This document shows, piece by piece, positions 1 to 64,000 of a stretch of 64,000 nt of DNA (its first letter is position 1; each line of letters opens with the position of its first letter). Origin of the DNA: an uncultured Gammaproteobacteria bacterium (GTDB lineage Bacteria > Pseudomonadota > Gammaproteobacteria > Eutrophobiales > Eutrophobiaceae); assembly GCA_943788815.1 (NCBI GenBank), contig CALSRS010000003.1, forward strand, positions 2,588 through 66,587, written 5' to 3'. Under the pieces are notes generated by a model. It was not told the DNA's origin. It did not search any database and was given only the letters and a program-made list of their open reading frames with translations. The translations under genes and the position numbers were made by a program.

Positions 1-2
1 GG

Positions 3-824
3 ATGAACGATATTAAGTCAGGAAGGATACGCCTGATAGGTAAGCCAAGAGACCGTTATATTGAAGATCCTGTTCGAATGCTACGAGCGATCAGATTTGC
101 TGTAAAACTTGGGTTCAGGCTCGATGACGAGGCGGCAGATCCTTTACCTGAATTGGGTAATCTTTTAGATGAGATGCCTCCGGCACGCTTATTTGAAGAA
201 GTTGTAAAACTTTTCAACAGCGGTGTCGCACTTCAATCATTTGAACAATTACGTCATTACGATTTGTTTAGTCATTTGTTCCCTCAAACGGATGAATTAT
301 TAGCAGAACAAGAGGGAGGATATCCCCATACATTATTAATCCGAGCTTTGAAAAATTCTGATATTCGAATCGCCGAAAATAATCATATTACCCCGGGGTT
401 TATTGTTGCGGCCTTACTCTGGTTGCCTGTCTATGAACTGACCAGGGAGTATATGGAACAAGGTATGTCCGAGCTTGATGCAATTACATTAGCCGGTGAT
501 GTCGTTGTATCAAAACAGGTGCGCCGTACTTCCATGCCAAGGCGATTTTCCCAGATGGCCCGAGAGATTTGGCAGTTTCAGGTCAGGCTTAAGCGTACCC
601 GGGGCAATCGTCCTCAGCGTTTGATCAAGCATCCAAGATTTCGGGCTGCTTATGACTTTTTGTTATTGCGAACAGATTCAGGCGAAGTGGACCAGACACT
701 TTCCAATTGGTGGACAAACTTTATAAAAGAAAATGAAGATGCGGGGAATGTTGTTGCCACTCCCAAGCGAAAAACTGGACGTCGAGGTAACAGGCATCGG
801 CCACCAAGAAACAAGAATCAATGA
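3..824 (+). CDS. pcnB: poly(A) polymerase I, C-terminal part (5-prime end lies outside the window)
   Basis: The ORF is open to the window edge. The motif RYIEDPVRMLRAIRFAVKLGF is typical of the PcnB/CCA-adding nucleotidyltransferase family, and the C-terminal tail is Arg/Lys-rich. It shows the classic pcnB-folK adjacency with a 4-nt stop/start overlap. Confidence 0.85.
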   Translation: MNDIKSGRIRLIGKPRDRYIEDPVRMLRAIRFAVKLGFRLDDEAADPLPELGNLLDEMPPARLFEEVVKLFNSGVALQSFEQLRHYDLFSHLFPQTDELLAEQEGGYPHTLLIRALKNSDIRIAENNHITPGFIVAALLWLPVYELTREYMEQGMSELDAITLAGDVVVSKQVRRTSMPRRFSQMAREIWQFQVRLKRTRGNRPQRLIKHPRFRAAYDFLLLRTDSGEVDQTLSNWWTNFIKENEDAGNVVATPKRKTGRRGNRHRPPRNKNQ

Positions 825-1306
825 ATACCGTTTATCTGGGATTAGGCAGTAATCTTGACGATCCCGAAAATCACCTGAATTCGGCGCTGGAGCATATCGC
901 CAATATAGACCAGACTACTATTGCGAGCAGTTCTTCATTTTATAAAAGTCCACCATTGGGGCCTCAGGATCAGCCGGATTTCATCAATTGTGTTGTAAAA
1001 CTGGAAACCGACCTGACAGCGCATATACTATTGGAAGCCCTCCAGGAAATTGAAAATCAGCACGGGAGGAAAAGAGAGATTCGATGGGGACCAAGAACAC
1101 TAGATCTGGATATATTGTTATTTGGTGATATGACAATAAATGATGACAATTTAACAATACCGCATCCGCAATTGGCTTACCGGGATTTTGTGCTCGTCCC
1201 TTTAAATGAAATTGAATCAGACATAATTATTCCTGGCTTGGGATCTCTCTGTGGCTTAATCACCAGGCTTGAAACACATTCCCTTCAACGGATAGAAGTA
1301 CATTGA
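821..1306 (+). CDS. folK: 2-amino-4-hydroxy-6-hydroxymethyldihydropteridine pyrophosphokinase (HPPK)
   Basis: The N-terminus VYLGLGSNLDDP and the motifs RWGPRTLDLDILL and IPHP are typical of HPPK. Length is 161 aa and the gene follows pcnB. Confidence 0.9.
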   Translation: MNTVYLGLGSNLDDPENHLNSALEHIANIDQTTIASSSSFYKSPPLGPQDQPDFINCVVKLETDLTAHILLEALQEIENQHGRKREIRWGPRTLDLDILLFGDMTINDDNLTIPHPQLAYRDFVLVPLNEIESDIIIPGLGSLCGLITRLETHSLQRIEVH

Positions 1307-1947
1307 GCAATTTTAGTCCAGAATATATTGTTGTCGAAGGTCCTATCGGTGTTGGAAAGACAACTCTTGCAAAGCGCTTGTCTGAAACGCTAGGGACAGA
1401 TTTATTACTCGAAGGCGCAATGGAAAACCCATTTTTACCCAGGTTCTATGAAGATCCCAGGTCCGCCGCTTTGCCAACACAGTTACATTTTTTGTTTCAA
1501 CGCATAAAACAAATCGAAGTTCTAAGACAAACAGATATGTTTAAACCGGCGATGGTGGCTGATTTTCTGATTCAAAAAGATAGTCTATTCGCAAAGGTTA
1601 CCCTGGATGAAAATGAGCTGGATCTTTATTATCAGGTTTATGACAAGTTGGCCGTTGAAGTTCCTGCTCCGGATCTTGTGATATATCTCCAGGCGAGTAC
1701 AGATGATTTAATCAAACGGGTGCATGAAAGAGGAACCAGCTTTGAAAGAAACATCAAGGAAGATTATCTAAAGGCAGTCTCTGATGCCTATATCAATTTT
1801 TTTTATAATTATGACCAATCCCCATTACTCATTGTGAATACCGCTGATTTTAATCTTGCAAATGTTGATCAGAACTATGAATTCTTGTTGAAATATATTC
1901 AGGAATTGAGACCTGGCCGCCACTACTTTAATCCTCAAAATTTATGA
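1303..1947 (+). CDS. deoxynucleoside kinase family protein
   Basis: It has the P-loop IVVEGPIGVGKTTLAKRL and matches the dNK family in length (214 aa). Its start overlaps the folK stop. Confidence 0.75.
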   Translation: MSNFSPEYIVVEGPIGVGKTTLAKRLSETLGTDLLLEGAMENPFLPRFYEDPRSAALPTQLHFLFQRIKQIEVLRQTDMFKPAMVADFLIQKDSLFAKVTLDENELDLYYQVYDKLAVEVPAPDLVIYLQASTDDLIKRVHERGTSFERNIKEDYLKAVSDAYINFFYNYDQSPLLIVNTADFNLANVDQNYEFLLKYIQELRPGRHYFNPQNL

Positions 1948-2741
1948 AAAACCCTGATGCCATAACCCGGCTTGCTGATATGAAACAAAGCGGGGAGAAG
2001 ATAGCCTGTCTTACCGCCTATGACGCGAGCTTCGCTCGTTTGCTTGAAACGGCGGGCATTGATGTGGTCCTTGTTGGCGATTCTCTGGGTATGGTTCTGC
2101 AAGGTCAGGCTGACACGCTAAGCGTCTCCATGGATGACATGATATATCACACGAAGTTGGTGAGAGCAGGGATGCAACACTCATTACTCGCAGCAGACAT
2201 GCCTGTTAATAGTTATCTGGATCCAGACATGACGGTGAAAAATGCAAACCGTTTGTTGGAGGAAGGTGGGGCGGAGATGGTCAAGCTGGAAGGTGGTAGG
2301 GATATCATTGAACAGGTCAAGGCGCTTCGTGACGCGGATATTGCTGTCTGCGGACATCTAGGACTGCAACCACAATCCGTTAAAAAATACGGTGGTTATA
2401 AAGTACAAGGTAGAGAACAGAAAGATTCAGAAAGAATCCTTGAAGATGCCATTGCCCTGGAAGAAGCAGGGGTGAAAATGATCGTCCTGGAATGTATTCC
2501 AATGCAACTTGCGGATGAAATTACGCGGTCAATTTCCATACCCACAATTGGCATTGGTGCCGGAGTTAATTGTGATGGGCAAATACTTGTTATCTACGAT
2601 GTGATTGGCTTGTCGGGATATATTCCCAAAATGGCGAATAATTTCCTGAGCAATTCAGGTGATATAAATTCTGCAGTAAAGGACTATATCCAGGCGGTCA
2701 AATCCCAAACCTTTCCTACTAAAGCACAGAGTTTTGAGTAA
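1944..2741 (+). CDS. panB: 3-methyl-2-oxobutanoate hydroxymethyltransferase
   Basis: Motifs LTAYDASFA, VGDSLGMV and GHLGL are present. Length is 265 aa and panC follows. Confidence 0.9.
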   Translation: MKNPDAITRLADMKQSGEKIACLTAYDASFARLLETAGIDVVLVGDSLGMVLQGQADTLSVSMDDMIYHTKLVRAGMQHSLLAADMPVNSYLDPDMTVKNANRLLEEGGAEMVKLEGGRDIIEQVKALRDADIAVCGHLGLQPQSVKKYGGYKVQGREQKDSERILEDAIALEEAGVKMIVLECIPMQLADEITRSISIPTIGIGAGVNCDGQILVIYDVIGLSGYIPKMANNFLSNSGDINSAVKDYIQAVKSQTFPTKAQSFE

Positions 2742-2800
2742 TTTCTGACGTAGCAATTATCGTAAAGTATAATTGCTACTCTTTATTAACGGATAGAGCT

Positions 2801-3652
2801 ATGGAATCAGTAAGGGACCTGACTGCGTTACGCAGTGTTATCAAAGATTGGGAAAAAAATGGACACACCATTGCCTTCGTCCCCACAATGGGAAACCTGC
2901 ATGATGGTCATTTATCATTACTGGAGGAAGCCCGCAAAATTAGTGATCGCACTGTCGTTAGCATATTTGTAAATCCCATTCAGTTTGGTAAGGGTGAAGA
3001 TTATGCAACCTATCCCAGTACACTGGAATCAGACAAGGACAAGTTGAAATCGGCAGGCCTGGATCTGTTATTCACACCTAATCTTAAAGAACTCTATCCC
3101 GGGGGCGTGGATGTTGATACCAGAGTGAATGTTCCTGAACTTTCTTCCATCCTGTGCGGCAAATCCCGACCCGATCATTTCTCTGGTGTAATCACCGTCG
3201 TTACCAAACTCTTAATAAATGTCACACCTGATTTTGCGTTATTTGGTGAAAAAGATTATCAGCAATTAATAATTATTCGTCGTATGGCGTCTGATCTTTG
3301 CATACCCACCGAAATTATTGGAATGCCAATAATTCGAGAAAAAGACGGCCTTGCAATGAGTTCACGAAACTCATATTTATCTGAAGATGAGCGGAAAATT
3401 GCGCCAGCTATATACCAGGTCTTGTTATGCGCAGCTGATAAGTTAACAAAAGGAAACGTCAGATTTGAACAAGTCGAAACTGAAGGTTATGCAGAACTGG
3501 AAAGTGCTGGATTAAAACCTGAATATTTTAGTATCCGCCGAACAAAGGATCTGGGTGAGGTAAATAGTAATGATAAAAATATCTCCGTACTGGCAGCAGC
3601 CTGGTTAGGTTCGGCACGGCTGATTGATAATATTAAAGTTGTTATTGAATAA
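2801..3652 (+). CDS. panC: pantoate-beta-alanine ligase
   Basis: The HIGH-like motif FVPTMGNLHDGHLSLL and the motifs FGEKDYQQ and SSRN are present. Length is 283 aa. Confidence 0.9.
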   Translation: MESVRDLTALRSVIKDWEKNGHTIAFVPTMGNLHDGHLSLLEEARKISDRTVVSIFVNPIQFGKGEDYATYPSTLESDKDKLKSAGLDLLFTPNLKELYPGGVDVDTRVNVPELSSILCGKSRPDHFSGVITVVTKLLINVTPDFALFGEKDYQQLIIIRRMASDLCIPTEIIGMPIIREKDGLAMSSRNSYLSEDERKIAPAIYQVLLCAADKLTKGNVRFEQVETEGYAELESAGLKPEYFSIRRTKDLGEVNSNDKNISVLAAAWLGSARLIDNIKVVIE

Positions 3653-3676
3653 TAATTGCACACATCAGGAGTTGAA

Positions 3677-4027
3677 ATGAACTTCGAAGAAATGTCTGAT
3701 GCGGAAATTCTTAATATCGCAAATCCTATAATGGATAACTTGATGGAGGCATCAACAGATATTGACCACGAAAGGCATGTGAAAGATTTTACAGATAGAA
3801 TGAAGTCCATCGTTACGAAAGAACATCTTCAAAAAGTATGCGAAAAATATCAATCAGAAAATGGTTTTTTCTCTGGGCGTGACCCAGTAGCTGTATTTAA
3901 GCGTCCGAATTCAGCAGTAGTCGTGTGGAAGCAATTTTTCACAAAGGCTAAAGGAGAGTATGTCGCTGAAATAACTTTGGTTTATAAAAATGGTAAGTAT
4001 CTTATTGATCATGCAATGGTATTCTAA
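3677..4027 (+). CDS. hypothetical protein
   Basis: I placed the start at the ATG preceded by AGGAG (tcaggagttgaaATG) rather than at the track TTG at 3656. I recognised no family. Confidence 0.4.
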   Translation: MNFEEMSDAEILNIANPIMDNLMEASTDIDHERHVKDFTDRMKSIVTKEHLQKVCEKYQSENGFFSGRDPVAVFKRPNSAVVVWKQFFTKAKGEYVAEITLVYKNGKYLIDHAMVF

Positions 4028-4069
4028 AAGTGAAAAAAATTCCCATAGAACCAGAGGTTAAATGGCTAC

Positions 4070-4822
4070 ATGACTGAAAACGTAAATCCAACAGCAGTAT
4101 TAATTATTATTGGAAATGAAATTCTTTCCGGTCGCACCTGCGATGCTAATTTGTCATTTATTGGCCAACGATGTGAAGCGCTGGGTATTGATTTAATAGA
4201 AGGGCGGATTATTCAGGATATTGAAACTACTATCATTGATATCGTGAATGATTATCGTACTCGTGTGGATTATGTTTTCACCACGGGAGGGATAGGCCCA
4301 ACCCATGACGATATTACTTCAGCATCCATTGCTAAGGCGTTTGGTGTGGAATTGGAACGTAATGCCGAGGCGGTGGAAGTATTGGAACGGCATTATCCTT
4401 CAGGAAAATTAAATGAAGCACGATTAAAGATGGCTGATGTTCCTGTGGGGTCCAGGCTTATAGATAATCCAGTCAGTAGTGCGCCTGGCTTTCAGATTGA
4501 AAATGTTTATGTTCTTCCTGGGGTTCCCTCAATCATGCAGGCCATGTTCGATGGTATGACCGATAGATTAACAGGTGGGTTGCCGATATTAACCGAGTCT
4601 GTAAAGACAGATCTTACTGAAGGGGGAATAGCTGCAGAGCTCTCTAAAGTACAGGCTGTATACGAAGATGTCAGTATCGGTAGTTATCCTTTTTTTAAGG
4701 CTGGGTTTTTGGGTGTAAACCTGATTCTGCGTTCTACAGATAATGAACGATTACGCGAAGCGACAGAGAAAGTTAAAGACATGATCCTGGGAATGGAAGG
4801 ACAAATTTTTAAATCAAAATAA
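4070..4822 (+). CDS. CinA-like / MoCF-biosynthesis (molybdopterin-binding) domain protein
   Basis: The motif TTGGIGPTHDDIT and the N-terminal IIGNEILSGRT pattern are typical of the MoaB/MogA/CinA N-terminal domain. Confidence 0.7.
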   Translation: MTENVNPTAVLIIIGNEILSGRTCDANLSFIGQRCEALGIDLIEGRIIQDIETTIIDIVNDYRTRVDYVFTTGGIGPTHDDITSASIAKAFGVELERNAEAVEVLERHYPSGKLNEARLKMADVPVGSRLIDNPVSSAPGFQIENVYVLPGVPSIMQAMFDGMTDRLTGGLPILTESVKTDLTEGGIAAELSKVQAVYEDVSIGSYPFFKAGFLGVNLILRSTDNERLREATEKVKDMILGMEGQIFKSK

Positions 4823-4939
4823 TAATTATTGCCACAGCATTAAAAATTTTTTCTTTGAAATCTCTGTTTTAGCTAATGAAATCTATTGTTTAGTATGTAA
4901 TTAAAATAATTACCCAAGCGCTAGTGCATAAATATTTGG

Positions 4940-5006
4940 ATTCTGGCTTTAGCTCGGGCTCCTGCTTCGCTCTATCGCATACATTCATGTATGCGTTCGC
5001 CAGAAT
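4940..5006. repeat. nested-hairpin intergenic element
   Basis: The outer 8-bp stem pairs ATTCTGGC (4940-4947) with GCCAGAAT (4999-5006). The inner 9-bp stem pairs CGCATACAT (4976-4984) with ATGTATGCG (4987-4995). Confidence 0.5.
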
Positions 5007-5175
5007 GATGATGTTGTCCTTTTTTTCATTCCGATAAAATATTTTATAGAATGAAATTGAAGATGCGTGATCTTTGTAGCTTATTTTTACTAGACTCTCA
5101 CTTTTACTGGTTGTGCACCTGCATTATCAGTACGACCATACATGGTGGTTGAGCAGAAATGACGGGATATATTAT

Positions 5176-5622
5176 TTACCCTTTACGTTTTATCATCATG
5201 ACACTATCTATAAGACTCAGGACTACGTCGCCGTCTTGATTGGTCAATATAATTTCAAACTTGATGATACCCCTGTCCGGTTTTGATTTCGATTCAATTT
5301 TTTCAATATAACGAAACGAACCAGCAATTTTATCACCAGCATAGACAGGCCTTATAAATCGCACTTCGTCCCAACCGGCGGCGCCAATAATACTATCACA
5401 CCATGCAACCTGGTTTACAAAAAACTGTTTAATACAGAGTGTAAATTGCCCTGATGCGATTATCCCTTTATGTCCCAGTGAGCGAGCGGCTTCAGCGTTC
5501 ACATGAATAGGCAGATCGTCCCATTTCTTATTGAATGCCAACATCTCAACATGGTCTACAGTATAGGGATCAAAAGTTACTGTCTCCCCTGTGACAATAT
5601 CCTCAAAATATTGTGGCTTCAT
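5176..5622 (-). CDS. MaoC-like (hotdog-fold) enoyl-CoA hydratase/dehydratase
   Basis: The 148-aa protein has a hotdog-type pattern. Its start overlaps the stop of the upstream CoA ligase by 4 nt, so the two are likely co-transcribed. Confidence 0.6.
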   Translation of the reverse strand: MKPQYFEDIVTGETVTFDPYTVDHVEMLAFNKKWDDLPIHVNAEAARSLGHKGIIASGQFTLCIKQFFVNQVAWCDSIIGAAGWDEVRFIRPVYAGDKIAGSFRYIEKIESKSKPDRGIIKFEIILTNQDGDVVLSLIDSVMMIKRKG

Positions 5623-7205
5623 TGGTGTTGCTGATGTCTTAGTTTATAGCGTTGAATTTTTCCTGTAGCAGTTTTGGGTAATGAGTCTACAAATTCTACC
5701 CACCTGGGATACTTGTGTTTGGAAATGTTCTGTTTAACGTATTGTTTTATTTCGTAAGCCAGCTTTTCATTCGCTTGTATATTGTCCCTTAGCACGACAT
5801 AGGCCATGGGTTTTAGTAAGTTGTTGTCATCTTCTTTAGCAACGACAGCGGCTTCGAGTACATGGGGATGTTGGCTAATAGCAGATTCCACTTCAAAAGG
5901 TGATACCCATTGACCACTGACTTTGAACATGTCGTCATTACGACCTGAATAAACATAAAAACCTTTTTCGTTTTGTATATATTTATCACCACTGTGTAAC
6001 CAGCCGTCCTGAAATACATTGCGTGTTTTTTCCGGGAGTTGCCAATAGCCAGATGCGACACTGGGCCCTTTTACCAGAAGTTCACCTATTTCACCTGGAC
6101 TCACTAATGCTCCTTTTTCATCTACCAGTTTTATTTCGTAACCCGGTACAGGTATACCAGTCGTTCCATAGTAATCGTCATTGCTATCAGCACTGAGATA
6201 GATATGTAACATCTCCGTTGAACCAATCCCGTCCAGGATGGAAACATTAAAATTAGTTTCCCATTCTCGGCCGATATGATCAGGTAGTGCTTCACCTGCA
6301 GAAACACATAGCCTTAATCTGGTTGGAACAGGTCCATCAATAGAGGCAAGTATGGCGGCATATAAACCTGGCACACCGTAATAGATAGTGGGCTTTTTAT
6401 TTTGAATGATGTCCATCACGGATATTGGTGTGGGACGTGCGGCAGACAAGATAGCAGTGGCGCCGATATACAGTGGAAATGTCATGGCATTTCCAAGGCC
6501 ATAGGCAAAAAAGAGCTTTGCTGCGGAGTAGACTGTATCGTCCTCGCGGATCCCCAGGACACCTTTACCGTAAAGTTTTGCGGTGTGATACAGGTTTTCA
6601 TGGCGATGCATCACGCCTTTGGGATTACCGGTAGAACCGGATGAATATAACCAAAAAGCGATATCATCAGAATATGAATCTGCTGGTTTTAGCTCAGGAA
6701 ATGATTCATGAAGTAAAGAGGATAACAGCGGGAGTTTATAGTCTTGCTCTCCACTAATGATGATATGTTGTAGTTCAGGAATATTACTAATGACTGGTTC
6801 AATTACCGGATAGAGAGTCTCGCTAACGATTAAGATAGTTGCACCACTATCATTTAAAATAAATTCATATTCGGCCGTGGTAAGCAGGGTATTAAGTGGG
6901 ACGGGGATAACTCCGGCTTTTATGGCACCCCAGAATACTGAAGGGAATTCGATGGAATCGAGCATGACCATTGCAACGCGGTCATTTTTATCGAGCCCCA
7001 GTTTAAGCAGGGCATTCCCCAATTGATTGACCCGACTAAGTAATTCCCCGTATGTATATGTGCCAGCATCATCAATAATGGCGGTTTTATTTTCACGGTC
7101 TTCATTAATATGCCGATCAATAAAATAGGAAGCTGCATTAAATACGCAGGGAAAATCAGGAACTGAATCCGCATTCTGCATCTCAGCCTCTGTCTTTTCC
7201 CCCAT
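5619..7205 (-). CDS. benzoate-CoA ligase (AMP-dependent synthetase/ligase)
   Basis: It carries the AMP-binding motif YSSGSTGNPKGVMH plus GDKY and GKIQR motifs. Length is 528 aa. It lies immediately downstream of boxC-boxB. Confidence 0.7.
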   Translation of the reverse strand: MGEKTEAEMQNADSVPDFPCVFNAASYFIDRHINEDRENKTAIIDDAGTYTYGELLSRVNQLGNALLKLGLDKNDRVAMVMLDSIEFPSVFWGAIKAGVIPVPLNTLLTTAEYEFILNDSGATILIVSETLYPVIEPVISNIPELQHIIISGEQDYKLPLLSSLLHESFPELKPADSYSDDIAFWLYSSGSTGNPKGVMHRHENLYHTAKLYGKGVLGIREDDTVYSAAKLFFAYGLGNAMTFPLYIGATAILSAARPTPISVMDIIQNKKPTIYYGVPGLYAAILASIDGPVPTRLRLCVSAGEALPDHIGREWETNFNVSILDGIGSTEMLHIYLSADSNDDYYGTTGIPVPGYEIKLVDEKGALVSPGEIGELLVKGPSVASGYWQLPEKTRNVFQDGWLHSGDKYIQNEKGFYVYSGRNDDMFKVSGQWVSPFEVESAISQHPHVLEAAVVAKEDDNNLLKPMAYVVLRDNIQANEKLAYEIKQYVKQNISKHKYPRWVEFVDSLPKTATGKIQRYKLRHQQHQ

Positions 7206-7222
7206 ATTCTTAATCTTTAATA

Positions 7223-8671
7223 TCAGGCGGCTAGTTTGACGTATTCGTAATCACCGGGCTGTCCGTTAATACCCGCTTTAGGTGGGGCAACCCAGGATGC
7301 AAACTTTCCAGGTTCGGTCACGTTAGTCATTAGTGAAAGGATATATTCGAGATCTTCATTATCAGGCAACCAATCATGCTGTTGGGCATTCCATGTTGAA
7401 GCCTCGATGATATCTCCCTTTGGCGTAACAGATAATTCTGAATAATCACCAATCTTGCGATGGAAGGCCTTGTGCGGCAAGTCTAATGTAAAGTTAATCC
7501 CAAAACTCTTGATTACCTTGTTCCAGGTTGCTACCACTTGCACACAGTCGTTGATGTAATCATCACAAAGCCTTGCGTTGACAGCGTTTATGGCAGGTTC
7601 ATCAGATAGTATAAATTTATTGTTTACATTTTTTAGGATAGGGTAAGTATCATTAAGCAATTGATGATCATCATCAATCATGGTCTCATGAAATCGGCCC
7701 TTGATACTTGAGTTGAATGCATTGGCTGCATTGGTTGAGATATCAGAGCCAAACAAGTCCAAAGTAACAGAAACATGAAAATTCATTTTTTTCTGTAAGG
7801 TAGGTAAATCCACAACACCATATTTTCGAACATCGTTAATGGCAAAAGGATCAGAAATATTATGTTGTTTCATGATCTCACATGTCTTTTGTATCACTCT
7901 TTCCACACCGGTGCGGCCGACAAACATATGATGGCCTTCTTCTGTCAGCATGAATCGAGTGGTTCTAGCCAAGGGATCAAACCCTGAATTGGCAAGGGCT
8001 TCAAGTTGCATTTTGCCGTCACGGTCTGTGAAGGTAGTGAACATATAAAATGACAACCAGTCTGGTGTGTCTTCATTGAATGCGCCGAGTATTCTTGGTT
8101 TGTCTACGTTGCCTGAGCGACGTTGCAGTAATAACTCGGCCTCTTCTCGTCCATCTCTGCCGAAATATTTGTGCAGCAGATAAACCATCGCCCAAAGGTG
8201 TCGACCTTCTTCTACGTTCACCTGGAAGAGGTTACGCATATCGTAAAGTGATGGTGCTGTATTTCCCAAAAAGCGTTGCTGTTCAACTGATGCGGGTTCT
8301 GTATCACCCTGTATTACGATCAGTCTTCGTAGCATAGCGCGGTATTCCCCTGGTACCTCTTGCCAGGCGGGTTCGCCTTTATGTTGACCAAATGGGATTT
8401 TGCGGCCTTCTTCTTTGGGTGATAGCAGGATACCCCAGCGGTAGTCAGGCATTTTAACGTAACCAAATTTTGCCCAGCCTTCGGGGTCCACGCCAACGGC
8501 AGTACGTAAATAGACTTCAGAATTTTGAAATCCATTAGGGCCCATATCCATCCACCACTTGATAAAATTTGGGTGCCATTTTTCCAGTGCGCGCTGTAAT
8601 GATCTATCCGATGATAGATCTACGTTATTTGGAATAAGAGAATCGTAATCAACCTTATCAAATGTGCTCAT
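7223..8671 (-). CDS. boxB: benzoyl-CoA 2,3-epoxidase (oxygenase component), diiron protein BoxB
   Basis: By recall it shows strong colinear similarity to BoxB: PNNV..L..DRSLQRALEKW.PNF..WW.DMGP, GDTEPASVEQQR, NVEEGRHLWAMVYLLHKYFGRDGREEAE and LTEEGHHMFVG. Length is 482 aa. Confidence 0.85.
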   Translation of the reverse strand: MSTFDKVDYDSLIPNNVDLSSDRSLQRALEKWHPNFIKWWMDMGPNGFQNSEVYLRTAVGVDPEGWAKFGYVKMPDYRWGILLSPKEEGRKIPFGQHKGEPAWQEVPGEYRAMLRRLIVIQGDTEPASVEQQRFLGNTAPSLYDMRNLFQVNVEEGRHLWAMVYLLHKYFGRDGREEAELLLQRRSGNVDKPRILGAFNEDTPDWLSFYMFTTFTDRDGKMQLEALANSGFDPLARTTRFMLTEEGHHMFVGRTGVERVIQKTCEIMKQHNISDPFAINDVRKYGVVDLPTLQKKMNFHVSVTLDLFGSDISTNAANAFNSSIKGRFHETMIDDDHQLLNDTYPILKNVNNKFILSDEPAINAVNARLCDDYINDCVQVVATWNKVIKSFGINFTLDLPHKAFHRKIGDYSELSVTPKGDIIEASTWNAQQHDWLPDNEDLEYILSLMTNVTEPGKFASWVAPPKAGINGQPGDYEYVKLAA

Positions 8672-8673
8672 AT

Positions 8674-10365
8674 TTATACCCTCTTGTTGTCGTATTCAGG
8701 GCGTGACCCTGTACCGTATTTTTTTAAGGCGCCTTTATCACTTACTGCATTGGGTCGCTGGAAAATCCAGTTTTGCCAGGCAGTTAATCTGCCAAATATT
8801 TTTGTCTCCAGGGTCTCAGGACCTGCGAACCTTAAATTGGCTTCCATACCCGTAAGAGCATCAGGAGAGTAACTGGCGCGCTCTTCATCGAGGATGCGGA
8901 TTTCGTCTTCCCAATCCAGATCATCTGGAATGAAGGTCACCAGGCCTGCATTCATCGCCATTTGCGCGTCTAGATCATTACCAATGAGTTGTTTTGCATC
9001 TTGAAGTGATTCCGGCTCCCCAAGGAAACGGGTTTGTAGCCGGGTAAGTCCATTGGACATAGGGAAAGGAGCAAAATTTGATTCAGTCAGACAGATCGTG
9101 GGTGCGGGAATATCTATACCCTCTAATTGTCCTTCCAGCATATAAGTTCTATCGGTTGCAAACAAAAGTTCTGCCAGAAATCCGGTAAAACAACTTCCCT
9201 GTTCCACCAGTGCAAACCCTGTTCTGGATGTTAGATCGATTCGTTTTAAGGTGCGTTTCCAATAAAGCAGGATTTCATTAATTAACCAGTTGTCTCGGTG
9301 TTGAAGAAGAAATTGGTCATATGATTTTACGATTTCATGTTTACCGGATGATTTGTAATTAATCGTACCTATGCTTGTCTCATTAAAACGTAAATGTAAG
9401 ATGGCATCATCGAGTTCTCTGACCATAGCCAGCGGCCAGAATGTATCACCCAGGTTTAGAACCTCATCCAGGCTAACCGGACAGGGTGTATTGGGAGTGT
9501 TTATCGTGAGTGTGGCATTTTTAAGTTTACGGTCAATTTGTAATGTTACGTATTGATATGTGAGTCCATTGTCCGTCTCGGTGCGTTCTATCGGGTTTAA
9601 TAATATTCCTTTTGCATTATCTGGACGTGTTGACGCAGCACCCAGTTCCTCAGCTTTTTCCTTAATGCGCTCTTCAAATTTTGACCGGGGAACGATTTCA
9701 TCTATCAAGCGCCAGTCCACAGCGCGTTGTCCTTTGATACCTTCTTCGAGGGTACAGAAAATATCGGCGTGGTCCCGGCGCACCTTTCGTTTATCTACCA
9801 CTCTGGTCAGGCCGCCAGTACCCGGCAAGACGGCAAGCAGAGGGACTTCCGGTAAAGACACAGCAGCATTACCGTCATCCATTAGCATAATGTAATCGTT
9901 TGCAAGGGCTAGCTCGTATCCTCCTCCGGCAGCAACGCCATTAATGACACACAGGTACTTCTGTCCTGAATACTGGCTAGCATCTTCTATTGAGTTTCTT
10001 GTCTCATTAGTAAATTTACAGAAATTGACCTTATGACCATGTGAGGCCGTACTCAACATGCGAATATTTGCCCCAGCACAGAAAATATTGTCTTTGCCTG
10101 AGCGTAATACAACCGTCTTTACTTCAGGGTGTTCGAAGCGCAGTCGTTGAATTGCATCATAAAGTTCAATATCAACGCCAATATCATAAGAATTCAGCTT
10201 CAGCTGGTAGCCTTCAAATGCTGTCTGATCCTCAGCAACATTCATGATTAACTCTGCAACTGGCCCATCACAATGTATTTTCCAGTGATGGTAGGACTCA
10301 GGCTGGGTGCGAAAATCCAGGGTGATATCGGCAGATGGATGTGTATTATTAACCGGATTAAGCAT
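8674..10365 (-). CDS. boxC: 2,3-epoxybenzoyl-CoA dihydrolase (ring-cleaving crotonase-family enzyme) BoxC
   Basis: The 563-aa protein has a crotonase-fold N-terminal half (FCAGANI, GGGYELALA). Its length and its position directly upstream of boxB match BoxC. Confidence 0.8.
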   Translation of the reverse strand: MLNPVNNTHPSADITLDFRTQPESYHHWKIHCDGPVAELIMNVAEDQTAFEGYQLKLNSYDIGVDIELYDAIQRLRFEHPEVKTVVLRSGKDNIFCAGANIRMLSTASHGHKVNFCKFTNETRNSIEDASQYSGQKYLCVINGVAAGGGYELALANDYIMLMDDGNAAVSLPEVPLLAVLPGTGGLTRVVDKRKVRRDHADIFCTLEEGIKGQRAVDWRLIDEIVPRSKFEERIKEKAEELGAASTRPDNAKGILLNPIERTETDNGLTYQYVTLQIDRKLKNATLTINTPNTPCPVSLDEVLNLGDTFWPLAMVRELDDAILHLRFNETSIGTINYKSSGKHEIVKSYDQFLLQHRDNWLINEILLYWKRTLKRIDLTSRTGFALVEQGSCFTGFLAELLFATDRTYMLEGQLEGIDIPAPTICLTESNFAPFPMSNGLTRLQTRFLGEPESLQDAKQLIGNDLDAQMAMNAGLVTFIPDDLDWEDEIRILDEERASYSPDALTGMEANLRFAGPETLETKIFGRLTAWQNWIFQRPNAVSDKGALKKYGTGSRPEYDNKRV

Positions 10366-10417
10366 TATATTGCATGTTTTACCTTAATTGTTGTAAAATT
10401 ATGCATAATAATCCGCG
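10366..10417. promoter_or_regulatory. divergent boxC / boxR control region with two TGCA motifs (candidate BoxR/BzdR operator)
   Basis: The 52-bp spacer reads tatatTGCATgttttaccttaattgttgtaaaattaTGCAtaat. BzdR/BoxR operators are described as TGCA-containing repeats. The spacer is very short, so the regulator may start at a downstream Met. Confidence 0.3.
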
Positions 10418-11332
10418 ATGACTATTAAGGCAAGCCACATGGAATCACAGATGCCCTCTAGCGAAGATAACGAGAAACAACAGCACCAGGAATTAATACG
10501 CCTGGGAAGTATCGTACGTCAGTTGAGAAGAGCCAAAGGCATGTCGCGTAAAGCCTTGTCCGAAGTTTCCCATGTTTCTGAACGCCATCTGGCTCAGCTT
10601 GAAACCGGCAAAGGTAATATTTCTGTGATATTACTAATGCGTATTGCAAAAGCGCTAGATGCTGAATTGTCAGATCTCTTTGGTCATAACCAGAATCAAA
10701 CAAGTATGGATGACATATTAATCAGTGATCTGGTTCAGCAAATTAATCCTGAAGACAGACAGCGTGCATTACAAATGCTAATGGATCAGTTTGTTAATGT
10801 AGACAATCAAAAACGCAGGTTAGCTTTGATTGGGTTGAGGGGTGCTGGGAAATCAACATTGGGCAGATTATTGGCCAGTAAGCATCAGTTACCATTTGTC
10901 AGGCTGGTGAACGAAATTGAACAGCTTGCTGGAATGAATGTATCAGAAATATTTTCATTGTCTGGAGAGGAGTACTATCGTCGGCTTGAACAAAAGGCGT
11001 TATTGAATACCTTGAATCGATACGATGATTGCATCATTGAGACGGGTGGTAGCATTGTAACGGATTTGAATATGTTAAATCTGTTGCTTAAATCCTGTTA
11101 TGTGGTGTGGATAAATGCCACCCCGGAAGATCATATGCAGCGTGTAATTGACCAGGGGGACATGCGGCCATTACAAAATAATGATGATGCCATGTCAGAC
11201 TTACGGCGCATCATGCAACAAAGAGAAACATTTTATAGACAGGCCCATGGTGAAATTTTTACATCGGGAAAATCAATAGATGAGTGTTTAAATTCGTTGG
11301 CCGATTTATTTCCAATAAAGATAGATAAATAA
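10418..11332 (+). CDS. boxR: BoxR/BzdR-type transcriptional regulator (XRE HTH fused to a shikimate-kinase-like domain)
   Basis: The N-terminal XRE helix-turn-helix is LRRAKGMSRKALSEVSHVSERHLAQLETGKGN. The C-terminal half has the P-loop GLRGAGKST and shikimate-kinase-like architecture. The gene is divergent from boxCB. Confidence 0.75.
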   Translation: MTIKASHMESQMPSSEDNEKQQHQELIRLGSIVRQLRRAKGMSRKALSEVSHVSERHLAQLETGKGNISVILLMRIAKALDAELSDLFGHNQNQTSMDDILISDLVQQINPEDRQRALQMLMDQFVNVDNQKRRLALIGLRGAGKSTLGRLLASKHQLPFVRLVNEIEQLAGMNVSEIFSLSGEEYYRRLEQKALLNTLNRYDDCIIETGGSIVTDLNMLNLLLKSCYVVWINATPEDHMQRVIDQGDMRPLQNNDDAMSDLRRIMQQRETFYRQAHGEIFTSGKSIDECLNSLADLFPIKIDK

Positions 11333-11355
11333 AATCATATGACAGGGGAATCTTT

Positions 11356-11832
11356 ATGAGTGAAATTACACGAGAGGGTTTACAGGGCTTACTGGAACCA
11401 ATTCTCAAGATGATAGGTGATAAAACGCTGGATGCAGACCTGGAGATAGAATTAAACAGCAAGTATCCCTCAAGTTCGCCAGAATATAAGGCCATAGAAG
11501 CCGCCTGTCATGCAGCCATTAAGGCAGGGTGGATGTGCAAATATGAAGCCGATGGCATCCGATACGGGAGGGTAATCAAACCGGTAGAGGAGTTGAATGG
11601 GTTTAGCGTGGATGTGGTTGATATGGATGATATCCGAGGGCCGCATCACCGCCATCCTCAGGGTGAAATCGATATGATTTTTCCCATGGATAAAAATGCA
11701 AATTTTGATGGTATGGGTGCAGGGTGGAAGGTTTATAAAGCCAATACAGCTCATTATCCCACCGTTACGGGTGGTAGGGCATTGATACTCTATCTATTAC
11801 CTGATGGTGAGATTGAATTTACAGGTAAGTGA
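11356..11832 (+). CDS. small cupin-like protein, possibly DUF4863 family
   Basis: The 158-aa protein contains the His-rich segment GPHHRHPQGEID. The family assignment is from memory only. The gene is co-directional with boxR. Confidence 0.35.
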   Translation: MSEITREGLQGLLEPILKMIGDKTLDADLEIELNSKYPSSSPEYKAIEAACHAAIKAGWMCKYEADGIRYGRVIKPVEELNGFSVDVVDMDDIRGPHHRHPQGEIDMIFPMDKNANFDGMGAGWKVYKANTAHYPTVTGGRALILYLLPDGEIEFTGK

Positions 11833-11933
11833 GTATTTACATTGATATATATCAATTAGGTGAGTAACTCTATTTTAAATGTTGTTTGCAGGAATATAAT
11901 GATAATCACATTATCTCTCTGAGGAAGCTTTGA

Positions 11934-12377
11934 ATGAGCCATTATAAAGAAATACTCGTCGCAGTGGATTTTTCTGATACCTCAATTCGGGCACTGCAAG
12001 TTGCTCGCGACATTGGTACACGTCTAAATGCAAAACTGCATATTGTAAATTTTGTCCCGATGCGGGTGATGGATATGGGTATGGAAGGAGGAGTGGATTT
12101 CATTGAAGAAATGCATCAAAAAGAACTGGAAGAGTCACGTGAAAAACTGAAAATACTCATTAAGGAACATACCACGGATGAAGATGAGATAGATCAATAC
12201 ACACAGTCTGGAGAGCCTGCTGCTGAAATAAATACCATGGTAGAACTGACAAATGCTGAACTCGTCGTGATTGGTACCCATGGCAGGACTGGTCTAAAGC
12301 ACTTATTGCTAGGGAGTATAGCTGAAAGTATTTTGAAGATTGCTGATGTGCCGGTGTTGTGTGTCCGCTCTTCTTAA
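11934..12377 (+). CDS. universal stress protein (UspA family)
   Basis: It shows ILVAVDFS at the N-terminus, GTHGRTGLKHLLLGSIAE, and VPVL near the C-terminus. Length is 147 aa. Confidence 0.8.
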   Translation: MSHYKEILVAVDFSDTSIRALQVARDIGTRLNAKLHIVNFVPMRVMDMGMEGGVDFIEEMHQKELEESREKLKILIKEHTTDEDEIDQYTQSGEPAAEINTMVELTNAELVVIGTHGRTGLKHLLLGSIAESILKIADVPVLCVRSS

Positions 12378-12468
12378 TGAAAATTGATTTTTTTCTGAAA
12401 TAAATCAGGCAATACAACATTCCGTCATACTGGCGAAAGAGTCTAGAGGAAGTGGAAATGTTGCGAGA

Positions 12469-12649
12469 CGCTTACATGTATGTAAGCGGTAGAACGACGC
12501 ACGACTCCAGAGATGGAGGAGGTAGAAACGCGTCTGGCACGACGTTCGAAGCGACCAGTATCTAGTGAAAAAATGAGTCCACTACGCGGACGCTTAGTTT
12601 GACCCCATCCTACCTTCCCTAAGGGAAGGGGATGCCGGGTCAAGCCCGG
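12469..12649. repeat. cluster of REP-like hairpins in the uspA / M48 spacer
   Basis: Three hairpins are present: CGCTTACAT/ATGTAAGCG (12469-12488), CCTTCCC-taa-GGGAAGG (12613-12629) and CCGGG-tcaag-CCCGG (12635-12649). The first hairpin is nearly the same motif as the one at 4976-4995. Confidence 0.45.
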
Positions 12650-12831
12650 AATGGACAACATAGAGTTGATTGTTTTCCCGCCAAGGCAAGTTTCGCTGCT
12701 TCTACTGCATAAGCTGGATGGGGGATGAAATTTTTTAATTAAATACTGGTACTGGTTGATTGCAAGATAGAAGCGATTTTCATCAATACGTCAACAGGAT
12801 TTTTTATACTGAATTAAATCAATTTTTTTTA

Positions 12832-13671
12832 CTAATCACATTGCGGTTGTTTACCGTTTCCATCTGCTTGCTTAAAAAGACCCTCTGCCTTTGGCATAGC
12901 CTGCTTCAGATCACTAATGCGTGTCTGGTGAGATGGATGGGTAGAAAAAAATTCAGGTGGCTGACCTTTATCCTGCTTACCCATATTTTCCCATAACAGG
13001 ATGCTGGCGCCCGGTACAAACCCGGCCCGCGCCATGTATTCAATCCCGACGATATCGGCCTCACTTTCCTGTCCTCGGCCATAAGGTAACAATATCCCGG
13101 CTTGTAATCCCACGCCCAGTAAGCCCATCAACTGGGCCTTTTGTGGTGTCATTACACCGGCCATGGATTGAACGATTTGAAATCCGGACTGGGTAGCATA
13201 GGCGGCCGACATACGGGCATTACCATGATCGGCGGTTACATGAGCCACCTCGTGGCCAATGACTGCGGCCAATTGGTCCTGGCCGTCAGCAACTTTCAGT
13301 AATCCGGTATATACACCTATCTTTCCGCCGGGTAATGCAAAGGCATTCACTGCATCATCATCAAAGACTACAAGCTCCCACCGAGTATTGCCCGGTACCT
13401 CACGGACAATGGCATCAGCAACACACTGGACATAGCCATTGACTTGTTGATTTCGACTGATTGGAGTAGATTTTTTAATGTCTTCAAATGCTGTAATACC
13501 CATCCGGTTCACTTCACTGCTAGGAATGAGCTTTAATTGGGTCTGCCCTGTAGGAGAAGTCGCACAACCTGCCAGTAATCCAGTGAGAAATAACATAATA
13601 AAAAAAGTCGAGCGACATCCTGGTCGAATGTCGCTCGTTGCTGTGTCACCATGCTTAATTAATTTATTCAT
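12832..13671 (-). CDS. M48-family zinc metalloprotease lipoprotein
   Basis: It has the HEXXH motif (IGHEVAHV), the lipobox LLAGC, and FFSTHPS near the C-terminus, which is typical of M48/YcaL-like peptidases. Confidence 0.8.
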   Translation of the reverse strand: MNKLIKHGDTATSDIRPGCRSTFFIMLFLTGLLAGCATSPTGQTQLKLIPSSEVNRMGITAFEDIKKSTPISRNQQVNGYVQCVADAIVREVPGNTRWELVVFDDDAVNAFALPGGKIGVYTGLLKVADGQDQLAAVIGHEVAHVTADHGNARMSAAYATQSGFQIVQSMAGVMTPQKAQLMGLLGVGLQAGILLPYGRGQESEADIVGIEYMARAGFVPGASILLWENMGKQDKGQPPEFFSTHPSHQTRISDLKQAMPKAEGLFKQADGNGKQPQCD

Positions 13672-13686
13672 TCTAAAATGCCAGCA

Positions 13687-13696
13687 GGGGGGGGGG
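13687..13696. repeat. G10 homopolymer (C10 on the coding strand) in the 5-prime leader of the M48 protease gene
   Basis: I counted it directly in the sequence. It lies 16-25 nt upstream of the ATG at 13671, in the 74-bp spacer after the lipoprotein gene. Confidence 0.9.
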
Positions 13697-13745
13697 CTGG
13701 TACTCCTTTATGTATAAAAAATAGCACGGTTTTACTCAGTTGTCG

Positions 13746-14240
13746 CTATCCTTCCTGAACTATCCGCCAGGTACCGTCAGGTTGACGGCAGGCCACGCCA
13801 TAGGCATTTTCAGTTTTACCCGCGATGTTTACAGATTGATAGAATTCTCGGCAATAACTGCCGGACGCTGAGTAACCATCACGCGTTGGTGTTACCGAGC
13901 CGGAATGGTTGTTTTGTGGATTGTTCCAGGTTATTTCTTCACCAATGGGCGCTGTATGGGCGCGAGTATTGGCCTCATTGGCTTTGATTTGATCAACTTT
14001 ATCCATCGATCGCCCAATCTCACTACCTATCAGTGTTCCAACGAAAACGCCTGCAGCAGTTGTGGCAAGTTTATCGTTACCTCTTCTGCCACCGAACTGG
14101 GATCCAAGTAATCCACCCAATGCAGCACCGGTCATGGCGCCGACGGTTTGGCGTTCACTATAGGAACCGGACGCACATCCTGATGTAAATATAACTGTCA
14201 TGACAAACCAGGTAATTAACTTTTTTTTATTTATAGCCAT
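13746..14240 (-). CDS. glycine-zipper outer-membrane lipoprotein (17-kDa surface antigen-like)
   Basis: I moved the start to MAINKKK. The lipobox is TSGCAS, and the glycine zipper is GAMTGAALGGLLGSQFGG...GVFVGTLIGSEIG. The C-terminal YCREF...C motif resembles surface-antigen family proteins. Confidence 0.6.
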   Translation of the reverse strand: MAINKKKLITWFVMTVIFTSGCASGSYSERQTVGAMTGAALGGLLGSQFGGRRGNDKLATTAAGVFVGTLIGSEIGRSMDKVDQIKANEANTRAHTAPIGEEITWNNPQNNHSGSVTPTRDGYSASGSYCREFYQSVNIAGKTENAYGVACRQPDGTWRIVQEG

Positions 14241-14422
14241 AATTTCACCTTTTCCTATCATCTTGTTAGTAGGTTTTTTATTACATGGAGCAATCCTGGA
14301 TATGGATAATCCTTATAAAAAAACTATTGTTTGAGAGATTAACGGTGTAGTAAGTTTTCGGTTTACAAAATAAAGTTAAAAATAAATCGGAACTTTTTTA
14401 TTTTTTTGTATACATTTTTAAT

Positions 14423-14719
14423 ATGAATGAACTAAATGACGAACAAGCAGTAAACCAGGAACTTGAAAAAAGTAGAGTAATCCAGAAACTGGGGTATTTG
14501 TTTGGCAAAGAAATCGTTGAACAGGCAGAGTTGATCGATATTGCTGATTTAAATGTTAGTGATGACATAACCCGGTGTATTTCAAAAGGTGTTGTGCAGT
14601 TGAAAAAACTCAAAGGTAACACTGATGCTCAATGTGCCTTGATTAATAAAATGTCTGAGGGTGAAAAACTGATATTGTGTATGTGGATTATGGAGATGGA
14701 TTTGCTCGATAAGCTGTAG
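14423..14719 (+). CDS. hypothetical protein
   Basis: A 98-aa ORF in an otherwise empty spacer. I recognised no family. Confidence 0.3.
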   Translation: MNELNDEQAVNQELEKSRVIQKLGYLFGKEIVEQAELIDIADLNVSDDITRCISKGVVQLKKLKGNTDAQCALINKMSEGEKLILCMWIMEMDLLDKL

Positions 14720-14753
14720 GCAGCAAACTTGAACGATAATTAAATATTATTCT

Positions 14754-16097
14754 TTAAAAAATAAATATTGAATTAACCATCATCCTGCTGACGTATCCTT
14801 TTCTGCCGTCGTGGACTTCTCTTTTACCCCAAACGTACTCTAGCCCAAATTCTAACTGGTCATGGGGGACCCATATCAGGTTTACATGACTTGATAATAA
14901 CCGTTTATTGGCATCCGGGCTTTCCTCCGGGTTCAGGTCATAATAGCCCATGCCAAAATCGACGTTGCTGGAGAGAGTATCTGTCCATAAATGCTTGAAT
15001 GTTACAAATCCGCCATAGCCAAACTGGGTATCGAGTTTTCCATCGGCAGTAATGGATGCCCCCTGGTCTCTGCCTGCTTCCAGGTAGCGTCCGATTCCGT
15101 CACCGAAATTCAGGTACCAGGTCAATCTGTTCTGTCTGCTGGGAAACCAGTAATAGCCTGAAGTATTGAGTCCCCACGCGGTCACACTATCATCAGCGGC
15201 TATTGGGCCATCCTGTTTGATCCCCATGCGTCTTACCATTGCCCCAAACTGATGCATTCTTTGGCCATTTTCATAGCGGTAATGCATGGCCAGGTCCGGG
15301 TAGCCATCAACCATGTTTTCGTCATCGGCATCGACAAAATCCGCATGAGGATTCTCAATCGCAAAGGCAAGCTCGTGCTCATCATTAAAGTAATGGGTGT
15401 AGCGGAGTTGGCCCTGACGGATCATGGTGCGACCCTGGGGGCCGGTAGGGTCTACTTTATCGCCGAATATAGACCTGTCCAGGTAGGTGGAATAGGTCTG
15501 ACCAAACAGCCAATTGCCGAGTTCCGCATAGGCATGGCGGACGTTTGCAGCAGTCCGGTTTGTGGTGGCGCGACTAGCCTTGTTATCCGGATCCCCTTTA
15601 AAGTCAGTTTGCATAAAGATATGCATCAGGCCAAGATTGGTAGGCGTATAGGTTTCTATATTAAACCTGGCATCACGTCCGGCCAGGCGAACGTCGCCTC
15701 GAATGTCATACTCAGGATCATCTTCCAGCAGCGCCCGGTGAATGGAGGCAACATCACCCCCGGCAGATGATGGTCTGGGACCGATATCGTAGATCATATG
15801 AGCACGAATGAAGCCTGAAATTCCCAACGAAGTATCCGTGCCAGGAACTTTCCAGGTACCTGGAACCTGGCCTGCCATGACCACATCTTTTATCGGGATT
15901 GTTTCTGTATTTGTTGGTTGCCTTTCACTTCTTTTCTCTTCCAGCTTTTCAACCTTTGCCATTAACGATTCAAGTTGTTTTTTCAGGTCTTCCAATTCAT
16001 CGCCTGATACCGGTGTTGCCAGTAATCCGGCCAGAAGAATTGTCAGGAGTATCCTGGATAAGTGGTAGTGGTTAATATTGTTCATTGTAGTTTCCAA
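14754..16097 (-). CDS. DcaP-like outer-membrane porin with an N-terminal coiled coil
   Basis: A signal peptide is followed by the heptad-like segment ELEDLKKQLESLMAKVEKLEEK and then a beta-barrel-like body ending in an aromatic residue (IFIF). It is a paralogue of the next gene. Confidence 0.55.
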   Translation of the reverse strand: METTMNNINHYHLSRILLTILLAGLLATPVSGDELEDLKKQLESLMAKVEKLEEKRSERQPTNTETIPIKDVVMAGQVPGTWKVPGTDTSLGISGFIRAHMIYDIGPRPSSAGGDVASIHRALLEDDPEYDIRGDVRLAGRDARFNIETYTPTNLGLMHIFMQTDFKGDPDNKASRATTNRTAANVRHAYAELGNWLFGQTYSTYLDRSIFGDKVDPTGPQGRTMIRQGQLRYTHYFNDEHELAFAIENPHADFVDADDENMVDGYPDLAMHYRYENGQRMHQFGAMVRRMGIKQDGPIAADDSVTAWGLNTSGYYWFPSRQNRLTWYLNFGDGIGRYLEAGRDQGASITADGKLDTQFGYGGFVTFKHLWTDTLSSNVDFGMGYYDLNPEESPDANKRLLSSHVNLIWVPHDQLEFGLEYVWGKREVHDGRKGYVSRMMVNSIFIF

Positions 16098-16116
16098 TAT
16101 TGATAATGTTTAAAAG

Positions 16117-17469
16117 TTAATATGTAAATCGGCTAGTAAACTGGAAGCGGTTGATGGACCCTTTTCTGCCATCGTGGACCTCACGTCTTCCCCAGATATA
16201 TTCAATGCCAAATCGTATCCTGTTTACCGGTTCCCAGAGCAAATTCAGGTTACTGGAGTACAGATGTTTGTTTGAGGTGCTGGAAGCTTCCGGGTTGAGC
16301 TTGAAATTACTGGTACCGAAATCGATACTGCTGGAAAAGGTTTTTGTCCACCAGTGGCGGTATGAGACAAAGCCGCCGTATCCAAACTGGGTCTCCAGTT
16401 TACCTTCATCATTTACCGTGACACCCTGTCGTCGACCACCATCGAGGTAGCGGCCAATGCCATCACCAAAATTGATATACCAGGTAATACGATCGTCCCA
16501 GGGAAGGCGGTAGGAACCGGTATGGTTGAGTCCCCATCCGGTAGCATGATCTTTTGCCCCGCCGGGAAAATTTTCTTCGATACCCACGCGTCTGAGCAGA
16601 CCGGCAAACTGTACATGCCCACGATCATGTTCATAGCGATAGAATGAAATGAGATCAGGATAGTTATCAGCAGAATTTTCATCATCCGCACCATTAAAAT
16701 CACTATAGGGATTTTCCAGCGCCACGGCCCACTGGCCGCCATTTTCGAATTGATGAGTGTATCGTAGCTGGCCCTGGCGCATGAACGTCCTGCCCACAGG
16801 CCCAGTACCATTGATTTTAGTTGGGAATGCTGTTCTATCCATGTAACTTGTCCAGTAATGACCAAACAGCACATTGCCCAACTGTCCATAGGCATGGCGC
16901 AGGCCAAAAACCGTACGGTTAGTCGTTCCGCGGCTGCCCTTATTATTGGGCGGGCCGTTAAAGTCTCCTTCTATGTGGGTACGTAATTGTCCAAAACGGG
17001 TCGGGGTGGTGGTAATAATATTAACAACTGAATTACGTGCGGTTAAGTGGGTATCACCGCGGATTTTAAATTCAGGGTCTCCAGGAAGTTTGGCGCTGCT
17101 GGCCGAGGCTATATCGCCACCGCGTGAGGACGGCCTGGGATCAAAATCGTGGATGAACGATGTTTCTAGTCGTCCACCAAAACTCAGCGAAGTTTGCGTG
17201 CCGGGTATAAGTATGGAATTACGTCGGTCGCCACGTTTGACAACATTCTTCATGTCTACGGTCTTGATCGGAATGGTTTCCTTTGCTTCCGTTTCTCCGG
17301 ACTCTTGTAGTTCAAGTTTAGCAATTCGTTGAGCAACGATATCAATCTGACGTTTAAGCTCGGCAATTTCATCTGCCTCGTCGGCGACTACAGGAAACAA
17401 ACAAAGACTCAGGCAGACAGACAATAGTCCTGATAAAGCCAGCGACTTTGGTGATAAAAGGCAATTCAT
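16117..17469 (-). CDS. DcaP-like outer-membrane porin with an N-terminal coiled coil (paralogue)
   Basis: I moved the start to MNCLLSPKSL, where the signal peptide begins. The coiled coil is EIAELKRQIDIVAQRIAKLELQ. The protein is colinear with the 14754-16097 protein (shared blocks PRPSS.GGD.AS, GQLRYTH, ENP..DF..ADDEN..D.YPDL, EYVWG.REVHDGRKG). Confidence 0.55.
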   Translation of the reverse strand: MNCLLSPKSLALSGLLSVCLSLCLFPVVADEADEIAELKRQIDIVAQRIAKLELQESGETEAKETIPIKTVDMKNVVKRGDRRNSILIPGTQTSLSFGGRLETSFIHDFDPRPSSRGGDIASASSAKLPGDPEFKIRGDTHLTARNSVVNIITTTPTRFGQLRTHIEGDFNGPPNNKGSRGTTNRTVFGLRHAYGQLGNVLFGHYWTSYMDRTAFPTKINGTGPVGRTFMRQGQLRYTHQFENGGQWAVALENPYSDFNGADDENSADNYPDLISFYRYEHDRGHVQFAGLLRRVGIEENFPGGAKDHATGWGLNHTGSYRLPWDDRITWYINFGDGIGRYLDGGRRQGVTVNDEGKLETQFGYGGFVSYRHWWTKTFSSSIDFGTSNFKLNPEASSTSNKHLYSSNLNLLWEPVNRIRFGIEYIWGRREVHDGRKGSINRFQFTSRFTY

Positions 17470-17776
17470 AAAAGAAGAAGTATCAAAAATTATTCTCGCA
17501 CCCGGAAAATACCTGCCTGGTAAATAGATTAACAAGTCATGTGCTTAAGCAGGCCCGTTAATTAAGCTTATTATTAGAATTTCAGACAATTTTAATCCGC
17601 ATAGTATAACCAAATATAAAATTATTAAGGATATTAATATGATACGCGAGTAAGTTGGGGGTGGAGACCACGATTTTTAATTTTTTGGTTTTCCCGGTTA
17701 AAATCGAGATATGGTCCCAGGTGGTTTAAATACCACTTGCCAGAGTTTCAAATACTGACCTAGGATCCGGTGTCCC

Positions 17777-19105
17777 ATGTCGGACATTTCAAAAAATCAT
17801 CCCTGGCCCCGGTTCATCGCCCTGGTGGACATGAATGCCTTTTTTGCCTCCATAGAACAACTGGATAACCCGGAACTGCGAGGTAAACCCATCGGTGTGA
17901 CCAATGGCAAGACCGGCACCTGCATTATCACCAGTTCTTATGAGGCCCGGGCATTGGGTATCCATACAGTGATGCGTCTTAAAGAGGCAAGAAAGATCTG
18001 CCCGGATTTTATCCAGATAGCTGCCAGACCCGAACGCTACGCCGAGGTCTCCATCAGGATTATGGAATCATTACAGGAGATCACGCCGGACATCGAAGTA
18101 TTTTCTGTGGATGAGGCCTTCCTGGACATTACCCGTTGTCAGAATTACTGGAACAAGTCACCTGAAGCGATCGGACAAATGATAAAAGACGTCGTCTGGG
18201 AGGTGTCCGGTCTGCCATGTTCTGTGGGTTTATCGGGGGACAAGACCACAGCGAAGTATGCGGCGAAACTAAACAAGCCCGATGGCCTTACGATCATTCT
18301 TCCCTGGGAGGCGAGGGAGCGTTTGAAGCATGTCCCTGTGATGGAGCTTTGTGGCATCAACAAGGGAATAGCTGGTTTCTTGGCAAAGCGGGGCGCATTT
18401 ACTTGCGGTGACGTCGCCAGTTTGCCAGTGAGTGTACTGGGGAAAAGCTTCGGTAATCCCGGCAGGCGTATCTGGCAGATGTGCCGGGGGGAAGATCCTG
18501 TGCCAGTTGAGACAAAGATTGAACCCCCAAAGAGTATCGGCCACGGAAAAATCATGCCGCCCAAGACCAAAGACAAGGACGTGATTTACATGTATCTGAT
18601 CCACATGGCCGAGAAGGTGGCTTCCCGATTAAGAAAACATTCCCTGACGGCACAAAAATATTTTATCGGTTTGCGCAGCAAAGATGGCTGGGTGGGAAGT
18701 AACAAATTAAAAACAAAATTTCCCACCAACGATAGCCGGCCTATCATCGATCTCTGTCATATCGTAGTTTACGAGCACTGGCAGGGAGAAGGCGTGTTCC
18801 AGGTGCAGGTGACCGCTCTTGACCCTCGGCCGTGTGAGGGACAGATGGATATGTTTGGGGAAGAGGAGAACCGGTTTCATATATTAAACAGGGTCATGGA
18901 CGATATAAATAAACGTTATGGTGAGTTTAGTCTTACCCGGGCTAACCTGCTCCATCGATCAGAGATGCCCAATGTGATCGCCCCTGCCTGGAAACCTTAC
19001 GGTCATCGACAAACCATCGTGCCCACGGTTGAACAGAAAAAGATCAGTGAAGAGGATGAATCAATTCCGGGCTCTGATGACGAGGATTATTCTCCCGAGT
19101 ACTGA
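17777..19105 (+). CDS. dinB: Y-family DNA polymerase IV with an acidic C-terminal extension
   Basis: It carries the motifs ALVDMNAFFASIEQ and SVDEAFLD and has the little-finger region. At 442 aa it is longer than typical DinB and ends in SEEDESIPGSDDEDYSPEY. Confidence 0.9.
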   Translation: MSDISKNHPWPRFIALVDMNAFFASIEQLDNPELRGKPIGVTNGKTGTCIITSSYEARALGIHTVMRLKEARKICPDFIQIAARPERYAEVSIRIMESLQEITPDIEVFSVDEAFLDITRCQNYWNKSPEAIGQMIKDVVWEVSGLPCSVGLSGDKTTAKYAAKLNKPDGLTIILPWEARERLKHVPVMELCGINKGIAGFLAKRGAFTCGDVASLPVSVLGKSFGNPGRRIWQMCRGEDPVPVETKIEPPKSIGHGKIMPPKTKDKDVIYMYLIHMAEKVASRLRKHSLTAQKYFIGLRSKDGWVGSNKLKTKFPTNDSRPIIDLCHIVVYEHWQGEGVFQVQVTALDPRPCEGQMDMFGEEENRFHILNRVMDDINKRYGEFSLTRANLLHRSEMPNVIAPAWKPYGHRQTIVPTVEQKKISEEDESIPGSDDEDYSPEY

Positions 19106-19390
19106 CTGGCCCAGTTGAATTTGAAGAAAGGAAAGGTATAAACACCTTGTTGTCCGAATCAATTACAATAAAAACATCCTGGTTAAGGGGCGTTATCTGC
19201 GAAATTGATTAACCGAAATGATAGGGGCAGGTCTTGCATTAGAGTATAGCTAACCTGTTAGAACTCAACCCGGCTTGGTTTGCTTTAAGCTTAATAACAT
19301 GCACAGGTAATTGTAGATTCACACTGCGAGGATGTGTTATCGCAAGATCTGACCTTAATCTTTCTTGAACTAAAAAATACCCGGGCATGC

Positions 19391-19400
19391 GGGGGGGGGG
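19391..19400. repeat. G10 homopolymer between the convergent dinB and phasin genes
   Basis: I counted it directly. It is flanked by CCGGGC ... GCCCGG, which can pair around it. A G6 run follows at 19425-19430. Confidence 0.9.
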
Positions 19401-19447
19401 TGCAAGCCCGGATATACTCCGACAGGGGGGCGTCAGAGATTTTTGAA

Positions 19448-19927
19448 CTATTTGCGTTTCTTCTTTACCGGCGCTTTTTTCGTCGTGCTTTTTTTGGCAA
19501 CGGTCCTGGATTTAACAACACGCTTCGGGCTTGCCTTTTTTTCCGGTTTCGTCGCTGTCTTCGCTGTGGCTGGTGCTACAGTTTTGGATACAGGTGTTGC
19601 TATCCCCGTAGTTAACATGCCCTCGAAAACGGTAAATAATTCATCGCCTGATTCCAACAGTACATCCGTGGTTTGTTCCGACATTTTCACAAATTCTTCA
19701 AAAAATTGATTAGCCAGGTTAGATTCCGGCGAGAACATATCGCTAAAATTATCCGGGCTTGAAAGTAATTTAGTCTGAGCAAGGCTTGTTTTAACACCAA
19801 ATTTGGCAATATCTACCTGTAATTCAGTTAATCTGGTTAGCATACGTGTATTGATGGCGCCAATTTTCTGCGCCGCTTCATAACCGGCAGTACTGACCAT
19901 AAAATTTTCTGGCGATGGGTGGATCAT
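19448..19927 (-). CDS. phasin-family protein with a Lys/Ala/Pro-rich histone-H1-like tail
   Basis: The N-terminal roughly 110 aa are helical and phasin-like. The C-terminal tail is TAKTATKPEKKASPKRVVKSRTVAKKSTTKKAPVKKKRK, as in PhaF-type granule-associated proteins. Confidence 0.5.
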   Translation of the reverse strand: MIHPSPENFMVSTAGYEAAQKIGAINTRMLTRLTELQVDIAKFGVKTSLAQTKLLSSPDNFSDMFSPESNLANQFFEEFVKMSEQTTDVLLESGDELFTVFEGMLTTGIATPVSKTVAPATAKTATKPEKKASPKRVVKSRTVAKKSTTKKAPVKKKRK

Positions 19928-20153
19928 ATTGATTCCTTCAGTAGTAAAGTTAAAATCACGGTAAATATTCTTCTATTGCAATGCAACATATTATAAGGCG
20001 GTTCGGGTGTCAACAATATGTTGATTAATAGATTGTTAACTAATTATGAATACCAATTTTGGTATGGTTTTCGATCAGGTGTGTGACCACCGAGTGGTCT
20101 GCCAGAGTGCTGGTATCACCAAGGTTATCCACCTCGTTGGTGGCTATCTTTCT

Positions 20154-20543
20154 CTCCCACCAATGATAGCCGGCCCATCATCGATCTCTGCCATATCGTG
20201 GTTTACGAGTACTGACAGGGGGAAGAGGTGTTTCAGTTACAGGTGACCGCCCTTGACCTCCGGCTCGACAAAGGACAGATTGAGCTGTTTGGCGAAAGGA
20301 GAACAGCTTATATATTAAACTGGACGATGGGCGATATAAATAAACGTTAAGGTGAGTTTACCCTTACCCGGACCAACCTGATCCATCGATCAGAGATGCC
20401 TAATGTCATCGCCCCCGCATGGAAACCTTACGGTCATCGACAGACCATCGTTCCTACAGTGGCACAAAAGAAGGTAGCTAAACAGGAGCAGCCTGACTGC
20501 GATGATGAGGATTATTGTCCTTATGAATCTATACTTCATTTAA
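20154..20543 (+). pseudogene. decayed duplicate of the 3-prime roughly 390 bp of dinB
   Basis: By eye it aligns base for base with 18721-19105 at roughly three-quarters identity. In-frame stops replace Trp (cactggcag to tactgacag) and Tyr (cgttatggt to cgttaaggt). No upstream polymerase domains are present. Confidence 0.75.
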
Positions 20544-20650
20544 TTTCCTGTCATAGGTAATCTGGGCAGCCCAGGCGGTGACTGGAAATCGTTTGCTGGT
20601 ATTCAGCGGCGTTTGTTTTACACTCTGACTATAAATCACTCACGGAGAAT

Positions 20651-22132
20651 ATGATGATAATATTTGCCAGATTTTTGAATATGATACCTGCCAGCCTTAT
20701 AGCTATCGCGTTGCTATCCTCATCTGTAATGGTTTATGCAGCAGGTTACTCAGCGCCTGACAACGTGTCTATTGAGCAGGCACAAAGGGATATCAGCAAA
20801 TTCATGGGTCGGCCCGATATAGCGTTGAAGGGAGATCTGGGCTGGGTTGAAGATATTATAAGCATACGGTCAGTTGGGATGGACTGGGATATCGGGATGT
20901 CTGTGCATGAACCGGCCGAATCCACCAACATCCCGGTGGGGCCCGATGGCAAAAAGATCGGCCTGTTCTTTCTCCATGGTGGGTCCGGCGATTTCAAATC
21001 TATGCACAAACAGGCCGGGTTGATTGCCGGAAAGCTGGGTTACAAGGTAGTGAGTATGAGTTATCCGGGGCGTCATGCATTTCATACCCCTAGCAGAGAC
21101 TGGCCAGGCCGTAATGTGACAGCCTATGATCATCACAAGTATTCTCTCGAAGTTCGTACCCCTATCTGGTTGCGTGGAGAACACATTACGCCGGACCAGT
21201 ATGATGTGATCAAGGATCACAGCCAGCGCCCGCGTTATGGCATCCGTACGCTCGCCCGCGCTAAACCTGGTACGACTTTCTACTATCGCATGGCCGGCTG
21301 GCCGATGGCCTTTGAGAAGGCGGGCATCACTGCCATGTTGAAGCACTTTCCCGAAGATGAGTACACCATATATGTTCATGGCCATTCTACCGGCGGCCCC
21401 TTCGTTAATATGCTCTCGCAAAGGGTGCCGAACGTCGCTGGCATACTCGCACTCGAGAGTTCTCCATTCGGATATATCTCCCGTGCTCGTTCAGCCTGGG
21501 GTGGCCAGCTGGGAAAAATTGACGGCTTTAGCCAGGTTACCGACGAAGAGGTACGTCTTGAGTCCAGGGTGGACCCATTTGATGAACTCTATCTGCGTAG
21601 TTGGCGTGATAGCGCACGTTACGCTGGCCCGGAATTACTGGGGCAAGAAGGTTCGGCAGCGCTAATGCGTCTACCCATGATTATGGAAGATATTCTGGAT
21701 AACTGGGGTGATGTGCAGAAGCGTGCCTCATTCAAGGCCGAATATATAGTACATCATGGAATTGAGGACTCACTTACCGATGCCGCCATGGTAACTGCAA
21801 AACGGCTGGGGCTTAACAAGGTCGATACCGCTAAACTGGTTGAGCATTACATCGGTTTGTCCCGTGAACTTTCCGGGGCTGGTGTGAAGCCAGTACCACC
21901 TGTCATGTTTCAGATCTCAGCGCATAGCCGGGACCATAGCCGTGACGTATATGAGGAGGTAATTGTGCCCCTGTATAAGGCGATGGAGCCGGCACCCAGA
22001 ACCTCTCTCACGCAGTTTCATGTGGGTACCCATGGATATATGAATGGTGAGGTAGTTGAGGGCTATAATGTTGGCTTCGGACCCGCCGTATTCCAGCAGT
22101 GGCATGATGCCATCATGGGCGGTTGGTTTTAG
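20651..22132 (+). CDS. secreted alpha/beta-fold hydrolase (family unknown)
   Basis: It has an N-terminal signal peptide, a nucleophile-elbow-like HGHSTGG motif and an LHGGSGD oxyanion-like motif. Length is 493 aa. Confidence 0.5.
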   Translation: MMIIFARFLNMIPASLIAIALLSSSVMVYAAGYSAPDNVSIEQAQRDISKFMGRPDIALKGDLGWVEDIISIRSVGMDWDIGMSVHEPAESTNIPVGPDGKKIGLFFLHGGSGDFKSMHKQAGLIAGKLGYKVVSMSYPGRHAFHTPSRDWPGRNVTAYDHHKYSLEVRTPIWLRGEHITPDQYDVIKDHSQRPRYGIRTLARAKPGTTFYYRMAGWPMAFEKAGITAMLKHFPEDEYTIYVHGHSTGGPFVNMLSQRVPNVAGILALESSPFGYISRARSAWGGQLGKIDGFSQVTDEEVRLESRVDPFDELYLRSWRDSARYAGPELLGQEGSAALMRLPMIMEDILDNWGDVQKRASFKAEYIVHHGIEDSLTDAAMVTAKRLGLNKVDTAKLVEHYIGLSRELSGAGVKPVPPVMFQISAHSRDHSRDVYEEVIVPLYKAMEPAPRTSLTQFHVGTHGYMNGEVVEGYNVGFGPAVFQQWHDAIMGGWF

Positions 22133-22327
22133 TTTGACTCAAATTAGGCTGATTCAGATATGAACCCAGGGTGGATTATTCCCCGGCCAGTCTTAATGAT
22201 TACAAAATAAAGGATTTTATTGAATCCTGTCAAGAAATCACGCCTGCCAGGCCCATGGTAATCAGCCAATTTGACATTTGTCGTGTCGCGTTGCAAGACT
22301 CGCATCTGATCTTCACAATACGCTGTT

Positions 22328-23095
22328 ATGGAAACTATTAACGGAAAAATCCGTGTTCATGCGGGATACCATAAGTGCCTGACGAACTATTCCAAAAAGG
22401 TATACATCAGGTTATGTGAACGATCCTGGTCTTCAGCACAAAGCTTCAAACATTTTCATCACAAGCTTGATCTCTTCTATGATGAATGTCAGCAATTTGA
22501 TATTTGTTCTATCAGTGGTAACTATATTGATCTGGATCGTTTCGAAGATATCCGAGTCGTACGTGTGATACGCGACCCTCGAGATCTTATTATTTCAGCT
22601 TATTTCTATCATAAAAGAGCTGCCGAGCCCTGGTGTAAACAGATAAATCCCACTGATTATGATCCGGGTTGGAAGAAGGTAAGAGGGGCTGTCCCCGCTA
22701 ATCTCCCAACAGACTATTCTTTAGCCAAATACTTAAATGAGGTTTCCATGGAGGAAGGTTTGCATGCAGAGATAGAGTTTCGAAATCACCACTATCAAAG
22801 CATGTTGGAGTGGCCGGATAATGATCCGCGGGTAATGCTTTTTAGATACGAGGACATTATTGGTAATGAAGCACGAGTGTATTGGAAAATTCTTTCATTT
22901 TTTGGATTCTCAATACCCACGCGATTCATCGGAAGCCAGCTTGCAGAGCGATTGAGTGCAAAAAATAAGCAGACCATTGTAAATCACATACGCAATCCAA
23001 ATAATGGTCAGTGGCAAAAATACTTTACTCCTGGGCTGATCAAAAGGTTTAATGAGCTCTATGGAGAAGTATTAGATCGCTATGGTTATTCTTGA
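22328..23095 (+). CDS. sulfotransferase-family protein
   Basis: The motifs RDPRDLIISAYFYH and the later RYEDI are typical of PAPS-dependent sulfotransferases. Confidence 0.6.
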   Translation: METINGKIRVHAGYHKCLTNYSKKVYIRLCERSWSSAQSFKHFHHKLDLFYDECQQFDICSISGNYIDLDRFEDIRVVRVIRDPRDLIISAYFYHKRAAEPWCKQINPTDYDPGWKKVRGAVPANLPTDYSLAKYLNEVSMEEGLHAEIEFRNHHYQSMLEWPDNDPRVMLFRYEDIIGNEARVYWKILSFFGFSIPTRFIGSQLAERLSAKNKQTIVNHIRNPNNGQWQKYFTPGLIKRFNELYGEVLDRYGYS

Positions 23096-23119
23096 GATTT
23101 GTTTTAAGGAAAAAGATAA

Positions 23120-23755
23120 CTAAACACGAACAGAGTGAATCAGGTCTTCACCTTGATGACGTGGATTATTCACCTGAGTACTGACCGGCCAGGACTCCAT
23201 TTCTTCTTCGTAAGGGATTAAAAATTTTTCTCCACCATCTGTTAACCATGCCTCATAATTTTGAGGTTGAATGATGACTGGCATACGACTATGAATGTGC
23301 GCCGTCATGGCGCTGGATTCGGTGGTAATGATGGCGCAACTTTCCAATGACCCCTTGGGGTTCTCCCAGCAGTCCCAGATCCCCGCAAAGGAGAACAGTT
23401 CCTGATCCTTGAGTTTAATGAAATAAGGTTGTTTGTGGCTGTCGAGTTTTTTCCATTCGTAATAACCGTTCACCGGAATCAAACAACGATGTTTTTTAAA
23501 GGCATTACGGAAGAAAGGCTTTTGGGTGATACTCTCCGCCCTTGCATTAATGGGTTGGAGTTTAGTGTCTCTCGCCCAATGTGGGACCATACCCCAGTGT
23601 ACATTCGCCAGCTCTCGACTTTTTCCTTGGCGGATGACCGGGATTTGGCTGGAAGGTGTGATGTTATAGCTGGTTTTAAATTCTGCAGCATCATCCAGCC
23701 CGTAGTGTTCCAGGATGCGGCTTTTTTCGTTCCAGAATGCAAAGCGTCCACACAT
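23120..23755 (-). CDS. SOS-response-associated peptidase (SRAP/YedK family, abasic-site sensor)
   Basis: I moved the start to MCGRF, because the catalytic Cys2 must follow the initiator Met. The motifs YNI.P, H.GLVP.WA and MP are present. Confidence 0.85.
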   Translation of the reverse strand: MCGRFAFWNEKSRILEHYGLDDAAEFKTSYNITPSSQIPVIRQGKSRELANVHWGMVPHWARDTKLQPINARAESITQKPFFRNAFKKHRCLIPVNGYYEWKKLDSHKQPYFIKLKDQELFSFAGIWDCWENPKGSLESCAIITTESSAMTAHIHSRMPVIIQPQNYEAWLTDGGEKFLIPYEEEMESWPVSTQVNNPRHQGEDLIHSVRV

Positions 23756-23790
23756 AGAACCATGATACAACGTATAATCTTGATGTCATT

Positions 23791-24288
23791 ATGAACAGAA
23801 TGAACAAAGAAGATAGATATTCATTTAGTGTTGTGTCCGGCGGGCAGACTGGCGTTGACCGCGGGGCCCTGGATGCGGCAATGGCCTTAGGTATTGCCGT
23901 GGCTGGCTGGTGTCCACAGGGAAGGCTTGCCGAGGACGGTCCGATACCTGAAAAATACCCCCTGCAGGAACTCGAAGGTGGTGGTTATCCGGAACGTACG
24001 CTTAAAAACGTGGTCGATAGTGATGGGACTGTCATTATCTATTTTGATGAATTATCCGGCGGTACAAAGCTGACGTATGATTATTGTATTGCCGAATCAA
24101 AGCCCCGTATATTAATCAATGGAGCAAAAAAGGATATGACCAACGCTGTAGCCATGTTGAATCGATTTGTAAGCAGTAACGGCATCAAGGTTTTAAATAT
24201 TGCTGGGCCAAGGGAGAGTAAAGATGACAGGGCCTATGAGTATAGCTATAACGTTATTCAGAAATTTTTAAAATCATCAAAAAGATAA
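23791..24288 (+). CDS. YpsA-like SLOG / putative molybdenum-cofactor-carrier family protein
   Basis: The motif VVSGGQTGVDRGALDAAMALGIAVAGWCPQGRLAEDGPIPEKYPL matches this family by recall. Confidence 0.6.
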   Translation: MNRMNKEDRYSFSVVSGGQTGVDRGALDAAMALGIAVAGWCPQGRLAEDGPIPEKYPLQELEGGGYPERTLKNVVDSDGTVIIYFDELSGGTKLTYDYCIAESKPRILINGAKKDMTNAVAMLNRFVSSNGIKVLNIAGPRESKDDRAYEYSYNVIQKFLKSSKR

Positions 24289-24535
24289 TAGCGGTATAAA
24301 TGTAATTAAGGTTTTAGTATTGATGGGTCTTCTGATGGCGTGTCGTTGTAGCTCCAATGAGTTCAAGCGTCCTGCTTATGATTCGGTATATAACAATTAA
24401 TGTATGCGTGATTTCGGACTGCCCAATTGGGATCCAGAGCATATGGCTGATTACAAATACATTAGAACGGCGAGGGGCACTTTATAAAATTCAGGACATT
24501 AAAACTAATCCTTAGTAAACTTTTGAACTCTATAG

Positions 24536-24787
24536 GTGGGTAAACGAAGAATGATAAAAATGACAATCACTGTAATCATATCGATAAGCATATTGATTAT
24601 GAGAGGGTGCGCATCAGACGGTTTTAAACGTCTTGGTTATGATATTTTATCTAATCATCAGTGTTCGTCAGGGAAAAATTTTTGGTCCCCGGCAATCTAC
24701 CGCGGTCAGTATCAGACCCAGTGTATGGGAGGTACTGCGCTTCCAAATTGCGATATGGCCTCCTACCGTATTATGATAAATATGTAG
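24536..24787 (+). CDS. small Cys-containing lipoprotein (hypothetical)
   Basis: The lipobox-like segment is IMRGCAS. The true start is probably an internal Met (MIKMTIT). A broken paralogue lies just upstream at 24323-24487. Confidence 0.35.
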   Translation: MGKRRMIKMTITVIISISILIMRGCASDGFKRLGYDILSNHQCSSGKNFWSPAIYRGQYQTQCMGGTALPNCDMASYRIMINM

Positions 24788-24848
24788 AAGAAAGAGACAA
24801 GGCCCTGGAAAACATCAGGGACAATAAATAAAAAACTAATACTTATCC

Positions 24849-25958
24849 ATGAGAATTGGTGTACCGAAAGAGATCAAGGACAAGGAAAACCGGGTAGCAC
24901 TTATACCTTCCGGGGTGAGTGAACTGGTGTCACGTGGTCATGAAGTCGTCATAGAGGACCACGCCGGTGAGGGTTCCGGTTTTTCCAATGATGACTATAT
25001 GACCAGTGGCGCCGGTATTGTTTCCACCGCAAAAGCATGGGATCAGGAACTGGTGTTGAAGATAAAAGAACCCCTGCAAGCTGAATATCAATATCTCAAG
25101 GACAATATTCTCTTTACCTACCTGCACCTTGCCGGTGTTGATCCGTCCCTGACTGATGCCTTGCTCAATGCCGGGACTTTAGCTGTGGCATACGAAACTG
25201 TAGAGGATGAAAATGGAAATCTGCCGCTGCTTGCCCCCATGAGCGCCGTGGCGGGAAATATTGCCGCCAATGTCGGTGGTTATTACCTGGCAAAATCAAA
25301 TGGTGGGAAAGGCATGCAACTGGGCCGAGTAATGGGGAAGAGTTATGGTAAGGCCATGGTGATAGGTAATGGTGTCGTCGGACAACATGCTGCCCATGTG
25401 CTGCAGAGTATGGGGGCACGGGTTTTGATGTACTGCCGAGACCAGGAGAGTTTTGACGCCATGTCGTTTGCGGACCCGGCGAGCCTGGAATTTGTCGATT
25501 CCACACCAGAGACTATTGCGGAACATATCGTCAATAGTGACCTTGTTATCGGTGCCGTATTACTAGCTGGGGCAAGGGCGCCCCATGTTGTGACCGAAGA
25601 TATGGTGAAATCCATGCAACCAGGCTCGGTCATCGTGGATGTCAGTATAGATCAGGGTGGTTGTATCGAAACCTCAAGACCCACCAGCCATTCTGCCCCC
25701 GTGTATGTTTTACATGATATTTTCCACTATTGTGTTACCAATATGCCGGGGGCCTACCCCCGTACCTCCACTATTGTGCTAACTAATACCACGCTGCCTT
25801 ACATACTCGAAATTACCGATAATGGTGTCGATATTTTTAAGACAGATCCTGGTATTGGGAAGGGTTTAAATACCTTCAAGGGTAATATTACATATCAGCC
25901 TGTTGCGGAGGCATTAGGGTATTTGAACCGATATAAGACGTTAGCAGAACTGTTTTAG
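24849..25958 (+). CDS. ald: alanine dehydrogenase
   Basis: It shows MRIGVPKEIK.KE.RVAL.P, the NAD-binding motif VIGNGVVG, and DVSIDQGG. Length is 369 aa. Confidence 0.9.
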   Translation: MRIGVPKEIKDKENRVALIPSGVSELVSRGHEVVIEDHAGEGSGFSNDDYMTSGAGIVSTAKAWDQELVLKIKEPLQAEYQYLKDNILFTYLHLAGVDPSLTDALLNAGTLAVAYETVEDENGNLPLLAPMSAVAGNIAANVGGYYLAKSNGGKGMQLGRVMGKSYGKAMVIGNGVVGQHAAHVLQSMGARVLMYCRDQESFDAMSFADPASLEFVDSTPETIAEHIVNSDLVIGAVLLAGARAPHVVTEDMVKSMQPGSVIVDVSIDQGGCIETSRPTSHSAPVYVLHDIFHYCVTNMPGAYPRTSTIVLTNTTLPYILEITDNGVDIFKTDPGIGKGLNTFKGNITYQPVAEALGYLNRYKTLAELF

Positions 25959-26106
25959 TTGTGCAGTCTACTTCAGTATAAATTTAAAAATAATTCTTCC
26001 ATTAATGGATGATTTTTTAATTTCAGACATATTCAGGTTATGGCATGAGTGTTTGTAGATATATAATCCGTATCAGCTTAGTTTTGAAAAAAATTACAAT
26101 CGACAA

Positions 26107-26220
26107 ATGAAATTGATTATGACACTGCTCGTACGAGATGAGGAAGATATATTAGTACGTAATATTGAATATCATTTGAAACGAGGTGTCGATTTTATCA
26201 TTGCAACAACCAGTAATAAT
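26107..26220 (+). pseudogene. N-terminal remnant of a GT2-like glycosyltransferase
   Basis: MKLIMTLLVRDEEDILVRNIEYHLKRGVDFIIAT resembles the start of Glyco_tranf_2_4-type proteins. The similarity stops where the convergent GT4 gene ends (26229). The rest of the track ORF is shadow sequence. Confidence 0.4.
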
Positions 26221-26228
26221 AAATTGCT

Positions 26229-27380
26229 TCATCCTGACCTCATTGTTACCACCGTGTCAATTGTATTTAGCAAGGTTGTTGCGATTAAATTAAAACTCAG
26301 GTTTTTATCAAAATAAGTGCGAATATTTTGAGAGTAATCACTGTATTTCTCTGGCGGGATACTTAATACATTTTGTGCAAGTTCGTTCGAATTACCGATA
26401 TCAAACAGAGTTCTAAACTGATTATTACCCGTTAGGTACTGAAAAGAAGGTATATTCGTTACAACTGGTATGACGCCACACGCCATGGCTTCGCACAGAG
26501 AATTCCCTCCATATTCAGTCACGCTTGCCTGCAGGAAAAAGTCAGCGCTGTTATAAAAATCTTCCATATCAGCAAAGTCAAGTGGGCCACTTAACGAGAC
26601 CGCATCGTTCAATACCGATGATTCATTAAGTTTGTCTGTGATTTCTTCGAGCATTTCATCTGTTTGGTAAACCCAGTAGAGTCTCGCCCCCGGTTTTTTG
26701 GCTAATATTTTTTCAAAACCGTTAAGTAAAGTTAATGGATCTTTTACGGGATGAAGTCTGCAAGTGGTTATACATACAGGGTTGCCAACTAAACCAGTTT
26801 TTATGCGTGCCTCCTTACGGCTTTTTAGTTCAAAAAAACTGGATGTTTCCGGACAAATTGAAATCAATGTTGATGAGTCAATTAAACCTGCATCTTTCCA
26901 AGTTTTGATCCTTTCTGGTGAATTAAAAAGTATTAGAGAGAGCTTTGATAGCGCCTGTTTTTGTAATGCGAGAAATTCATTATTTTTTGCAGGATTACTT
27001 CCATGAAATGAAGCAGTTAAAATTGCCGATGCTGAACTACAGATATCATTAATCGCCAGGATATCAGTAGGTAAAAATCCAAAAATATGAACGACATCCG
27101 GTTGTAATTTCTCAATAACTCTTGACAATGAGTCCCTGTCAATATGTTGTGACATCAGGTTTTCAATGCCACCGTAAAACGGGCTTGAGATAAATGTGCA
27201 CATTTGAAGCGGGCTTATATCATATTCATCTTCAGAGCAGAAACCCTGTACCCAGGTTGTATTAATGGATTTAGACAATAATGCTCTAGTTAACTCCCGC
27301 GGATGAAAATACAGTTTTACCAGATTCTCCAGGGAGTTTAATTTTTTATCGTAAGCTGGGTTTATTAGAGCGATTTTCAA
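26229..27380 (-). CDS. GT4-family (GT-B fold) glycosyltransferase
   Basis: The C-terminal motif is EYGGNSLCEAMACGVIPVVTNIPSF (the E..G....EAMA.G.PVV signature). Length is 383 aa. Confidence 0.75.
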   Translation of the reverse strand: MKIALINPAYDKKLNSLENLVKLYFHPRELTRALLSKSINTTWVQGFCSEDEYDISPLQMCTFISSPFYGGIENLMSQHIDRDSLSRVIEKLQPDVVHIFGFLPTDILAINDICSSASAILTASFHGSNPAKNNEFLALQKQALSKLSLILFNSPERIKTWKDAGLIDSSTLISICPETSSFFELKSRKEARIKTGLVGNPVCITTCRLHPVKDPLTLLNGFEKILAKKPGARLYWVYQTDEMLEEITDKLNESSVLNDAVSLSGPLDFADMEDFYNSADFFLQASVTEYGGNSLCEAMACGVIPVVTNIPSFQYLTGNNQFRTLFDIGNSNELAQNVLSIPPEKYSDYSQNIRTYFDKNLSFNLIATTLLNTIDTVVTMRSG

Positions 27381-27572
27381 TTTGTAATTAGAATAGGTTA
27401 TATATGTTTAAAATCATTTATCTAACTGTATGAGTTTAATGATATGCCATCCCTGCTGCAATATGGGGTCTATTACAGATATTAGTGCTGCACGGTCCAA
27501 CTAATTATCCTGTTCTGACATCGATTTAAAAAAATATGAGTTTTCATGATTCATTGCTTGAATGCACAATAC

Positions 27573-28358
27573 TTATAAAGTAATAGAATATTCCTGGATA
27601 GTAGATATACAGCTAGTATATGCACTATTTGCACTGTTAAGTAAGGGTAAAGGAATTTTGATATCAGTATTACCATTTGAATGAAGTATTTTTCCTGCGA
27701 CTATCCGTTCGGATGGATCACCTCGAGATCCAGTATATTTCTGTAATTTATACCTAGTAGTTAGGGGCTTCTTCAAAGCAAGGAATTTCTGGAGGGAGTC
27801 TAAAATTATTGCTGGCACATCTGTTAATTCTTCATACTTTACTAACATAGAATTATTTGGTGAAGATATTTCTTTTGCCAGTAATTCCAGATTTTTGATG
27901 CGTTGTATGTAGTAATTTACAGCTCTCTCAACCGGCCAATTACCATATATGGGTTCAAATGTATTTACTATACTCGAAATTGTCGCAAGAGGTTTTCTTA
28001 ATAGAAATACTCGCTTTAGATTCTGAGTATTTAAGATATCAATATTTGGCGTCATTTTTTCATGATTAATCTGATCAAGAAAAATTTTTCTGTGACTTAT
28101 CAAGATGTTTTGCTGAAGACAAATTTCGGAGATTAGTGAATTTAGATCATTAACGGTATTGTAAACTTTGTTACGTTCACCACCTGCAATGATTTCAGGA
28201 TTGGTTGCCAGAATGTGTAGCAACAAGGTAGAGCCAGATCTCATATGACCCATGATAAAGATAAATCTGTTATGTCTCTGAAAATAATTTACCAGTCTTA
28301 TCAGATTTTCCCGTAATTCCGGAAAGGAATTATCTTTTTGTGTTTGTTTTTTAGTCAT
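27573..28358 (-). CDS. sulfotransferase-family protein
   Basis: The 5-prime-PSB-like loop is IMGHMRSGSTLLLHIL. The motifs RKPL and KYEEL are present. Length is 261 aa. Confidence 0.6.
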   Translation of the reverse strand: MTKKQTQKDNSFPELRENLIRLVNYFQRHNRFIFIMGHMRSGSTLLLHILATNPEIIAGGERNKVYNTVNDLNSLISEICLQQNILISHRKIFLDQINHEKMTPNIDILNTQNLKRVFLLRKPLATISSIVNTFEPIYGNWPVERAVNYYIQRIKNLELLAKEISSPNNSMLVKYEELTDVPAIILDSLQKFLALKKPLTTRYKLQKYTGSRGDPSERIVAGKILHSNGNTDIKIPLPLLNSANSAYTSCISTIQEYSITL

Positions 28359-28547
28359 TTATAAATATTTATGGGAGAGGAAATAGCTATTAAGTATTTC
28401 ATAATTATGATTATATATTAACTTCATAATGACAATTATATAATCATTCAGCGGGATAAAGGCCTGAGATATGAAATTAGCCATAAAGGAAAATAATATT
28501 ATCCCTTATATTTATTGCAATGCTTGCTTTGTTTTTTGTTATATAAG

Positions 28548-29480
28548 ATGCCACCTATTTTAGTTACAGGAGGTTGCGGTTTTATCGGAAGCAACCTGGT
28601 AAATTTTTTTGCACGGAAAGATCAGGAAGTGATAGTACTAGATGACCTGTCAAATTCGCAACTATGTGAGTTTCCCAGGAATGTCGAGTTTTATAGGGGA
28701 GATATAAGGGACACTGACCTTGTCGCAAAACTGATCAGGGAGGTCTCATACATATTTCATTTCGCTGCTGTTACCGCCATACCGCGGACAATCCATGAAT
28801 GGACAGATGCGCACAGTGTAAATCTGGGTGGCACCGTCGCATTATTCGAAATTGCCAGCCAGCAGCAGACCCCCCCCCCTGTCGTGTTTGCGTCCAGTTC
28901 CGCAGTATATGGCAATTCCATAATCAAGAACTCGGAATTCCGTGATACAGATCCGGTTAGCCCTTATGGTTTGGATAAGTTGGTCTGCGAGAAGCAGGCA
29001 GAGTTATTTGGAAAACTAAAGGGATTAAAAACTATTGGATTAAGATTGTTTAATGTTTACGGGAATCATGCTAACAGCAAATCGGATTATGTGGGCGTTA
29101 TAGATCGGTTTATCAGAAACATATTATCAGGTGGTGATTTAAAAATTTATGGAGACGGAAAGCAAACAAGAGATTTTATACACATAGACGATGTGGTTAA
29201 TATTGCATACAGAATCTCTTCCAGTATCAGTGAAATGAGCCAAGTAATAAATGTCGCCTCTGGAAAGTCTGCTTCAATATTAGAGGTTGCAGAGGAGCTT
29301 ATATCAACTACAGGAATAAATATCGAGATTACTCATGATCCGGGCAGGCCTGGTGATATCTATAAGTCTCTGGCTGACATATCTGTATTACAGGGGATGT
29401 TGCCGGATTACAAATTTGTCAGTTTGAACGATGGACTAGGTATAACCCTGCAACGTTATAAAGCCAGCCTGAAAAATTAA
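28548..29480 (+). CDS. NAD-dependent sugar-nucleotide epimerase/dehydratase (SDR family)
   Basis: I placed the start at the ATG (MPPILVTGGCGFIGSNL). The catalytic pair is SPYGLDK (YxxxK). The CDS contains a C10 homopolymer at 28870-28879. Confidence 0.85.
   Translation: MPPILVTGGCGFIGSNLVNFFARKDQEVIVLDDLSNSQLCEFPRNVEFYRGDIRDTDLVAKLIREVSYIFHFAAVTAIPRTIHEWTDAHSVNLGGTVALFEIASQQQTPPPVVFASSSAVYGNSIIKNSEFRDTDPVSPYGLDKLVCEKQAELFGKLKGLKTIGLRLFNVYGNHANSKSDYVGVIDRFIRNILSGGDLKIYGDGKQTRDFIHIDDVVNIAYRISSSISEMSQVINVASGKSASILEVAEELISTTGINIEITHDPGRPGDIYKSLADISVLQGMLPDYKFVSLNDGLGITLQRYKASLKN
28870..28879 (+). repeat. C10 homopolymer inside the epimerase CDS (encodes TPPP)
   Basis: I counted it directly (cag cag cag acc ccc ccc cct gtc). 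It is currently in frame. Confidence 0.9.
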
Positions 29481-29529
29481 TTGAGCTAACGGAAAAATAA
29501 ATTCTGAAAATTTTGAATGAACAGTAATC

Positions 29530-30708
29530 ATGTCAATTGTCATTAATAATGTTTTGTTGCCAAAGTGTAGCAAGGCAAATTCTGTTTCTGTCACTTCCCG
29601 GGACGGTGTCCTGAATAATTACAATGGTAAGTCTGGGAGCAATATTAATTATGTTCTGGATTTCTGTGACAAGGTGATCGCCTTTCCCGGGATCATCAAT
29701 TCTCATGATCATCTGGATTTCAATAATTTACCTTTGCTAAAAAGCCATGAATATGATGATTATGAGGAATGGGCGAAAGATATACATGAAAATAAGAAAT
29801 TCAGGGATATTATTACGAAATCAAACAAAATTCCTTACCATATGAAAATCAAGACCGGCCTGATCAAAAATGTAGTGTGTGGGGTTACTACCGTAGTTAA
29901 TCATGGGAGGAAAATAAACAAGTTCTTTGAAGGGATAGATGTATATGAACAATGTAAAATTCTTCATTCTGAAAAATATGAAAAGTGGTTGCCAGTAAAA
30001 TTGAATTTTTCAAACGGGGTCGTTCCGATAGCTATACACCTTGGTGAGGGAAAGACAGATTCAATGAGAAAGGAGATTGACAGGGTATTGAATTACAATT
30101 TATTTAATAAAAAAATTATCGGAATACACGGTATTTCGATAGACACAAATCAGGCAAAAAAAATCAGGGCATTAGTTTGGTGTCCGGAATCTAATCATCA
30201 GCTATACGGAAAGACTGCTCCAGTCGACGAAATAAAAAAATCTACAACAATATTGTTTGGCACGGATTCAACACTTTCAGCAGACTGGAATATATGGAAA
30301 CATTTAAGAATTGCCAGAAAGCTTAAATATCTGTGCGATGAAGAATTATTTTATACCTTGAATAGGAATGCCGCAGATGTATGGGGGATGGCTCTGGCGG
30401 ATAATATTTGTAGTGGATATTCTTCCGATATTGTTTTAGCAAAATGTACCCGGAACAATTATTGGGATAGCCTGTATATACTTGAGCCTGAAGATATTCT
30501 GCTTGTGATTAAAAAAGGCAAAATTGTGTTTTTTGACGAATCTGTATTTAACATGCTCGACGGCAAAGTGCCGGAAGAAATAAATTGGGGAAAAATTAGG
30601 GTTCAAAATTCAGTTAAATATATTCCAGCTAGTCTGATAGATGGGTTCGGTGAAGGGTATGTCTTTAATATCATGCCAGTAGAAATTCTAAAAAGTAAAA
30701 TACATTAG
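29530..30708 (+). CDS. amidohydrolase-superfamily metal-dependent hydrolase
   Basis: It has the N-terminal metal-binding motif GIINSHDHLDF and a later GTDS motif. Length is 392 aa. Confidence 0.5.
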   Translation: MSIVINNVLLPKCSKANSVSVTSRDGVLNNYNGKSGSNINYVLDFCDKVIAFPGIINSHDHLDFNNLPLLKSHEYDDYEEWAKDIHENKKFRDIITKSNKIPYHMKIKTGLIKNVVCGVTTVVNHGRKINKFFEGIDVYEQCKILHSEKYEKWLPVKLNFSNGVVPIAIHLGEGKTDSMRKEIDRVLNYNLFNKKIIGIHGISIDTNQAKKIRALVWCPESNHQLYGKTAPVDEIKKSTTILFGTDSTLSADWNIWKHLRIARKLKYLCDEELFYTLNRNAADVWGMALADNICSGYSSDIVLAKCTRNNYWDSLYILEPEDILLVIKKGKIVFFDESVFNMLDGKVPEEINWGKIRVQNSVKYIPASLIDGFGEGYVFNIMPVEILKSKIH

Positions 30709-30741
30709 TATTTCCAGTATAAACATCACGTATTTGTATTT

Positions 30742-31752
30742 ATGGATAGTGGAACGGATAAGATGCTTTTAAAAACAGAACTAGCAAATATTCTGGGTTA
30801 TCAGGGAGAGTTGGGTTACGAAGCTGAATACCCACTGCTAGAGGTCCCGGTCAGGGTGCGAAGTAATAATGTGCAGGTTATGAAAAATGCAGGTGTTGCA
30901 CTTGGTCACTGGCAGAACTGTAAAATGGATAAGAAAGAAAACTTTCCAGAATTGACTGTAGATATTATTTTGCAGGAAACAGATTCAGGGCCACCGCCTG
31001 ATGAGTATAAATTTACCCATAGGTACCGGGATGGTATATATCTAGCAAGTTGCGGCGATAATCTTTTGCTGGCCCTCAGGAATTCCGGAAAAGCAATTGC
31101 ATATGTGACTAATGATTTACTTGAAAATGTTGCAGCATTTAACTGGTTTGTTGTTGAGGCACTGTCATTATTCCTTGTTACCTATGGTCGGCGGGTACCG
31201 ATTCATGCTTCTGCCGTTACTAATGGAGACATTTCAATTGCGTTTATTGGTAATAGCGGAGCAGGAAAATCAAGTCTGGCTTATACGTTCCTGAAAAGTG
31301 GCTTCGGTTTGCTTGCTGAAGACGTAATTTATATGGGAATGGGAGACGATTTCAAGGTTTGGGGTAATTCAACAAGAATTCATCTCCTGCCCGATGCTAT
31401 AAACCTTTTTCCAGAATTGGAGGGCCGCATTCCCATTAAACGTCCAAATGGCAAGGTGAAAATTCAGATACCAATATCCGAGTTCAGCAATCCGGAACCG
31501 GTATTTGCAGTAGATAATATGTATATCTGTGTGATAGAACCAAACCATCTCAATAATAAAAGTTATATCAAACCTGTTTCTAGAGAATATGTGAGTAATT
31601 TCATCATGTCATCACTGGAGCCTGGTTTTAATCTAGAGTTTGAGAATTTAAAAGAATCTATGGATAAACTTTTGTGTTGTAATTTATATCTCCTGACGGC
31701 AGGCAAGAATCTGGCGGATATTCCGGATATGATGTTGGAATTAGATAATTAA
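30742..31752 (+). CDS. HPr-kinase-related (HprK C-terminal-domain-like) P-loop protein
   Basis: IHASAV...IAFIGNSGAGKSSLAYTF followed by LLAEDV matches the HprK-related kinase pattern. Confidence 0.55.
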   Translation: MDSGTDKMLLKTELANILGYQGELGYEAEYPLLEVPVRVRSNNVQVMKNAGVALGHWQNCKMDKKENFPELTVDIILQETDSGPPPDEYKFTHRYRDGIYLASCGDNLLLALRNSGKAIAYVTNDLLENVAAFNWFVVEALSLFLVTYGRRVPIHASAVTNGDISIAFIGNSGAGKSSLAYTFLKSGFGLLAEDVIYMGMGDDFKVWGNSTRIHLLPDAINLFPELEGRIPIKRPNGKVKIQIPISEFSNPEPVFAVDNMYICVIEPNHLNNKSYIKPVSREYVSNFIMSSLEPGFNLEFENLKESMDKLLCCNLYLLTAGKNLADIPDMMLELDN

Positions 31753-31796
31753 TTTAATCTGTGTAATACGGATAACCGATAAAATGGAGATTACAA

Positions 31797-33242
31797 GTGG
31801 TTGATGTTTTACTGGCACATGCCTTTTATATTTCGAATGATACGAAACAGCGTGATGAAAAGTTTCGTCCATATGCGCCATTAGCAACATTGTATGCGGC
31901 AAGTATATTGCGCGGACTTGATTATAATGTGGAATTATTCGATGCCACCCTTCAGGATAAGGAGGAACAATTCAGAACGTATCTGGAGAAACACAATCCC
32001 AGGATAATTGTTATTTATGAGGACAGTTTTAATTTTCTGAGCAAAATGTGCCTCAACCATGTAAGAGAAGCGACCATAAAAATGGTTGCCGAGGCAAAAA
32101 GACTGTCTGTCCCTGTGATCATAAGCAGTTCCGATGCAAGTGATGATCCACATGCGTATTTATCCAAGGGTGTGGACTATATTATGCTGGGTGAAGCGGA
32201 TATAACTGTATCAGAGTTAGTCCAGTCATTATTATCTAACGATTCTGCAAATTTAGATTCAATACAAGGCGTCGCTTATCTTGATGCTGAAGATAAAAAC
32301 AAGGTCATTAAAACAGGTCCGCGTTTGATAATGAGGAAGATAGGGCATATACCGTTCCCGGCCAGGGATCTTCTCGATATTGATTCTTACCGGATGGCAT
32401 GGAATAATACCCACGGTTATTTTAGTATGAATATGGTAACTACCAGAGGCTGTCCTTATTCGTGTACTTGGTGCGCAAAACCAATCTGGGGTAAATCCTA
32501 TGCAGTCAGGTCTCCTGAAAATGTGGCCGAGGAAATGGCAATTGTAAAACAGGAATTTTCCCCGGATCATATTTGGTTTATGGATGATATATTTGGACTA
32601 AAGCCCGGATGGGTAGAAAAATTTGCATATGAGGTGACGACCAGGGGTGCTGAAATTCCATTTATGATCCAGTCACGGGCAGATTTGATGCAGGAAGAAG
32701 TCGTGATCGGTCTGGCTCAATCTGGTTGTAAAGAAGTGTGGATTGGTGCCGAAAGTGGTAGTCAAAAGGTCCTTGATGCAATGAAAAAAGGTATAACAGT
32801 TGCTCAGATACAAAGAGCTCGAGAATTACTTGGTAAAAACGATATCCGGGCCTGCTTTTTTATCCAGTTTGGTTATCCGGGGGAAACAATTGAAGATATC
32901 GAAGCGACCATAAGTCTGGTCAGAACTTTACTGCCAGACAATATCGGAGTAAGCGTTAGTTATCCTTTGCCAGGGACAGAATTTCACGAGCAGGTGAATG
33001 ACCAGATTTCAGAAAAATCACACTGGGCGGAAAGTAATGATCTGGAGATAATGTTTAACGGGACATTTACATCCGACTATTATCGGAAACTGGGAGATTT
33101 TTTGCATAGAGACCTGGATGCCAGGTTAAATTACGATGAAAATTTAGATGATATCTCCGCGCTTGATAAAGAATGGGAAGAACTTGTAATAACTGCAGAT
33201 CAGTATATGACAAATGCCCCAACTTCTCCTTACCCTAATTAG
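31797..33242 (+). CDS. B12-binding-domain radical SAM enzyme (class B)
   Basis: It has a GTG start and an N-terminal cobalamin-binding-type Rossmann segment. The CxxxCxxC motif lies in TTRGCPYSCTWCAKP. Length is 481 aa. Confidence 0.8.
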   Translation: MVDVLLAHAFYISNDTKQRDEKFRPYAPLATLYAASILRGLDYNVELFDATLQDKEEQFRTYLEKHNPRIIVIYEDSFNFLSKMCLNHVREATIKMVAEAKRLSVPVIISSSDASDDPHAYLSKGVDYIMLGEADITVSELVQSLLSNDSANLDSIQGVAYLDAEDKNKVIKTGPRLIMRKIGHIPFPARDLLDIDSYRMAWNNTHGYFSMNMVTTRGCPYSCTWCAKPIWGKSYAVRSPENVAEEMAIVKQEFSPDHIWFMDDIFGLKPGWVEKFAYEVTTRGAEIPFMIQSRADLMQEEVVIGLAQSGCKEVWIGAESGSQKVLDAMKKGITVAQIQRARELLGKNDIRACFFIQFGYPGETIEDIEATISLVRTLLPDNIGVSVSYPLPGTEFHEQVNDQISEKSHWAESNDLEIMFNGTFTSDYYRKLGDFLHRDLDARLNYDENLDDISALDKEWEELVITADQYMTNAPTSPYPN

Positions 33243-33245
33243 TTC

Positions 33246-34652
33246 ATGATAGACCTGATCCTCACGCATGGATATTTTCTATGTGATGACGAAAAAGAGA
33301 AACAGATTATGAAACCCTATGCTCCCCTGGGTTTGATGTATATCTCTTCCTACCTTAAGCAAAATGGTTTCAAAGTGGAGCTGATTGACTCAACTTTTTT
33401 AGACATTGGTATCCTGAAGAAATATCTTTCAGAAAATCCGGGAGGAATTCTCGGTATTTATACCAATTTAATAACGCGTCATAACATAATTCGTATCATA
33501 CAATTCGCGAAACAAAATAATTTCAGTGTTGTTCTTGGTGGACCTGAGTCTGCAAACTATCCTGAAAATTATCTTAATAATGGCGCGGATATTGTTGTCA
33601 TTGGAGAGGGTGAACAAGCACTCTCAGAACTGATTCCTGCAATACGCGAGAAAGGTGTAAATAGATTAAGTTCTATTTCCGGTATCGTATTCAAGGATGA
33701 ATCCGGGAAGGTGATTAAAACACAGCCCCGTCAGGCAACACGGGATATTAGTAGTTATCCCTGGCCCGACAGGGAAGCAGTTGATGTTAATCGCTACTTA
33801 AATGTTTGGCGGGAGCATCATGGTGCAGGAAGTATTAGTATGATCACAGCTAGAGGTTGCCCTTACAGGTGTACATGGTGCTCGCATGCGGTATTTGGAT
33901 ATAGCCATAGAAGACGAAAGCCTGCTGAATGTGCAGATGAACTGGAATATATAATTGGCAAATTCGATCCTGACAAAATATGGTATGCCGATGATGTATT
34001 TACTATCAGTCACCCATGGTTGTTTGATTATGAGAAAGAATTAAAAAAGAGAAATATCAAAATTCCCTTCGAAACCATTTCCCGGGCAGACAGGCTGATG
34101 AATCCTGCTGCTCTGGATACATTGGCCGAGATGGGTTGTGAACGCATCTGGATAGGGTCTGAAAGTGGTAGCCAGAGAATCCTCGATGCAATGAAGCGGG
34201 ATGTCACCGTAGAACAGGTTCAATGGGCAACACGCGAGGTAAAGGAAAGAGGAATCAAGGTTGGCATGTTTCTAATGTGGGGGTACGGAGATGAAACGCT
34301 TGATGATATCGAAATGACGGTGGAGCATGTGAAACTTTCAAATCCGGATGTTTTTTTTACAACTGTGGCTTACCCTATAAAAAATACTCCATTTTTTGAT
34401 GAATATGCCGACAGTATATCAATGACAGGTGACTGGGATTCCAGCACTGATAGGGACTACAAATTGTCCACGCAGCGTGATCCAGAGTATTACAAGGCAG
34501 CAGATAAACTGTTATTCAATTCTGTAGAAGCATATCGCATCAACAATACAATGAACGATGATTTTAAAAATTACACACAGTGTGCCGATGAGGCCAGACA
34601 GTTTTTGATAAATTATGAACGAAAGCATGCCATCAACAAAACAGGCATTTGA
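33246..34652 (+). CDS. B12-binding-domain radical SAM enzyme (class B), paralogue
   Basis: The CxxxCxxC motif lies in TARGCPYRCTWCSHA. The protein is colinear with the preceding one (shared KPYAPLG, IWIG.ESGSQ..LDAMK.). The gap to the preceding gene is 3 nt. Confidence 0.8.
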   Translation: MIDLILTHGYFLCDDEKEKQIMKPYAPLGLMYISSYLKQNGFKVELIDSTFLDIGILKKYLSENPGGILGIYTNLITRHNIIRIIQFAKQNNFSVVLGGPESANYPENYLNNGADIVVIGEGEQALSELIPAIREKGVNRLSSISGIVFKDESGKVIKTQPRQATRDISSYPWPDREAVDVNRYLNVWREHHGAGSISMITARGCPYRCTWCSHAVFGYSHRRRKPAECADELEYIIGKFDPDKIWYADDVFTISHPWLFDYEKELKKRNIKIPFETISRADRLMNPAALDTLAEMGCERIWIGSESGSQRILDAMKRDVTVEQVQWATREVKERGIKVGMFLMWGYGDETLDDIEMTVEHVKLSNPDVFFTTVAYPIKNTPFFDEYADSISMTGDWDSSTDRDYKLSTQRDPEYYKAADKLLFNSVEAYRINNTMNDDFKNYTQCADEARQFLINYERKHAINKTGI

Positions 34653-35409
34653 CCAGCTTGCCCGTAATTACGATTCAATTTTCACCAATACGAATATTGG
34701 TAAGATGTTGCGGCAACGTACCCACGAACTCTTGGACGAGATTTTTCTCCCTGAAGACATCGTTCTGGTTCTGAATTGTGGAACTGGTGAAGATGTATTA
34801 TATCTTGCAAGCCGCGGTATTAAGGTGATTGCAACGGATAGTTCTGCTGAAATGATTAAATATGCGAGGATCAAAATTAAGGATGGTGGACTGGAAAATA
34901 GGGTGATATTCAAACAAATTGATTTTGATGAACTTGATGCATGTCTTGATCCTGACGAGCAATTTGATGGCGTAGTGTCAAACTTTGGTGGTCTTAACTG
35001 TTCCAGGGATTTGACATTACTGGCAGGCGAACTCTCAAAATATGTTCGAGTTGGCGGACGGCTTTACTTGTGTATTATGGGGCGGTTTGTTCCGTGGGAA
35101 TGGTTCTACCTGGGATTAAAGGGAAATTTTAGCAGGGTAATAGAGCGGATTTCAGGTAGCTGTATGTGGAGAGGACGGTACATAAAATATTATACTCCCG
35201 GTTCAGTTATTAAATCATTCTCTGATAATTTCCGTGCTGCTGATTCCAGAGGTCTGGGTTTTCTTCTTCCTCCCAGTTACGCTGGGTCATTAGTTTCAAG
35301 ATACCCTGATTTTTTTCAGTTGCTGAATAGATTAGAAAAGAAGATCGAATCCTGTTTCGCTGTCTCATGCTTCAGTGACCACTTCATAGTGACATTTTTA
35401 AAGAAGTGA
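34615..35409 (+). CDS. class I SAM-dependent methyltransferase
   Basis: Motif I is VLNCGTGEDVLYLASRGIKVIATD. The 5-prime end overlaps the preceding gene, so the exact start is uncertain. Confidence 0.7.
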   Translation: MNESMPSTKQAFDQLARNYDSIFTNTNIGKMLRQRTHELLDEIFLPEDIVLVLNCGTGEDVLYLASRGIKVIATDSSAEMIKYARIKIKDGGLENRVIFKQIDFDELDACLDPDEQFDGVVSNFGGLNCSRDLTLLAGELSKYVRVGGRLYLCIMGRFVPWEWFYLGLKGNFSRVIERISGSCMWRGRYIKYYTPGSVIKSFSDNFRAADSRGLGFLLPPSYAGSLVSRYPDFFQLLNRLEKKIESCFAVSCFSDHFIVTFLKK

Positions 35410-36329
35410 GAAGTACTGGGAATTGGCATGGCATGTGCCCTGTTTGCAAGTCTGATATTGGTTTGTTGTCATGGCCTGGAAATAAAATTGTATGCAGAAA
35501 TTGTTCGGATTCATTTCAGTCCATTGAAGGAATTTATCAACTCATTAGTACTGACAGACTTGCCAAATATGAAATGTTTCTGGATGAATATACCCGGATA
35601 CGGATTGCAGAAGGAAGAGGAGACCATGGTAATGACTATTACCAGAGATTGCCTGAACCTTCAGCATCCGATCCTCTCGCCTGGCAATGGAAAATCAGGA
35701 ATAAAAGTTTCAGGGCATTATTATCAGCCCTTTGTCTGAAATCTCAAAAGGGTAAGAAAATAATTGACCAGGGTGCCGGAGTTGGGTGGTTATGTAATCG
35801 CTTGGCAGAGATGGGACATCACCCGCTGGCCATTGATATCAATATGGACGATATGGATGGACTAAGCGCAGGTAAAAATTATGATAGAAGATGGCCAGTC
35901 ATACAGGCCGAGTTTGATAATTTACCTCTGGCAGATGACCAAGCTGATGTTGTTATATTCAATGCCAGCTTACATTACAGTACGGATTATTATAATACAT
36001 TGAGAGAAGCGCTACGCGTACTTGCCAATGATGGTAAATTAGTAATCATTGATTCACCCATTTACAGGAAACCAGGGAGTGGAATTCAGATGAAATCTCA
36101 GCGCCATGATTTTTTTGAAAAAAAGTATGGATTTAGATCAGATAGTATTAATAGTATCGAATTTCTGACCTGGGATATGATTAAAGATCTTGGGAACAGT
36201 TTGGGGATAACCTGGAATGTAATCAGGCCATGGTATGGATTGGGATGGGCAATTCGTCCGTTAAAGGCCACTATCAAACGTACAAGAGAACCATCAACTT
36301 TTGCAGTGTTAATTGCGAAACGGAGTTAA
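35406..36329 (+). CDS. SAM-dependent methyltransferase with an N-terminal Cys4 zinc-ribbon
   Basis: CPVCKS...CRNC is followed by motif I IIDQGAGVGWL. The GTG start overlaps the previous stop (GTGA). Confidence 0.65.
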   Translation: MRSTGNWHGMCPVCKSDIGLLSWPGNKIVCRNCSDSFQSIEGIYQLISTDRLAKYEMFLDEYTRIRIAEGRGDHGNDYYQRLPEPSASDPLAWQWKIRNKSFRALLSALCLKSQKGKKIIDQGAGVGWLCNRLAEMGHHPLAIDINMDDMDGLSAGKNYDRRWPVIQAEFDNLPLADDQADVVIFNASLHYSTDYYNTLREALRVLANDGKLVIIDSPIYRKPGSGIQMKSQRHDFFEKKYGFRSDSINSIEFLTWDMIKDLGNSLGITWNVIRPWYGLGWAIRPLKATIKRTREPSTFAVLIAKRS

Positions 36330-36336
36330 CTGAATT

Positions 36337-37335
36337 TTGAGCAATATGTTTACATCTGAACAAGCAATAGAACGACTGCCTGTTGTGGTTTTAATGCTTA
36401 AGACCGACTGTAATTGTCGTTGTGCTATGTGCGATATATGGAAAGATACAAGCAAGGCCTCATTACCCTTGCAAACGATTGAAAATATATCTCGACAAAT
36501 GAAATCATTGAGAACCAGGGAGATAGTCTTGAGTGGTGGTGAGCCACTGATGCATAAGGAAATCGAAAAAATTTGCAGGTTGTTATATTCAAAGAATTTT
36601 AAGATTACCTTAATCACAACGGGTCTATTACTAAAACATCATGCCAGCTGGATAAGTGAATGCATCAAACAAATTTACGTAAGCCTGGATGGACCTGAAG
36701 ATGTTCATAATTCAATTAGAAATATTCCTGGCGCATTTGGGAAAATTACAAGAGGAATAGAAACGGTACGAAATTTCAGAAAGAATATTGGTATTGGAGG
36801 ACGTTGTACTGTCCACAAGCAAAATTTTCAACATATAGTTTCAACGGTAGCGGCAGCCAAGGAAGCAGGAATGGACAGTATCAGTTTTCTTGCTGCAGAT
36901 ATTCAACAGGATAACTTTGGTAGGACCAGCGATTGGAACGAGAACGGAATTTCACTTTCTGCAGAAGAAATAGCAGAATTGGATGATATCCTCGAGCAAT
37001 TATATATTAATAATAAAGTAGATTTTGAATCTGGCTTTATCGTTGAAAGCAGGGATAAACTGCAAAAGAAACTTCTAGATTATTATCGTGCTTTGGCTGA
37101 GGGGAAAGAGTTCCCGGAAGTAGATTGTAATGCGCCATGGGTATCAAGCGTGATTGAAACTGATGGCCGTATCAGACCCTGTTTTTTTCATAAACCTTAT
37201 GATGAGAACATCAATGATGGCACAATTACTGATATTTTAAATTCCTCTTCAGCAAAGGATTGGCGAAAAAACCTGGATGTAAAAACCGATGCAATTTGCA
37301 AATCTTGTGTTTGTTCTCTTTCCTACAGAGAATAG
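36337..37335 (+). CDS. radical SAM enzyme with a C-terminal SPASM/twitch-like Cys cluster
   Basis: The CxxxCxxC motif lies in DCNCRCAMCDIW, and the GGEPL motif is present. The C-terminal Cys pattern is CNAPW...PCFF...CKSCVC. The true start is probably the ATG at 36346. Confidence 0.75.
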   Translation: MSNMFTSEQAIERLPVVVLMLKTDCNCRCAMCDIWKDTSKASLPLQTIENISRQMKSLRTREIVLSGGEPLMHKEIEKICRLLYSKNFKITLITTGLLLKHHASWISECIKQIYVSLDGPEDVHNSIRNIPGAFGKITRGIETVRNFRKNIGIGGRCTVHKQNFQHIVSTVAAAKEAGMDSISFLAADIQQDNFGRTSDWNENGISLSAEEIAELDDILEQLYINNKVDFESGFIVESRDKLQKKLLDYYRALAEGKEFPEVDCNAPWVSSVIETDGRIRPCFFHKPYDENINDGTITDILNSSSAKDWRKNLDVKTDAICKSCVCSLSYRE

Positions 37336-37936
37336 ATTGTCATTTACATAACATATCCGAATTCACCGGCATGACCTGACAGAACGTCCGAAATAAGTTG
37401 AAGTTCTTTTGACAGGTCGGAAAATCTCGTCTGGGGGGTAATTCAATTTCATATGTCTCATGATTTTGATATGACGAATAAAATGTTCCCTCTTATATCG
37501 ATAATTGAAGTATTCTCGAATATGATTTTTCGGGATGTCCATTCAAATATTCTTTCTTTGGATAATGTAGTGAGTATTGAATGTCCGACCAGTAATTTTG
37601 TCAATAATATTGTGCCACTAGGGTGTGACCGTTAGAAAAAAAAGGATTTTCCGCTAATTCAAATAAATCGCATGATTCGGATCCAGAATTTTACATTACT
37701 TTTCGTATCTAGACCGTGCCTGGATCACTGGGTAAAGGAAAACCGTTTAAATGTTGACAATGCTACTTTTTGATACGTGAATTAATATCTTGTAGTTTTG
37801 AATTAAATTTAATTAGCAGTTCTTATTATGTATATTGATATATCAAATAACAGAAAATTATAATGAAACTGGTATCTATCAATCATTTATTAATTAATTA
37901 ATTTTATAATAATTAAATGTATCGGAATCATATAAA

Positions 37937-39076
37937 TTGAATAAATCATTGAATATAGTATTTATCTCACCTGGAGGCGTGGACAGGAGTGGTCAATACA
38001 AGGTAATACCGCATATATTATGGATGCTTGAGAAGTTGACAGTTAAACATAAGGTTACTGTTATAAGCCTTTATCAGTATGAACAAGCTTGCGAATACAC
38101 ATTGTGTGGAGCCAGGATTATTTCACCTGGAAAGATCAGGCAGGACTGGAATAATTTTCAGGATCCGCAAAGTGCCCTCAAGGAAATGTATGAGAAAACT
38201 CTGGATATAGTAAGCTCGGAAGGGACGCCGGATATACTCCATGGGTTTTGGGGATTTCATGCCGGTTGGCTTGCATCAAGGATTGCATTGTCAATGAAAA
38301 TACCGTCAGTTGTGAGCCTGATGGGAGCAGAATTCGTTGCATTTCCTGAGATAAAATATGGCGGTCAATTCCATACTAACCAGAAAATGATATTGAATGA
38401 TACTTTGAAGCAGGCAACTTCGTTTACTGTTGCCAGCCATCACATGGAAGTCCATGCCAGTGAGTTTGGTGTGTCGGCCGAATATATACCATTCGGTGTA
38501 CACGGTTCATGTTTTAAACCCAACAAATCTCCTGCACAGCCCCCGTGGAAACTGTTACATGTGGCCAGTATCAATCGAATTAAGGACCAGGCGACTTTAT
38601 TAAAGGCATTCAGGAGGGTGGTAGATCGTATACCAGCTGTACACCTGGATATAGTTGGGGAAGATACACTGAATGGGGAGTTGCAAAATTTAACAGATGA
38701 ATTGGACATGGAAAATCATGTTACTTTTCATGGTTATCTTCCGAATAATGAGGTGCGTATATTTTTTCAAAATGCAAATATCTATTTAGTATCATCCTTG
38801 AATGAAACCGGGCCAATTTCAATGTTGGAAGCTGCGGCCTGTCGTGTGCCGACAGTTGGAACTGAAGTAGGATATGTTGCCGATTGGACAGATAAGCGGG
38901 CCCTTGCGGCAGAGATAGGTAATAGTCAAGATCTTGCTGAAAAAATAATTTTTCTGCTTAAAAATAATCAAAAAAGAAAAGAATTGGGGGAGGCTGCTTA
39001 CAACTGGGTTAGAGAATATGACTCTAGCTGGACAACGAACAAGTTACTGGAAACATACAAATCACTTATGTACTAA
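37937..39076 (+). CDS. GT4-family glycosyltransferase
   Basis: It has a TTG start and the C-terminal signature ETGPISMLEAAACRVPTVGTEVG. Length is 379 aa. Confidence 0.7.
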   Translation: MNKSLNIVFISPGGVDRSGQYKVIPHILWMLEKLTVKHKVTVISLYQYEQACEYTLCGARIISPGKIRQDWNNFQDPQSALKEMYEKTLDIVSSEGTPDILHGFWGFHAGWLASRIALSMKIPSVVSLMGAEFVAFPEIKYGGQFHTNQKMILNDTLKQATSFTVASHHMEVHASEFGVSAEYIPFGVHGSCFKPNKSPAQPPWKLLHVASINRIKDQATLLKAFRRVVDRIPAVHLDIVGEDTLNGELQNLTDELDMENHVTFHGYLPNNEVRIFFQNANIYLVSSLNETGPISMLEAAACRVPTVGTEVGYVADWTDKRALAAEIGNSQDLAEKIIFLLKNNQKRKELGEAAYNWVREYDSSWTTNKLLETYKSLMY

Positions 39077-39207
39077 CATAATGAAAATCAAAATCGTTCT
39101 TGTTCTAATAGAACCACAACCAAAATTGTCTTAATTAGTTTAGTTTGTAGCTATAATTAAATTTAAATGTGAGAATTGAATATTTTTCCTGTAAATATAA
39201 TTAAAAA

Positions 39208-40134
39208 ATGAAAAAAATTATCCAAACATCAGAGATTTTCTTGTTGATGATATTTGTTATAACCATAACATTTTCGAATATGCTCCATGCACAGGAAAAA
39301 AATTATATTGGAACGCAAGTCTGTTCCACTTGCCATAATGATCTCTCCAATCACTGGTCGCACACGCTTCATGCAAAAATATTCCTTAATAATCCAAGGA
39401 ATGAAATTGAAGCTCGAGGTTGTGAGTCTTGTCATGGCCCAGGTTCTCAACATTTGGCTGACCCCACTGTGTCCGAGAGTATTATCCGATTTACATCAAA
39501 TTCAAATAGCTCCGTTGGAGTCCAGAACCAGGCCTGTCTGCAGTGTCATACTGGTGGTGATCGTATGCACTGGATGAGTTCTGTCCATGAAAGTAACGAC
39601 ATCGCCTGCGCAGATTGTCACAATCCTATGGCCAATTATTCCACAGTGAATTTATTGTCAAAAAATAATGTTAATGAAACATGTTTTACTTGCCATAAAG
39701 AGCAACGCAGCCAGTTTAACCGTCGGTCGCATATGCCACTAAATGAGGGAAAAATATCCTGCACTAATTGTCATAATCCACATGGTAGTATTTCAGACAG
39801 TCTCTTGATTGCCGATACTGTCAATCAGACCTGTTTTCAATGCCATGCAGAAAAACGCGGACCATTTCTGTTCGAACATGCTCCTGTGACGGACAGTTGT
39901 GTTAATTGTCATGAACCCCATGGTTCAAACCATGAAAAATTATTGCTTACGGCCCGACCAATGTTATGTCAGCAATGTCATACCTCTATTGGGCATATGA
40001 ATGATCTTTTTACGCGTGGGAATCTTGCAACGGGCAGCCGTCCAGATGCACGATTAATAGGAAGAAGCTGTCAGAATTGCCACTCCCAGATACATGGTTC
40101 AAATCATCCTGGCGGAGCTAAATTTCAAAGATAG
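39208..40134 (+). CDS. periplasmic decaheme c-type cytochrome, MtrA/DmsE/PioA/MtoA family
   Basis: It has a signal peptide and exactly ten CxxCH motifs (CSTCH, CESCH, CLQCH, CADCH, CFTCH, CTNCH, CFQCH, CVNCH, CQQCH, CQNCH). The C-terminal CQNCHSQIHGSNHPGG is typical of the family. Length is 308 aa. Confidence 0.9.
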   Translation: MKKIIQTSEIFLLMIFVITITFSNMLHAQEKNYIGTQVCSTCHNDLSNHWSHTLHAKIFLNNPRNEIEARGCESCHGPGSQHLADPTVSESIIRFTSNSNSSVGVQNQACLQCHTGGDRMHWMSSVHESNDIACADCHNPMANYSTVNLLSKNNVNETCFTCHKEQRSQFNRRSHMPLNEGKISCTNCHNPHGSISDSLLIADTVNQTCFQCHAEKRGPFLFEHAPVTDSCVNCHEPHGSNHEKLLLTARPMLCQQCHTSIGHMNDLFTRGNLATGSRPDARLIGRSCQNCHSQIHGSNHPGGAKFQR

Positions 40135-40161
40135 TCATTTTATAATATTGTTACTAAAGCG

Positions 40162-42651
40162 ATGAAAATAAGTTCACTGAAACAGGTTTGCTCTATAGGG
40201 TTTATTATGACCGTTGTATTTTTGGCTGAAAACGTACGAGCAGCTGAAATTTCACAAAATACAAACCAGCTGAATTCTAAAGCAATATCTGAAGGTTTTG
40301 CTATTTCCAAAGAAGACTTTAACAGATTCCAGGACAGGTTAAGATCTCCTAGTGGATTTCTCTATCCTGATGTTTTACAACCTGCACCACTAAAACCTAT
40401 TGCTAATGGTGATTGGTCTTACTCACTCTCTATGGATGCCGGCTATTTGCTAGTTGCTGGAGAAGAGAATTCTTCCCTGTTCGCAGAATATGGTGACTGG
40501 AATGATGGATTTTTACTTCGACAATTTTCAGGAGTGATTGAAAATTCTCAAACAGCGCAATACATGAAATTAAGTGGAGGTAGTATTGGCAGGAATGATC
40601 AGTACCTGAATTTTTCTTCGGGTAAATATGGCAAATATAATCTGTCAGTCGCATTTGACTCTGTCCCCCATGTTTTTTCAAATGACGCAAAAGTCCTTTG
40701 GGAGGGTGTTGGTAGGAATGTCCTGACATTGCCAGGTGGCCTGACCCCGGGAAATAGCACTGCAGCTGAAGTGATTACTGCTTTTCAACTTATCCAGGGC
40801 TCTGAAATAAAACTGGATAGAGACAAACTCAGCGTAAATTTTGATATTGACTACCTGCCTACATTGAATTTCCATGCAAAAGGTTCAGTAGAATGGAGAG
40901 AGGGCGGCAGACCCTTTGGTGGTGGATTTACATACCCGGGTTCGGGGCAGGTGACGGAAGTTATCGAGCCTGTTGATTATACAACTTATGATATTAATCT
41001 GGGATTTTCTTACAGTAATACACACAGGCAACTGAATTTTTCATATTCAGGCTCGTTTTTTGAAAACAGCTACAGTGCATTGACATGGGAAAATCCTGGG
41101 CTTACCCCGTTTCCAGCATTCGCCCCTAGTCGAGGACGCTATGCGCTTGCGCCAGATAATGAATATCATCATTTTCGCATTGACTTTGCGACATTATTCC
41201 CATTCTGGAATAGCAGGTTTACACTGGTTTCGTCGTATTCCATATCCCGTCAGAATGATCTTCTTGTCCCACCAACTGTGAGCACAGGTATCATAAACAG
41301 TGGCCCCGACACAATTGATCTTGACCAGTGGAATTCCGTGGCAGCACTTTCAAGTGAGAGAGCTGGTGCTGAAGTACGAGACCTCATGGTTCATTCCAGG
41401 ATGATTCTGAATCCTGTAAACAAACTAAGATTAAACGCTGAATTAAAAATTCACGACAAGGACAACAGAACTGACTACACGGCATTAAACCCCTTTACTG
41501 GACAGTATGGTTATCTTGTTATGGACGGTGGTCTGGATGCTTTGGCAGCTTCACTTTCAGGAATCTATAATCCTTTGCGGCGAGGCAGTCGGGTGCGTTT
41601 TAAAAACATTCCGTTTGAGAAGGATATTTTTCTCATAGCGACTGGTGTGGATTATAGATTTACAGGAAAATTAAAAATGGACCTGGATTATACCAGGGAA
41701 CAGCAGGATTTTAGCCACAGGGAAGTTGATAAATTGGTTGAAGACAGGATTGACATTAAGTTGGTTTATCGTAGCCGACAATTTGGCACACTTAGAACGG
41801 CATATGAATTTAGTAGCAGGGACAGTGATAATTATAACTTTAACCCCTATGAACAATTTTATACTTCTTCATTACCGGACCATATACCGCGATTCACAGA
41901 AGGGAATGACCCGCATACCTTGGCAAATTTAAGAAAGTATGACCTTGCAAGCAGGGACAGACATGCAATTACAGGTAAATTTATTTCCATTATTGCTGAT
42001 AATATTGATCTTACCTTGACTGGGAAATATTCAAATGAAGACTTTGATGCTGAGTACGGTCTGAAAGACAAGAATTCTTTTTCTGCCAATGTGGATCTGA
42101 ATTTTTATCTTGGGTTGAATAAAAGCATCTACGCCTTTTATTCTTTTCAATCGGCCAAGCGATCATTTAGCAATATAAACGATGCTGGGGCAGTTTCTGC
42201 GGTTTCTGAGGCAGGAGGCCCTAGATTTCCCCTTGATCGCGCTTGGCACGAAAGTACAAAAGAAACAAATAATAATTTCGGGGCAGGATTTAACTATGCA
42301 ATTAACAGCATTACGTTTAATGCTAGCTATACGTATGCTAAATCAAGATCCAGGTTTCATTATGATTATAACTCAACAGCTGCATTCAATAATACTTTTA
42401 CTGAGCAGGAAGTCGGAAGTGGATTCCCGGATCAGGTTTATAGTAATCATCAACTGGAAGCGGAAATTAACTGGTCAGTTAATGAAAAAACCAGCCTGAA
42501 TTTTTTATACAAATATGAAGCAGAGAATATAAACGACTTCCACTATCAGGGTTTGGTAGATTCTGTCATTAGCGATTCAATTTTTTTGCTTACTGTTCCT
42601 GATAACTTCAAAAATCATGTTATTGGGATAACAATTGAATATAATTTTTAA
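40162..42651 (+). CDS. MtrB/PioB-family decaheme-associated outer-membrane beta-barrel
   Basis: The 829-aa protein has a signal peptide and alternating beta-strand-like sequence, and it ends in an aromatic residue (EYNF). Its N-terminal region FAEYGDWNDGF...GKYGKYNLSVAFDSVPH resembles the MtrB/PioB family. It lies immediately downstream of the decaheme gene. Confidence 0.7.
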   Translation: MKISSLKQVCSIGFIMTVVFLAENVRAAEISQNTNQLNSKAISEGFAISKEDFNRFQDRLRSPSGFLYPDVLQPAPLKPIANGDWSYSLSMDAGYLLVAGEENSSLFAEYGDWNDGFLLRQFSGVIENSQTAQYMKLSGGSIGRNDQYLNFSSGKYGKYNLSVAFDSVPHVFSNDAKVLWEGVGRNVLTLPGGLTPGNSTAAEVITAFQLIQGSEIKLDRDKLSVNFDIDYLPTLNFHAKGSVEWREGGRPFGGGFTYPGSGQVTEVIEPVDYTTYDINLGFSYSNTHRQLNFSYSGSFFENSYSALTWENPGLTPFPAFAPSRGRYALAPDNEYHHFRIDFATLFPFWNSRFTLVSSYSISRQNDLLVPPTVSTGIINSGPDTIDLDQWNSVAALSSERAGAEVRDLMVHSRMILNPVNKLRLNAELKIHDKDNRTDYTALNPFTGQYGYLVMDGGLDALAASLSGIYNPLRRGSRVRFKNIPFEKDIFLIATGVDYRFTGKLKMDLDYTREQQDFSHREVDKLVEDRIDIKLVYRSRQFGTLRTAYEFSSRDSDNYNFNPYEQFYTSSLPDHIPRFTEGNDPHTLANLRKYDLASRDRHAITGKFISIIADNIDLTLTGKYSNEDFDAEYGLKDKNSFSANVDLNFYLGLNKSIYAFYSFQSAKRSFSNINDAGAVSAVSEAGGPRFPLDRAWHESTKETNNNFGAGFNYAINSITFNASYTYAKSRSRFHYDYNSTAAFNNTFTEQEVGSGFPDQVYSNHQLEAEINWSVNEKTSLNFLYKYEAENINDFHYQGLVDSVISDSIFLLTVPDNFKNHVIGITIEYNF

Positions 42652-42682
42652 CTAAAATATTAATATAAAATTAATCTAATTC

Positions 42683-43600
42683 ATGATGGAGAGAAATTAT
42701 TTATCTATTATTGTTATTTGCTTTAATATGAGACGTGAAGCGCCGAGAACAATTTATTCATTGTCGAAAAAATTTCAAAAAAGAATACGTCTTGAAGATT
42801 ATGAGATAATCGTTATAGATAATGATTCCACTGAACCTCTGGAAAAAAATGAAATAGAAAATATCGGGTCAAATATTTCATATTATTTTTATAACTCAGG
42901 TTCTCAATCACCAGTAGGTGCCATAAATTATGGTGTTGAAAAAGCCAAAGGTGAATACATTGGTATATTAATTGATGGTGCTCGCATTATGAGTCCAATG
43001 ATTCTTAATTGGGCGTTATATGCTTTGCAGACAATTAACAATCCATTTATTTCAACATTAAGTTGGCATTTGGGACATGAGCAACAATTTATTTCAGTCC
43101 CAAAGGGATATACGAAACAGCATGAAGATAAATTATTGGAAGAAATAGACTGGAAGAATAACGGCTATAATTTATTTTCTATTTCATCTTTTGCAGGATC
43201 ATCGAAACCTGGTTTTTTTCAATCTGTATCAGAAAGTAACGCAATATTTCTTGATAAATCCCTTTACTATGAGATTGGCGGTTATGACATCTGTTTTGAT
43301 TTGCCTGGTGGTGGATATTGTAATTTAGATTTTTATAAGAGAGCTTGTGAGTATCCTGATGTAACTCATGTCATATTGCTGGGTGAAGGGACATTTCATC
43401 AGTATCATGGAGGAATTACGACAAGCAGTAGAGATAAATATGTAATTAATTTACTTAAAGAGTATGAATTACAGTATTCTCAAATTAGAAAAGAATCTTT
43501 TGTAAGTCCAAAAAGCAAGCCTGTATATATAGGCATTATTCCAGACAGTATTCTGCCATTTATACAGGACTCGATCACCAAGGCTACGGACAAGCATTAA
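42683..43600 (+). CDS. GT2-family glycosyltransferase
   Basis: LSIIVICFN and YEIIVIDNDS form the GT-A N-terminal signature. Length is 305 aa. Confidence 0.7.
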   Translation: MMERNYLSIIVICFNMRREAPRTIYSLSKKFQKRIRLEDYEIIVIDNDSTEPLEKNEIENIGSNISYYFYNSGSQSPVGAINYGVEKAKGEYIGILIDGARIMSPMILNWALYALQTINNPFISTLSWHLGHEQQFISVPKGYTKQHEDKLLEEIDWKNNGYNLFSISSFAGSSKPGFFQSVSESNAIFLDKSLYYEIGGYDICFDLPGGGYCNLDFYKRACEYPDVTHVILLGEGTFHQYHGGITTSSRDKYVINLLKEYELQYSQIRKESFVSPKSKPVYIGIIPDSILPFIQDSITKATDKH

Positions 43601-43638
43601 ACTGTAAATTAGTGTAATTATTAATATCAGTTCAAATT

Positions 43639-44880
43639 ATGGATAACTTCAAAGTTAAAAAAATATCACCGGCTGGAGAATTAATTTTATTGAGCAGTAG
43701 AAATACTATAGATTCTGCCAGTAAGAGAAAAATTAAGGAATTGTTAGGAGAGAATTTGGATTGGAATTTTATTAAGGATCTGGCAATTCGAAATAAAATT
43801 ATTCATCTTTTGTGTAATACGCTAAAAAATAATTTTCAAAGTGAAATTGATGAAGAAGTTTATACACAGATCTCTGATGAAGTAAGCGTTCATGTATCGA
43901 GCAATAAAGATGCCCTTAACCTATTATTTGATGTAAACCAATTATTAAGTTCAGAAGATATTCCCGTAATTATTTTTAAAGGTCTAGTTTTCTCTTATCT
44001 AGTTTATGATTCCAGCACTTACCGTTGTCAAGGGGATATAGATTTACTTGTGAGACCAGAAGATTTTCTAAAAGCCAGGGATATACTTATACGAAATGGT
44101 TTTATAAGTACATATTTTGGTCATGCAGAAGTATCAACTGTACAAGCCCAATTAGGTAGAACTGACAAACGTGCCAGTGTCGATTTGCACTATGGATTGA
44201 CACCTCAGTATCAGCAGACAAATATGAATGAGGCAATGAATGGGAGTAAATTTGATCGTCATTTGAGTAATACACATGATAAAAGTAAAACAAGGTGGTT
44301 TTGCTATCTGGAAACAGCCCCGGTATGGGAACGGGCAATTGAAATTAAGTTGGAAGACGAAACAATAAAAACGCTTTCTCCAGAAGATACACTGCTAGTA
44401 GCAGTTATACACGGTTTAAAGGAAAACTGGAGAACATTAAGTAGGATAAGTGATATTGCAGCAATTATTACTAAATATAAAAATTTAAACTGGGCGTTAA
44501 TTCAAGAAGCGGTGGCTAATTTAAACTACAGGAAAAAATTTTTTCTAACACTAAGATTAGCGCGTGAAATTTATGATATTAATTTGCCGGATGAGATTTT
44601 GAGATGTACTTATTTACATGGTTCGGAATACTTAGCAAAACTTATAATTTACCGTTTCACGATTAAAAATTATTTAGCTGACTTTGAAGAATCTCGGCGA
44701 ATAGCAGCTGCAATGACAATGGATAATCCGGTGGATTTTTTCAGGTATTTGATATACGTATATAACACGCCAAACGGACCATTTAATGAGCAGATTACAA
44801 AAAATAACTTTCCAGGTTTTATGCTCATACTTACACGACATTACATAAATTCAATTTATTTGAGGCTTACTGGAAAATAA
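43639..44880 (+). CDS. uncharacterised nucleotidyltransferase-family protein (NTP_transf_5-like)
   Basis: The motif CQGDIDLLVRPEDFLKARDIL and a length of 413 aa match this family by recall. Confidence 0.55.
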   Translation: MDNFKVKKISPAGELILLSSRNTIDSASKRKIKELLGENLDWNFIKDLAIRNKIIHLLCNTLKNNFQSEIDEEVYTQISDEVSVHVSSNKDALNLLFDVNQLLSSEDIPVIIFKGLVFSYLVYDSSTYRCQGDIDLLVRPEDFLKARDILIRNGFISTYFGHAEVSTVQAQLGRTDKRASVDLHYGLTPQYQQTNMNEAMNGSKFDRHLSNTHDKSKTRWFCYLETAPVWERAIEIKLEDETIKTLSPEDTLLVAVIHGLKENWRTLSRISDIAAIITKYKNLNWALIQEAVANLNYRKKFFLTLRLAREIYDINLPDEILRCTYLHGSEYLAKLIIYRFTIKNYLADFEESRRIAAAMTMDNPVDFFRYLIYVYNTPNGPFNEQITKNNFPGFMLILTRHYINSIYLRLTGK

Positions 44881-45027
44881 AGGCACAAATAACCGGTAGT
44901 TTTACTTCCAATATATTGTTTTTATATGTATTTGCTGGTGTAGGTAATAGATCTTATACTTTGAACCATCCAGTTTTTCATAATTCTTGAGACTCTAGAT
45001 GGGTCTTGCAGGTGGGGATAGTTTTTT

Positions 45028-47448
45028 ATGATTAGAATTAAATTAGCCTGGTCAATGACCATTCTTTTGTTTTTTAGTATGTTTTGTCAGGCTCAGGACA
45101 ACTCCAGTAATGACGCTACCCGGTTTTCCGAGGTAGTAAATCAGTATTGTGTTACCTGCCATAATGATGCTTTGCGTACTGCAGGCTTTTCTCTACAGCA
45201 CGCAGATCTCAATAATATGGGAGAGCATGCGGAAACCTGGGAAAAGGTTTTGCGTAAGATCAAGGTCAGGACCATGCCGCCATCAGGTATGCCCAGGCCG
45301 GACATAGATACCTATGATGCCTTTGCCAACTACCTCACCAACAGTCTTGATAGCCATGCTGCAAATAATCCTCGGCCTGGTGTCGCAGCTATCCGACGTT
45401 TGAATCGTACCGAGTACTTCAATGCCATTCGTGATCTTCTGGCGGTTGAGATTAATGACAGTACTATCTTGCCTGCCGATGACACCATGTTTGGATTTGA
45501 TAATGTGGGTGCGGTATTGACTTTATCCCCAGCGTTGACGGAACAGTATATTACTGCTGCACGTAAGATTCGTTACCAGGCCCTGGGCCATCCCGATATG
45601 CCAGCAGAATTTTTTACCTACAACACCCCCAGGTATTTAATGCAGGAAGACTGGGTAAGTGAAGACCTGCCCTTTGGATCACGCGGTGGAATGGTCATAC
45701 AGCATCACTTCCCAATGGACGGGGAATATATCCTACAGATCCGGTTACAGAAAAACTCCAGAGACTACATACGTGGTTTGGTTCATATTCCTCACGATAT
45801 TGATGTGCGTCTGGATGATAAACAGATTGCCAGATTAACGGTTGGTGGAGAAAAATTTGGAAATTCCTCCGGGATGTATTCTTCCAGCGCGCAGGGACAT
45901 CCGGATCAGGAACAATATGAACGTAACAGCGATCAATCACTGGAGGTGCGATTTAATGCCAAGGCAGGCACGAGAAAAATCTCCGTTGCCTTTCTGAAAA
46001 AACTGGCCTTGCCCGAAGAGCCTTCATACAGTCGGATGTCCATTATTGATTATGCCCAGCTCAAGGCCGGCGTCCCTGGAATCGGTGCAGTCAGGATAGG
46101 TGGCCCTTATAACGCCACAGTTTCAAAAGAATCTGTCACCCGTAAAAAAATATACGTTTGTGAGCCTCGAAATGACAGGGACACTAAATGCGCTGAAGAA
46201 ATTATTTCTAATCTGGGTAGGCTGGCTTACCGTCGTACACTAACGGATACCGAGCTGGATGGTCTTATGGAGTTTTATCAACAAGGTAGACGGAACGGCG
46301 GGTTTGATGAGGGTATAGGTCTCGCCATGGAACGAATCCTTGCGGGACCGAAATTCCTGTTCGTGACTGAGCAGGCGCCCAAAAATGTAAAATCAGATGA
46401 GGTCTTTGCCGTATCTGATCTGGAACTGGCTACCCGTCTGGCATTGTTTCTATGGAGCTCAGTACCAGACGATGAGTTGCTGTTAATTGCTGAGTCTGGA
46501 CAGCTTCGTAATCAAGCGGTTCTCAAACAGCAGATTCAACGCATGTTGGCAGATACTCGTTCGCGGACACTGGTGAATAATTTTGCTGCACAGTGGCTCA
46601 ATCTCGGTCGCTTGAATGCGTCAGCACCAAACGGTGAAATTTTTCCTTACTTTGACGATAATCTCAGGCAGGCATTTCGAGAAGAAACCGAGTTGTTTTT
46701 TGAGTATGTCTTCCGTAACGACAGGCCGCTACTGGAATTGCTCGATGCAGATTACACGTTTGTTAATGAGCGTCTGGCCAAACATTACGGGATCCCAGAT
46801 GTATTTGGTAATCATTTTCGTATGGTAAAACTTGGTGATGGAACACGTGGTGGATTATTGGGACAAGGTAGCATCCTGACAGTGACTTCCTATGGAAACC
46901 GCACCGCGCCGACCATACGTGGTAAATGGATCCTGGAAAATATTCTCGGTGCGCCACCACCACCGCCACCCGCCGATGTGCCGGGACTACGAGATAAAAA
47001 CGATGAAGGTAAGGTCTTAAATATGCGTCAGCAAATGGAACAACACCGGGAGAATCCGGTCTGCGCCAGTTGCCATAAGGTCATGGACCCCCTGGGGTTT
47101 GCCCTGGAAAATTATGATGCCATAGGTAGATGGCGTACAGTAGATGCGGCATCAAGCGAAGCCATTGATGCCAGTGGTGCGTTGCCTGACGGCACACCAT
47201 TTGAAGGTCTGAGTGGGTTGCGCCAGGTCTTATTGGATAAAAGGCAGTATGACTTTAGTATGACGGTCATAGAAAAGATGCTGACCTATGCATTGGGTCG
47301 TGGCATAGAACATTCAGATGCACCAGCTATGCGTGCTATTATGAGGCAATCAGAATCCAACAACTACCGGTTATCTTCTATAATTATAGCAGTAATTGAG
47401 AGCTTACCGTTTCAGATGAGGAGGGCACCTAACCATGATGATCTTTAA
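45028..47448 (+). CDS. DUF1592/DUF1595/DUF1588/DUF1585-type multidomain protein with an N-terminal heme-binding motif
   Basis: It has a signal peptide and a CVTCH motif. It also shows LGRLAYRR..TD.EL, LATRLALFLWSSVPDDELL, NFAAQWLNL and CASCHKVMDPLGFALENYDAIGRWR. Confidence 0.8.
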   Translation: MIRIKLAWSMTILLFFSMFCQAQDNSSNDATRFSEVVNQYCVTCHNDALRTAGFSLQHADLNNMGEHAETWEKVLRKIKVRTMPPSGMPRPDIDTYDAFANYLTNSLDSHAANNPRPGVAAIRRLNRTEYFNAIRDLLAVEINDSTILPADDTMFGFDNVGAVLTLSPALTEQYITAARKIRYQALGHPDMPAEFFTYNTPRYLMQEDWVSEDLPFGSRGGMVIQHHFPMDGEYILQIRLQKNSRDYIRGLVHIPHDIDVRLDDKQIARLTVGGEKFGNSSGMYSSSAQGHPDQEQYERNSDQSLEVRFNAKAGTRKISVAFLKKLALPEEPSYSRMSIIDYAQLKAGVPGIGAVRIGGPYNATVSKESVTRKKIYVCEPRNDRDTKCAEEIISNLGRLAYRRTLTDTELDGLMEFYQQGRRNGGFDEGIGLAMERILAGPKFLFVTEQAPKNVKSDEVFAVSDLELATRLALFLWSSVPDDELLLIAESGQLRNQAVLKQQIQRMLADTRSRTLVNNFAAQWLNLGRLNASAPNGEIFPYFDDNLRQAFREETELFFEYVFRNDRPLLELLDADYTFVNERLAKHYGIPDVFGNHFRMVKLGDGTRGGLLGQGSILTVTSYGNRTAPTIRGKWILENILGAPPPPPPADVPGLRDKNDEGKVLNMRQQMEQHRENPVCASCHKVMDPLGFALENYDAIGRWRTVDAASSEAIDASGALPDGTPFEGLSGLRQVLLDKRQYDFSMTVIEKMLTYALGRGIEHSDAPAMRAIMRQSESNNYRLSSIIIAVIESLPFQMRRAPNHDDL

Positions 47449-48778
47449 GAAATCTATCCCACGCAGGACTTTTTTACGTGGTGCCGGGGCAAGTATTGCC
47501 TTACCGGTACTTAGTGCCATGTTTCCCGCATTGGCTACTGCAAAAAACGCAATGGAGGTCCCAAGAAGGTTTTCTGTCGTCTATATCCCCAATGGGGTCA
47601 ACATGGCTCACTGGACGCCAGCGGATACAGGTAATTCATTTAAATTGACCCGTGCCCTCAAACCGCTAGCCGATTATCAGGACAAAATGACCGTGCTGAC
47701 TGGACTGAGTAATACACCGGGTGATGCGCTCCCAGGAGAAGGTGAGACTGCACCACATGAACGCGCAGGAGGTGTATTCCTGACAGGTGTCCATCCAAAG
47801 AATGAAGGTATTACAGGTGTTTCAATTGATCAGATCATTGCCAGAGAATTAGGAAAAAAGACCCAACTGGCTTCTTTGGAAATGGGGCTGCATACCAAGG
47901 ATGTGATCGGGAATTGTGAGAAGGGGTGGAGCTGTGCCTACTTGAGCACGCTTTCCTGGCGCACACCAACTACTCCTCTGCCTATGGAATACCGTCCCCG
48001 CGCTGTATTCGAACGATTGTTTGGCGGCAGTAGTAGTACTGACAAGGCGGCACGCATGGAAAGAATTAATAAAGAGAAAAGCATCCTCGATGATATTACC
48101 CGTGAAGCTCGGCAGATGATGGATGCATATGGTGCTGATGATAAGGTGAGATTAACTGAGTATCTCGATGGGATGCGTGATGTGGAAAGGCGAATTCAAT
48201 TGGCAGAACAGCAATCCTCACGTGAACTGCCAACAATGGAGCGTCCCACTGGAATTCCTAATGAATTTGTGGACCACCTGAAATTAATGTTCGACCTGCA
48301 GGTTCTGGCATTTCAGACCGATATGACTCGAATGATCACTTTTATGACGGCGCCGGAACAGAACAACCGTACCTATGGTCAAATAGGTGTGCCTGATGTT
48401 CATCATTCGGTTTCCCACCATAGAGAGGATCCATCAAATCTGGAAAAACTTGCGAAGATTGATGAGTATCATTCGCAACTGTTCAGTTATTACCTGGACA
48501 AATTAAGCTCCACTCAAGATGTTGACGGATCATTACTGGACAACATGATGGTTATGTATGGTGCGGGCATGAGCGATGGTAATCAGCACCTGTTACACAA
48601 TTTGCCTATCATGTTGGTAGGTGGTGGATCAGGCCAACTTAATGGCGGACGTCATATTAAGTACAAATTAGATACGCCAATGTCTAATCTATATCTGTCC
48701 ATACTGGACAAACTGGATATTGAAGTTGAAAAATTTGGTGACAGTACTGGTAAGTTGAATCTTGCAGCAACCGCGTAA
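47435..48778 (+). CDS. DUF1552-family protein with a Tat-type signal
   Basis: It begins RRTFLRGAGASIALP and contains the HHSVSHH motif. This is the canonical partner of DUF1592 proteins. The start overlaps the upstream stop by 14 nt. Confidence 0.8.
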   Translation: MMIFKKSIPRRTFLRGAGASIALPVLSAMFPALATAKNAMEVPRRFSVVYIPNGVNMAHWTPADTGNSFKLTRALKPLADYQDKMTVLTGLSNTPGDALPGEGETAPHERAGGVFLTGVHPKNEGITGVSIDQIIARELGKKTQLASLEMGLHTKDVIGNCEKGWSCAYLSTLSWRTPTTPLPMEYRPRAVFERLFGGSSSTDKAARMERINKEKSILDDITREARQMMDAYGADDKVRLTEYLDGMRDVERRIQLAEQQSSRELPTMERPTGIPNEFVDHLKLMFDLQVLAFQTDMTRMITFMTAPEQNNRTYGQIGVPDVHHSVSHHREDPSNLEKLAKIDEYHSQLFSYYLDKLSSTQDVDGSLLDNMMVMYGAGMSDGNQHLLHNLPIMLVGGGSGQLNGGRHIKYKLDTPMSNLYLSILDKLDIEVEKFGDSTGKLNLAATA

Positions 48779-48803
48779 TTAAACAGATTGTAAGGAGTTT
48801 GAA

Positions 48804-50363
48804 TTGAAACGGGAGCGTAAAGCCAGGTTTGCCAACCTTATTTTTTTCTCGCTGTTGGTTTTTTCTTTGCAATTATCAGCTGATGTTCAATTGGTTGAGT
48901 CTGCAAAAAACAATGATCTTGCAAATGTTAAGTTCTTGCTTAAAAAAGGTGTCGATGCAAACACTAGTATAGCCGATGGAACAACGGCATTGCATTGGGC
49001 TGTGCTTCGCAATAATCAGGAGATGGTCGATTTATTAATCTCAGCCGGTGCTGAACCTGATCCTGCCAATGAATATGGTGCGACACCGATGTGGCTGGCT
49101 TGTAATAATACTAATCCTGCAATGATTGACTTATTACTTGAGGCCGGCGCCGATCCCAATGCATCACTATGGTCTGGTGAATCACCGTTAATGAAATGTT
49201 CATTAACAGGTGCAGTAAGTGCAGTATTGGCGTTGATTAAAGCTGGTGCCTATGTGGATGCAATTGAATCGGTACAGGGACAATCTGCAATTATGTGGGC
49301 CGCCGCACAAGGTCATTCTGAGATAGTTAGAATTTTAATTGATAGTGGTGCTGACCTATCCGCAAAAACCAAAGCAACAGCGGATAAACTCCCGCATTCG
49401 TGTTCTTCGTGTGAATGGAAAAAATCCATTGGTGGATTTACTCCATTACTGTTTGCCGCAAGATCAGGTGATATTTCAACTATCCGGTTATTCATGGAAG
49501 CAGGCGCCGATCCCAATGAAGCCACTACGGAACACGGTAATTCTCTGGTTATTGCCGCAGCAGGCGGTCATTACGAACTGGCGCTGTTCTTGTTGAAAAT
49601 GGGAGCGGATCCCAATTCCAGTGATGATACAGGTCTAACAGCATTGCATCATGCCGTCGGTGGCGGATTGGCATTGTTGAATGGGGTGATCTATGACGGT
49701 GTTTATCGGATACAACCAAAAAATAGCCAGAAACTTGCCAGGACATTAATGGAAGCCGGTGCTGATGTTAATGCGCAAATCTTTCAAGATCATTTATTGG
49801 GACCAGACGGCACACCTTTCAGTATGACAGGGGCAACACCTTTACTATTGGCAGCCACATCTGCTGATGTTGAAATGATTAATCTATTGCAAGAATTTGG
49901 TGCGAACCCAGGACTTGCCACCAAAGGTAAGGTGACACCATTAATTGCAGCTGCCCAGGCTGCTTGCACCGGGACCTGCGCCTATCAGGAGGGTGGAAAC
50001 GTTGCAAGCAATGAAGCGGTACAGCGTGCATTCAACGCTACAAGGGCAATTTTCGACATGGGCGGTATCAATATTAACGCCACCAATAATGTAGGTAGAT
50101 CGGCAATACACATTGCTGCATTCACCGGTTCAGACATTGTTGTCCAGTATCTAGCGGAACAGGGTGCTGATATTAACCTTAAAGACAATCGAGGAGAGAC
50201 TCCCTGGACTATGGCATTGGGTATGACAACAAATATCGGAAATCGGGGACTGTATGGGTATCATGAAAGCACCGCTGACTTATTGTTAAAACTTGGTGCC
50301 AGGGTCGTCACCATGAAACAACTGGAAGAAGATACTCCGCCCTATGCCGGCGCCGGTTTATAA
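48804..50363 (+). CDS. secreted ankyrin-repeat protein
   Basis: It has a TTG start 6 nt after AAGGAG and a signal peptide. There are many repeats of the G.T.LH.A...G....V..LL..GADPN type. Confidence 0.85.
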   Translation: MKRERKARFANLIFFSLLVFSLQLSADVQLVESAKNNDLANVKFLLKKGVDANTSIADGTTALHWAVLRNNQEMVDLLISAGAEPDPANEYGATPMWLACNNTNPAMIDLLLEAGADPNASLWSGESPLMKCSLTGAVSAVLALIKAGAYVDAIESVQGQSAIMWAAAQGHSEIVRILIDSGADLSAKTKATADKLPHSCSSCEWKKSIGGFTPLLFAARSGDISTIRLFMEAGADPNEATTEHGNSLVIAAAGGHYELALFLLKMGADPNSSDDTGLTALHHAVGGGLALLNGVIYDGVYRIQPKNSQKLARTLMEAGADVNAQIFQDHLLGPDGTPFSMTGATPLLLAATSADVEMINLLQEFGANPGLATKGKVTPLIAAAQAACTGTCAYQEGGNVASNEAVQRAFNATRAIFDMGGININATNNVGRSAIHIAAFTGSDIVVQYLAEQGADINLKDNRGETPWTMALGMTTNIGNRGLYGYHESTADLLLKLGARVVTMKQLEEDTPPYAGAGL

Positions 50364-50628
50364 AAGTAAACTGGTCGCAGGGTTTGCATTATTTCTTGCA
50401 GTAGGCTCGCTCAATAGTCAAGTTCTCGACAAAAATCAGCAAACAAAAGTACAGTCAAAACAGCTTGGTCCATCCCGATACGAGGTTACCTGCGTTGAAT
50501 CTGCTGAGTATTGCGCTGAAGAATTCAAGCGTCTTTGCCCTGATGGACACCTGGTAGGTGGATATTTCAGAAATGAGTATGATCATGGACAGGTTACTGC
50601 CACCATTACCTGCAGGGAAAATAATTGA
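50344..50628 (+). CDS. small secreted four-Cys protein (hypothetical)
   Basis: It has a signal peptide and four cysteines. Its start overlaps the ankyrin gene stop by 20 nt, which suggests translational coupling. Confidence 0.4.
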   Translation: MPAPVYKSKLVAGFALFLAVGSLNSQVLDKNQQTKVQSKQLGPSRYEVTCVESAEYCAEEFKRLCPDGHLVGGYFRNEYDHGQVTATITCRENN

Positions 50629-50714
50629 CCTTACAGTACGTTCCCTATAACAGTTTTTAATAAATAAGCAGATACCCTAATTAGTTCGTAAATCATATAT
50701 ATGCATTATTAAAT

Positions 50715-51761
50715 ATGGAACAACCACTGGTAAAAAATCCTGGTATTCAGGTACTCAATGCCATAGCCGCATTTATTATTGTAGTTGCTGGTATGAAGGC
50801 AGCATCTGCCATTGTGGTACCTTTTCTTCTCGCTGTATTTATTTCTATACTGGCGGCATCACCGTTACTGTGGTTACAAAACAAGGGTTGGCCATTATGG
50901 GCAGCATTGACAACAATCATTATTGGGGTGATCGCGATTATGATGTTGTTGGTGTTGTTACTAGGCGCATCGTTGGATGATTTCACTCGCGAGCTTCCCA
51001 GTTACCAGGCAAGGTTGCATGATATTGTGTTGGGTATTATTAACTGGGCCGAAGGACGTGGACTTGAAATCTCAGCTGATCGGGCCCGTGAAGTCTTTGA
51101 CCCGTCCGGTGCAATTGGTATCGTAAATAATATTCTCGGTGGCATAACCAATCTTCTGGGTAATGCATTTTTAATCTTGTTTACTATCATATTTATGTTG
51201 GTAGAGGCGGCAAGCTTTCCTAGAAAAATTATCAGAATCACAGGTGGTCAAATTTCCGGTACATATAATGAAATTCTATTGCGAGTGAGGAGTTACATTG
51301 CAGTTAAAACCATGATCAGTGTGGCAACCGGAATTTGCATAGGCATACTTACCTATACAATAGGTGTCGATTTTCCAGTCCTCTGGGGAATCATAGGATT
51401 TCTCCTGAATTATGTACCAACTATTGGTTCCATACTTGCCTCTGTACCTGCATGTTTAATTGCCCTGGTGCAATTGGGAATAGGGCCAACCATATTCACA
51501 GCATTGGGTTACTTTGGAATCAATGTTGTGTTTGGTAACCTGATTGAACCCCGAATAATGGGTAGGGCCATGGGACTATCAACCCTGGTGGTGTTTTTAT
51601 CGTTGGTTTTCTGGGGATGGGTACTGGGACCCATTGGTATGCTGTTATCAGTCCCATTGACCATGGTTGCAAAAATTGCCCTGGAACAAAATGCCCATAC
51701 CATGCCACTTGCAATTATACTTGACGCCGATAGACCCACAGAACAGGATCAATCAGCATAA
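50715..51761 (+). CDS. AI-2E family transporter (PerM/YhhT-like permease)
   Basis: It is polytopic, with the NYVPTIGSILA and LLSVPLT motifs typical of the family. Length is 348 aa. Confidence 0.7.
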   Translation: MEQPLVKNPGIQVLNAIAAFIIVVAGMKAASAIVVPFLLAVFISILAASPLLWLQNKGWPLWAALTTIIIGVIAIMMLLVLLLGASLDDFTRELPSYQARLHDIVLGIINWAEGRGLEISADRAREVFDPSGAIGIVNNILGGITNLLGNAFLILFTIIFMLVEAASFPRKIIRITGGQISGTYNEILLRVRSYIAVKTMISVATGICIGILTYTIGVDFPVLWGIIGFLLNYVPTIGSILASVPACLIALVQLGIGPTIFTALGYFGINVVFGNLIEPRIMGRAMGLSTLVVFLSLVFWGWVLGPIGMLLSVPLTMVAKIALEQNAHTMPLAIILDADRPTEQDQSA

Positions 51762-51875
51762 AGGCAGAAATTGAAATAAATAAATCTGGTTGATAGATCT
51801 CAACAACATCATTTTGGTAACTCTTGCCGTTATATTATTTTCCCTGATCGCATCTTTGGAACCGGGTATATCATT

Positions 51876-52799
51876 CTAAGTTACAGGTAAGCGGAGCTTA
51901 TTAATTTTAATTTTTAGATATGGCTCGTTAATAGGGGAGGTGCGATATAATTCAGGCCCGTATAATTTATACGCGGGGATAAATCTTTCAGCATACTGTT
52001 TAACTTCTCTATCTGACATGCCGGGCAAGCCGTCCGCTTTCATTCTATCTTCTGCTTCACAGCGCCAATTAATCACAAACTCTGGATCTTCAGGATAGAT
52101 ATATAAAAAGCAATCCAGAAAATGGTGCCATCTTTTATATTCTTTAAGGTATGAATTTACTATCTTCAATTGTGGATCATTTAAATCTTTAACAGCTTGA
52201 AAACCAAGCATCCAGCCTTCCAGTAATACTACGTCCACCGGTAAGTTAATGCTGGGCCATTTATGTTTCTCTATCCTGTCACCTTGTCCCTGGTGCCGAG
52301 ACTTGTCATAACGAGGAATGGGAATAGTAGTTTTACTTCCCGGGTATTTAAGCGTTGACAGGATATCCTCACCCAGTTGTATGTCATGTGTTCCTGGATA
52401 TCCCCTTTGGTGTAATACATTGACGTTTAAGTTAGATTCAGCAAAGCGAATTTGATCATTTCGAGTCAGGTAAAAATCATCAATAGATAATGAAATAGCA
52501 TTAATCCCTTCTAGTTCAAACATATTTACAAGGTGAGATGTTAATGTGGTTTTTCCACTTCCTTGTGGGGCATTAATGCCAATTACAAAAGTTTTTTGAG
52601 CACTGGATTTTTTTTTCTCAAATAAATAAAAATATAGAGGGAGATAGTAATTATTGATTAATTCATCAGTTTTTATCGAGTCATCTATCCATTTTTGAAG
52701 TAGTGATTCAAGCTTATTCCAACGCTTAATATCTATAGATGCTCTAATATTTTGTTGCCAGGTCATTGATTTACTAATATAAGCTTTAAACTTGTTCAT
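51876..52799 (-). CDS. P-loop kinase, D-glycerate 3-kinase (GLYK)-like
   Basis: The Walker A motif GINAPQGSGKTTL resembles the GLYK/YGR205W-type kinase family. Length is 307 aa. Confidence 0.5.
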   Translation of the reverse strand: MNKFKAYISKSMTWQQNIRASIDIKRWNKLESLLQKWIDDSIKTDELINNYYLPLYFYLFEKKKSSAQKTFVIGINAPQGSGKTTLTSHLVNMFELEGINAISLSIDDFYLTRNDQIRFAESNLNVNVLHQRGYPGTHDIQLGEDILSTLKYPGSKTTIPIPRYDKSRHQGQGDRIEKHKWPSINLPVDVVLLEGWMLGFQAVKDLNDPQLKIVNSYLKEYKRWHHFLDCFLYIYPEDPEFVINWRCEAEDRMKADGLPGMSDREVKQYAERFIPAYKLYGPELYRTSPINEPYLKIKINKLRLPVT

Positions 52800-52834
52800 G
52801 ATTTAAATAAAACATCAGTGTAATAGGGGGATAC

Positions 52835-54379
52835 TTGAAATTATATTCAAGAAATATGGGTCGTCGAGATTTTTTAAGACTTGCGGCGGGATTTAGCACA
52901 ATTCAATCACTTTCTCTGGGTAATGCGACGAGATTATTTGCCCAGGACATGCCAACTGATATCACTGCCATGACTGCTACACAGTTATCAGTTGCAATCA
53001 GGTCTCGGAATGTTAGCTGTGTCGAGGTCATGAAGGCCTACCTTAAAAGGATTCATCGAATTAATCCGACATATAATCTTATTGTCAGTATGGTGGATGA
53101 TGATTTGCTAATCAATCAGGCAGAATTTGCAGATCAAGCCTTAAGTAAGGATGAATATTGGGGATGGATGCATGGTATGCCCCATGCGGTTAAAGACCTG
53201 GCTAATGCCAGAGGTCTGGAAAGCAGTTATGGTTCACCATTACATGCTGGAACCATTGCTCAGGCTGATGATATTCATATATCGCGAATACGAGGCAAGG
53301 GCGCAATTTTTATTGGCAAGACTAATGTCCCGGAATTTGGTCTGGGTTCTCAATCCTACAATACCGTGCATGGTACGACGAAGAATGCCTATAACCCAGC
53401 ACTGACATCAGGAGGAAGCAGTGGTGGTGCTGCATCAGGTATGGCATTACAGGTATTACCCACCGCGGATGGCAGCGACATGATGGGCTCGCTTAGAAAC
53501 CCCGCAGGTTTTAATAATGTTGTTGGATTTAGACCCAGTCAGGGGCGTGTACCCTCTACACCAGGTGACCTTTACTATCATCAACTTTCTGTTAATGGGC
53601 CTATGGGGAGGAATGTTGAAGATACCATCCGCTTGTTAAATACCATTGCTGGTTTTGATGACAGATCCCCCATGAGTCTTAGAGACACCATCCCGGTTTA
53701 TGAAACATTTAGAAAAGCACATTTCCTGGACTACCGAATAGGCTGGATGGGTGATTATGATGGCTATCTGGCAACTGAACCCGGTGTTATCGATCTGTGT
53801 GAACGTGCATTGAAACGCCTGGATCAATTCGGTGTCATTGTGGATGATTGCCAGCCTGAATATGAACTGTCACGACTCTGGCAGACCTGGTTGACCTTCC
53901 GGCACTGGTCACAGACAGGGCGCCAGACACAATATAACGATCCTGATATCAGAAAGCATTTCAAACCAGAGTTGATCTGGGAGATAGAGGGTAGCTTTAG
54001 TATTTCTGGTGAACGACTCTCTAAGGCGGCCGTTGATCGTGCCGACTGGTATCGTGCATTATTAAAGTTGTTTCAGCGTTTTGACATACTTGCTTTACCC
54101 AGCGCTCAGGTCTTTCCATTTGATGCGAATATACATTGGCCCAAATCCATTAACGGCAGATCAATGGATACCTATCATCGATGGATGGAGGTGGTGATAG
54201 GTGGAACTTTAGCTGGATTGCCGGTAGTCAGTTTGCCTGCGGGATTTGATTCACAGGGCAGGCCCATGGGTATCCAATTTATAGGCAAGATGGGACAGGA
54301 CCAACAAGTACTGGAATTTGCCATGGCCTATGATGCCGTTACCGATTACCTTCAGGTGCGTCCTGATATAGATATTTAG
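52835..54379 (+). CDS. amidase-signature family amidase with a Tat-type signal
   Basis: It has GGSSGGAA and the conserved Lys/Ser context, plus the N-terminal RRDFLRL. The start is either the TTG at 52835 (preceded by AGGGGGA) or the ATG at 52856. Confidence 0.85.
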   Translation: MKLYSRNMGRRDFLRLAAGFSTIQSLSLGNATRLFAQDMPTDITAMTATQLSVAIRSRNVSCVEVMKAYLKRIHRINPTYNLIVSMVDDDLLINQAEFADQALSKDEYWGWMHGMPHAVKDLANARGLESSYGSPLHAGTIAQADDIHISRIRGKGAIFIGKTNVPEFGLGSQSYNTVHGTTKNAYNPALTSGGSSGGAASGMALQVLPTADGSDMMGSLRNPAGFNNVVGFRPSQGRVPSTPGDLYYHQLSVNGPMGRNVEDTIRLLNTIAGFDDRSPMSLRDTIPVYETFRKAHFLDYRIGWMGDYDGYLATEPGVIDLCERALKRLDQFGVIVDDCQPEYELSRLWQTWLTFRHWSQTGRQTQYNDPDIRKHFKPELIWEIEGSFSISGERLSKAAVDRADWYRALLKLFQRFDILALPSAQVFPFDANIHWPKSINGRSMDTYHRWMEVVIGGTLAGLPVVSLPAGFDSQGRPMGIQFIGKMGQDQQVLEFAMAYDAVTDYLQVRPDIDI

Positions 54380-54701
54380 TACTAGTGTTGCGCGGTATTT
54401 ACTATTAATACTGGTGAAATCTATTACCTGAATTGGTTCCTGTGTGATGACACCAGCAATGACGATATGTGGTCCCAGGGCTATATGAAAGATGTCTAAT
54501 GATGGGGTATATTTTTTCACCAGGACTGCATGCTCGAGCACTCTAAAAAGAGACTGGGCTCAAAACTACACGATAAAGTAGCTTTTTAAATTATTTTCTG
54601 CTTATCACCCTCCTTGTGAATCTTGCTGGAATAGCTATGATATTTGCAGTCAATGATCATAAATATAGTTAAAATAACTAGTTAACTCAGAAAAATATTC
54701 A

Positions 54702-55595
54702 ATGAATGATCATCTATCTCAACTTCCTGTCTTAGGTGTCGGGGCTAGTCTTAGCTTATCGGCAGAACCTGATCCGGTTTCACTGGCTCAAAAAGAACAA
54801 GGGCCAAGTTTTGTTGAGTATGCTGGACTTGCAGATGTTGAGCAGGTGATCGATGAAGTTTCCAGGATACGAGCAACAGGTAAATCCGTTTTGTTTCATC
54901 CTTCCTATATCAATTTTTGTGGTTCCTACCAAAATTCTAAGAATTGGTTGAAGGCAACAGCACATCATATAGAACAAGTGGGTTCTCCCTGGTTTGCGCA
55001 GGATTGCGCATACTGCTTTTGGCAAGAGAGTCCAGGATATTCCAGCCAGTTTGGATATTTTATTCCCCCTATATTGAATAAAACTTCTCTTGCCTTGGCT
55101 ATCGATCGTGTAAAAGAAGTCCAGGATGCCGTACCCGTAACTGTTGCTATAGAGCCCCCACCTGTTTCATTTGTGATTGGTACGATGCCTGTATTCTCTT
55201 TTTTTGGAGAAATTGCTGACCAAACAGATTGCGCATTGTTACTGGATATGGGGCACCTGGTTTCCTATGAGATGGCAAATGGACAGTTAGTAACAGATGC
55301 ACTTACAGATTTGCCTGCGCAAAGAGTGGTCGAAGTCCATATTGCAGGTGGACGAATTAAGCAAAGTGAGACAGGGCCCATATATATAGATTCTCATGAA
55401 TATGAAATTCAACAGCAAACCTGGAAGATGCTGGACACAATGCTACCAAAATTACCAAACCTGAAAGCTGTCTGTTTTGAATGCGAGGGTGTTGACGAGA
55501 AAGTTGTAATGTCCACCTTGAAGCGAATTCGCAAGACAGTTATTCAGAAAAGTTCCAATCCTGAATTAACGTCTTTTCTTGGATCCTCACAATGA
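54702..55595 (+). CDS. divergent DUF692-family (MbnB/TglH/HvfB-like TIM-barrel) protein
   Basis: It is colinear with DUF692 landmarks: GVG.SL at the N-terminus, RV.EVQD....V.IEPP, CALLLDMGHLVSYE (versus LLLDVNN) and VEVHIAGG (versus HLAGH). The middle SxHL-type segment looks different (AQDC). Confidence 0.55.
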   Translation: MNDHLSQLPVLGVGASLSLSAEPDPVSLAQKEQGPSFVEYAGLADVEQVIDEVSRIRATGKSVLFHPSYINFCGSYQNSKNWLKATAHHIEQVGSPWFAQDCAYCFWQESPGYSSQFGYFIPPILNKTSLALAIDRVKEVQDAVPVTVAIEPPPVSFVIGTMPVFSFFGEIADQTDCALLLDMGHLVSYEMANGQLVTDALTDLPAQRVVEVHIAGGRIKQSETGPIYIDSHEYEIQQQTWKMLDTMLPKLPNLKAVCFECEGVDEKVVMSTLKRIRKTVIQKSSNPELTSFLGSSQ

Positions 55596-56509
55596 GTTTT
55601 GTCGAACAAGAAAGAATGTTGTTTGATCTTTTGTTTGATGAAGAGTTGAGAGAAAAATTTTGTAAAGATTCAAATGTGGCGTTTGAAAATTATGACCTTG
55701 ATGAAAATGAAAAGGCAGATTTTTCTGTTGTTCGTGCAGACGCCCTTATTATGGATGCAAAGATTCGTGTGAATCTGATTATGTCTCAGATATGCCGTTC
55801 ATATCCCTTAACTTTCAGTATAGTTTCATCAAAAAAAGAGGGTTTAAAATTATTAAAGAGCCTGGTTGGTATTAAAACAATGCGTACACCGTATATCGAC
55901 AGATCTACTGAATATGGAAAGCAATTAAGTGAGGAACTATTGCAATTATCTTCACTTTCTGAAAAAGAGACACAATTATTAACTACCGTTTTTCAATTTG
56001 AATTAGGAATGGCATGGACCACCTCAAATTTAAAGCGGCTTGTCCTAAAAAAAGGAAAATATCAATTTGGTGAAATAGATATACTCGATGACTGGGCTGA
56101 TAGACCGGTAAGATTGGCTGAATTCGTTTCCGCGGGTGTGATACCAATCTCATATAAAAAAATCAAAAAACGTCTGTGTCTCGTTGATGGCAATAATTTA
56201 TGGCGGCAACTAGTAAGTAATCCAACATCAACTTCAGCAATTAATTCAATATTATCAAACGAAGACCCAAGATTAGTGGTGTCACGTGCTCAGATCGATC
56301 ATATGTCTATGTGCGAGCCAATTGTAAGGCATAAAACAACCGAACTAAGTGAAGGGTTTGCTCCATTGTTTCAACACATTAACGGCATAAATAGTATTAA
56401 TACGATTCTATTGCAACTTAAACAAGCAGGCGCAAGCGACAATATACTCAATGGGGTTAAACGTGGTTTTTATCAATTATTAGAAACCGGTATGCTCTTG
56501 GCATGCTAA
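55592..56509 (+). CDS. DUF692 partner protein, possibly DUF2063-like
   Basis: The start overlaps the DUF692 stop by 4 nt (ATGA). The N-terminal region has a pattern weakly reminiscent of DUF2063/HvfC. The assignment is tentative. Confidence 0.3.
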   Translation: MSFVEQERMLFDLLFDEELREKFCKDSNVAFENYDLDENEKADFSVVRADALIMDAKIRVNLIMSQICRSYPLTFSIVSSKKEGLKLLKSLVGIKTMRTPYIDRSTEYGKQLSEELLQLSSLSEKETQLLTTVFQFELGMAWTTSNLKRLVLKKGKYQFGEIDILDDWADRPVRLAEFVSAGVIPISYKKIKKRLCLVDGNNLWRQLVSNPTSTSAINSILSNEDPRLVVSRAQIDHMSMCEPIVRHKTTELSEGFAPLFQHINGINSINTILLQLKQAGASDNILNGVKRGFYQLLETGMLLAC

Positions 56510-56527
56510 CTTAGTCAGGATACTTTA

Positions 56528-57949
56528 TTGAATCTATATTCGACAATTTCTATAAGAAATAAAATAGTTCTACTATTTGTATTTTATATTGTTTTAATTG
56601 CCCCATTGTTTTTGTCAGCGCCATATTTCCTTTTAATTGATTACGCGATATGGAATCAGGATTATGAGAAATTATTAAGCTGTATCGAAATTAATATGAG
56701 GCCTTGCGGTGATGTTAGTAAGTTTCCAGCTGCATATCTCATTAATTCTTATTTCTTGAACTTGTTCAAGAATTTTAGTGTTTCGCATGAAATAACTTTA
56801 TTTTTATTGAACAGTTTTTTTCTGAGTTTACCCCTTGTTTTTTTTCTTATGGTTAGAGGTTTGCAGTTTTCCATAATTGCCGGAATTATATATACATGTT
56901 CAGTATTACTGTCTGCTGTTCCTTCCTATTATTTGTATTCAGGAGGTATCGAAATTCAGTCTGGTGTTATGACAGGATTGTTTCTTTCTTCATTTTTACT
57001 ATCTTATGGTGCGACTACGAAGCTTAATAAGACTAGCCTTACGCTATTTCTTATTGTGACAGCGATTTTATTTCCATTGTATAAAGATACAAATCTTATG
57101 GTAATCATAATCACTATCATCTTAAGTAAAGTTATCTATCAATTTATATCAGAAAAACAAGATAAGAAAATTGAAAATATAAACCATTATTTTAAGGGCA
57201 ACTTATTTAGAATATTTGCAATTTTGCTTGTGCCTTTTTCAATAATGTGCAGTTATAACTATTTTAAATATGAATCAATACTCCCAGTTGCTTATTTGCA
57301 AGAAGCTGATTTTGCGTCACCTGCAATCTTAAAGAGTGTTGAATTTTTATTTGCATCAATTTACTCTCCAAATGGTGGTGTTTTAATTTTCTGGTTTGTT
57401 TCTTTTTTTGTTGCCTTGTCTCTTATTCATTATTTGGGAATGAGAATCTCCAGACTGGCGATAATTTGTTGTCTGATTCTCGTAATTAGTTCAGCTGTTG
57501 GCTTTTCTCTATGGTGGGCTCCGTTTGGCTGGGATTCATGGGGAAATCGCATGATGATTCCATCCGTACTTGCATCATTAATAATACTTACTAGTACACT
57601 TACAGTAAGAACGAAGCAAATTTATTCAGGTAAGGATGCGTTGAAATATATTATTTCAGAAAATAGCAGAGTTAAAAATATTGCAGTTTTTGGTGGTACT
57701 TTTATCATATTATATTTGTCTATAAAATTTACGCTGCTGCCCTACTTTCACGACAAGTCAATATTACTAAGAAACGCCATGTATCCTGGTGATGCTTGTC
57801 AAACCATGCTTGAAGTAGCAATTAACATCATTAATGAAACTGGAAATTTGGAATTGTATCCTTCTGGTTATTGGAGGAGTAATTATTATTATGAATGTGC
57901 CAGAGAAAGGTTTTTGCATTCTCCGAGCTCGTATGGTTTAACTAATTAG
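56528..57949 (+). CDS. polytopic membrane protein (family unknown, possibly GT-C-like)
   Basis: It has a TTG start, more than 10 predicted hydrophobic helices and very AT-rich coding sequence. Confidence 0.4.
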   Translation: MNLYSTISIRNKIVLLFVFYIVLIAPLFLSAPYFLLIDYAIWNQDYEKLLSCIEINMRPCGDVSKFPAAYLINSYFLNLFKNFSVSHEITLFLLNSFFLSLPLVFFLMVRGLQFSIIAGIIYTCSVLLSAVPSYYLYSGGIEIQSGVMTGLFLSSFLLSYGATTKLNKTSLTLFLIVTAILFPLYKDTNLMVIIITIILSKVIYQFISEKQDKKIENINHYFKGNLFRIFAILLVPFSIMCSYNYFKYESILPVAYLQEADFASPAILKSVEFLFASIYSPNGGVLIFWFVSFFVALSLIHYLGMRISRLAIICCLILVISSAVGFSLWWAPFGWDSWGNRMMIPSVLASLIILTSTLTVRTKQIYSGKDALKYIISENSRVKNIAVFGGTFIILYLSIKFTLLPYFHDKSILLRNAMYPGDACQTMLEVAINIINETGNLELYPSGYWRSNYYYECARERFLHSPSSYGLTN

Positions 57950-58041
57950 CACCAGACAGATGATTGGATATATCACTTGGTAAGCACGAGTATCTTTCGG
58001 TGTGAAATATCAAACAGTTCTACTTTAGGCTGGAAATCGTT

Positions 58042-59637
58042 TTATGATGATTGATTCTTTTTTAATAATATAGAAATATATTCATTGTCGACTGTCGATT
58101 TATTTGTCCAGACGACATCAGTCCAGCCTTCAAAATATCTAAGATAAATATTCCCATTAATATCTTCTCGTGTTCTTTTGGGGATAATTCGGCTAATAAA
58201 TACGTAATCAAATTTTGATTCTTTCAGTTTCTCTATATATTCGTCATCATTAATGGGCGTGATGAATTTCATCGAGGGTCGGTTCGCTAGAGCGCTTATA
58301 TAGCTAGGCTCAAAAAATAGTATTACATCATTCTCTTGGGTTAAAGATTTTAAATTGCTTATATCATTCATTATTTTCAGTTGAATCTCAGCATTGAGAG
58401 TTGCCTTGCTGATGTCCGGTTCTCGGTAATATTCTGTAACATGATTTATGCCCGTCATTACGCCAGATTGAAATCTATGAAAAGTAAACCCTGTTGTCGG
58501 CAATATGATTATTAGGCAAATAATTAATGAGAGAGAATTAGATACATATAATTTGTCAGGGGCATATGCGCGGGTTAGGGCGCTAATGCTGTATAGAAAA
58601 TAGATTATTAGAAAAGGTAGTATTGGGTAGAGAAATCTAGAAGATTGTCCAGGATATGGCCATAACATGATAAAAATAATATAAAATAGCGTGTAGTACG
58701 CATCAATTTTCTTTTCTTTTATTCTCAAACTCATACCGATAATGGCGAGCGCCCCCACCAGATTTACCAGAACGTGTCTAAGTGATAAATCTTCAAACCA
58801 GTATATTAGCCATGCTCTCTTCCATGCGTCATGAATTGAAGTCACTTGCTGTTTAAAATATTCAATAGGAAGAATTTGATTGTTAATTATTAATGAGTAT
58901 ATTTCAGAGGTCTGGTTTTTATATTGTTCAGGAATAAATTGAAAAGTCAGGATTTCTAAGATAATTGCTAGCATGATAATCAGAGCTATAAATATATTTT
59001 TCCTCTTTTTTGTTATTGAAAGCCTGCCTGAAAATTCACGAGCAAAAATAAAACTTATTAAGACAAGAATAATAATGCCGATTGTTTTCGTTAGAAAGGC
59101 AAAAATCGAAAATAACAAACTCAAATATATATATTTCTGTTTGCCAGTTTGTCTCCATAGTTCAAATAAAAAAAATATCAATATTGATAGTGCAATATAA
59201 AGATTTTCACTCAGGATACCTATGCTGTTAATCCAGGTAGATGGTAAGAGAGAAAATATAAATAAAATGAGTATTGATGATGTCTTGTCGTATTTTATGA
59301 GTACCAAATATTGAGAAAGTAGTATGAGTGCAAAAATTAAAAATGAACTTGATAGGAAATGGGCATACATTAAGTTATGAGTTGCATCTGTGATCCCTAA
59401 AATCATGGGGAAAAATTTGGGGTAGTCTTGATATGTCAGAATAGAATTTATGACATCACTAGTTTGAGTCCAGGGAGAAAAGTATTGTCCAAGCAATATA
59501 TAATTAACACTATCGCTTGCCAAAGATGAAATCCAAGGGGAAACAGTAAATGTAAAGAACAGGTAGCTATAAATTATTAAGTAAATAGCAAGTGTATATA
59601 AATATAAACCTGATAAAGGGGGTGCTAGTGCCATCAA
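58042..59637 (-). CDS. polytopic membrane protein with a C-terminal soluble domain (ArnT/PMT-type GT-C-like)
   Basis: About 12 hydrophobic helices are followed by a hydrophilic tail of about 130 aa, and the first loop carries acidic residues. The coding sequence is very AT-rich. The family call is tentative. Confidence 0.4.
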   Translation of the reverse strand: MMALAPPLSGLYLYTLAIYLIIYSYLFFTFTVSPWISSLASDSVNYILLGQYFSPWTQTSDVINSILTYQDYPKFFPMILGITDATHNLMYAHFLSSSFLIFALILLSQYLVLIKYDKTSSILILFIFSLLPSTWINSIGILSENLYIALSILIFFLFELWRQTGKQKYIYLSLLFSIFAFLTKTIGIIILVLISFIFAREFSGRLSITKKRKNIFIALIIMLAIILEILTFQFIPEQYKNQTSEIYSLIINNQILPIEYFKQQVTSIHDAWKRAWLIYWFEDLSLRHVLVNLVGALAIIGMSLRIKEKKIDAYYTLFYIIFIMLWPYPGQSSRFLYPILPFLIIYFLYSISALTRAYAPDKLYVSNSLSLIICLIIILPTTGFTFHRFQSGVMTGINHVTEYYREPDISKATLNAEIQLKIMNDISNLKSLTQENDVILFFEPSYISALANRPSMKFITPINDDEYIEKLKESKFDYVFISRIIPKRTREDINGNIYLRYFEGWTDVVWTNKSTVDNEYISILLKKNQSS

Positions 59638-59851
59638 AAATTTAATGTTACCCAGGTTAGATTGAGGCTGATATATTTAATTTAAAATATTAAATTAACG
59701 TCAATGTCTGGTCAAATTCAACAACCATTAAATCAAGTGAAAAAATACGGATTTGGTATTCGTTCTATGGCAACTTGTTTCAGAATGTAATCTTTATTTC
59801 TGTGACATATGTTTTATAAGGTTATTCATACTCGAACAGTTAATAAAATGA

Positions 59852-59938
59852 TGGTGCCGGGAAAGGGAATCGAACCCCCACTCAGTTGCCTGAACCGGAT
59901 TTTGAATCCGGCGCGTCTACCAGTTCCGCCACCCCGGC
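59852..59938 (-). tRNA. tRNA-Leu (anticodon CAA)
   Basis: The minus strand reads GCCGGGGTGGCGGAACTGGTAGACGCGCCGGATTCAAAATCCGG...GGTTCGATTCCC...CCCGGCACCA. It has a 7-bp acceptor stem, a CAA anticodon in a 7-nt loop, a long variable arm, a T-loop GGTTCGATTCC and an encoded CCA. Confidence 0.9.
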
Positions 59939-60035
59939 TATATTATTGGATGAAAGTTTGCCAAGTATATGAAATGTTGGGAAGGTATTAAACCTTTATC
60001 CTTACCCTTGTTGCATAATCTGATAATATTTTCTC

Positions 60036-61055
60036 ATGAAGCGCAGTGATTTTTTCTATGAATTACCTCAGGAACTGATAGCCCAGTATCCTCTGCAGCA
60101 ACGTGAAGATAGTCGTTTACTGTGTCTGTCACGGGAAAACTGCGAAATGATGGACAGGAGGTTTCACGATTTTCCCTCACTATTACAGCCTGGTGACTTG
60201 GTGGTATTTAACGACAGCAAGGTAATACCTGCCAGACTATTCGGTCAGAAGGACACAGGTGGCAAAGTGGAGATCCTGATTGAACGTATAATTGATAACA
60301 AAAATGTATTAGCTCAAGTGAAAGCGAGTAAGTCACTTAGGACAAAAGCAAGAATATGCCTGGAAGATGACCATGTTCTATTTGTGGTGGGCCGCCAAGA
60401 TGAGTTTTATCAATTACAAATTGAAAGTGATAGCGAGATATTTTCACTTTTGGAAAATTTTGGTCATATCCCGCTGCCCCCCTACATCAAACGTGATGAC
60501 CTAAATGAAGATAAAGACCGCTATCAAACGGTGTATGCAAAAACCCTAGGAGCGGTAGCTGCGCCTACGGCGGGCCTGCATTTTTCTCGTGAGATCATTC
60601 AACAATTGAGTGACAACAATATTCAAACTGCTTATGTGACCTTACATGTGGGTGCTGGAACCTTTCAGCCAGTCAGGTGCGATGAGATTAAAGATCATAA
60701 GATGCATAAGGAATGGTATTCGGTCAGCGAGGAGTTATGTAATCAGATCGAAGCTACCAGACAGCGAGGAGGCAGGGTGATTGCCGTTGGGACGACCGTG
60801 GTTAGGACTCTGGAATCGGCCATAAATAATGGTAAGTTGAACCCGACATCCGGTGATACTGATATTTTTATCTATCCAGGGTATGAATTTAAATTGATTG
60901 ATGGTTTGATTACGAATTTTCATTTACCAGAATCCACCCTGCTAATGTTAATCAGTGCATTTGCGAGTAAGGAGTTAATAATGAATGCTTATCAACATGC
61001 CATTTCTGAAAAATATCGCTTTTTTAGTTACGGGGATGCGATGTTAATACTTTGA
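60036..61055 (+). CDS. queA: S-adenosylmethionine:tRNA ribosyltransferase-isomerase
   Basis: It shows MKRSDFFYELPQELIAQYP, PLPPYI and GTT..R.LE. Length is 339 aa. Confidence 0.95.
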   Translation: MKRSDFFYELPQELIAQYPLQQREDSRLLCLSRENCEMMDRRFHDFPSLLQPGDLVVFNDSKVIPARLFGQKDTGGKVEILIERIIDNKNVLAQVKASKSLRTKARICLEDDHVLFVVGRQDEFYQLQIESDSEIFSLLENFGHIPLPPYIKRDDLNEDKDRYQTVYAKTLGAVAAPTAGLHFSREIIQQLSDNNIQTAYVTLHVGAGTFQPVRCDEIKDHKMHKEWYSVSEELCNQIEATRQRGGRVIAVGTTVVRTLESAINNGKLNPTSGDTDIFIYPGYEFKLIDGLITNFHLPESTLLMLISAFASKELIMNAYQHAISEKYRFFSYGDAMLIL

Positions 61056-61210
61056 GGGGTGAGTAGTACTTTAGATAAGAATAGACAGGATTAACAAGAT
61101 TTACAGAAGTTTTAAATTTAATCATTATTAATCAAAGTGGTAATTGAAAATTAAATAGTTGTATTTTTAAATCTTGTATATCAGACCCATCGAAAATTTA
61201 TTAGGAGTAG

Positions 61211-62329
<1,119 letters not shown>

Positions 62330-62497
62330 TGTTCTCTACGAGCAAACACCCCATGTGATAAGGCAGGTCAAGTGAGGTGAAATCTAGGATGTATATCAAA
62401 AAAAGCTAATTTTAGGTTGGATTGGGCTTAAAAATAGGCACAAAAACATGAGTCTATGGCATAATGCCGGGTTTTGAAGACGAGAAGAAGGTTCTGA

Positions 62498-62827
62498 ATG
62501 GTCGATTTTCTAATAAGTAGTGCCCACGCTCAGGCTGCAGCCCCCGAACAGGGTAGCGGATCCTTTTTAATTATGATGGTCGTCTTTTTCGTAATTTTTT
62601 ACTTTATGCTTATGCGTCCGCAAATGAAGCAGGCCAAGGAGCATAAAAAATTAATTGAAAATTTAAGCAAGGGCGATGAAGTTGTGACCGGTGGTGGTTT
62701 GCTGGGAAAGATCACTCAAGTAGGTGATAGTTTTATCGTTCTTGAAATTGCCTCGCAGACAGAAGTGAAAGTGCAGAAAAATGCTGTTACTTCATTGCTG
62801 CCTAAAGGAACAATAAAAGAAATATAA
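62498..62827 (+). CDS. yajC: preprotein translocase subunit YajC
   Basis: It has a single transmembrane helix, the motifs MRPQ.K and GDEV.T.GG..GKI. The conserved tgt-yajC-secD order is present. Confidence 0.9.
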   Translation: MVDFLISSAHAQAAAPEQGSGSFLIMMVVFFVIFYFMLMRPQMKQAKEHKKLIENLSKGDEVVTGGGLLGKITQVGDSFIVLEIASQTEVKVQKNAVTSLLPKGTIKEI

Positions 62828-62854
62828 TGTTGTAGTGTAAAGGATTGGCTTGAA

Positions 62855-64000
62855 ATGAATCGTTACCCACTCTGGAAATATATATTAATCTCGATAGTCA
62901 CGGTACTTTCCGTGCTGTACGCATTACCAAATCTTTATGGTAAAGATCCTGCTGTGCAGATTTCATCTTCACGGGGACAAGTAACTGAGCTCACTCTGTT
63001 TGAGGTTGAAGCTGCACTGGATGACGAAGGTATTGAGTTTGATGCCATTGAATATGGACTGAATACGATGATCCTTCGATTCAGTGATGAGGAAATCCAG
63101 TTAAGAGCAAGGGATGCGATACGTGCTGCCTTAAATAATAGCTACTCGGTTGCCTTGAATCTGGCACCGGCCACACCAGACTGGTTGGCCATGTTGGGAG
63201 CAGAGCCTATGTTTCTTGGTCTTGATCTTCGGGGAGGCGTTAATTTTCTCCTGGAAGTTGATATGGACGCTGCAATTACCAAGGCTGAAGAACGATATGT
63301 TTCTGATCTCAGGACCTTATTACGAGATGAAGGGATACGCTACAGGACTATCAATCGTGATGATGATGGTGGCGTTTTGATTCGTTTCAGGGATGCAGAG
63401 TCACGTTCTCAAGCCATTCCAATTATAGAAACTAATTACCTGGAACTTACCGTTTCTGAGATTAATGAAGGCTCGGGTGATTTTGCTGCAATGGTATTGA
63501 TTAGCGATGGAGCAATCAGTGAAACCAGGATAAATGCGCTGCAACAGAACATAGTCACCTTGAGAAAACGTGTGAATGAACTAGGCGTCGCAGAACCAGT
63601 TATTCAGCAACAGGGACAAGAAAGGATAGTAGTGCAGCTTCCAGGCGTTCAAGATACAGCGCGAGCCAAAGAAATTCTGGGGGCAACGGCCACACTGGAA
63701 TTTCGTATGGTTGACATGGAAAATGATGTGCAATCTGCTATTGACGGTCGGGTTCCACCCAGTTCAAGACTTTATTACTCACGTGACGGAATTCCGTTAT
63801 TAATAAAGAGACAATTAATGTTAACCGGGGACTACATTATAGGAGCAGCTTCAGGTATCGATGCCTTATCTGGTGGACCTAATGTATCTATCACCCTGGA
63901 CGGTCGCGGGGAGCGTATGTTTCGCCAGGCAACGGCGGATGAAGTTGGCAAAAACATGGCCATTATTTTTATCGAAAACAAGACAGAAACAGTTGAAGAG
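62855..64000 (+). CDS. secD: protein translocase subunit SecD (3-prime end outside the window)
   Basis: It starts at ATG 62855 with MNRYPLWKYILI...LYALPNLYG and is open to the window end (382 codons). It is not in the ORF track because it runs off the edge. Confidence 0.9.
   Translation, partial: MNRYPLWKYILISIVTVLSVLYALPNLYGKDPAVQISSSRGQVTELTLFEVEAALDDEGIEFDAIEYGLNTMILRFSDEEIQLRARDAIRAALNNSYSVALNLAPATPDWLAMLGAEPMFLGLDLRGGVNFLLEVDMDAAITKAEERYVSDLRTLLRDEGIRYRTINRDDDGGVLIRFRDAESRSQAIPIIETNYLELTVSEINEGSGDFAAMVLISDGAISETRINALQQNIVTLRKRVNELGVAEPVIQQQGQERIVVQLPGVQDTARAKEILGATATLEFRMVDMENDVQSAIDGRVPPSSRLYYSRDGIPLLIKRQLMLTGDYIIGAASGIDALSGGPNVSITLDGRGERMFRQATADEVGKNMAIIFIENKTETVEE

What the first reader, a model, noticed from the sequence alone, without database searches (positions are those of the whole stretch)
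28515..37335. Eight-gene operon with three radical SAM enzymes, two methyltransferases, an HprK-like kinase and an amidohydrolase, with no visible precursor peptide
From 28548 to 37335, eight co-directional genes are packed with gaps of 0-50 nt or with overlaps:
- SDR epimerase
- amidohydrolase
- HprK-related P-loop protein
- two paralogous B12-binding (class B) radical SAM enzymes
- two class I SAM methyltransferases, one with a Cys4 zinc ribbon
- a SPASM/twitch radical SAM enzyme

Class B rSAM plus SPASM rSAM plus an HprK-like kinase is the kind of enzyme set seen in RiPP maturation. HPr-kinase homologues phosphorylate lasso-peptide precursors, and SPASM enzymes are mostly peptide maturases. 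However, I found no short ORF with a plausible ribosome-binding site in any gap of the operon, and its neighbours are glycosyltransferases and sulfotransferases. The substrate is therefore open. It could be a heavily C-methylated and cross-linked glycan or glycolipid, or a peptide encoded elsewhere. I do not recognise this gene combination as a described pathway.
Basis: partly seen in the sequence, partly recalled or inferred. Interest (0 to 1): 0.8.

Follow-up and report, generated by a model that had tools for sequence, protein, structure and literature searches.

The report
Uncharacterised radical-SAM glycan-tailoring gene cassette
The eight-gene operon is real and belongs to a very widespread enzyme cassette whose product nobody has identified; it almost always sits among sugar-transferring genes, so it most likely builds a heavily methylated sugar-containing envelope molecule, not a peptide.

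Summary
**Observation.** It is confirmed.

**Known families.** No NCBIfam model reaches its curated cut-off for any of the eight proteins.

**Recurrence.** The cassette is not a chance juxtaposition.
- Its core is the amidohydrolase, a B12 radical SAM enzyme (rSAM), a SPASM rSAM, a methyltransferase and a GT4 glycosyltransferase.
- That core is orthologous, at 27-45% identity, to a cassette in at least 581 species genomes. These are mostly Bacteroidota and Ignavibacteria and include cultured Mucilaginibacter, Pedobacter and Dyadobacter.
- There it travels with GT4s, an MsbA/PglK-like ABC exporter, Wzy_C proteins and a nucleotidyltransferase.

**The HprK-like gene.** It belongs to a second module, HprK/ScmC-like kinase plus PF14907 nucleotidyltransferase. 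That module is common in Acidobacteriota polysaccharide loci.

**Locus limits.** In the window the PF14907 partner lies 6 kb downstream, after GT4, MtrA, MtrB and GT2. The same MtrA, MtrB, PF14907 order recurs in a relative whose HprK-like protein is only 45% identical. The SDR gene is not conserved.

**Peptide signature.** I found no precursor peptide, recognition element or peptidase in 28 loci.

**Best reading (about 0.55).** The operon is a non-ribosomal pathway that makes, activates and transfers a multiply methylated sugar-like unit onto an envelope glycoconjugate. The product is unknown.

The parts
26229..27380 (-). GT4-type glycosyltransferase (GT1a), divergent from the operon
   Evidence: Pfam Glycos_transf_1 and Glyco_trans_1_4. 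Syntenic in L001/L011 at 519 bits. It is 30% identical (129 bits) to the GT of the Mucilaginibacter cassette.
27573..28358 (-). Sulfotransferase (Sulfotransfer_3)
   Evidence: Pfam hit at 4.8e-10. Conserved next to the cassette in L001/L011 and inside the cassette operon in L007/L013.
28548..29480 (+). Extended-SDR NDP-sugar epimerase/dehydratase; a variable member
   Evidence: Pfam Epimerase 6e-54. The best NCBIfam hit is GalE at 145 bits, below its 262-bit cut-off. GxxGxxG and YxxxK motifs are present. Absent from the closest relative L001/L011.
29530..30708 (+). COG0402-type metal-dependent hydrolase (deaminase-like amidohydrolase); a core member
   Evidence: Pfam Amidohydro_1. A profile search of the PDB gives Tm0936, the SAH/MTA deaminase, as best hit at 1.6e-8. 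All catalytic positions align: H59/H61, H170/E173, H200, D246. The AF2 model has pLDDT 87.5, and Foldseek matches guanine, isocytosine, MTA and aminofutalosine deaminases and triazine hydrolase at TM about 0.6. More than 1,972 homologues and at least 581 species genomes carry it.
30742..31752 (+). HprK/ScmC-related P-loop protein with a PEPCK-like fold; putative kinase
   Evidence: Weak hits to Pfam Hpr_kinase_C and to TIGR04355/TIGR04352. Walker A is GNSGAGKS. The AF2 model has pLDDT 84, and Foldseek's top matches are ATP-PEPCK. Only about 8 close relatives exist in 5.8e9 proteins. Distant relatives carry PF27840 ScmC.
31797..33242 (+). Class B (B12-binding) radical SAM enzyme B12a; a core member
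   Evidence: Pfam Radical_SAM plus B12-binding. The best NCBIfam hit is HpnJ at 122 bits, below its 578-bit cut-off. It is 45% identical (420 bits) to its Mucilaginibacter orthologue.
33246..34652 (+). Class B radical SAM enzyme B12b, a paralogue of B12a
   Evidence: 34% identical to B12a. The best NCBIfam hit is BchE at 135 bits, below its 481-bit cut-off. Orthologues score about 500-780 bits in gammaproteobacterial and acidobacterial loci.
34615..35409 (+). Class I SAM methyltransferase MTa
   Evidence: Pfam Methyltransf_25, _31 and _11. The best NCBIfam hit is CpaM at 56 bits, below its 180-bit cut-off. Conserved after B12b in the related loci.
35406..36329 (+). Class I SAM methyltransferase MTb with an N-terminal Cys4 zinc ribbon
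   Evidence: Pfam Methyltransf_11. CPVC at residue 11 and CRNC at residue 30. Present in 20 of 28 HprK-type cassette loci.
36337..37335 (+). Radical SAM enzyme with a partial SPASM/twitch C-terminal domain; a core member
   Evidence: Pfam Radical_SAM, Fer4_12 and SPASM. The best NCBIfam hit is the PTO1314 family at 96 bits, below its 306-bit cut-off. The best PDB hit is BlsE at 2e-11. It is 40% identical to its Mucilaginibacter orthologue. At least 7,960 homologues exist.
37835..37864 (+). Promoter-like site (TTGATA-18-TATAAT) in the 601-nt AT-rich spacer before the second unit
   Evidence: It matches 11 of 12 consensus positions, the joint best score in 26-45 kb. The spacer is only 118 nt in L001.
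37937..39076 (+). GT4-type glycosyltransferase (GT1b)
   Evidence: Pfam Glycos_transf_1 4e-31. It follows the SPASM gene in L001/L011 and in L004-6/L012. The best PDB hits are BshA-type GT4s.
39208..40134 (+). MtrA/PioA-like periplasmic decahaem cytochrome c
   Evidence: Pfam Paired_CXXCH_1. It has ten CxxCH motifs and a signal peptide. Linked to the cassette in L011, L012/L177, L008 and L009.
40162..42651 (+). MtrB/PioB-like outer-membrane porin
   Evidence: Pfam MtrB_PioB 1.8e-105.
42683..43600 (+). GT2 glycosyltransferase
   Evidence: Pfam Glycos_transf_2. It starts 31 nt after MtrB.
43639..44880 (+). PF14907 (NTP_transf_5) nucleotidyltransferase, the usual partner of the HprK-like gene
   Evidence: Pfam hit at 3.4e-42. 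The DxD motif is D133/D135. A PF14907 relative lies within about 10 kb in 68 of 85 HprK-family loci of at least 12 kb, and directly downstream of the HprK-like gene in 53 of the 117 loci with at least 1.5 kb of sequence there. In L012 it directly follows MtrB.

Best explanation
The operon is a non-ribosomal tailoring and activation cassette for a sugar-containing envelope molecule: a lipid-linked oligosaccharide, glycolipid or surface glycan.

Proposed flow:
1. The class B radical SAM enzymes, usually methyltransferases (established knowledge of the family; some members instead rearrange sugar head groups), and the two SAM methyltransferases decorate a sugar-like building block.
2. The SPASM/twitch enzyme performs a further radical step such as oxidation, decarboxylation or epimerisation.
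3. The COG0402 hydrolase either deaminates a pathway intermediate or removes the inhibitory by-products 5'-deoxyadenosine and S-adenosylhomocysteine.
4. The HprK-like P-loop protein phosphorylates a hydroxyl. The PF14907 nucleotidyltransferase converts that phosphate into a nucleotide-linked or phosphodiester-linked form.
5. The GT4 and GT2 enzymes transfer the unit, and the sulfotransferases add sulfate.

What is shown: the gene content, the catalytic motifs, orthology across phyla and the glycan-type neighbourhood.

What is inferred: the chemical steps, their order and the product.
For: **Conservation of the cassette**
- Gene order is kept in five gammaproteobacterial lineages whose HprK-like proteins are 44-56% identical to the window's.
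- It recurs in about 20 Acidobacteriota, Gemmatimonadota and Eisenbacteria loci.
- The core is orthologous to the Mucilaginibacter cassette: B12a 45%, SPASM 40%, amidohydrolase 42%, GT1a 30%.

**Census of 80 loci seeded with the amidohydrolase**: MT 76, B12-rSAM 72, GT1/GT4 67, SPASM 54, ABC exporter 49, GNAT 34, polysaccharide deacetylase 31, Bac_transf 8.

**The 55 of those loci that are at least 15 kb long**: two GT4 families in 46 and 44, ABC exporter 42, a weak NTP_transf_2-like protein 41, Wzy_C 24, DUF1972-GT4 22, PMT_2 7.

**Acidobacterial loci** carry Wzy_C, Wzz, Poly_export, Wzi, GT4 and Bac_transf beside the cassette.

**The window itself** has GT4, sulfotransferase, an NDP-sugar SDR, GT4, GT2 and PF14907. 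GC falls to 0.35-0.41 in the locus, as in many acquired glycan loci.

**No peptide signature**
- No small ORF is shared by 28 loci.
- The operon gaps are at most 49 nt.
- No PqqD/RRE or peptidase turned up in any annotated locus.

**Catalytic competence**
- The amidohydrolase keeps the full Tm0936-type catalytic set.
- PF14907 keeps its DxD motif. The equivalent D134/D136 is essential in PsmN, which adds hexose to a phosphate installed by the HprK-type kinase PsmK (PMC6993621).
Against: - The window has no Wzx, Wzy, Wzz, initiating transferase or ABC exporter. Assembly and export in this organism are therefore unexplained.
- The only experimentally characterised HprK-like plus NTP-transferase pairs act on peptides.
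- SPASM enzymes are mostly peptide maturases.
- No enzyme has a close characterised relative. The best NCBIfam scores reach only about a fifth to just over half of the curated cut-offs, so every reaction assignment is by family analogy.
- The small-ORF search would miss peptides under 25 aa, very divergent ones, and genes encoded elsewhere.
Confidence: 0.55

Rival explanations
1. The operon belongs to a RiPP pathway whose precursor is encoded elsewhere. In this reading the B12 rSAMs C-methylate a peptide and the SPASM enzyme cross-links or epimerises it. The HprK-like kinase phosphorylates a serine, and the PF14907 enzyme adds a sugar to that phosphate, as in pseudomycoidin or the lpp family.
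For: - HprK-like kinase plus NTP transferase plus MsbA-like exporter is a documented RiPP tailoring set (PMC6993621, PMC13381572).
- L007/L013 has exactly that triad beside the rSAM genes.
- Distant relatives of the HprK-like protein carry the ScmC domain of the predicted SynChlorMet peptide cassette.
- The SPASM protein gives weak hits to ScmE, ScmF and PapB.
Against: - No precursor, RRE/PqqD, leader peptidase or lasso cyclase appears in the window or in about 30 annotated related loci.
- The N-terminal domain of the HprK-like model is PEPCK-like, not a winged-helix RRE.
- The core cassette occurs in 79 of 80 amidohydrolase-seeded loci without any HprK-like gene but with GT4s. Wzy_C genes accompany it in 24 of the 55 longer loci.
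Confidence: 0.12
2. The operon makes a soluble, exported small molecule: a glycosylated, methylated heterocycle or cofactor, possibly redox-active, rather than a surface polymer. In this reading the COG0402 enzyme acts on a purine-, pterin- or nucleoside-like ring.
For: - In Bacteroidota the conserved set is compact and self-contained: enzymes, one or two GT4s and an ABC exporter.
- Bac_transf is present in only 8 of 80 loci.
- The amidohydrolase belongs to the base-deaminase subgroup.
- The best solved relative of the SPASM enzyme is BlsE, which acts on a nucleoside.
- Flavin-reductase-like genes occur in some loci.
- There is a recurrent link to cytochromes: MtrAB, and a cupredoxin plus cytochrome c.
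Against: - No scaffold-forming enzyme (PKS, NRPS, terpene, or GTP cyclohydrolase-type) is conserved in the loci.
- Wzy_C, PMT_2, Wzz and Poly_export neighbours point to lipid-linked glycan assembly.
Confidence: 0.18
3. The operon modifies a membrane lipid or lipid head group. This would be an HpnI, HpnK, HpnJ-like logic: glycosylate a lipid, deacylate it, then rearrange or methylate the head group by a B12 radical SAM enzyme. This is a subtype of the best explanation rather than a true alternative.
For: - HpnJ and the 'lipid biosynthesis B12 rSAM' model are among the top, sub-threshold, NCBIfam hits for B12a and its Mucilaginibacter relatives.
- GT4 plus polysaccharide deacetylase plus an MsbA-like exporter occur in Bacteroidota loci.
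Against: - Scores are far below the cut-offs (122 versus 578 bits).
- The same proteins hit BchE, PhpK and RiPP methylases equally well.
- No lipid-synthesis genes are conserved nearby.
Confidence: 0.1
4. The arrangement is a chance juxtaposition of unrelated genes.
For: None beyond the mixed enzyme content.
Against: Gene order and orthology are conserved across rearranged loci in four phyla.
Confidence: 0.01

Closest known systems
PsmK/PsmN (pseudomycoidin) and LppK/LppN: HprK-like kinase plus 'uncharacterised NTP transferase' tailoring pair of RiPPs
   Same: - An HprK-family P-loop kinase is paired with a nucleotidyltransferase-fold enzyme. Whether PsmN and LppN themselves belong to PF14907 was not checked.
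- The nucleotidyltransferase keeps the DxD motif at nearly the same position: D133/D135 here and D134/D136 in PsmN.
- Some relatives add an MsbA-like exporter.
- The likely shared chemistry is phosphorylation of a hydroxyl followed by formation of a phosphodiester.
   Different: - There is no precursor peptide, RRE, lasso cyclase or signal-peptidase-like protease.
- The pair sits in glycan loci.
- In the window the two genes are 12 kb apart, separated by the rSAM genes and MtrAB.
- Sequence similarity to HprK models is marginal, at 19-24 bits.
Hopanoid side-chain tailoring HpnI, HpnK, HpnJ, and archaeal calditol synthase
   Same: A glycosyltransferase, a deacylating hydrolase and a B12-domain radical SAM enzyme act on a sugar head group (own knowledge; review PMC13459092). 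HpnJ is the top NCBIfam hit of B12a.
   Different: - The HpnJ score of 122 bits is far below the 578-bit cut-off.
- No hopanoid genes are present.
- The GT and hydrolase families differ: GT4 and COG0402/PF01522 here, GT2 and YdjC in the hopanoid pathway.
Aminoglycoside sugar tailoring: GenK/GenD1 class B rSAM C-methylases, BtrN twitch rSAM, AprD4 (own knowledge)
   Same: Class B rSAMs, a twitch/SPASM rSAM, SAM N/O-methyltransferases, a GT4 and ABC exporters act together on sugars, not peptides.
   Different: - No 2-deoxy-scyllo-inosose synthase or aminotransferases are present.
- The AprD4 model scores only 49-76 bits against a 500-bit cut-off.
SynChlorMet cassette (ScmA-F), a bioinformatically defined, uncharacterised system
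   Same: An HprK-related ScmC-type protein occurs together with rSAM/SPASM enzymes. Distant relatives of the window protein carry PF27840 ScmC.
   Different: - ScmE and ScmF score 62 and 70 bits against a 400-bit cut-off.
- There is only one SPASM enzyme here.
- No PqqD-like ScmD is present.
- B12 rSAMs, MTases and the amidohydrolase are not part of the SynChlorMet cassette.
Tm0936/MtaD/DadD-type SAH, MTA and 5'-deoxyadenosine deaminases (COG0402)
   Same: It is the best solved relative by profile search. All metal and catalytic residues are conserved, and the fold matches. A role in clearing rSAM and MTase by-products would fit a cluster with five SAM-using enzymes.
   Different: - Similarity is remote (E 1.6e-8 with a profile, about 15% identity).
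- The HCPxSN motif reads WCPESN here.
- The gene is translationally coupled to a methyltransferase in other phyla, which suggests a pathway-specific substrate.
Proteusin (polytheonamide) maturation: PoyB/PoyC class B rSAMs, PoyD, PoyE (own knowledge)
   Same: It combines several class B rSAM C-methyltransferases, another rSAM and a SAM methyltransferase.
   Different: - There is no NHLP or Nif11 precursor and no protease.
- The RiPP C-methyltransferase model TIGR03975 scores 63-74 bits against a 282-bit cut-off.

Membership tests
RiPP biosynthetic gene cluster | Precursor peptide gene in or next to the cluster | tested here: not met
   Operon gaps are at most 49 nt. Listing all ORFs of at least 20 aa shows no candidate. 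No small ORF is shared among 28 loci. The small called genes in relatives are sulfotransferase fragments or unrelated. An unlinked gene cannot be excluded.
RiPP biosynthetic gene cluster | RiPP recognition element (PqqD-like), discrete or fused | tested here: not met
   No PqqD hit appears in Pfam or NCBIfam scans of the window proteins or in the precomputed Pfam of related loci. The rSAM core of the SPASM enzyme starts at residue 18. The HprK-like N-terminal domain is PEPCK-like.
RiPP biosynthetic gene cluster | Leader peptidase or a C39-type exporter | tested here: not met
   None is present in the window or in related loci. The ABC exporters of relatives are 554-578 aa and lack a peptidase domain.
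Paeninodin/lpp-type HprK plus NTP-transferase tailoring module | HprK-family kinase with a Walker A motif | tested here: met
   GNSGAGKS is present and Hpr_kinase_C hits at 2.8e-5, sub-threshold. The fold is PEPCK/HprK-like.
Paeninodin/lpp-type HprK plus NTP-transferase tailoring module | Partner nucleotidyltransferase with a catalytic DxD motif | tested here: met
   PF14907 hits at 3.4e-42 at 43639-44880, with D133/D135. A PF14907 relative lies within about 10 kb in 68 of 85 loci of the family. Whether PsmN itself belongs to PF14907 was not checked.
Paeninodin/lpp-type HprK plus NTP-transferase tailoring module | Peptide substrate with a target serine, plus lasso or SpI-type core enzymes | tested here: not met
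   No lasso cyclase, B1/B2 proteins, SpI peptidase or precursor is found in any locus examined.
SynChlorMet cassette | ScmC, ScmE and ScmF above the curated cut-offs, plus a PqqD-like ScmD | tested here: not met
   ScmE scores 62 bits and ScmF 70 bits against a 400-bit cut-off. The window protein has no PF27840 on record. There is no PqqD.
Cobalamin-dependent (class B) radical SAM enzymes | N-terminal B12-binding domain plus a CxxxCxxC radical SAM core | tested here: met
   Both proteins carry PF02310 and PF04055. The cluster motifs are CPYSCTWC at residue 219 and CPYRCTWC at residue 205. Methyltransferase activity was not testable.
Named class B subfamilies (HpnJ, BchE, PhpK, GenK-like, RiPP C-MTs) | Score above the curated NCBIfam cut-off | tested here: not met
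   The best scores are 122 bits (HpnJ, cut-off 578) and 135 bits (BchE, cut-off 481).
SPASM/twitch radical SAM enzymes | A C-terminal Cys-rich auxiliary-cluster domain after the rSAM core | tested here: met
   PF13186 hits at 4.5e-8. CX14GX4C lies at residue 264 and CxxCxC at residue 321, which is a partial seven-Cys motif.
COG0402 amidohydrolase (base-deaminase/chlorohydrolase) subgroup | HxH, HxxE, His and Asp catalytic set on a TIM barrel | tested here: met
   H59/H61, H170/E173, H200 and D246 are invariant in 16 homologues and align with Tm0936 H55/H57, H200/E203, H228 and D279. Foldseek gives TM about 0.6 to this subgroup. The substrate was not testable.
Wzx/Wzy- or ABC-dependent surface polysaccharide locus | Initiating polyprenyl-phosphate transferase, a flippase or ABC exporter, and a polymerase or ligase in the locus | tested here: not met
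   None of these is found among the window ORFs of at least 150 aa that were scanned; five were not scanned or gave no hit. They are present in relatives: Bac_transf in L012 and L070; Wzy_C and Wzz in L065; Poly_export in L070 and L091; ABC in L007 and L093.
MtrAB/PioAB porin-cytochrome module | A periplasmic decahaem cytochrome followed by an MtrB/PioB porin | tested here: met
   There are ten CxxCH motifs and a signal peptide. MtrB_PioB hits at 1.8e-105. Function in electron transfer was not testable.

The most novel reading that the evidence does not exclude
The rSAM cassette, the HprK-like/PF14907 pair and the MtrAB porin-cytochrome genes form one functional unit. In this reading the locus makes a phospho- or nucleotidyl-activated, radical-SAM-methylated (and here sulfated) glycan or glycosylated mediator that is built for, or attached to, an outer-membrane electron conduit.

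The support is a linkage that has survived rearrangement in five gammaproteobacterial lineages. A looser form of it recurs beside MtrA-like cytochromes in Acidobacteriota polysaccharide loci.
Probability: 0.15. Interest if true: 0.85.

Novelty: new variant of a known kind. Interest (0 to 1): 0.62.

Why it matters
**Scale.** The core cassette has thousands of homologues: at least 7,960 for the SPASM enzyme, more than 1,972 for the amidohydrolase, and at least 581 species genomes. It occurs in soil and sediment Bacteroidota, Ignavibacteria, Acidobacteriota and Gammaproteobacteria. No curated family model covers it, and I found no paper that describes it.

**If the best reading is right.** It would add a large, unexplored branch of radical-SAM chemistry on carbohydrates or glycolipids. 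That field currently rests on a few antibiotic and hopanoid enzymes. It would also give a function outside peptides to the HprK-like/PF14907 pair.

**Testability.** Cultured carriers exist, including Mucilaginibacter gossypiicola Gh-48, Dyadobacter frigoris and Pedobacter sp. L105, so the question can be addressed directly.

**The MtrAB link.** The repeated linkage to MtrAB-type porin-cytochromes hints at a connection between envelope glycans and extracellular electron transfer.

Tried and rejected
**Precursor peptide**
- I listed every ORF of at least 20 aa in 28.3-38 kb.
- I clustered all unmasked ORFs of 25-160 aa from 28 loci. The only shared family is a mono-haem cytochrome c of about 90-135 aa, found in three loci.
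- I read the small called genes of relatives. They are fragments of a sulfotransferase or are unrelated.

**Named family for any protein**
- NCBIfam scans of the eight window proteins and of nine Mucilaginibacter proteins found nothing above a cut-off.
- Sequence searches of the PDB gave only remote hits.

**Literature**
- PF14907 and HprK-related terms returned only a phosphonate survey.
- A search on brGDGT, radical SAM and Acidobacteria returned nothing.
- The SynChlorMet/ScmC search was swamped by an unrelated acronym.
- Searches on calditol/HpnJ and on radical SAM with exopolysaccharide showed no matching system.

**Other checks**
- The 306-aa Bacteroidota protein is not a hidden HprK homologue (hhalign probability 0.1). 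It shows only weak similarity to a flavin-reductase-like protein.
- I considered a brGDGT or lipid-methylation pathway because of the acidobacterial distribution. I set it aside because no lipid genes are conserved and GT4 and Wzy_C genes are.
- I considered tetrapyrrole modification because of BchE, NirJ, Ahb and ChlM-like sub-threshold hits and the cytochrome neighbours. I set it aside because those hits are generic for these superfamilies and no tetrapyrrole genes are linked.
- Rfam found no RNA in or near the locus.

Full report
**1.

ORF listing gives eight co-directional + strand genes between 28515/28548 and 37335. The gaps between them are 49, 33, 44, 3, -38, -4 and 7 nt.

- an extended-SDR epimerase/dehydratase (6e-54);
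- an amidohydrolase (1.4e-8);
- a weak Hpr_kinase_C match (2.8e-5, below the gathering score);
- two proteins with B12-binding plus Radical_SAM domains;
- two class I methyltransferases;
- a Radical_SAM/Fer4_12/SPASM protein.

Motifs read from the sequence agree with this. All three rSAMs have CxxxCxxC. The HprK-like protein has the Walker A motif GNSGAGKS. The second methyltransferase has CPVC...CRNC. The last enzyme has a partial SPASM pattern, CX14GX4C followed by CxxCxC. The two B12 enzymes are 34% identical over their full length. ATG 28548 is the likely SDR start because it directly precedes GxxGxxG. The flanks are GT4s and sulfotransferases. GC drops to 0.35-0.41 across the locus, against 0.42-0.50 around it.

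**2. No named family matches**

Against NCBIfam release 20, none of the eight proteins reaches a curated cut-off. The best hits are:

| Protein | Best model | Score (bits) | Cut-off (bits) |
|---|---|---|---|
| B12a | HpnJ | 122 | 578 |
| B12b | BchE | 135 | 481 |
| SPASM enzyme | PTO1314 family | 96 | 306 |
| HprK-like | HprK_rel_B | 22 | 200 |
| First methyltransferase | CpaM | 56 | 180 |

Sequence searches of the PDB give only remote relatives. They are OxsB, TsrM and one unnamed rSAM for B12b, and the nucleoside decarboxylase BlsE for the SPASM enzyme.

**3. The cassette recurs, in two layers**

*The HprK-like protein and its close relatives.* It has only about eight close relatives among 5.8 billion proteins. 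Their contigs show conserved gene order.
- A San Francisco Bay gammaproteobacterial MAG (L001/L011, 56% identity) is syntenic from the flanking DinB, phasin and SRAP genes through GT4, sulfotransferase, amidohydrolase, HprK, B12a, B12b, MTa, MTb, SPASM, GT4, MtrA and MtrB. It lacks the SDR gene.
- A Rifle gammaproteobacterial MAG (L004-6/L012/L176/L177, 45%) keeps HprK to GT4, then a Bac_transf initiating transferase. It lacks the amidohydrolase.
- L008 and L009 (44%) keep the core with rearrangements.
- L007/L013 (32%) has HprK, then PF14907, then an ABC exporter, divergent from B12a-B12b-MT-B12-MT-sulfotransferase-GT4.

*More distant HprK-like relatives.* Proteins at 25-30% identity are abundant in Acidobacteriota. 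About 20 of their loci, plus one Gemmatimonadaceae and one Eisenbacteria locus, carry B12x-B12a-B12b-MTa-MTb-B12-amidohydrolase-SPASM next to the HprK-like gene. One contig has five B12 rSAMs, an MT, the amidohydrolase, SPASM, HprK and PF14907 all co-directional.

*The core enzymes without HprK.* They are far more widespread.
- The amidohydrolase has more than 1,972 homologues and is found in at least 581 species genomes. These are mainly Bacteroidota and Ignavibacteria and include cultured Mucilaginibacter, Pedobacter, Dyadobacter and Pinibacter.
- The SPASM enzyme has at least 7,960 homologues.
- The window proteins are orthologous to the Mucilaginibacter gossypiicola set: B12a 45% (420 bits), SPASM 40%, amidohydrolase 42%, GT1a 30%, MTa 27%.

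**4. What travels with it**

| Partner family | 80 amidohydrolase-seeded loci | The 55 of those loci at least 15 kb long |
|---|---|---|
| Methyltransferase | 76 | 54 and 49 (two families) |
| B12 rSAM | 72 | 55 (two copies) |
| GT1/GT4 | 67 | 46 and 44 (two families) |
| SPASM rSAM | 54 | 46 |
| MsbA/PglK-like ABC exporter | 49 | 42 |
| 290-aa protein with a weak NTP_transf_2 match | not counted | 41 |
| GNAT | 34 | 27 |
| Polysaccharide deacetylase | 31 | 22 |
| Wzy_C (O-antigen ligase/polymerase-like) | not counted | 24 |
| DUF1972-GT4 | not counted | 22 |
| Bac_transf | 8 | 8 |
| PMT_2 | not counted | 7 |
| HprK-like | 1 | not counted |

Acidobacterial loci add GT4, Wzy_C, Wzz, Poly_export, Wzi and Bac_transf.

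In 85 loci of at least 12 kb seeded with the HprK family, the counts are PF14907 68, B12 rSAM 24, Wzz 20, Bac_transf 19 and MtrA-like 9.

The window operon is therefore a fusion of two modules. One is an rSAM/MT/amidohydrolase/GT4 cassette. The other is an HprK-like/PF14907 pair. Both live in glycan-assembly neighbourhoods.

**5. The unit in the window is larger than the finding**

After a 601-nt AT-rich spacer with a strong promoter-like site at 37835-37864 comes a second tightly packed block: GT4, MtrA, MtrB, GT2 and PF14907. Its gaps are 131, 27, 31 and 38 nt. In the Rifle MAG, PF14907 (1.6e-46) directly follows MtrB, so the order MtrA, MtrB, PF14907 is shared by lineages whose HprK-like proteins are only 45% identical. 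MtrAB is within 10 kb of the cassette in five of six gammaproteobacterial lineages, on either side and on either strand.

In several Acidobacteriota loci an MtrA-like decahaem cytochrome lies beside GT4-HprK-PF14907. In another locus the neighbours are a cupredoxin and a cytochrome c. I regard this link as real but unexplained.

**6. Peptide or sugar**

The case for a peptide rests on precedent.
- PsmK, an HprK-type kinase, phosphorylates the C-terminal serine of pseudomycoidin. PsmN, an NTP-transferase-like protein, adds hexoses to that phosphate, and D134/D136 are essential for this (PMC6993621).
- The lpp RiPP family has an HprK-like kinase, an NTP transferase, an RRE, an SpI peptidase and an MsbA-like pump as its core (PMC13381572).
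- The window PF14907 protein keeps the DxD motif at D133/D135.

Every defining RiPP feature that I could test is absent.
- There is no precursor in the gaps.
- No small ORF is shared among 28 loci.
- No PqqD/RRE, peptidase or lasso enzyme occurs in about 30 annotated loci.
- The modelled N-terminal domain of the HprK-like protein is PEPCK-like rather than a winged helix.

By contrast, GT4s are orthologous core members, and lipid-linked-glycan genes recur in three phyla. I therefore favour a sugar-containing product. A kinase plus a nucleotidyltransferase is also the classical route for activating a sugar or polyol as a nucleotide-linked donor (established knowledge: GalK with GalU, HldE, AmgK with MurU, LicA with LicC). 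This gives the pair a natural role in a glycan locus.

**7. The amidohydrolase**

A 16-sequence alignment shows invariant H59, H61, H170, E173, H200 and D246. The profile's best solved match is Tm0936, the SAH/MTA deaminase (1.6e-8). The catalytic residues align one to one with H55/H57, H200/E203, H228 and D279. The AF2 model (pLDDT 87.5) matches guanine, isocytosine, MTA/adenosine and aminofutalosine deaminases and triazine hydrolase at TM about 0.6.

It is therefore a competent COG0402 deaminase-type hydrolase of unknown substrate. Two roles are plausible. One is removal of 5'-deoxyadenosine and SAH generated by five SAM-using enzymes. The other is deamination of a base-containing intermediate. 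Its translational coupling to a methyltransferase in other phyla favours a pathway role.

**8. What remains weak**

- The window has no initiating transferase, flippase, polymerase or exporter.
- All reaction assignments are by family analogy.
- The product is unknown.
- The small-ORF screen cannot see very short, very divergent or unlinked precursors.

**9. Verdict**

This is a new, uncharacterised variant of a known kind of system, a biosynthetic tailoring cassette. It is notable for its breadth, for the likely use of several radical SAM enzymes on a non-peptide substrate, for re-use of the HprK-like/PF14907 pair outside RiPPs, and for the linkage to MtrAB.

Noticed in passing
window 54702-56509 (+): An MbnB/TglH/ChrH-family (DUF692) RiPP-modification enzyme (3.3e-24) is followed, with a 4-nt overlap, by a 305-aa protein that has no Pfam hit. 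No obvious precursor ORF lies in the 320 nt upstream. This is a separate possible peptide-modification locus.
   Followed up: partly
window 39208-42651; L012 2654-6150; L008 2-3251; L009 802-4381; L070 7616-8560: MtrA/MtrB-type porin-cytochrome genes are repeatedly linked to the HprK-like/PF14907/GT4 genes. In gammaproteobacterial loci they lie on either side and either strand. MtrA-like decahaem cytochromes also sit in Acidobacteriota polysaccharide loci. The 763-aa and 479-aa neighbours in L070 have no Pfam hit.
   Followed up: partly
window ~20040-20560; L011 ~780-2230: A stretch upstream of the 493-aa gene is conserved between the window and the closest relative in several reading frames. 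It appears twice in L011, which suggests a conserved non-coding element or repeat. Rfam finds nothing there.
   Followed up: no
window 25958-26240: Decayed gene fragments lie here. One is a remnant ('MKQFIITGC...') of the sulfotransferase-like gene that is split into 71-aa and 168-aa ORFs in L001. The other is a short GT2-like N-terminal fragment on the + strand. The locus edge has been remodelled.
   Followed up: partly
window 28528-44880 (gene starts): Most genes of the locus have AT-rich leaders with no recognisable Shine-Dalgarno sequence; only B12a and the SPASM gene show GGAG-like motifs. Together with the low GC, this may point to acquisition from a lineage that uses Shine-Dalgarno sequences little.
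   Followed up: no
window 45028-50363 (+): A planctomycete-type PSD/PSCyt multi-domain cytochrome c protein (DUF1592, 1588, 1585, 1587, 1595) overlaps a DUF1552 (HXXSHH) protein. A 519-aa ankyrin-repeat protein follows. They lie directly downstream of the PF14907 gene.
   Followed up: no
L008 8174-10987 and 16658-17494: One relative carries two HprK-like paralogues separated by a TetR regulator. It also has a PhyH-family dioxygenase after the SPASM gene and a flavin-reductase-domain gene. The 306-aa protein found in 27 of the 80 mostly Bacteroidota loci shows weak similarity to that flavin reductase (E 3e-4).
   Followed up: partly
window 37336-37936: The 601-nt AT-rich spacer between the SPASM gene and GT4 is only 118 nt in the closest relative. 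It contains unconserved 59-60-aa ORFs and the best promoter-like site of the region.
   Followed up: partly
window 3-3652 and 5619-10365: The flanks carry housekeeping genes: pcnB, folK, a deoxynucleoside kinase, panB and panC. There is also a benzoate-CoA ligase, BoxB-like and enoyl-CoA hydratase set. This shows a chromosomal, gammaproteobacterial-type context. A tRNA lies at 59855-59938 (-).
   Followed up: no

Follow-up and report, generated by a model that had tools for sequence, protein, structure and literature searches.

The gene pair at positions 39208-42651 of the window, the whole 64-kb stretch of DNA analyzed here, was identified by profile searches and structure modelling as a genuine two-component trans-outer-membrane conduit of the MtrAB/PioAB/MtoAB family. 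Such a "wire in a barrel" is an already known kind of system, and the unusual point is that this conduit lineage is repeatedly kept beside a cassette of B12-radical-SAM and methyltransferase genes. The explanation that we favor, and consider likely as a whole, is that the conduit probably passes electrons inward and is deployed with a surface product made by the cassette.

A preliminary description of this DNA had placed the barrel gene 27 nt behind the cytochrome gene and the pair between two glycosyltransferase genes on the same strand, and the ORF coordinates agreed on both points:

37937-39076, + strand, GT4 glycosyltransferase, upstream of MtrA (Pfam and NCBIfam matches)
39208-40134, + strand, MtrA/DmsE-family decaheme c-type cytochrome, predicted periplasmic, 308 aa (CxxCH count, TIGR03508, 6R2Q alignment)
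40162-42651, + strand, MtrB/PioB-family outer-membrane barrel, 829 aa (TIGR03509, PF11854, AlphaFold2 model, Foldseek)
42683-43600, + strand, GT2 glycosyltransferase, separating MtrB from the PF14907 gene (Pfam match)

The 308-aa protein contains exactly the ten CxxCH motifs previously reported for it, which take up all 20 of its cysteines, and every other ORF in the window has at most two such motifs. In the proposed profile search it scored 265.8 bits against TIGR03508 (curated cut-off 192.2; model positions 1-257 of 258 covered), and its residues 35-308 aligned with chain A of 6R2Q (MtrA, E = 2e-67) over a span that includes all ten heme motifs. Ten further histidines (52, 55, 82, 127, 175, 192, 224, 238, 263, and 296) are at least 95% conserved among 119 homologues, a pattern consistent with bis-His ligation of all ten hemes. 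Export to the periplasm is predicted from a Sec-type signal peptide with a predicted cleavage site after LHA.

The 829-aa protein also has a signal peptide and ends in ...EYNF. When compared with the MtrB/PioB models, it exceeded both cut-offs, scoring 267.5 bits with TIGR03509 (curated cut-off 240.05) and 354.4 bits with PF11854 (cut-off 23; model positions 4-635 of 635 covered). Since both proteins exceed curated family cut-offs, their family membership, as judged from these profiles, is far beyond chance. The AlphaFold2 model of the barrel (pLDDT 80.3, pTM 0.76) has 26 long strands as in MtrB, and a Foldseek search with it returned 6r2q_B (MtrB) as the top and only close match (E = 6e-40, target-normalized TM 0.85), with the next match at a TM of 0.42. 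Modelled alone, the barrel is thus predicted to have the MtrB fold and to be big enough for a decaheme protein. Its single cysteine, residue 10, lies within the signal peptide, and it has no CxxC motif. The MtrB gene is paired with a decaheme MtrA-type gene in nearly all related loci fetched, and the few exceptions are truncated by contig ends.

PioB is about 810 aa long, and the barrel had been assigned to its size range. In agreement with this, the 30 closest barrels were all 829-872 aa long and none had an N-terminal CxxC, whereas the motif was present in 12 of 12 Shewanella-type barrels of about 700 aa. Shewanella MtrB itself shares 22% identity with the barrel (E about 1e-11). No MtrC gene was seen beside any related locus whose gene calls were read. 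In 15 alphaproteobacterial loci, MtrA is preceded by a cytochrome c2-type gene (matching 1FJ0, E = 3e-27). The flanks of 41 Xanthomonadales-type loci contain a cytochrome c4-type gene (matching 6Q2U, E = 2.5e-37); in L006, whose gene calls were read, a c4-type gene directly follows MtrB. Because the barrel belongs to a lineage of about 830-870 aa without CxxC, and because c2 or c4 genes lie beside the relatives' pairs, we read the pair as a conduit of the PioAB/MtoAB class, a class defined here by barrel length, CxxC absence, and the relatives' neighbors.

In the mechanism that we propose, the Sec-exported cytochrome, with its predicted ten c-type hemes, would form a wire threading through the 26-strand MtrB-fold barrel. 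Heme 10 of the MtrA-like protein would itself be the surface-exposed redox site, because the long barrel lacks CxxC, no MtrC lies beside the loci, and c2 or c4 genes are adjacent in the relatives. The relatives' pairs adjoin genes for high-potential periplasmic carriers (c2 in the Alphaproteobacteria, c4 in the Xanthomonadales), and the periplasmic and inner-membrane partners in this genome would be encoded outside the window. The conduit probably serves electron uptake: as has been suggested for PioAB and MtoAB, electrons most likely enter from Fe(II) or reduced humic-type donors outside the cell and pass to an aerobic or microaerobic respiratory chain; a role in Fe(II) oxidation is what we infer from this. 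Outward or bidirectional flow through the pair may also occur. The direction of flow is not readable from sequence, and MtoAB and PioAB form no function-specific clade in the MtrA and MtrB trees of Baker et al. (PMC8805035).

The gene content around the pair bears on this question. The CxxCH scan of the 64 kb found no MtrC/OmcA-type outer decaheme gene, nor was one present among the Pfam-annotated neighbors, and the same scan found no MtoD-like class-I monoheme gene and no NapC/NirT-type tetraheme (CymA) gene in the window, in line with what had been reported. The reported lack of a HiPIP-like gene agreed with a weaker test, a pattern scan that detected neither a Tat-signal four-Cys small ORF nor an in-frame HiPIP-like Cys pattern in the window. 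The CVTCH of a DUF1592 protein, said to be the sole other heme motif within 5 kb, was located at nt 45148, but the same protein has a second in-frame CxxCH (CASCH at nt 47062). A CNSCH at 43360 is out of frame relative to the GT2 gene. The description of the host as an aromatic degrader with the box pathway was borne out by box-type genes at 5619-11332, comprising an AMP-binding CoA ligase, BoxB-like and BoxC-like proteins, and a regulator with HTH and shikimate-kinase domains.

An alternative is that electrons leave the cell without MtrC, either to chelated Fe(III), humics, flavins, or iodate, or in an Fe(III) reduction for iron acquisition that would supply the Fe-S-rich and heme-rich proteins encoded nearby. 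The neighboring genes do encode at least three Fe-S enzymes, the cytochrome aligns closely with the MtrA of a metal reducer, and MtrAB-type cores are not divided into oxidizing and reducing clades (PMC8805035). We nevertheless regard outward flow as unlikely, given the absence of MtrC/OmcA and CymA/NapC-type genes from the 64 kb, the c2 or c4 genes rather than quinol dehydrogenases that adjoin the relatives' pairs, and the O2-dependent box pathway of the host. The barrel also lacks the Shewanella-type N-terminal CxxC, whose C42 S. oneidensis needs in order to reduce Fe(III) (PMC12175506).

Among known systems, inward flow finds its counterparts in two-component conduits that lack MtrC and have been linked to Fe(II) oxidation, namely PioAB of Rhodopseudomonas palustris TIE-1 and MtoAB of Sideroxydans lithotrophicus ES-1 (PMC5566968, PMC10654088). 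As in these, a decaheme MtrA-type gene directly precedes the gene for a long MtrB/PioB-family barrel of the ~800+ aa size class, an outer cytochrome gene is absent, and the hosts are not classical metal reducers. The window pair differs in having no adjacent mtoD, cymA, or pioC, and its cytochrome, at only 308 aa, has no PioA-like N-terminal extension. Furthermore, the descriptions of the pio and mto clusters covered by this analysis do not mention the B12-radical-SAM, methyltransferase, and PF14907 neighbors that are conserved in the window lineage. Both parts share their fold with MtrAB of the Shewanella baltica MtrCAB complex (PDB 6R2Q), but the window barrel is only ~18-22% identical to that MtrB and ~130 aa longer, with the extra residues in loops and the N-terminus, and it lacks both the N-terminal CxxC and an MtrC gene in the window. 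The NCBIfam model that names the cytochrome, TIGR03508, is that of the DmsE family, which recalls DmsEF of the Shewanella extracellular DMSO reductase DmsEFAB; however, the surroundings of the window pair contain no gene for the molybdopterin or Fe-S reductase proteins DmsA and DmsB.

The pair lies inside a run of 13 co-directional genes, whose other named members are cytoplasmic enzymes. The glycosyltransferase genes at its sides are common only to a few close relatives: GT4 is shared by the window and L008 alone (59% identity), and GT2 has counterparts at that position in L008 (70% identity) and in L090 (58% identity). What recurs across lineages is instead the block of B12-radical-SAM and methyltransferase genes at 29530-37335, together with the PF14907 gene at 43639-44880:

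29530-30708, + strand, amidohydrolase-superfamily enzyme, deaminase- or deacetylase-like (Pfam Amidohydro_1)
30742-31752, + strand, HPr-kinase-like protein, weak match (PF07475, E = 3e-5, below gathering score)
31797-33242, + strand, B12-binding radical SAM enzyme 1, orthogroup C (Pfam B12-binding and Radical_SAM)
33246-34652, + strand, B12-binding radical SAM enzyme 2, orthogroup B (Pfam)
34615-35409, + strand, class I SAM methyltransferase MT_1 (Pfam)
35406-36329, + strand, second class I SAM methyltransferase, MT_2 (Pfam)
36337-37335, + strand, radical SAM/SPASM-domain enzyme (Pfam Radical_SAM, Fer4_12, SPASM)
43639-44880, + strand, PF14907 (NTP_transf_5) nucleotidyltransferase-like protein, cytoplasmic (Pfam, E = 3e-42)

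No cassette protein reached an NCBIfam equivalog cut-off, and none has a signal peptide, whereas MtrA and MtrB both do. The amidohydrolase gave weak NCBIfam matches to chlorohydrolase, aminofutalosine-deaminase, and TRZ/ATZ models, and no PDB relative was found for it by sequence; the HPr-kinase-like protein gave further weak matches to HprK_rel_A and HprK_rel_B. For MT_1, the best NCBIfam match was the corrinoid-protein-associated methyltransferase CpaM (56 bits, below cut-off).

Across related loci, the recurrent set consists of two to three B12-binding radical SAM enzymes, SAM methyltransferases, and a SPASM radical SAM enzyme, to which many loci add the amidohydrolase, the HPr-kinase-like protein, and the PF14907 nucleotidyltransferase. 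All seven loci of the window's own gammaproteobacterial MAG clade have the radical-SAM/methyltransferase set no more than 10 kb from MtrAB, as do most alphaproteobacterial relatives (including the cultured Nitrospirillum amazonense and N. iridis, Azospirillum sp. B4, and Rhizomicrobium MAGs) and one Rhodanobacteraceae subclade. The most widely co-conserved gene is MT_1, which, like the amidohydrolase gene, accompanies MtrAB in gammaproteobacterial, alphaproteobacterial, and Rhodanobacteraceae loci. The HPr-kinase-like gene is kept in L008, L007, L001, L002, L091, L011, L014/L087, and L024. A PF14907 homologue comes next after MtrB, either immediately or behind GT2, in the window, L008, L007, L001, L090, and L091; in L087 it stands at the end of the cassette. 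The order B12-B12-MT-MT-SPASM is kept in the window, L008, L090, and L091, and with a single methyltransferase gene in L088.

The main alternative for this linkage is hitch-hiking, in which a genuine conduit would operate without reference to the cassette, and variable islands would simply be where cell-envelope genes gather. Other phyla have cassettes with no MtrAB (L088, L089), and most MtrAB loci of Rhodanobacter, Frateuria, and Dyella, like most of the long-barrel family, have no cassette; the link between the two is therefore facultative. In the Rhodanobacteraceae, cassette and MtrAB stand ~5 kb apart, with unrelated genes (ECF sigma factor, subtilase, FolE2) in between. Signs of a variable island are the deviant GC content of the 2-kb block at 42001-44000 around GT2 (0.32 vs ~0.41 for the window) and the transposase that adjoins the cassette in L090. 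In addition, when the B12-radical-SAM orthogroups were assigned from a neighbor-joining tree, the cassettes that lack MtrAB fell between the gamma and the alpha forms in the subtrees of all three, so the histories of cassette and conduit may differ.

Against hitch-hiking, three separate proteobacterial lineages keep the radical-SAM/methyltransferase core within 10 kb of MtrAB despite rearrangement, with differing gene orders and orientations, and the linkage is complete in the window's own clade. Among 83 non-redundant MtrB loci, 25 (0.50 Mb) carried 50 B12-radical-SAM genes, and the other 58 (1.0 Mb of flanks) carried none. The reverse test gave the same association, as the closest homologues of B12-radical-SAM enzyme 1 (63-67% identity) were all on contigs that also carry MtrAB. 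We therefore hold independent operation of the two to be a substantial but less than even prospect, and favor the view that the cell probably uses conduit and surface product jointly, for instance in a matrix that would handle Fe at the cell surface under low oxygen.

As to the product, the surroundings had been described as a surface-glycan island. Three glycosyltransferases, two sulfotransferases, and one epimerase fit that description, but export and polymerization genes do not complete it: no flippase, polymerase, Wza-type, or ABC exporter gene was found anywhere in the 64-kb window, so the label should be read as interpretive. Elsewhere, GT4 and GT2 genes directly follow the B12 pair in a Thermoanaerobaculia locus, and in alphaproteobacterial loci the set has Poly_export, Wzi, Bac_transf, and ABC genes at its sides. 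The cassette is most likely an independent, widespread module that would build a methylated cell-surface glycoconjugate.

B12-radical-SAM and SPASM enzymes are also common RiPP maturases, and the neighbors could alternatively form a peptide-modification cluster, with MtrAB associated with a secreted modified peptide, such as a metal-binding one. The B12-radical-SAM enzymes would then act as C-methyltransferases, the SPASM protein as a maturase, and the HPr-kinase homologue, nucleotidyltransferase, and sulfotransferases would correspond to the enzymes that tailor lasso peptides with phosphoryl or glycosyl groups; a kinase, nucleotidyltransferase, and sulfotransferase trio has been described in that role (PMC8498205). 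Weak NCBIfam matches to ApyD, rSAM_ocin_1, and PapB, together with the missing glycan exporter, would suit this scheme. However, lasso cyclase and leader-peptidase genes were absent among the Pfam-annotated neighbors, no small ORF conserved among the seven gamma-lineage loci was found, and the more than 100 homologues of B12-radical-SAM enzyme 1 at 52-57% identity in several phyla are more easily reconciled with a conserved substrate (a small molecule or a glycan) than with variable peptides. With glycosyltransferase or polysaccharide-export genes flanking the cassette in two phyla (Pseudomonadota and the Thermoanaerobaculia MAG), a peptide product appears improbable.

A glycoconjugate product invites comparison with bacteriohopanetetrol cyclitol-ether synthesis, which proceeds through HpnI (GT2), HpnK (deacetylase), and HpnJ (B12-radical-SAM). 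The cassette, with its GT2, amidohydrolase-superfamily, and B12-radical-SAM enzymes, resembles this logic and, by analogy, might act on an aminosugar. The best NCBIfam match of B12-radical-SAM enzyme 1 is indeed HpnJ, but at 122 bits against a cut-off of 578 it is not an HpnJ orthologue; likewise, the cassette amidohydrolase falls outside the HpnK (YdjC) family, and the window has no hopanoid genes. Upstream of the pair, a near-consensus sigma-70 promoter-like site, identified by pattern match only, lies at 37835-37864, 5' of the GT4 start.

The porin-cytochrome pair is encoded by two adjacent genes of the window:

39208-40134, + strand, MtrA-type decahaem cytochrome (308 aa)
40162-42651, + strand, MtrB/PioB-type barrel (829 aa), 27 nt after the cytochrome ORF

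Both ORFs and their spacing agree with the preliminary description, as do the exactly ten CxxCH motifs of the cytochrome, which hold all 20 of its Cys residues, and the same-strand GT4 (37937-39076) and GT2 (42683-43600) genes on either side of the pair. In line with its statement that no outer decahaem gene lies nearby, a six-frame scan of the 64 kb found more than two CxxCH motifs in no other ORF. The N-terminus of the cytochrome, MKKIIQTSEIFLLMIFVITITFSNMLHA/QE, reads as a Sec-type signal; the barrel has a signal peptide and an outer-membrane-protein-like C-terminus (...EYNF). The cytochrome scored 265.8 bits against TIGR03508 (DmsE-family decahaem; cut-off 192.2), and the barrel scored 267.5 bits against TIGR03509 (MtrB/PioB; cut-off 240.05) and 354 bits against PF11854. 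Among solved structures, cytochrome residues 35-308 matched MtrA of the Shewanella baltica Mtr complex (6R2Q chain A, E = 2e-67). In an alignment of 119 homologues, ten proximal and ten further His residues reached at least 95% conservation, the full complement of ligands for ten bis-His haems.

The sequence match of the barrel to 6R2Q chain B was moderate (E = 3e-18). An AlphaFold2 model built from 29 homologues was confident (mean pLDDT 80.3, pTM 0.76) and contained 26 long strands. In a Foldseek search of the PDB, MtrB was the sole close fold (E = 6e-40, target-normalised TM 0.85), followed by 22-strand TonB-dependent receptors with a TM of about 0.42. Since the barrel matched both MtrB/PioB models and its predicted fold is that of MtrB rather than of a barrel too small to sheathe a decahaem, the two genes encode a genuine member of the MtrAB family of porin-cytochrome conduits. 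This identity is secure, and the predicted product is a complete MtrAB-type wire-in-barrel, Sec-exported by its signal peptides and with its haem ligands intact.

MtrAB, PioAB, and MtoAB represent the best-understood electron route across the Gram-negative outer membrane. Earlier work recorded MtrC-less homologues from Nitrospirillum, Azospirillum, and many other Proteobacteria (PMC10654088, PMC5566968, PMC8805035), and as an MtrC-less conduit the window pair is one more member of a well-known group. A word-indexed search with the barrel returned 43 relatives, the first 30 of which were 829-872 aa long (one a fragment) with 27-49% identity; they were followed by Shewanella-type MtrB proteins of about 700 aa, with only about 22% identity and E values of about 1e-11. 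With phmmer, run exhaustively over 1.84 billion cluster representatives, 1619 clusters passed E ≤ 1e-3 and 203 passed E ≤ 1e-30. The long-barrel group is therefore real, though not large. An N-terminal CxxC was present in 12/12 short barrels and in 0/30 long ones; in S. oneidensis MtrB, C42 of this motif is needed for Fe(III) reduction (PMC12175506).

The direction of electron flow was considered from the neighbourhoods of 86 related loci. In 15 alphaproteobacterial loci, MtrA comes after a cytochrome c2-type gene, which lies about 1-2 kb upstream of the barrel match in L003, L005, L011, L012, L018-L020, L022, L025-L027, and L033; the best PDB match of the c2-type product was R. palustris c2 (E = 3e-27). 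A dihaem cytochrome c4-type gene occurs in the flanks of 41 Xanthomonadales-type loci, namely L006 and 40 others. In L006, for which the gene calls were read, it lies directly after MtrB (12633-13322), and the protein matched PDB entries at E = 2.5e-37, with A. ferrooxidans c4 among the matches. Because c2 and c4 are high-potential periplasmic carriers of a type that feeds terminal oxidases, uptake of the PioAB/MtoAB kind fits better than a CymA-driven outward model, and we infer that uptake is favoured over outward flow. Neither gene type is present in the window's own clade. The CxxCH scan revealed no c-type carrier gene in the 64-kb window, and a HiPIP/Tat-signal pattern scan gave out-of-frame chance matches only. 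According to Baker et al. (PMC8805035), MtoAB and PioAB form no function-specific clade. The best 120 MtrA matches were all unnamed or generically named, with none named as PioA, MtoA, or DmsE, and the best 80 loci of the genome scan included none from Rhodopseudomonas or Sideroxydans.

The pair belongs to a run of thirteen + strand genes (28515-44880) with mostly tiny gaps. The first five encode an epimerase, an amidohydrolase, an HPr-kinase-like (HprK-like) protein, and two B12-binding radical SAM enzymes (B12-rSAM), and the other eight two class I SAM methyltransferases, a SPASM radical SAM enzyme, GT4, MtrA, MtrB, GT2, and a PF14907 nucleotidyltransferase. The gap before MtrA is 131 nt. 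The gap before GT4 (37336-37936) is 601 nt of AT-rich, non-coding sequence with no ORF conserved elsewhere, compared with only 78 nt at the same junction in L008, a syntenic MAG. In a promoter and terminator scan of 36.3-45.1 kb, counts were at or below the shuffled expectation; the best promoter-like pattern match was a near-consensus -35/-10 pair before GT4 (37835-37864), and the operon structure is consequently not informed beyond this pair. Upstream of the run are another GT4 gene and two sulfotransferase-family genes forming the left flank of the island:

22328-23095, + strand, sulfotransferase-family gene
27573-28358, - strand, sulfotransferase-family gene

The radical SAM and methyltransferase genes, often with the amidohydrolase, HprK-like, and PF14907 genes, are referred to here as the cassette; that of the related locus L001 also includes a sulfotransferase. 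Signal peptides were absent from all cassette proteins. The 64-kb window encodes no flippase, polymerase, Wza-type, or ABC exporter, and an Rfam scan of it found one tRNA only and no cobalamin or other riboswitch. The GC content is 0.32 at 42001-44000, covering GT2 and the start of PF14907, versus about 0.41 for the window and 0.40-0.41 for MtrAB, and this low-GC stretch may have a history different from that of the conduit.

The pair had been framed as embedded in a glycosyltransferase operon within a surface-glycan island. The neighbourhood is indeed conserved, but glycosyltransferases are not its constant members: they are absent from L001, L002, and L007, three loci with barrels of 46-50% identity that share the window's B12-rSAM enzymes, methyltransferases, and HprK-like protein. 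The PF14907 gene is present in two of these three (L001 and L007) and stands just 3' of MtrB, directly or after GT2, in L090, L091, L007, L001, L008, and the window. L008, with a barrel of 64% identity, matches the window in gene-for-gene synteny between the amidohydrolase and an AI-2E transporter. In the alphaproteobacterial loci (barrel identity 33-38%), cytochrome c2-MtrA-MtrB is followed by methyltransferase, DUF218, and amidohydrolase genes, and further on by methyltransferases, usually a SPASM enzyme, and three B12-rSAM enzymes. Carriers include, among cultured bacteria, Nitrospirillum amazonense and N. iridis together with Azospirillum sp. B4, whose short contig stops ahead of any B12-rSAM gene; Rhodospirillales MAGs are further carriers. 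For both MAG loci with gene calls (L003 and L005), the set ends at a Poly_export/SLBB protein of about 1000 aa. A Rhizomicrobium MAG has Wzi/Poly_export/Bac_transf/ABC genes on one side of the pair and, on the other, a cassette whose last genes are HprK-like and PF14907. In one Rhodanobacteraceae subclade, B12-rSAM, amidohydrolase, and methyltransferase genes lie 5-9 kb upstream of the pair, separated from it by ECF sigma factor, subtilase, and FolE2 genes.

In total, 50 B12-rSAM genes were found in 25 of 83 non-redundant loci (0.50 Mb), and none in the other 58 (1.0 Mb). In a neighbour-joining tree of the barrels, the linked loci comprised the window's entire clade, most of the alphaproteobacterial sister clade, and one nested Rhodanobacteraceae subclade. 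The cassette-less loci inside these clades were mostly truncated contigs, in addition to five alphaproteobacterial loci with full flanks (L013, L015, L018, L020, and L029). Among the closest homologues of the first B12-rSAM enzyme (63-67% identity), all contigs long enough to judge had MtrB within 10 kb; L090 and L091 were identified without reference to the barrel search. The proximity of cassette and MtrAB is thus lineage-specific and recurrent. Full-text searches found no literature joining MtrB or decahaem terms with radical SAM, and this recurrent linkage of one long-barrel lineage with a B12-rSAM/methyltransferase cassette is apparently undescribed. As a side observation at L090 8957-9913 and 20179-21452, a DDE transposase gene stands next to the cassette and MtrB was called as two fragments of 176 and >421 aa, pointing either to decay of this copy or to an assembly or frameshift error.

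The cassette also occurs apart from the conduit. At 52-57% identity, the first B12-rSAM enzyme has more than 100 database clusters in several phyla, including Acidobacteriota, Thermoanaerobaculia, Chloroflexota, Armatimonadota, and Entotheonella. Many of these clusters carry the automatic label "anaerobic Mg-protoporphyrin IX monomethyl ester cyclase", probably a mis-annotation. Two of these loci were inspected, and both kept the order B12-B12(-MT-SPASM), where MT is a methyltransferase, and lacked MtrAB:

L088 (8.8-Mb genome), 9310-21494, cassette without MtrAB
L089 (Thermoanaerobaculia MAG), 10001-15210, cassette without MtrAB, GT4 and GT2 genes directly after

The tree built from every B12-rSAM gene of the loci resolved three orthogroups, each with gammaproteobacterial, alphaproteobacterial, and MtrAB-less members, indicating that the cassette is an old, self-standing module. 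Its proximity to the conduit may be genomic hitch-hiking, a reading that we regard as a serious candidate, albeit short of probable. Co-regulation alone could also explain the proximity, since radical SAM chemistry is a low-oxygen function, as is extracellular electron transfer.

No cassette protein reached an NCBIfam equivalog cut-off. The best names (HpnJ, BchE, PhpK, CpaM, and DVU_1556) were all sub-threshold, so that no function could be transferred, and a PDB sequence search gave no useful match for the amidohydrolase, PF14907, or HprK-like proteins. The HpnI/K/J route leads to an aminocyclitol head group, and the window's GT2, amidohydrolase, and B12-rSAM set resembles its logic by analogy only. 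Judged from gene content, a surface glycoconjugate is the favoured product, because glycosyltransferase or polysaccharide-export genes flank the cassette in Pseudomonadota and in the Thermoanaerobaculia MAG and because the cassette enzymes are highly conserved across phyla. A RiPP-type system is suggested by the HPr-kinase, nucleotidyltransferase, and sulfotransferase trio, which is known from lasso-peptide tailoring (PMC8498205), but cyclase and peptidase genes are absent. Moreover, an all-against-all comparison of 20-120-aa ORFs outside long ORFs in seven gamma-lineage loci revealed no case of a small conserved ORF. A 46-aa ORF of L002 was rejected as a precursor, being low-complexity and unique.

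Without an MtrC gene, the distal haem of the MtrA-type cytochrome would itself be the surface redox site. Fe(II) or reduced organic compounds would most likely be the electron donors, and c-type carriers with genes elsewhere in the genome the recipients, while the adjoining cassette would supply a modified surface polymer used jointly with the conduit. In iron-oxidising bacteria, exopolymers keep Fe(III) minerals off the cell, as described in the stalk and sheath literature. The conduit and the B12-rSAM/methyltransferase/glycosyltransferase cassette might form one system, in which a methylated, possibly phosphorylated or sulfated surface glycoconjugate or metabolite is the extracellular partner, although we consider this rather unlikely. 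Such a product could be a redox-active or metal-binding layer replacing MtrC at the barrel mouth, or a matrix needed for Fe(II) oxidation without encrustation. If true, porin-cytochrome conduits would have a new kind of outer component that is not a cytochrome, found in cultured Nitrospirillum and uncultured Gammaproteobacteria. If the link is accidental, the finding shrinks to another MtoAB/PioAB-type homologue from an uncultured gammaproteobacterium.

The window context is conserved, and it bears on how MtrC-less conduits make external contact and why they are present in so many ordinary aerobic heterotrophs. A conduit repeatedly beside one defined biosynthetic cassette is a concrete, testable lead, with versions of the locus in the cultured and genetically approachable N. 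amazonense and N. iridis. The cassette, with three orthologous B12-rSAM enzymes, methyltransferases, and SPASM, is also interesting in its own right.

Directly downstream of the cluster lie three genes for exported proteins:

45028-50363, + strand, DUF1592, DUF1552, and ankyrin-repeat exported proteins

The DUF1592-family protein has a Sec signal and an N-terminal cytochrome c domain. Its previously described haem motif is present, but there are two in frame (nt 45148 and nt 47062) rather than one. The DUF1552 (HXXSHH) protein has a twin-arginine signal and the ankyrin-repeat protein a signal peptide. All three share 81-92% identity with their L008 counterparts, far above the 64% of MtrB, and none occurs at the other MtrAB loci. 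The DUF1592 and DUF1552 proteins were rejected as periplasmic partners because their synteny is confined to L008.

Elsewhere the window has ordinary chromosomal content, with pcnB, folK, panBC, a box cluster, queA, tgt, and yajC. At 54702-57949 (+ strand), an MNIO/DUF692-family enzyme of the MbnB/TglH type, with sub-cut-off best NCBIfam scores to ApyH (85 bits) and BufB (74 bits), precedes two ORFs of 305 and 473 aa without Pfam or NCBIfam matches. This looks like a RiPP-type maturation cluster from its gene content; the 320 nt upstream of the MNIO/DUF692 gene show no precursor-like ORF. A 493-aa ORF at 20651-22132 (+ strand) likewise has no Pfam or NCBIfam match, and tandem genes for DcaP-like outer-membrane porins of 447 and 472 aa lie at 14754-17535 (- strand).
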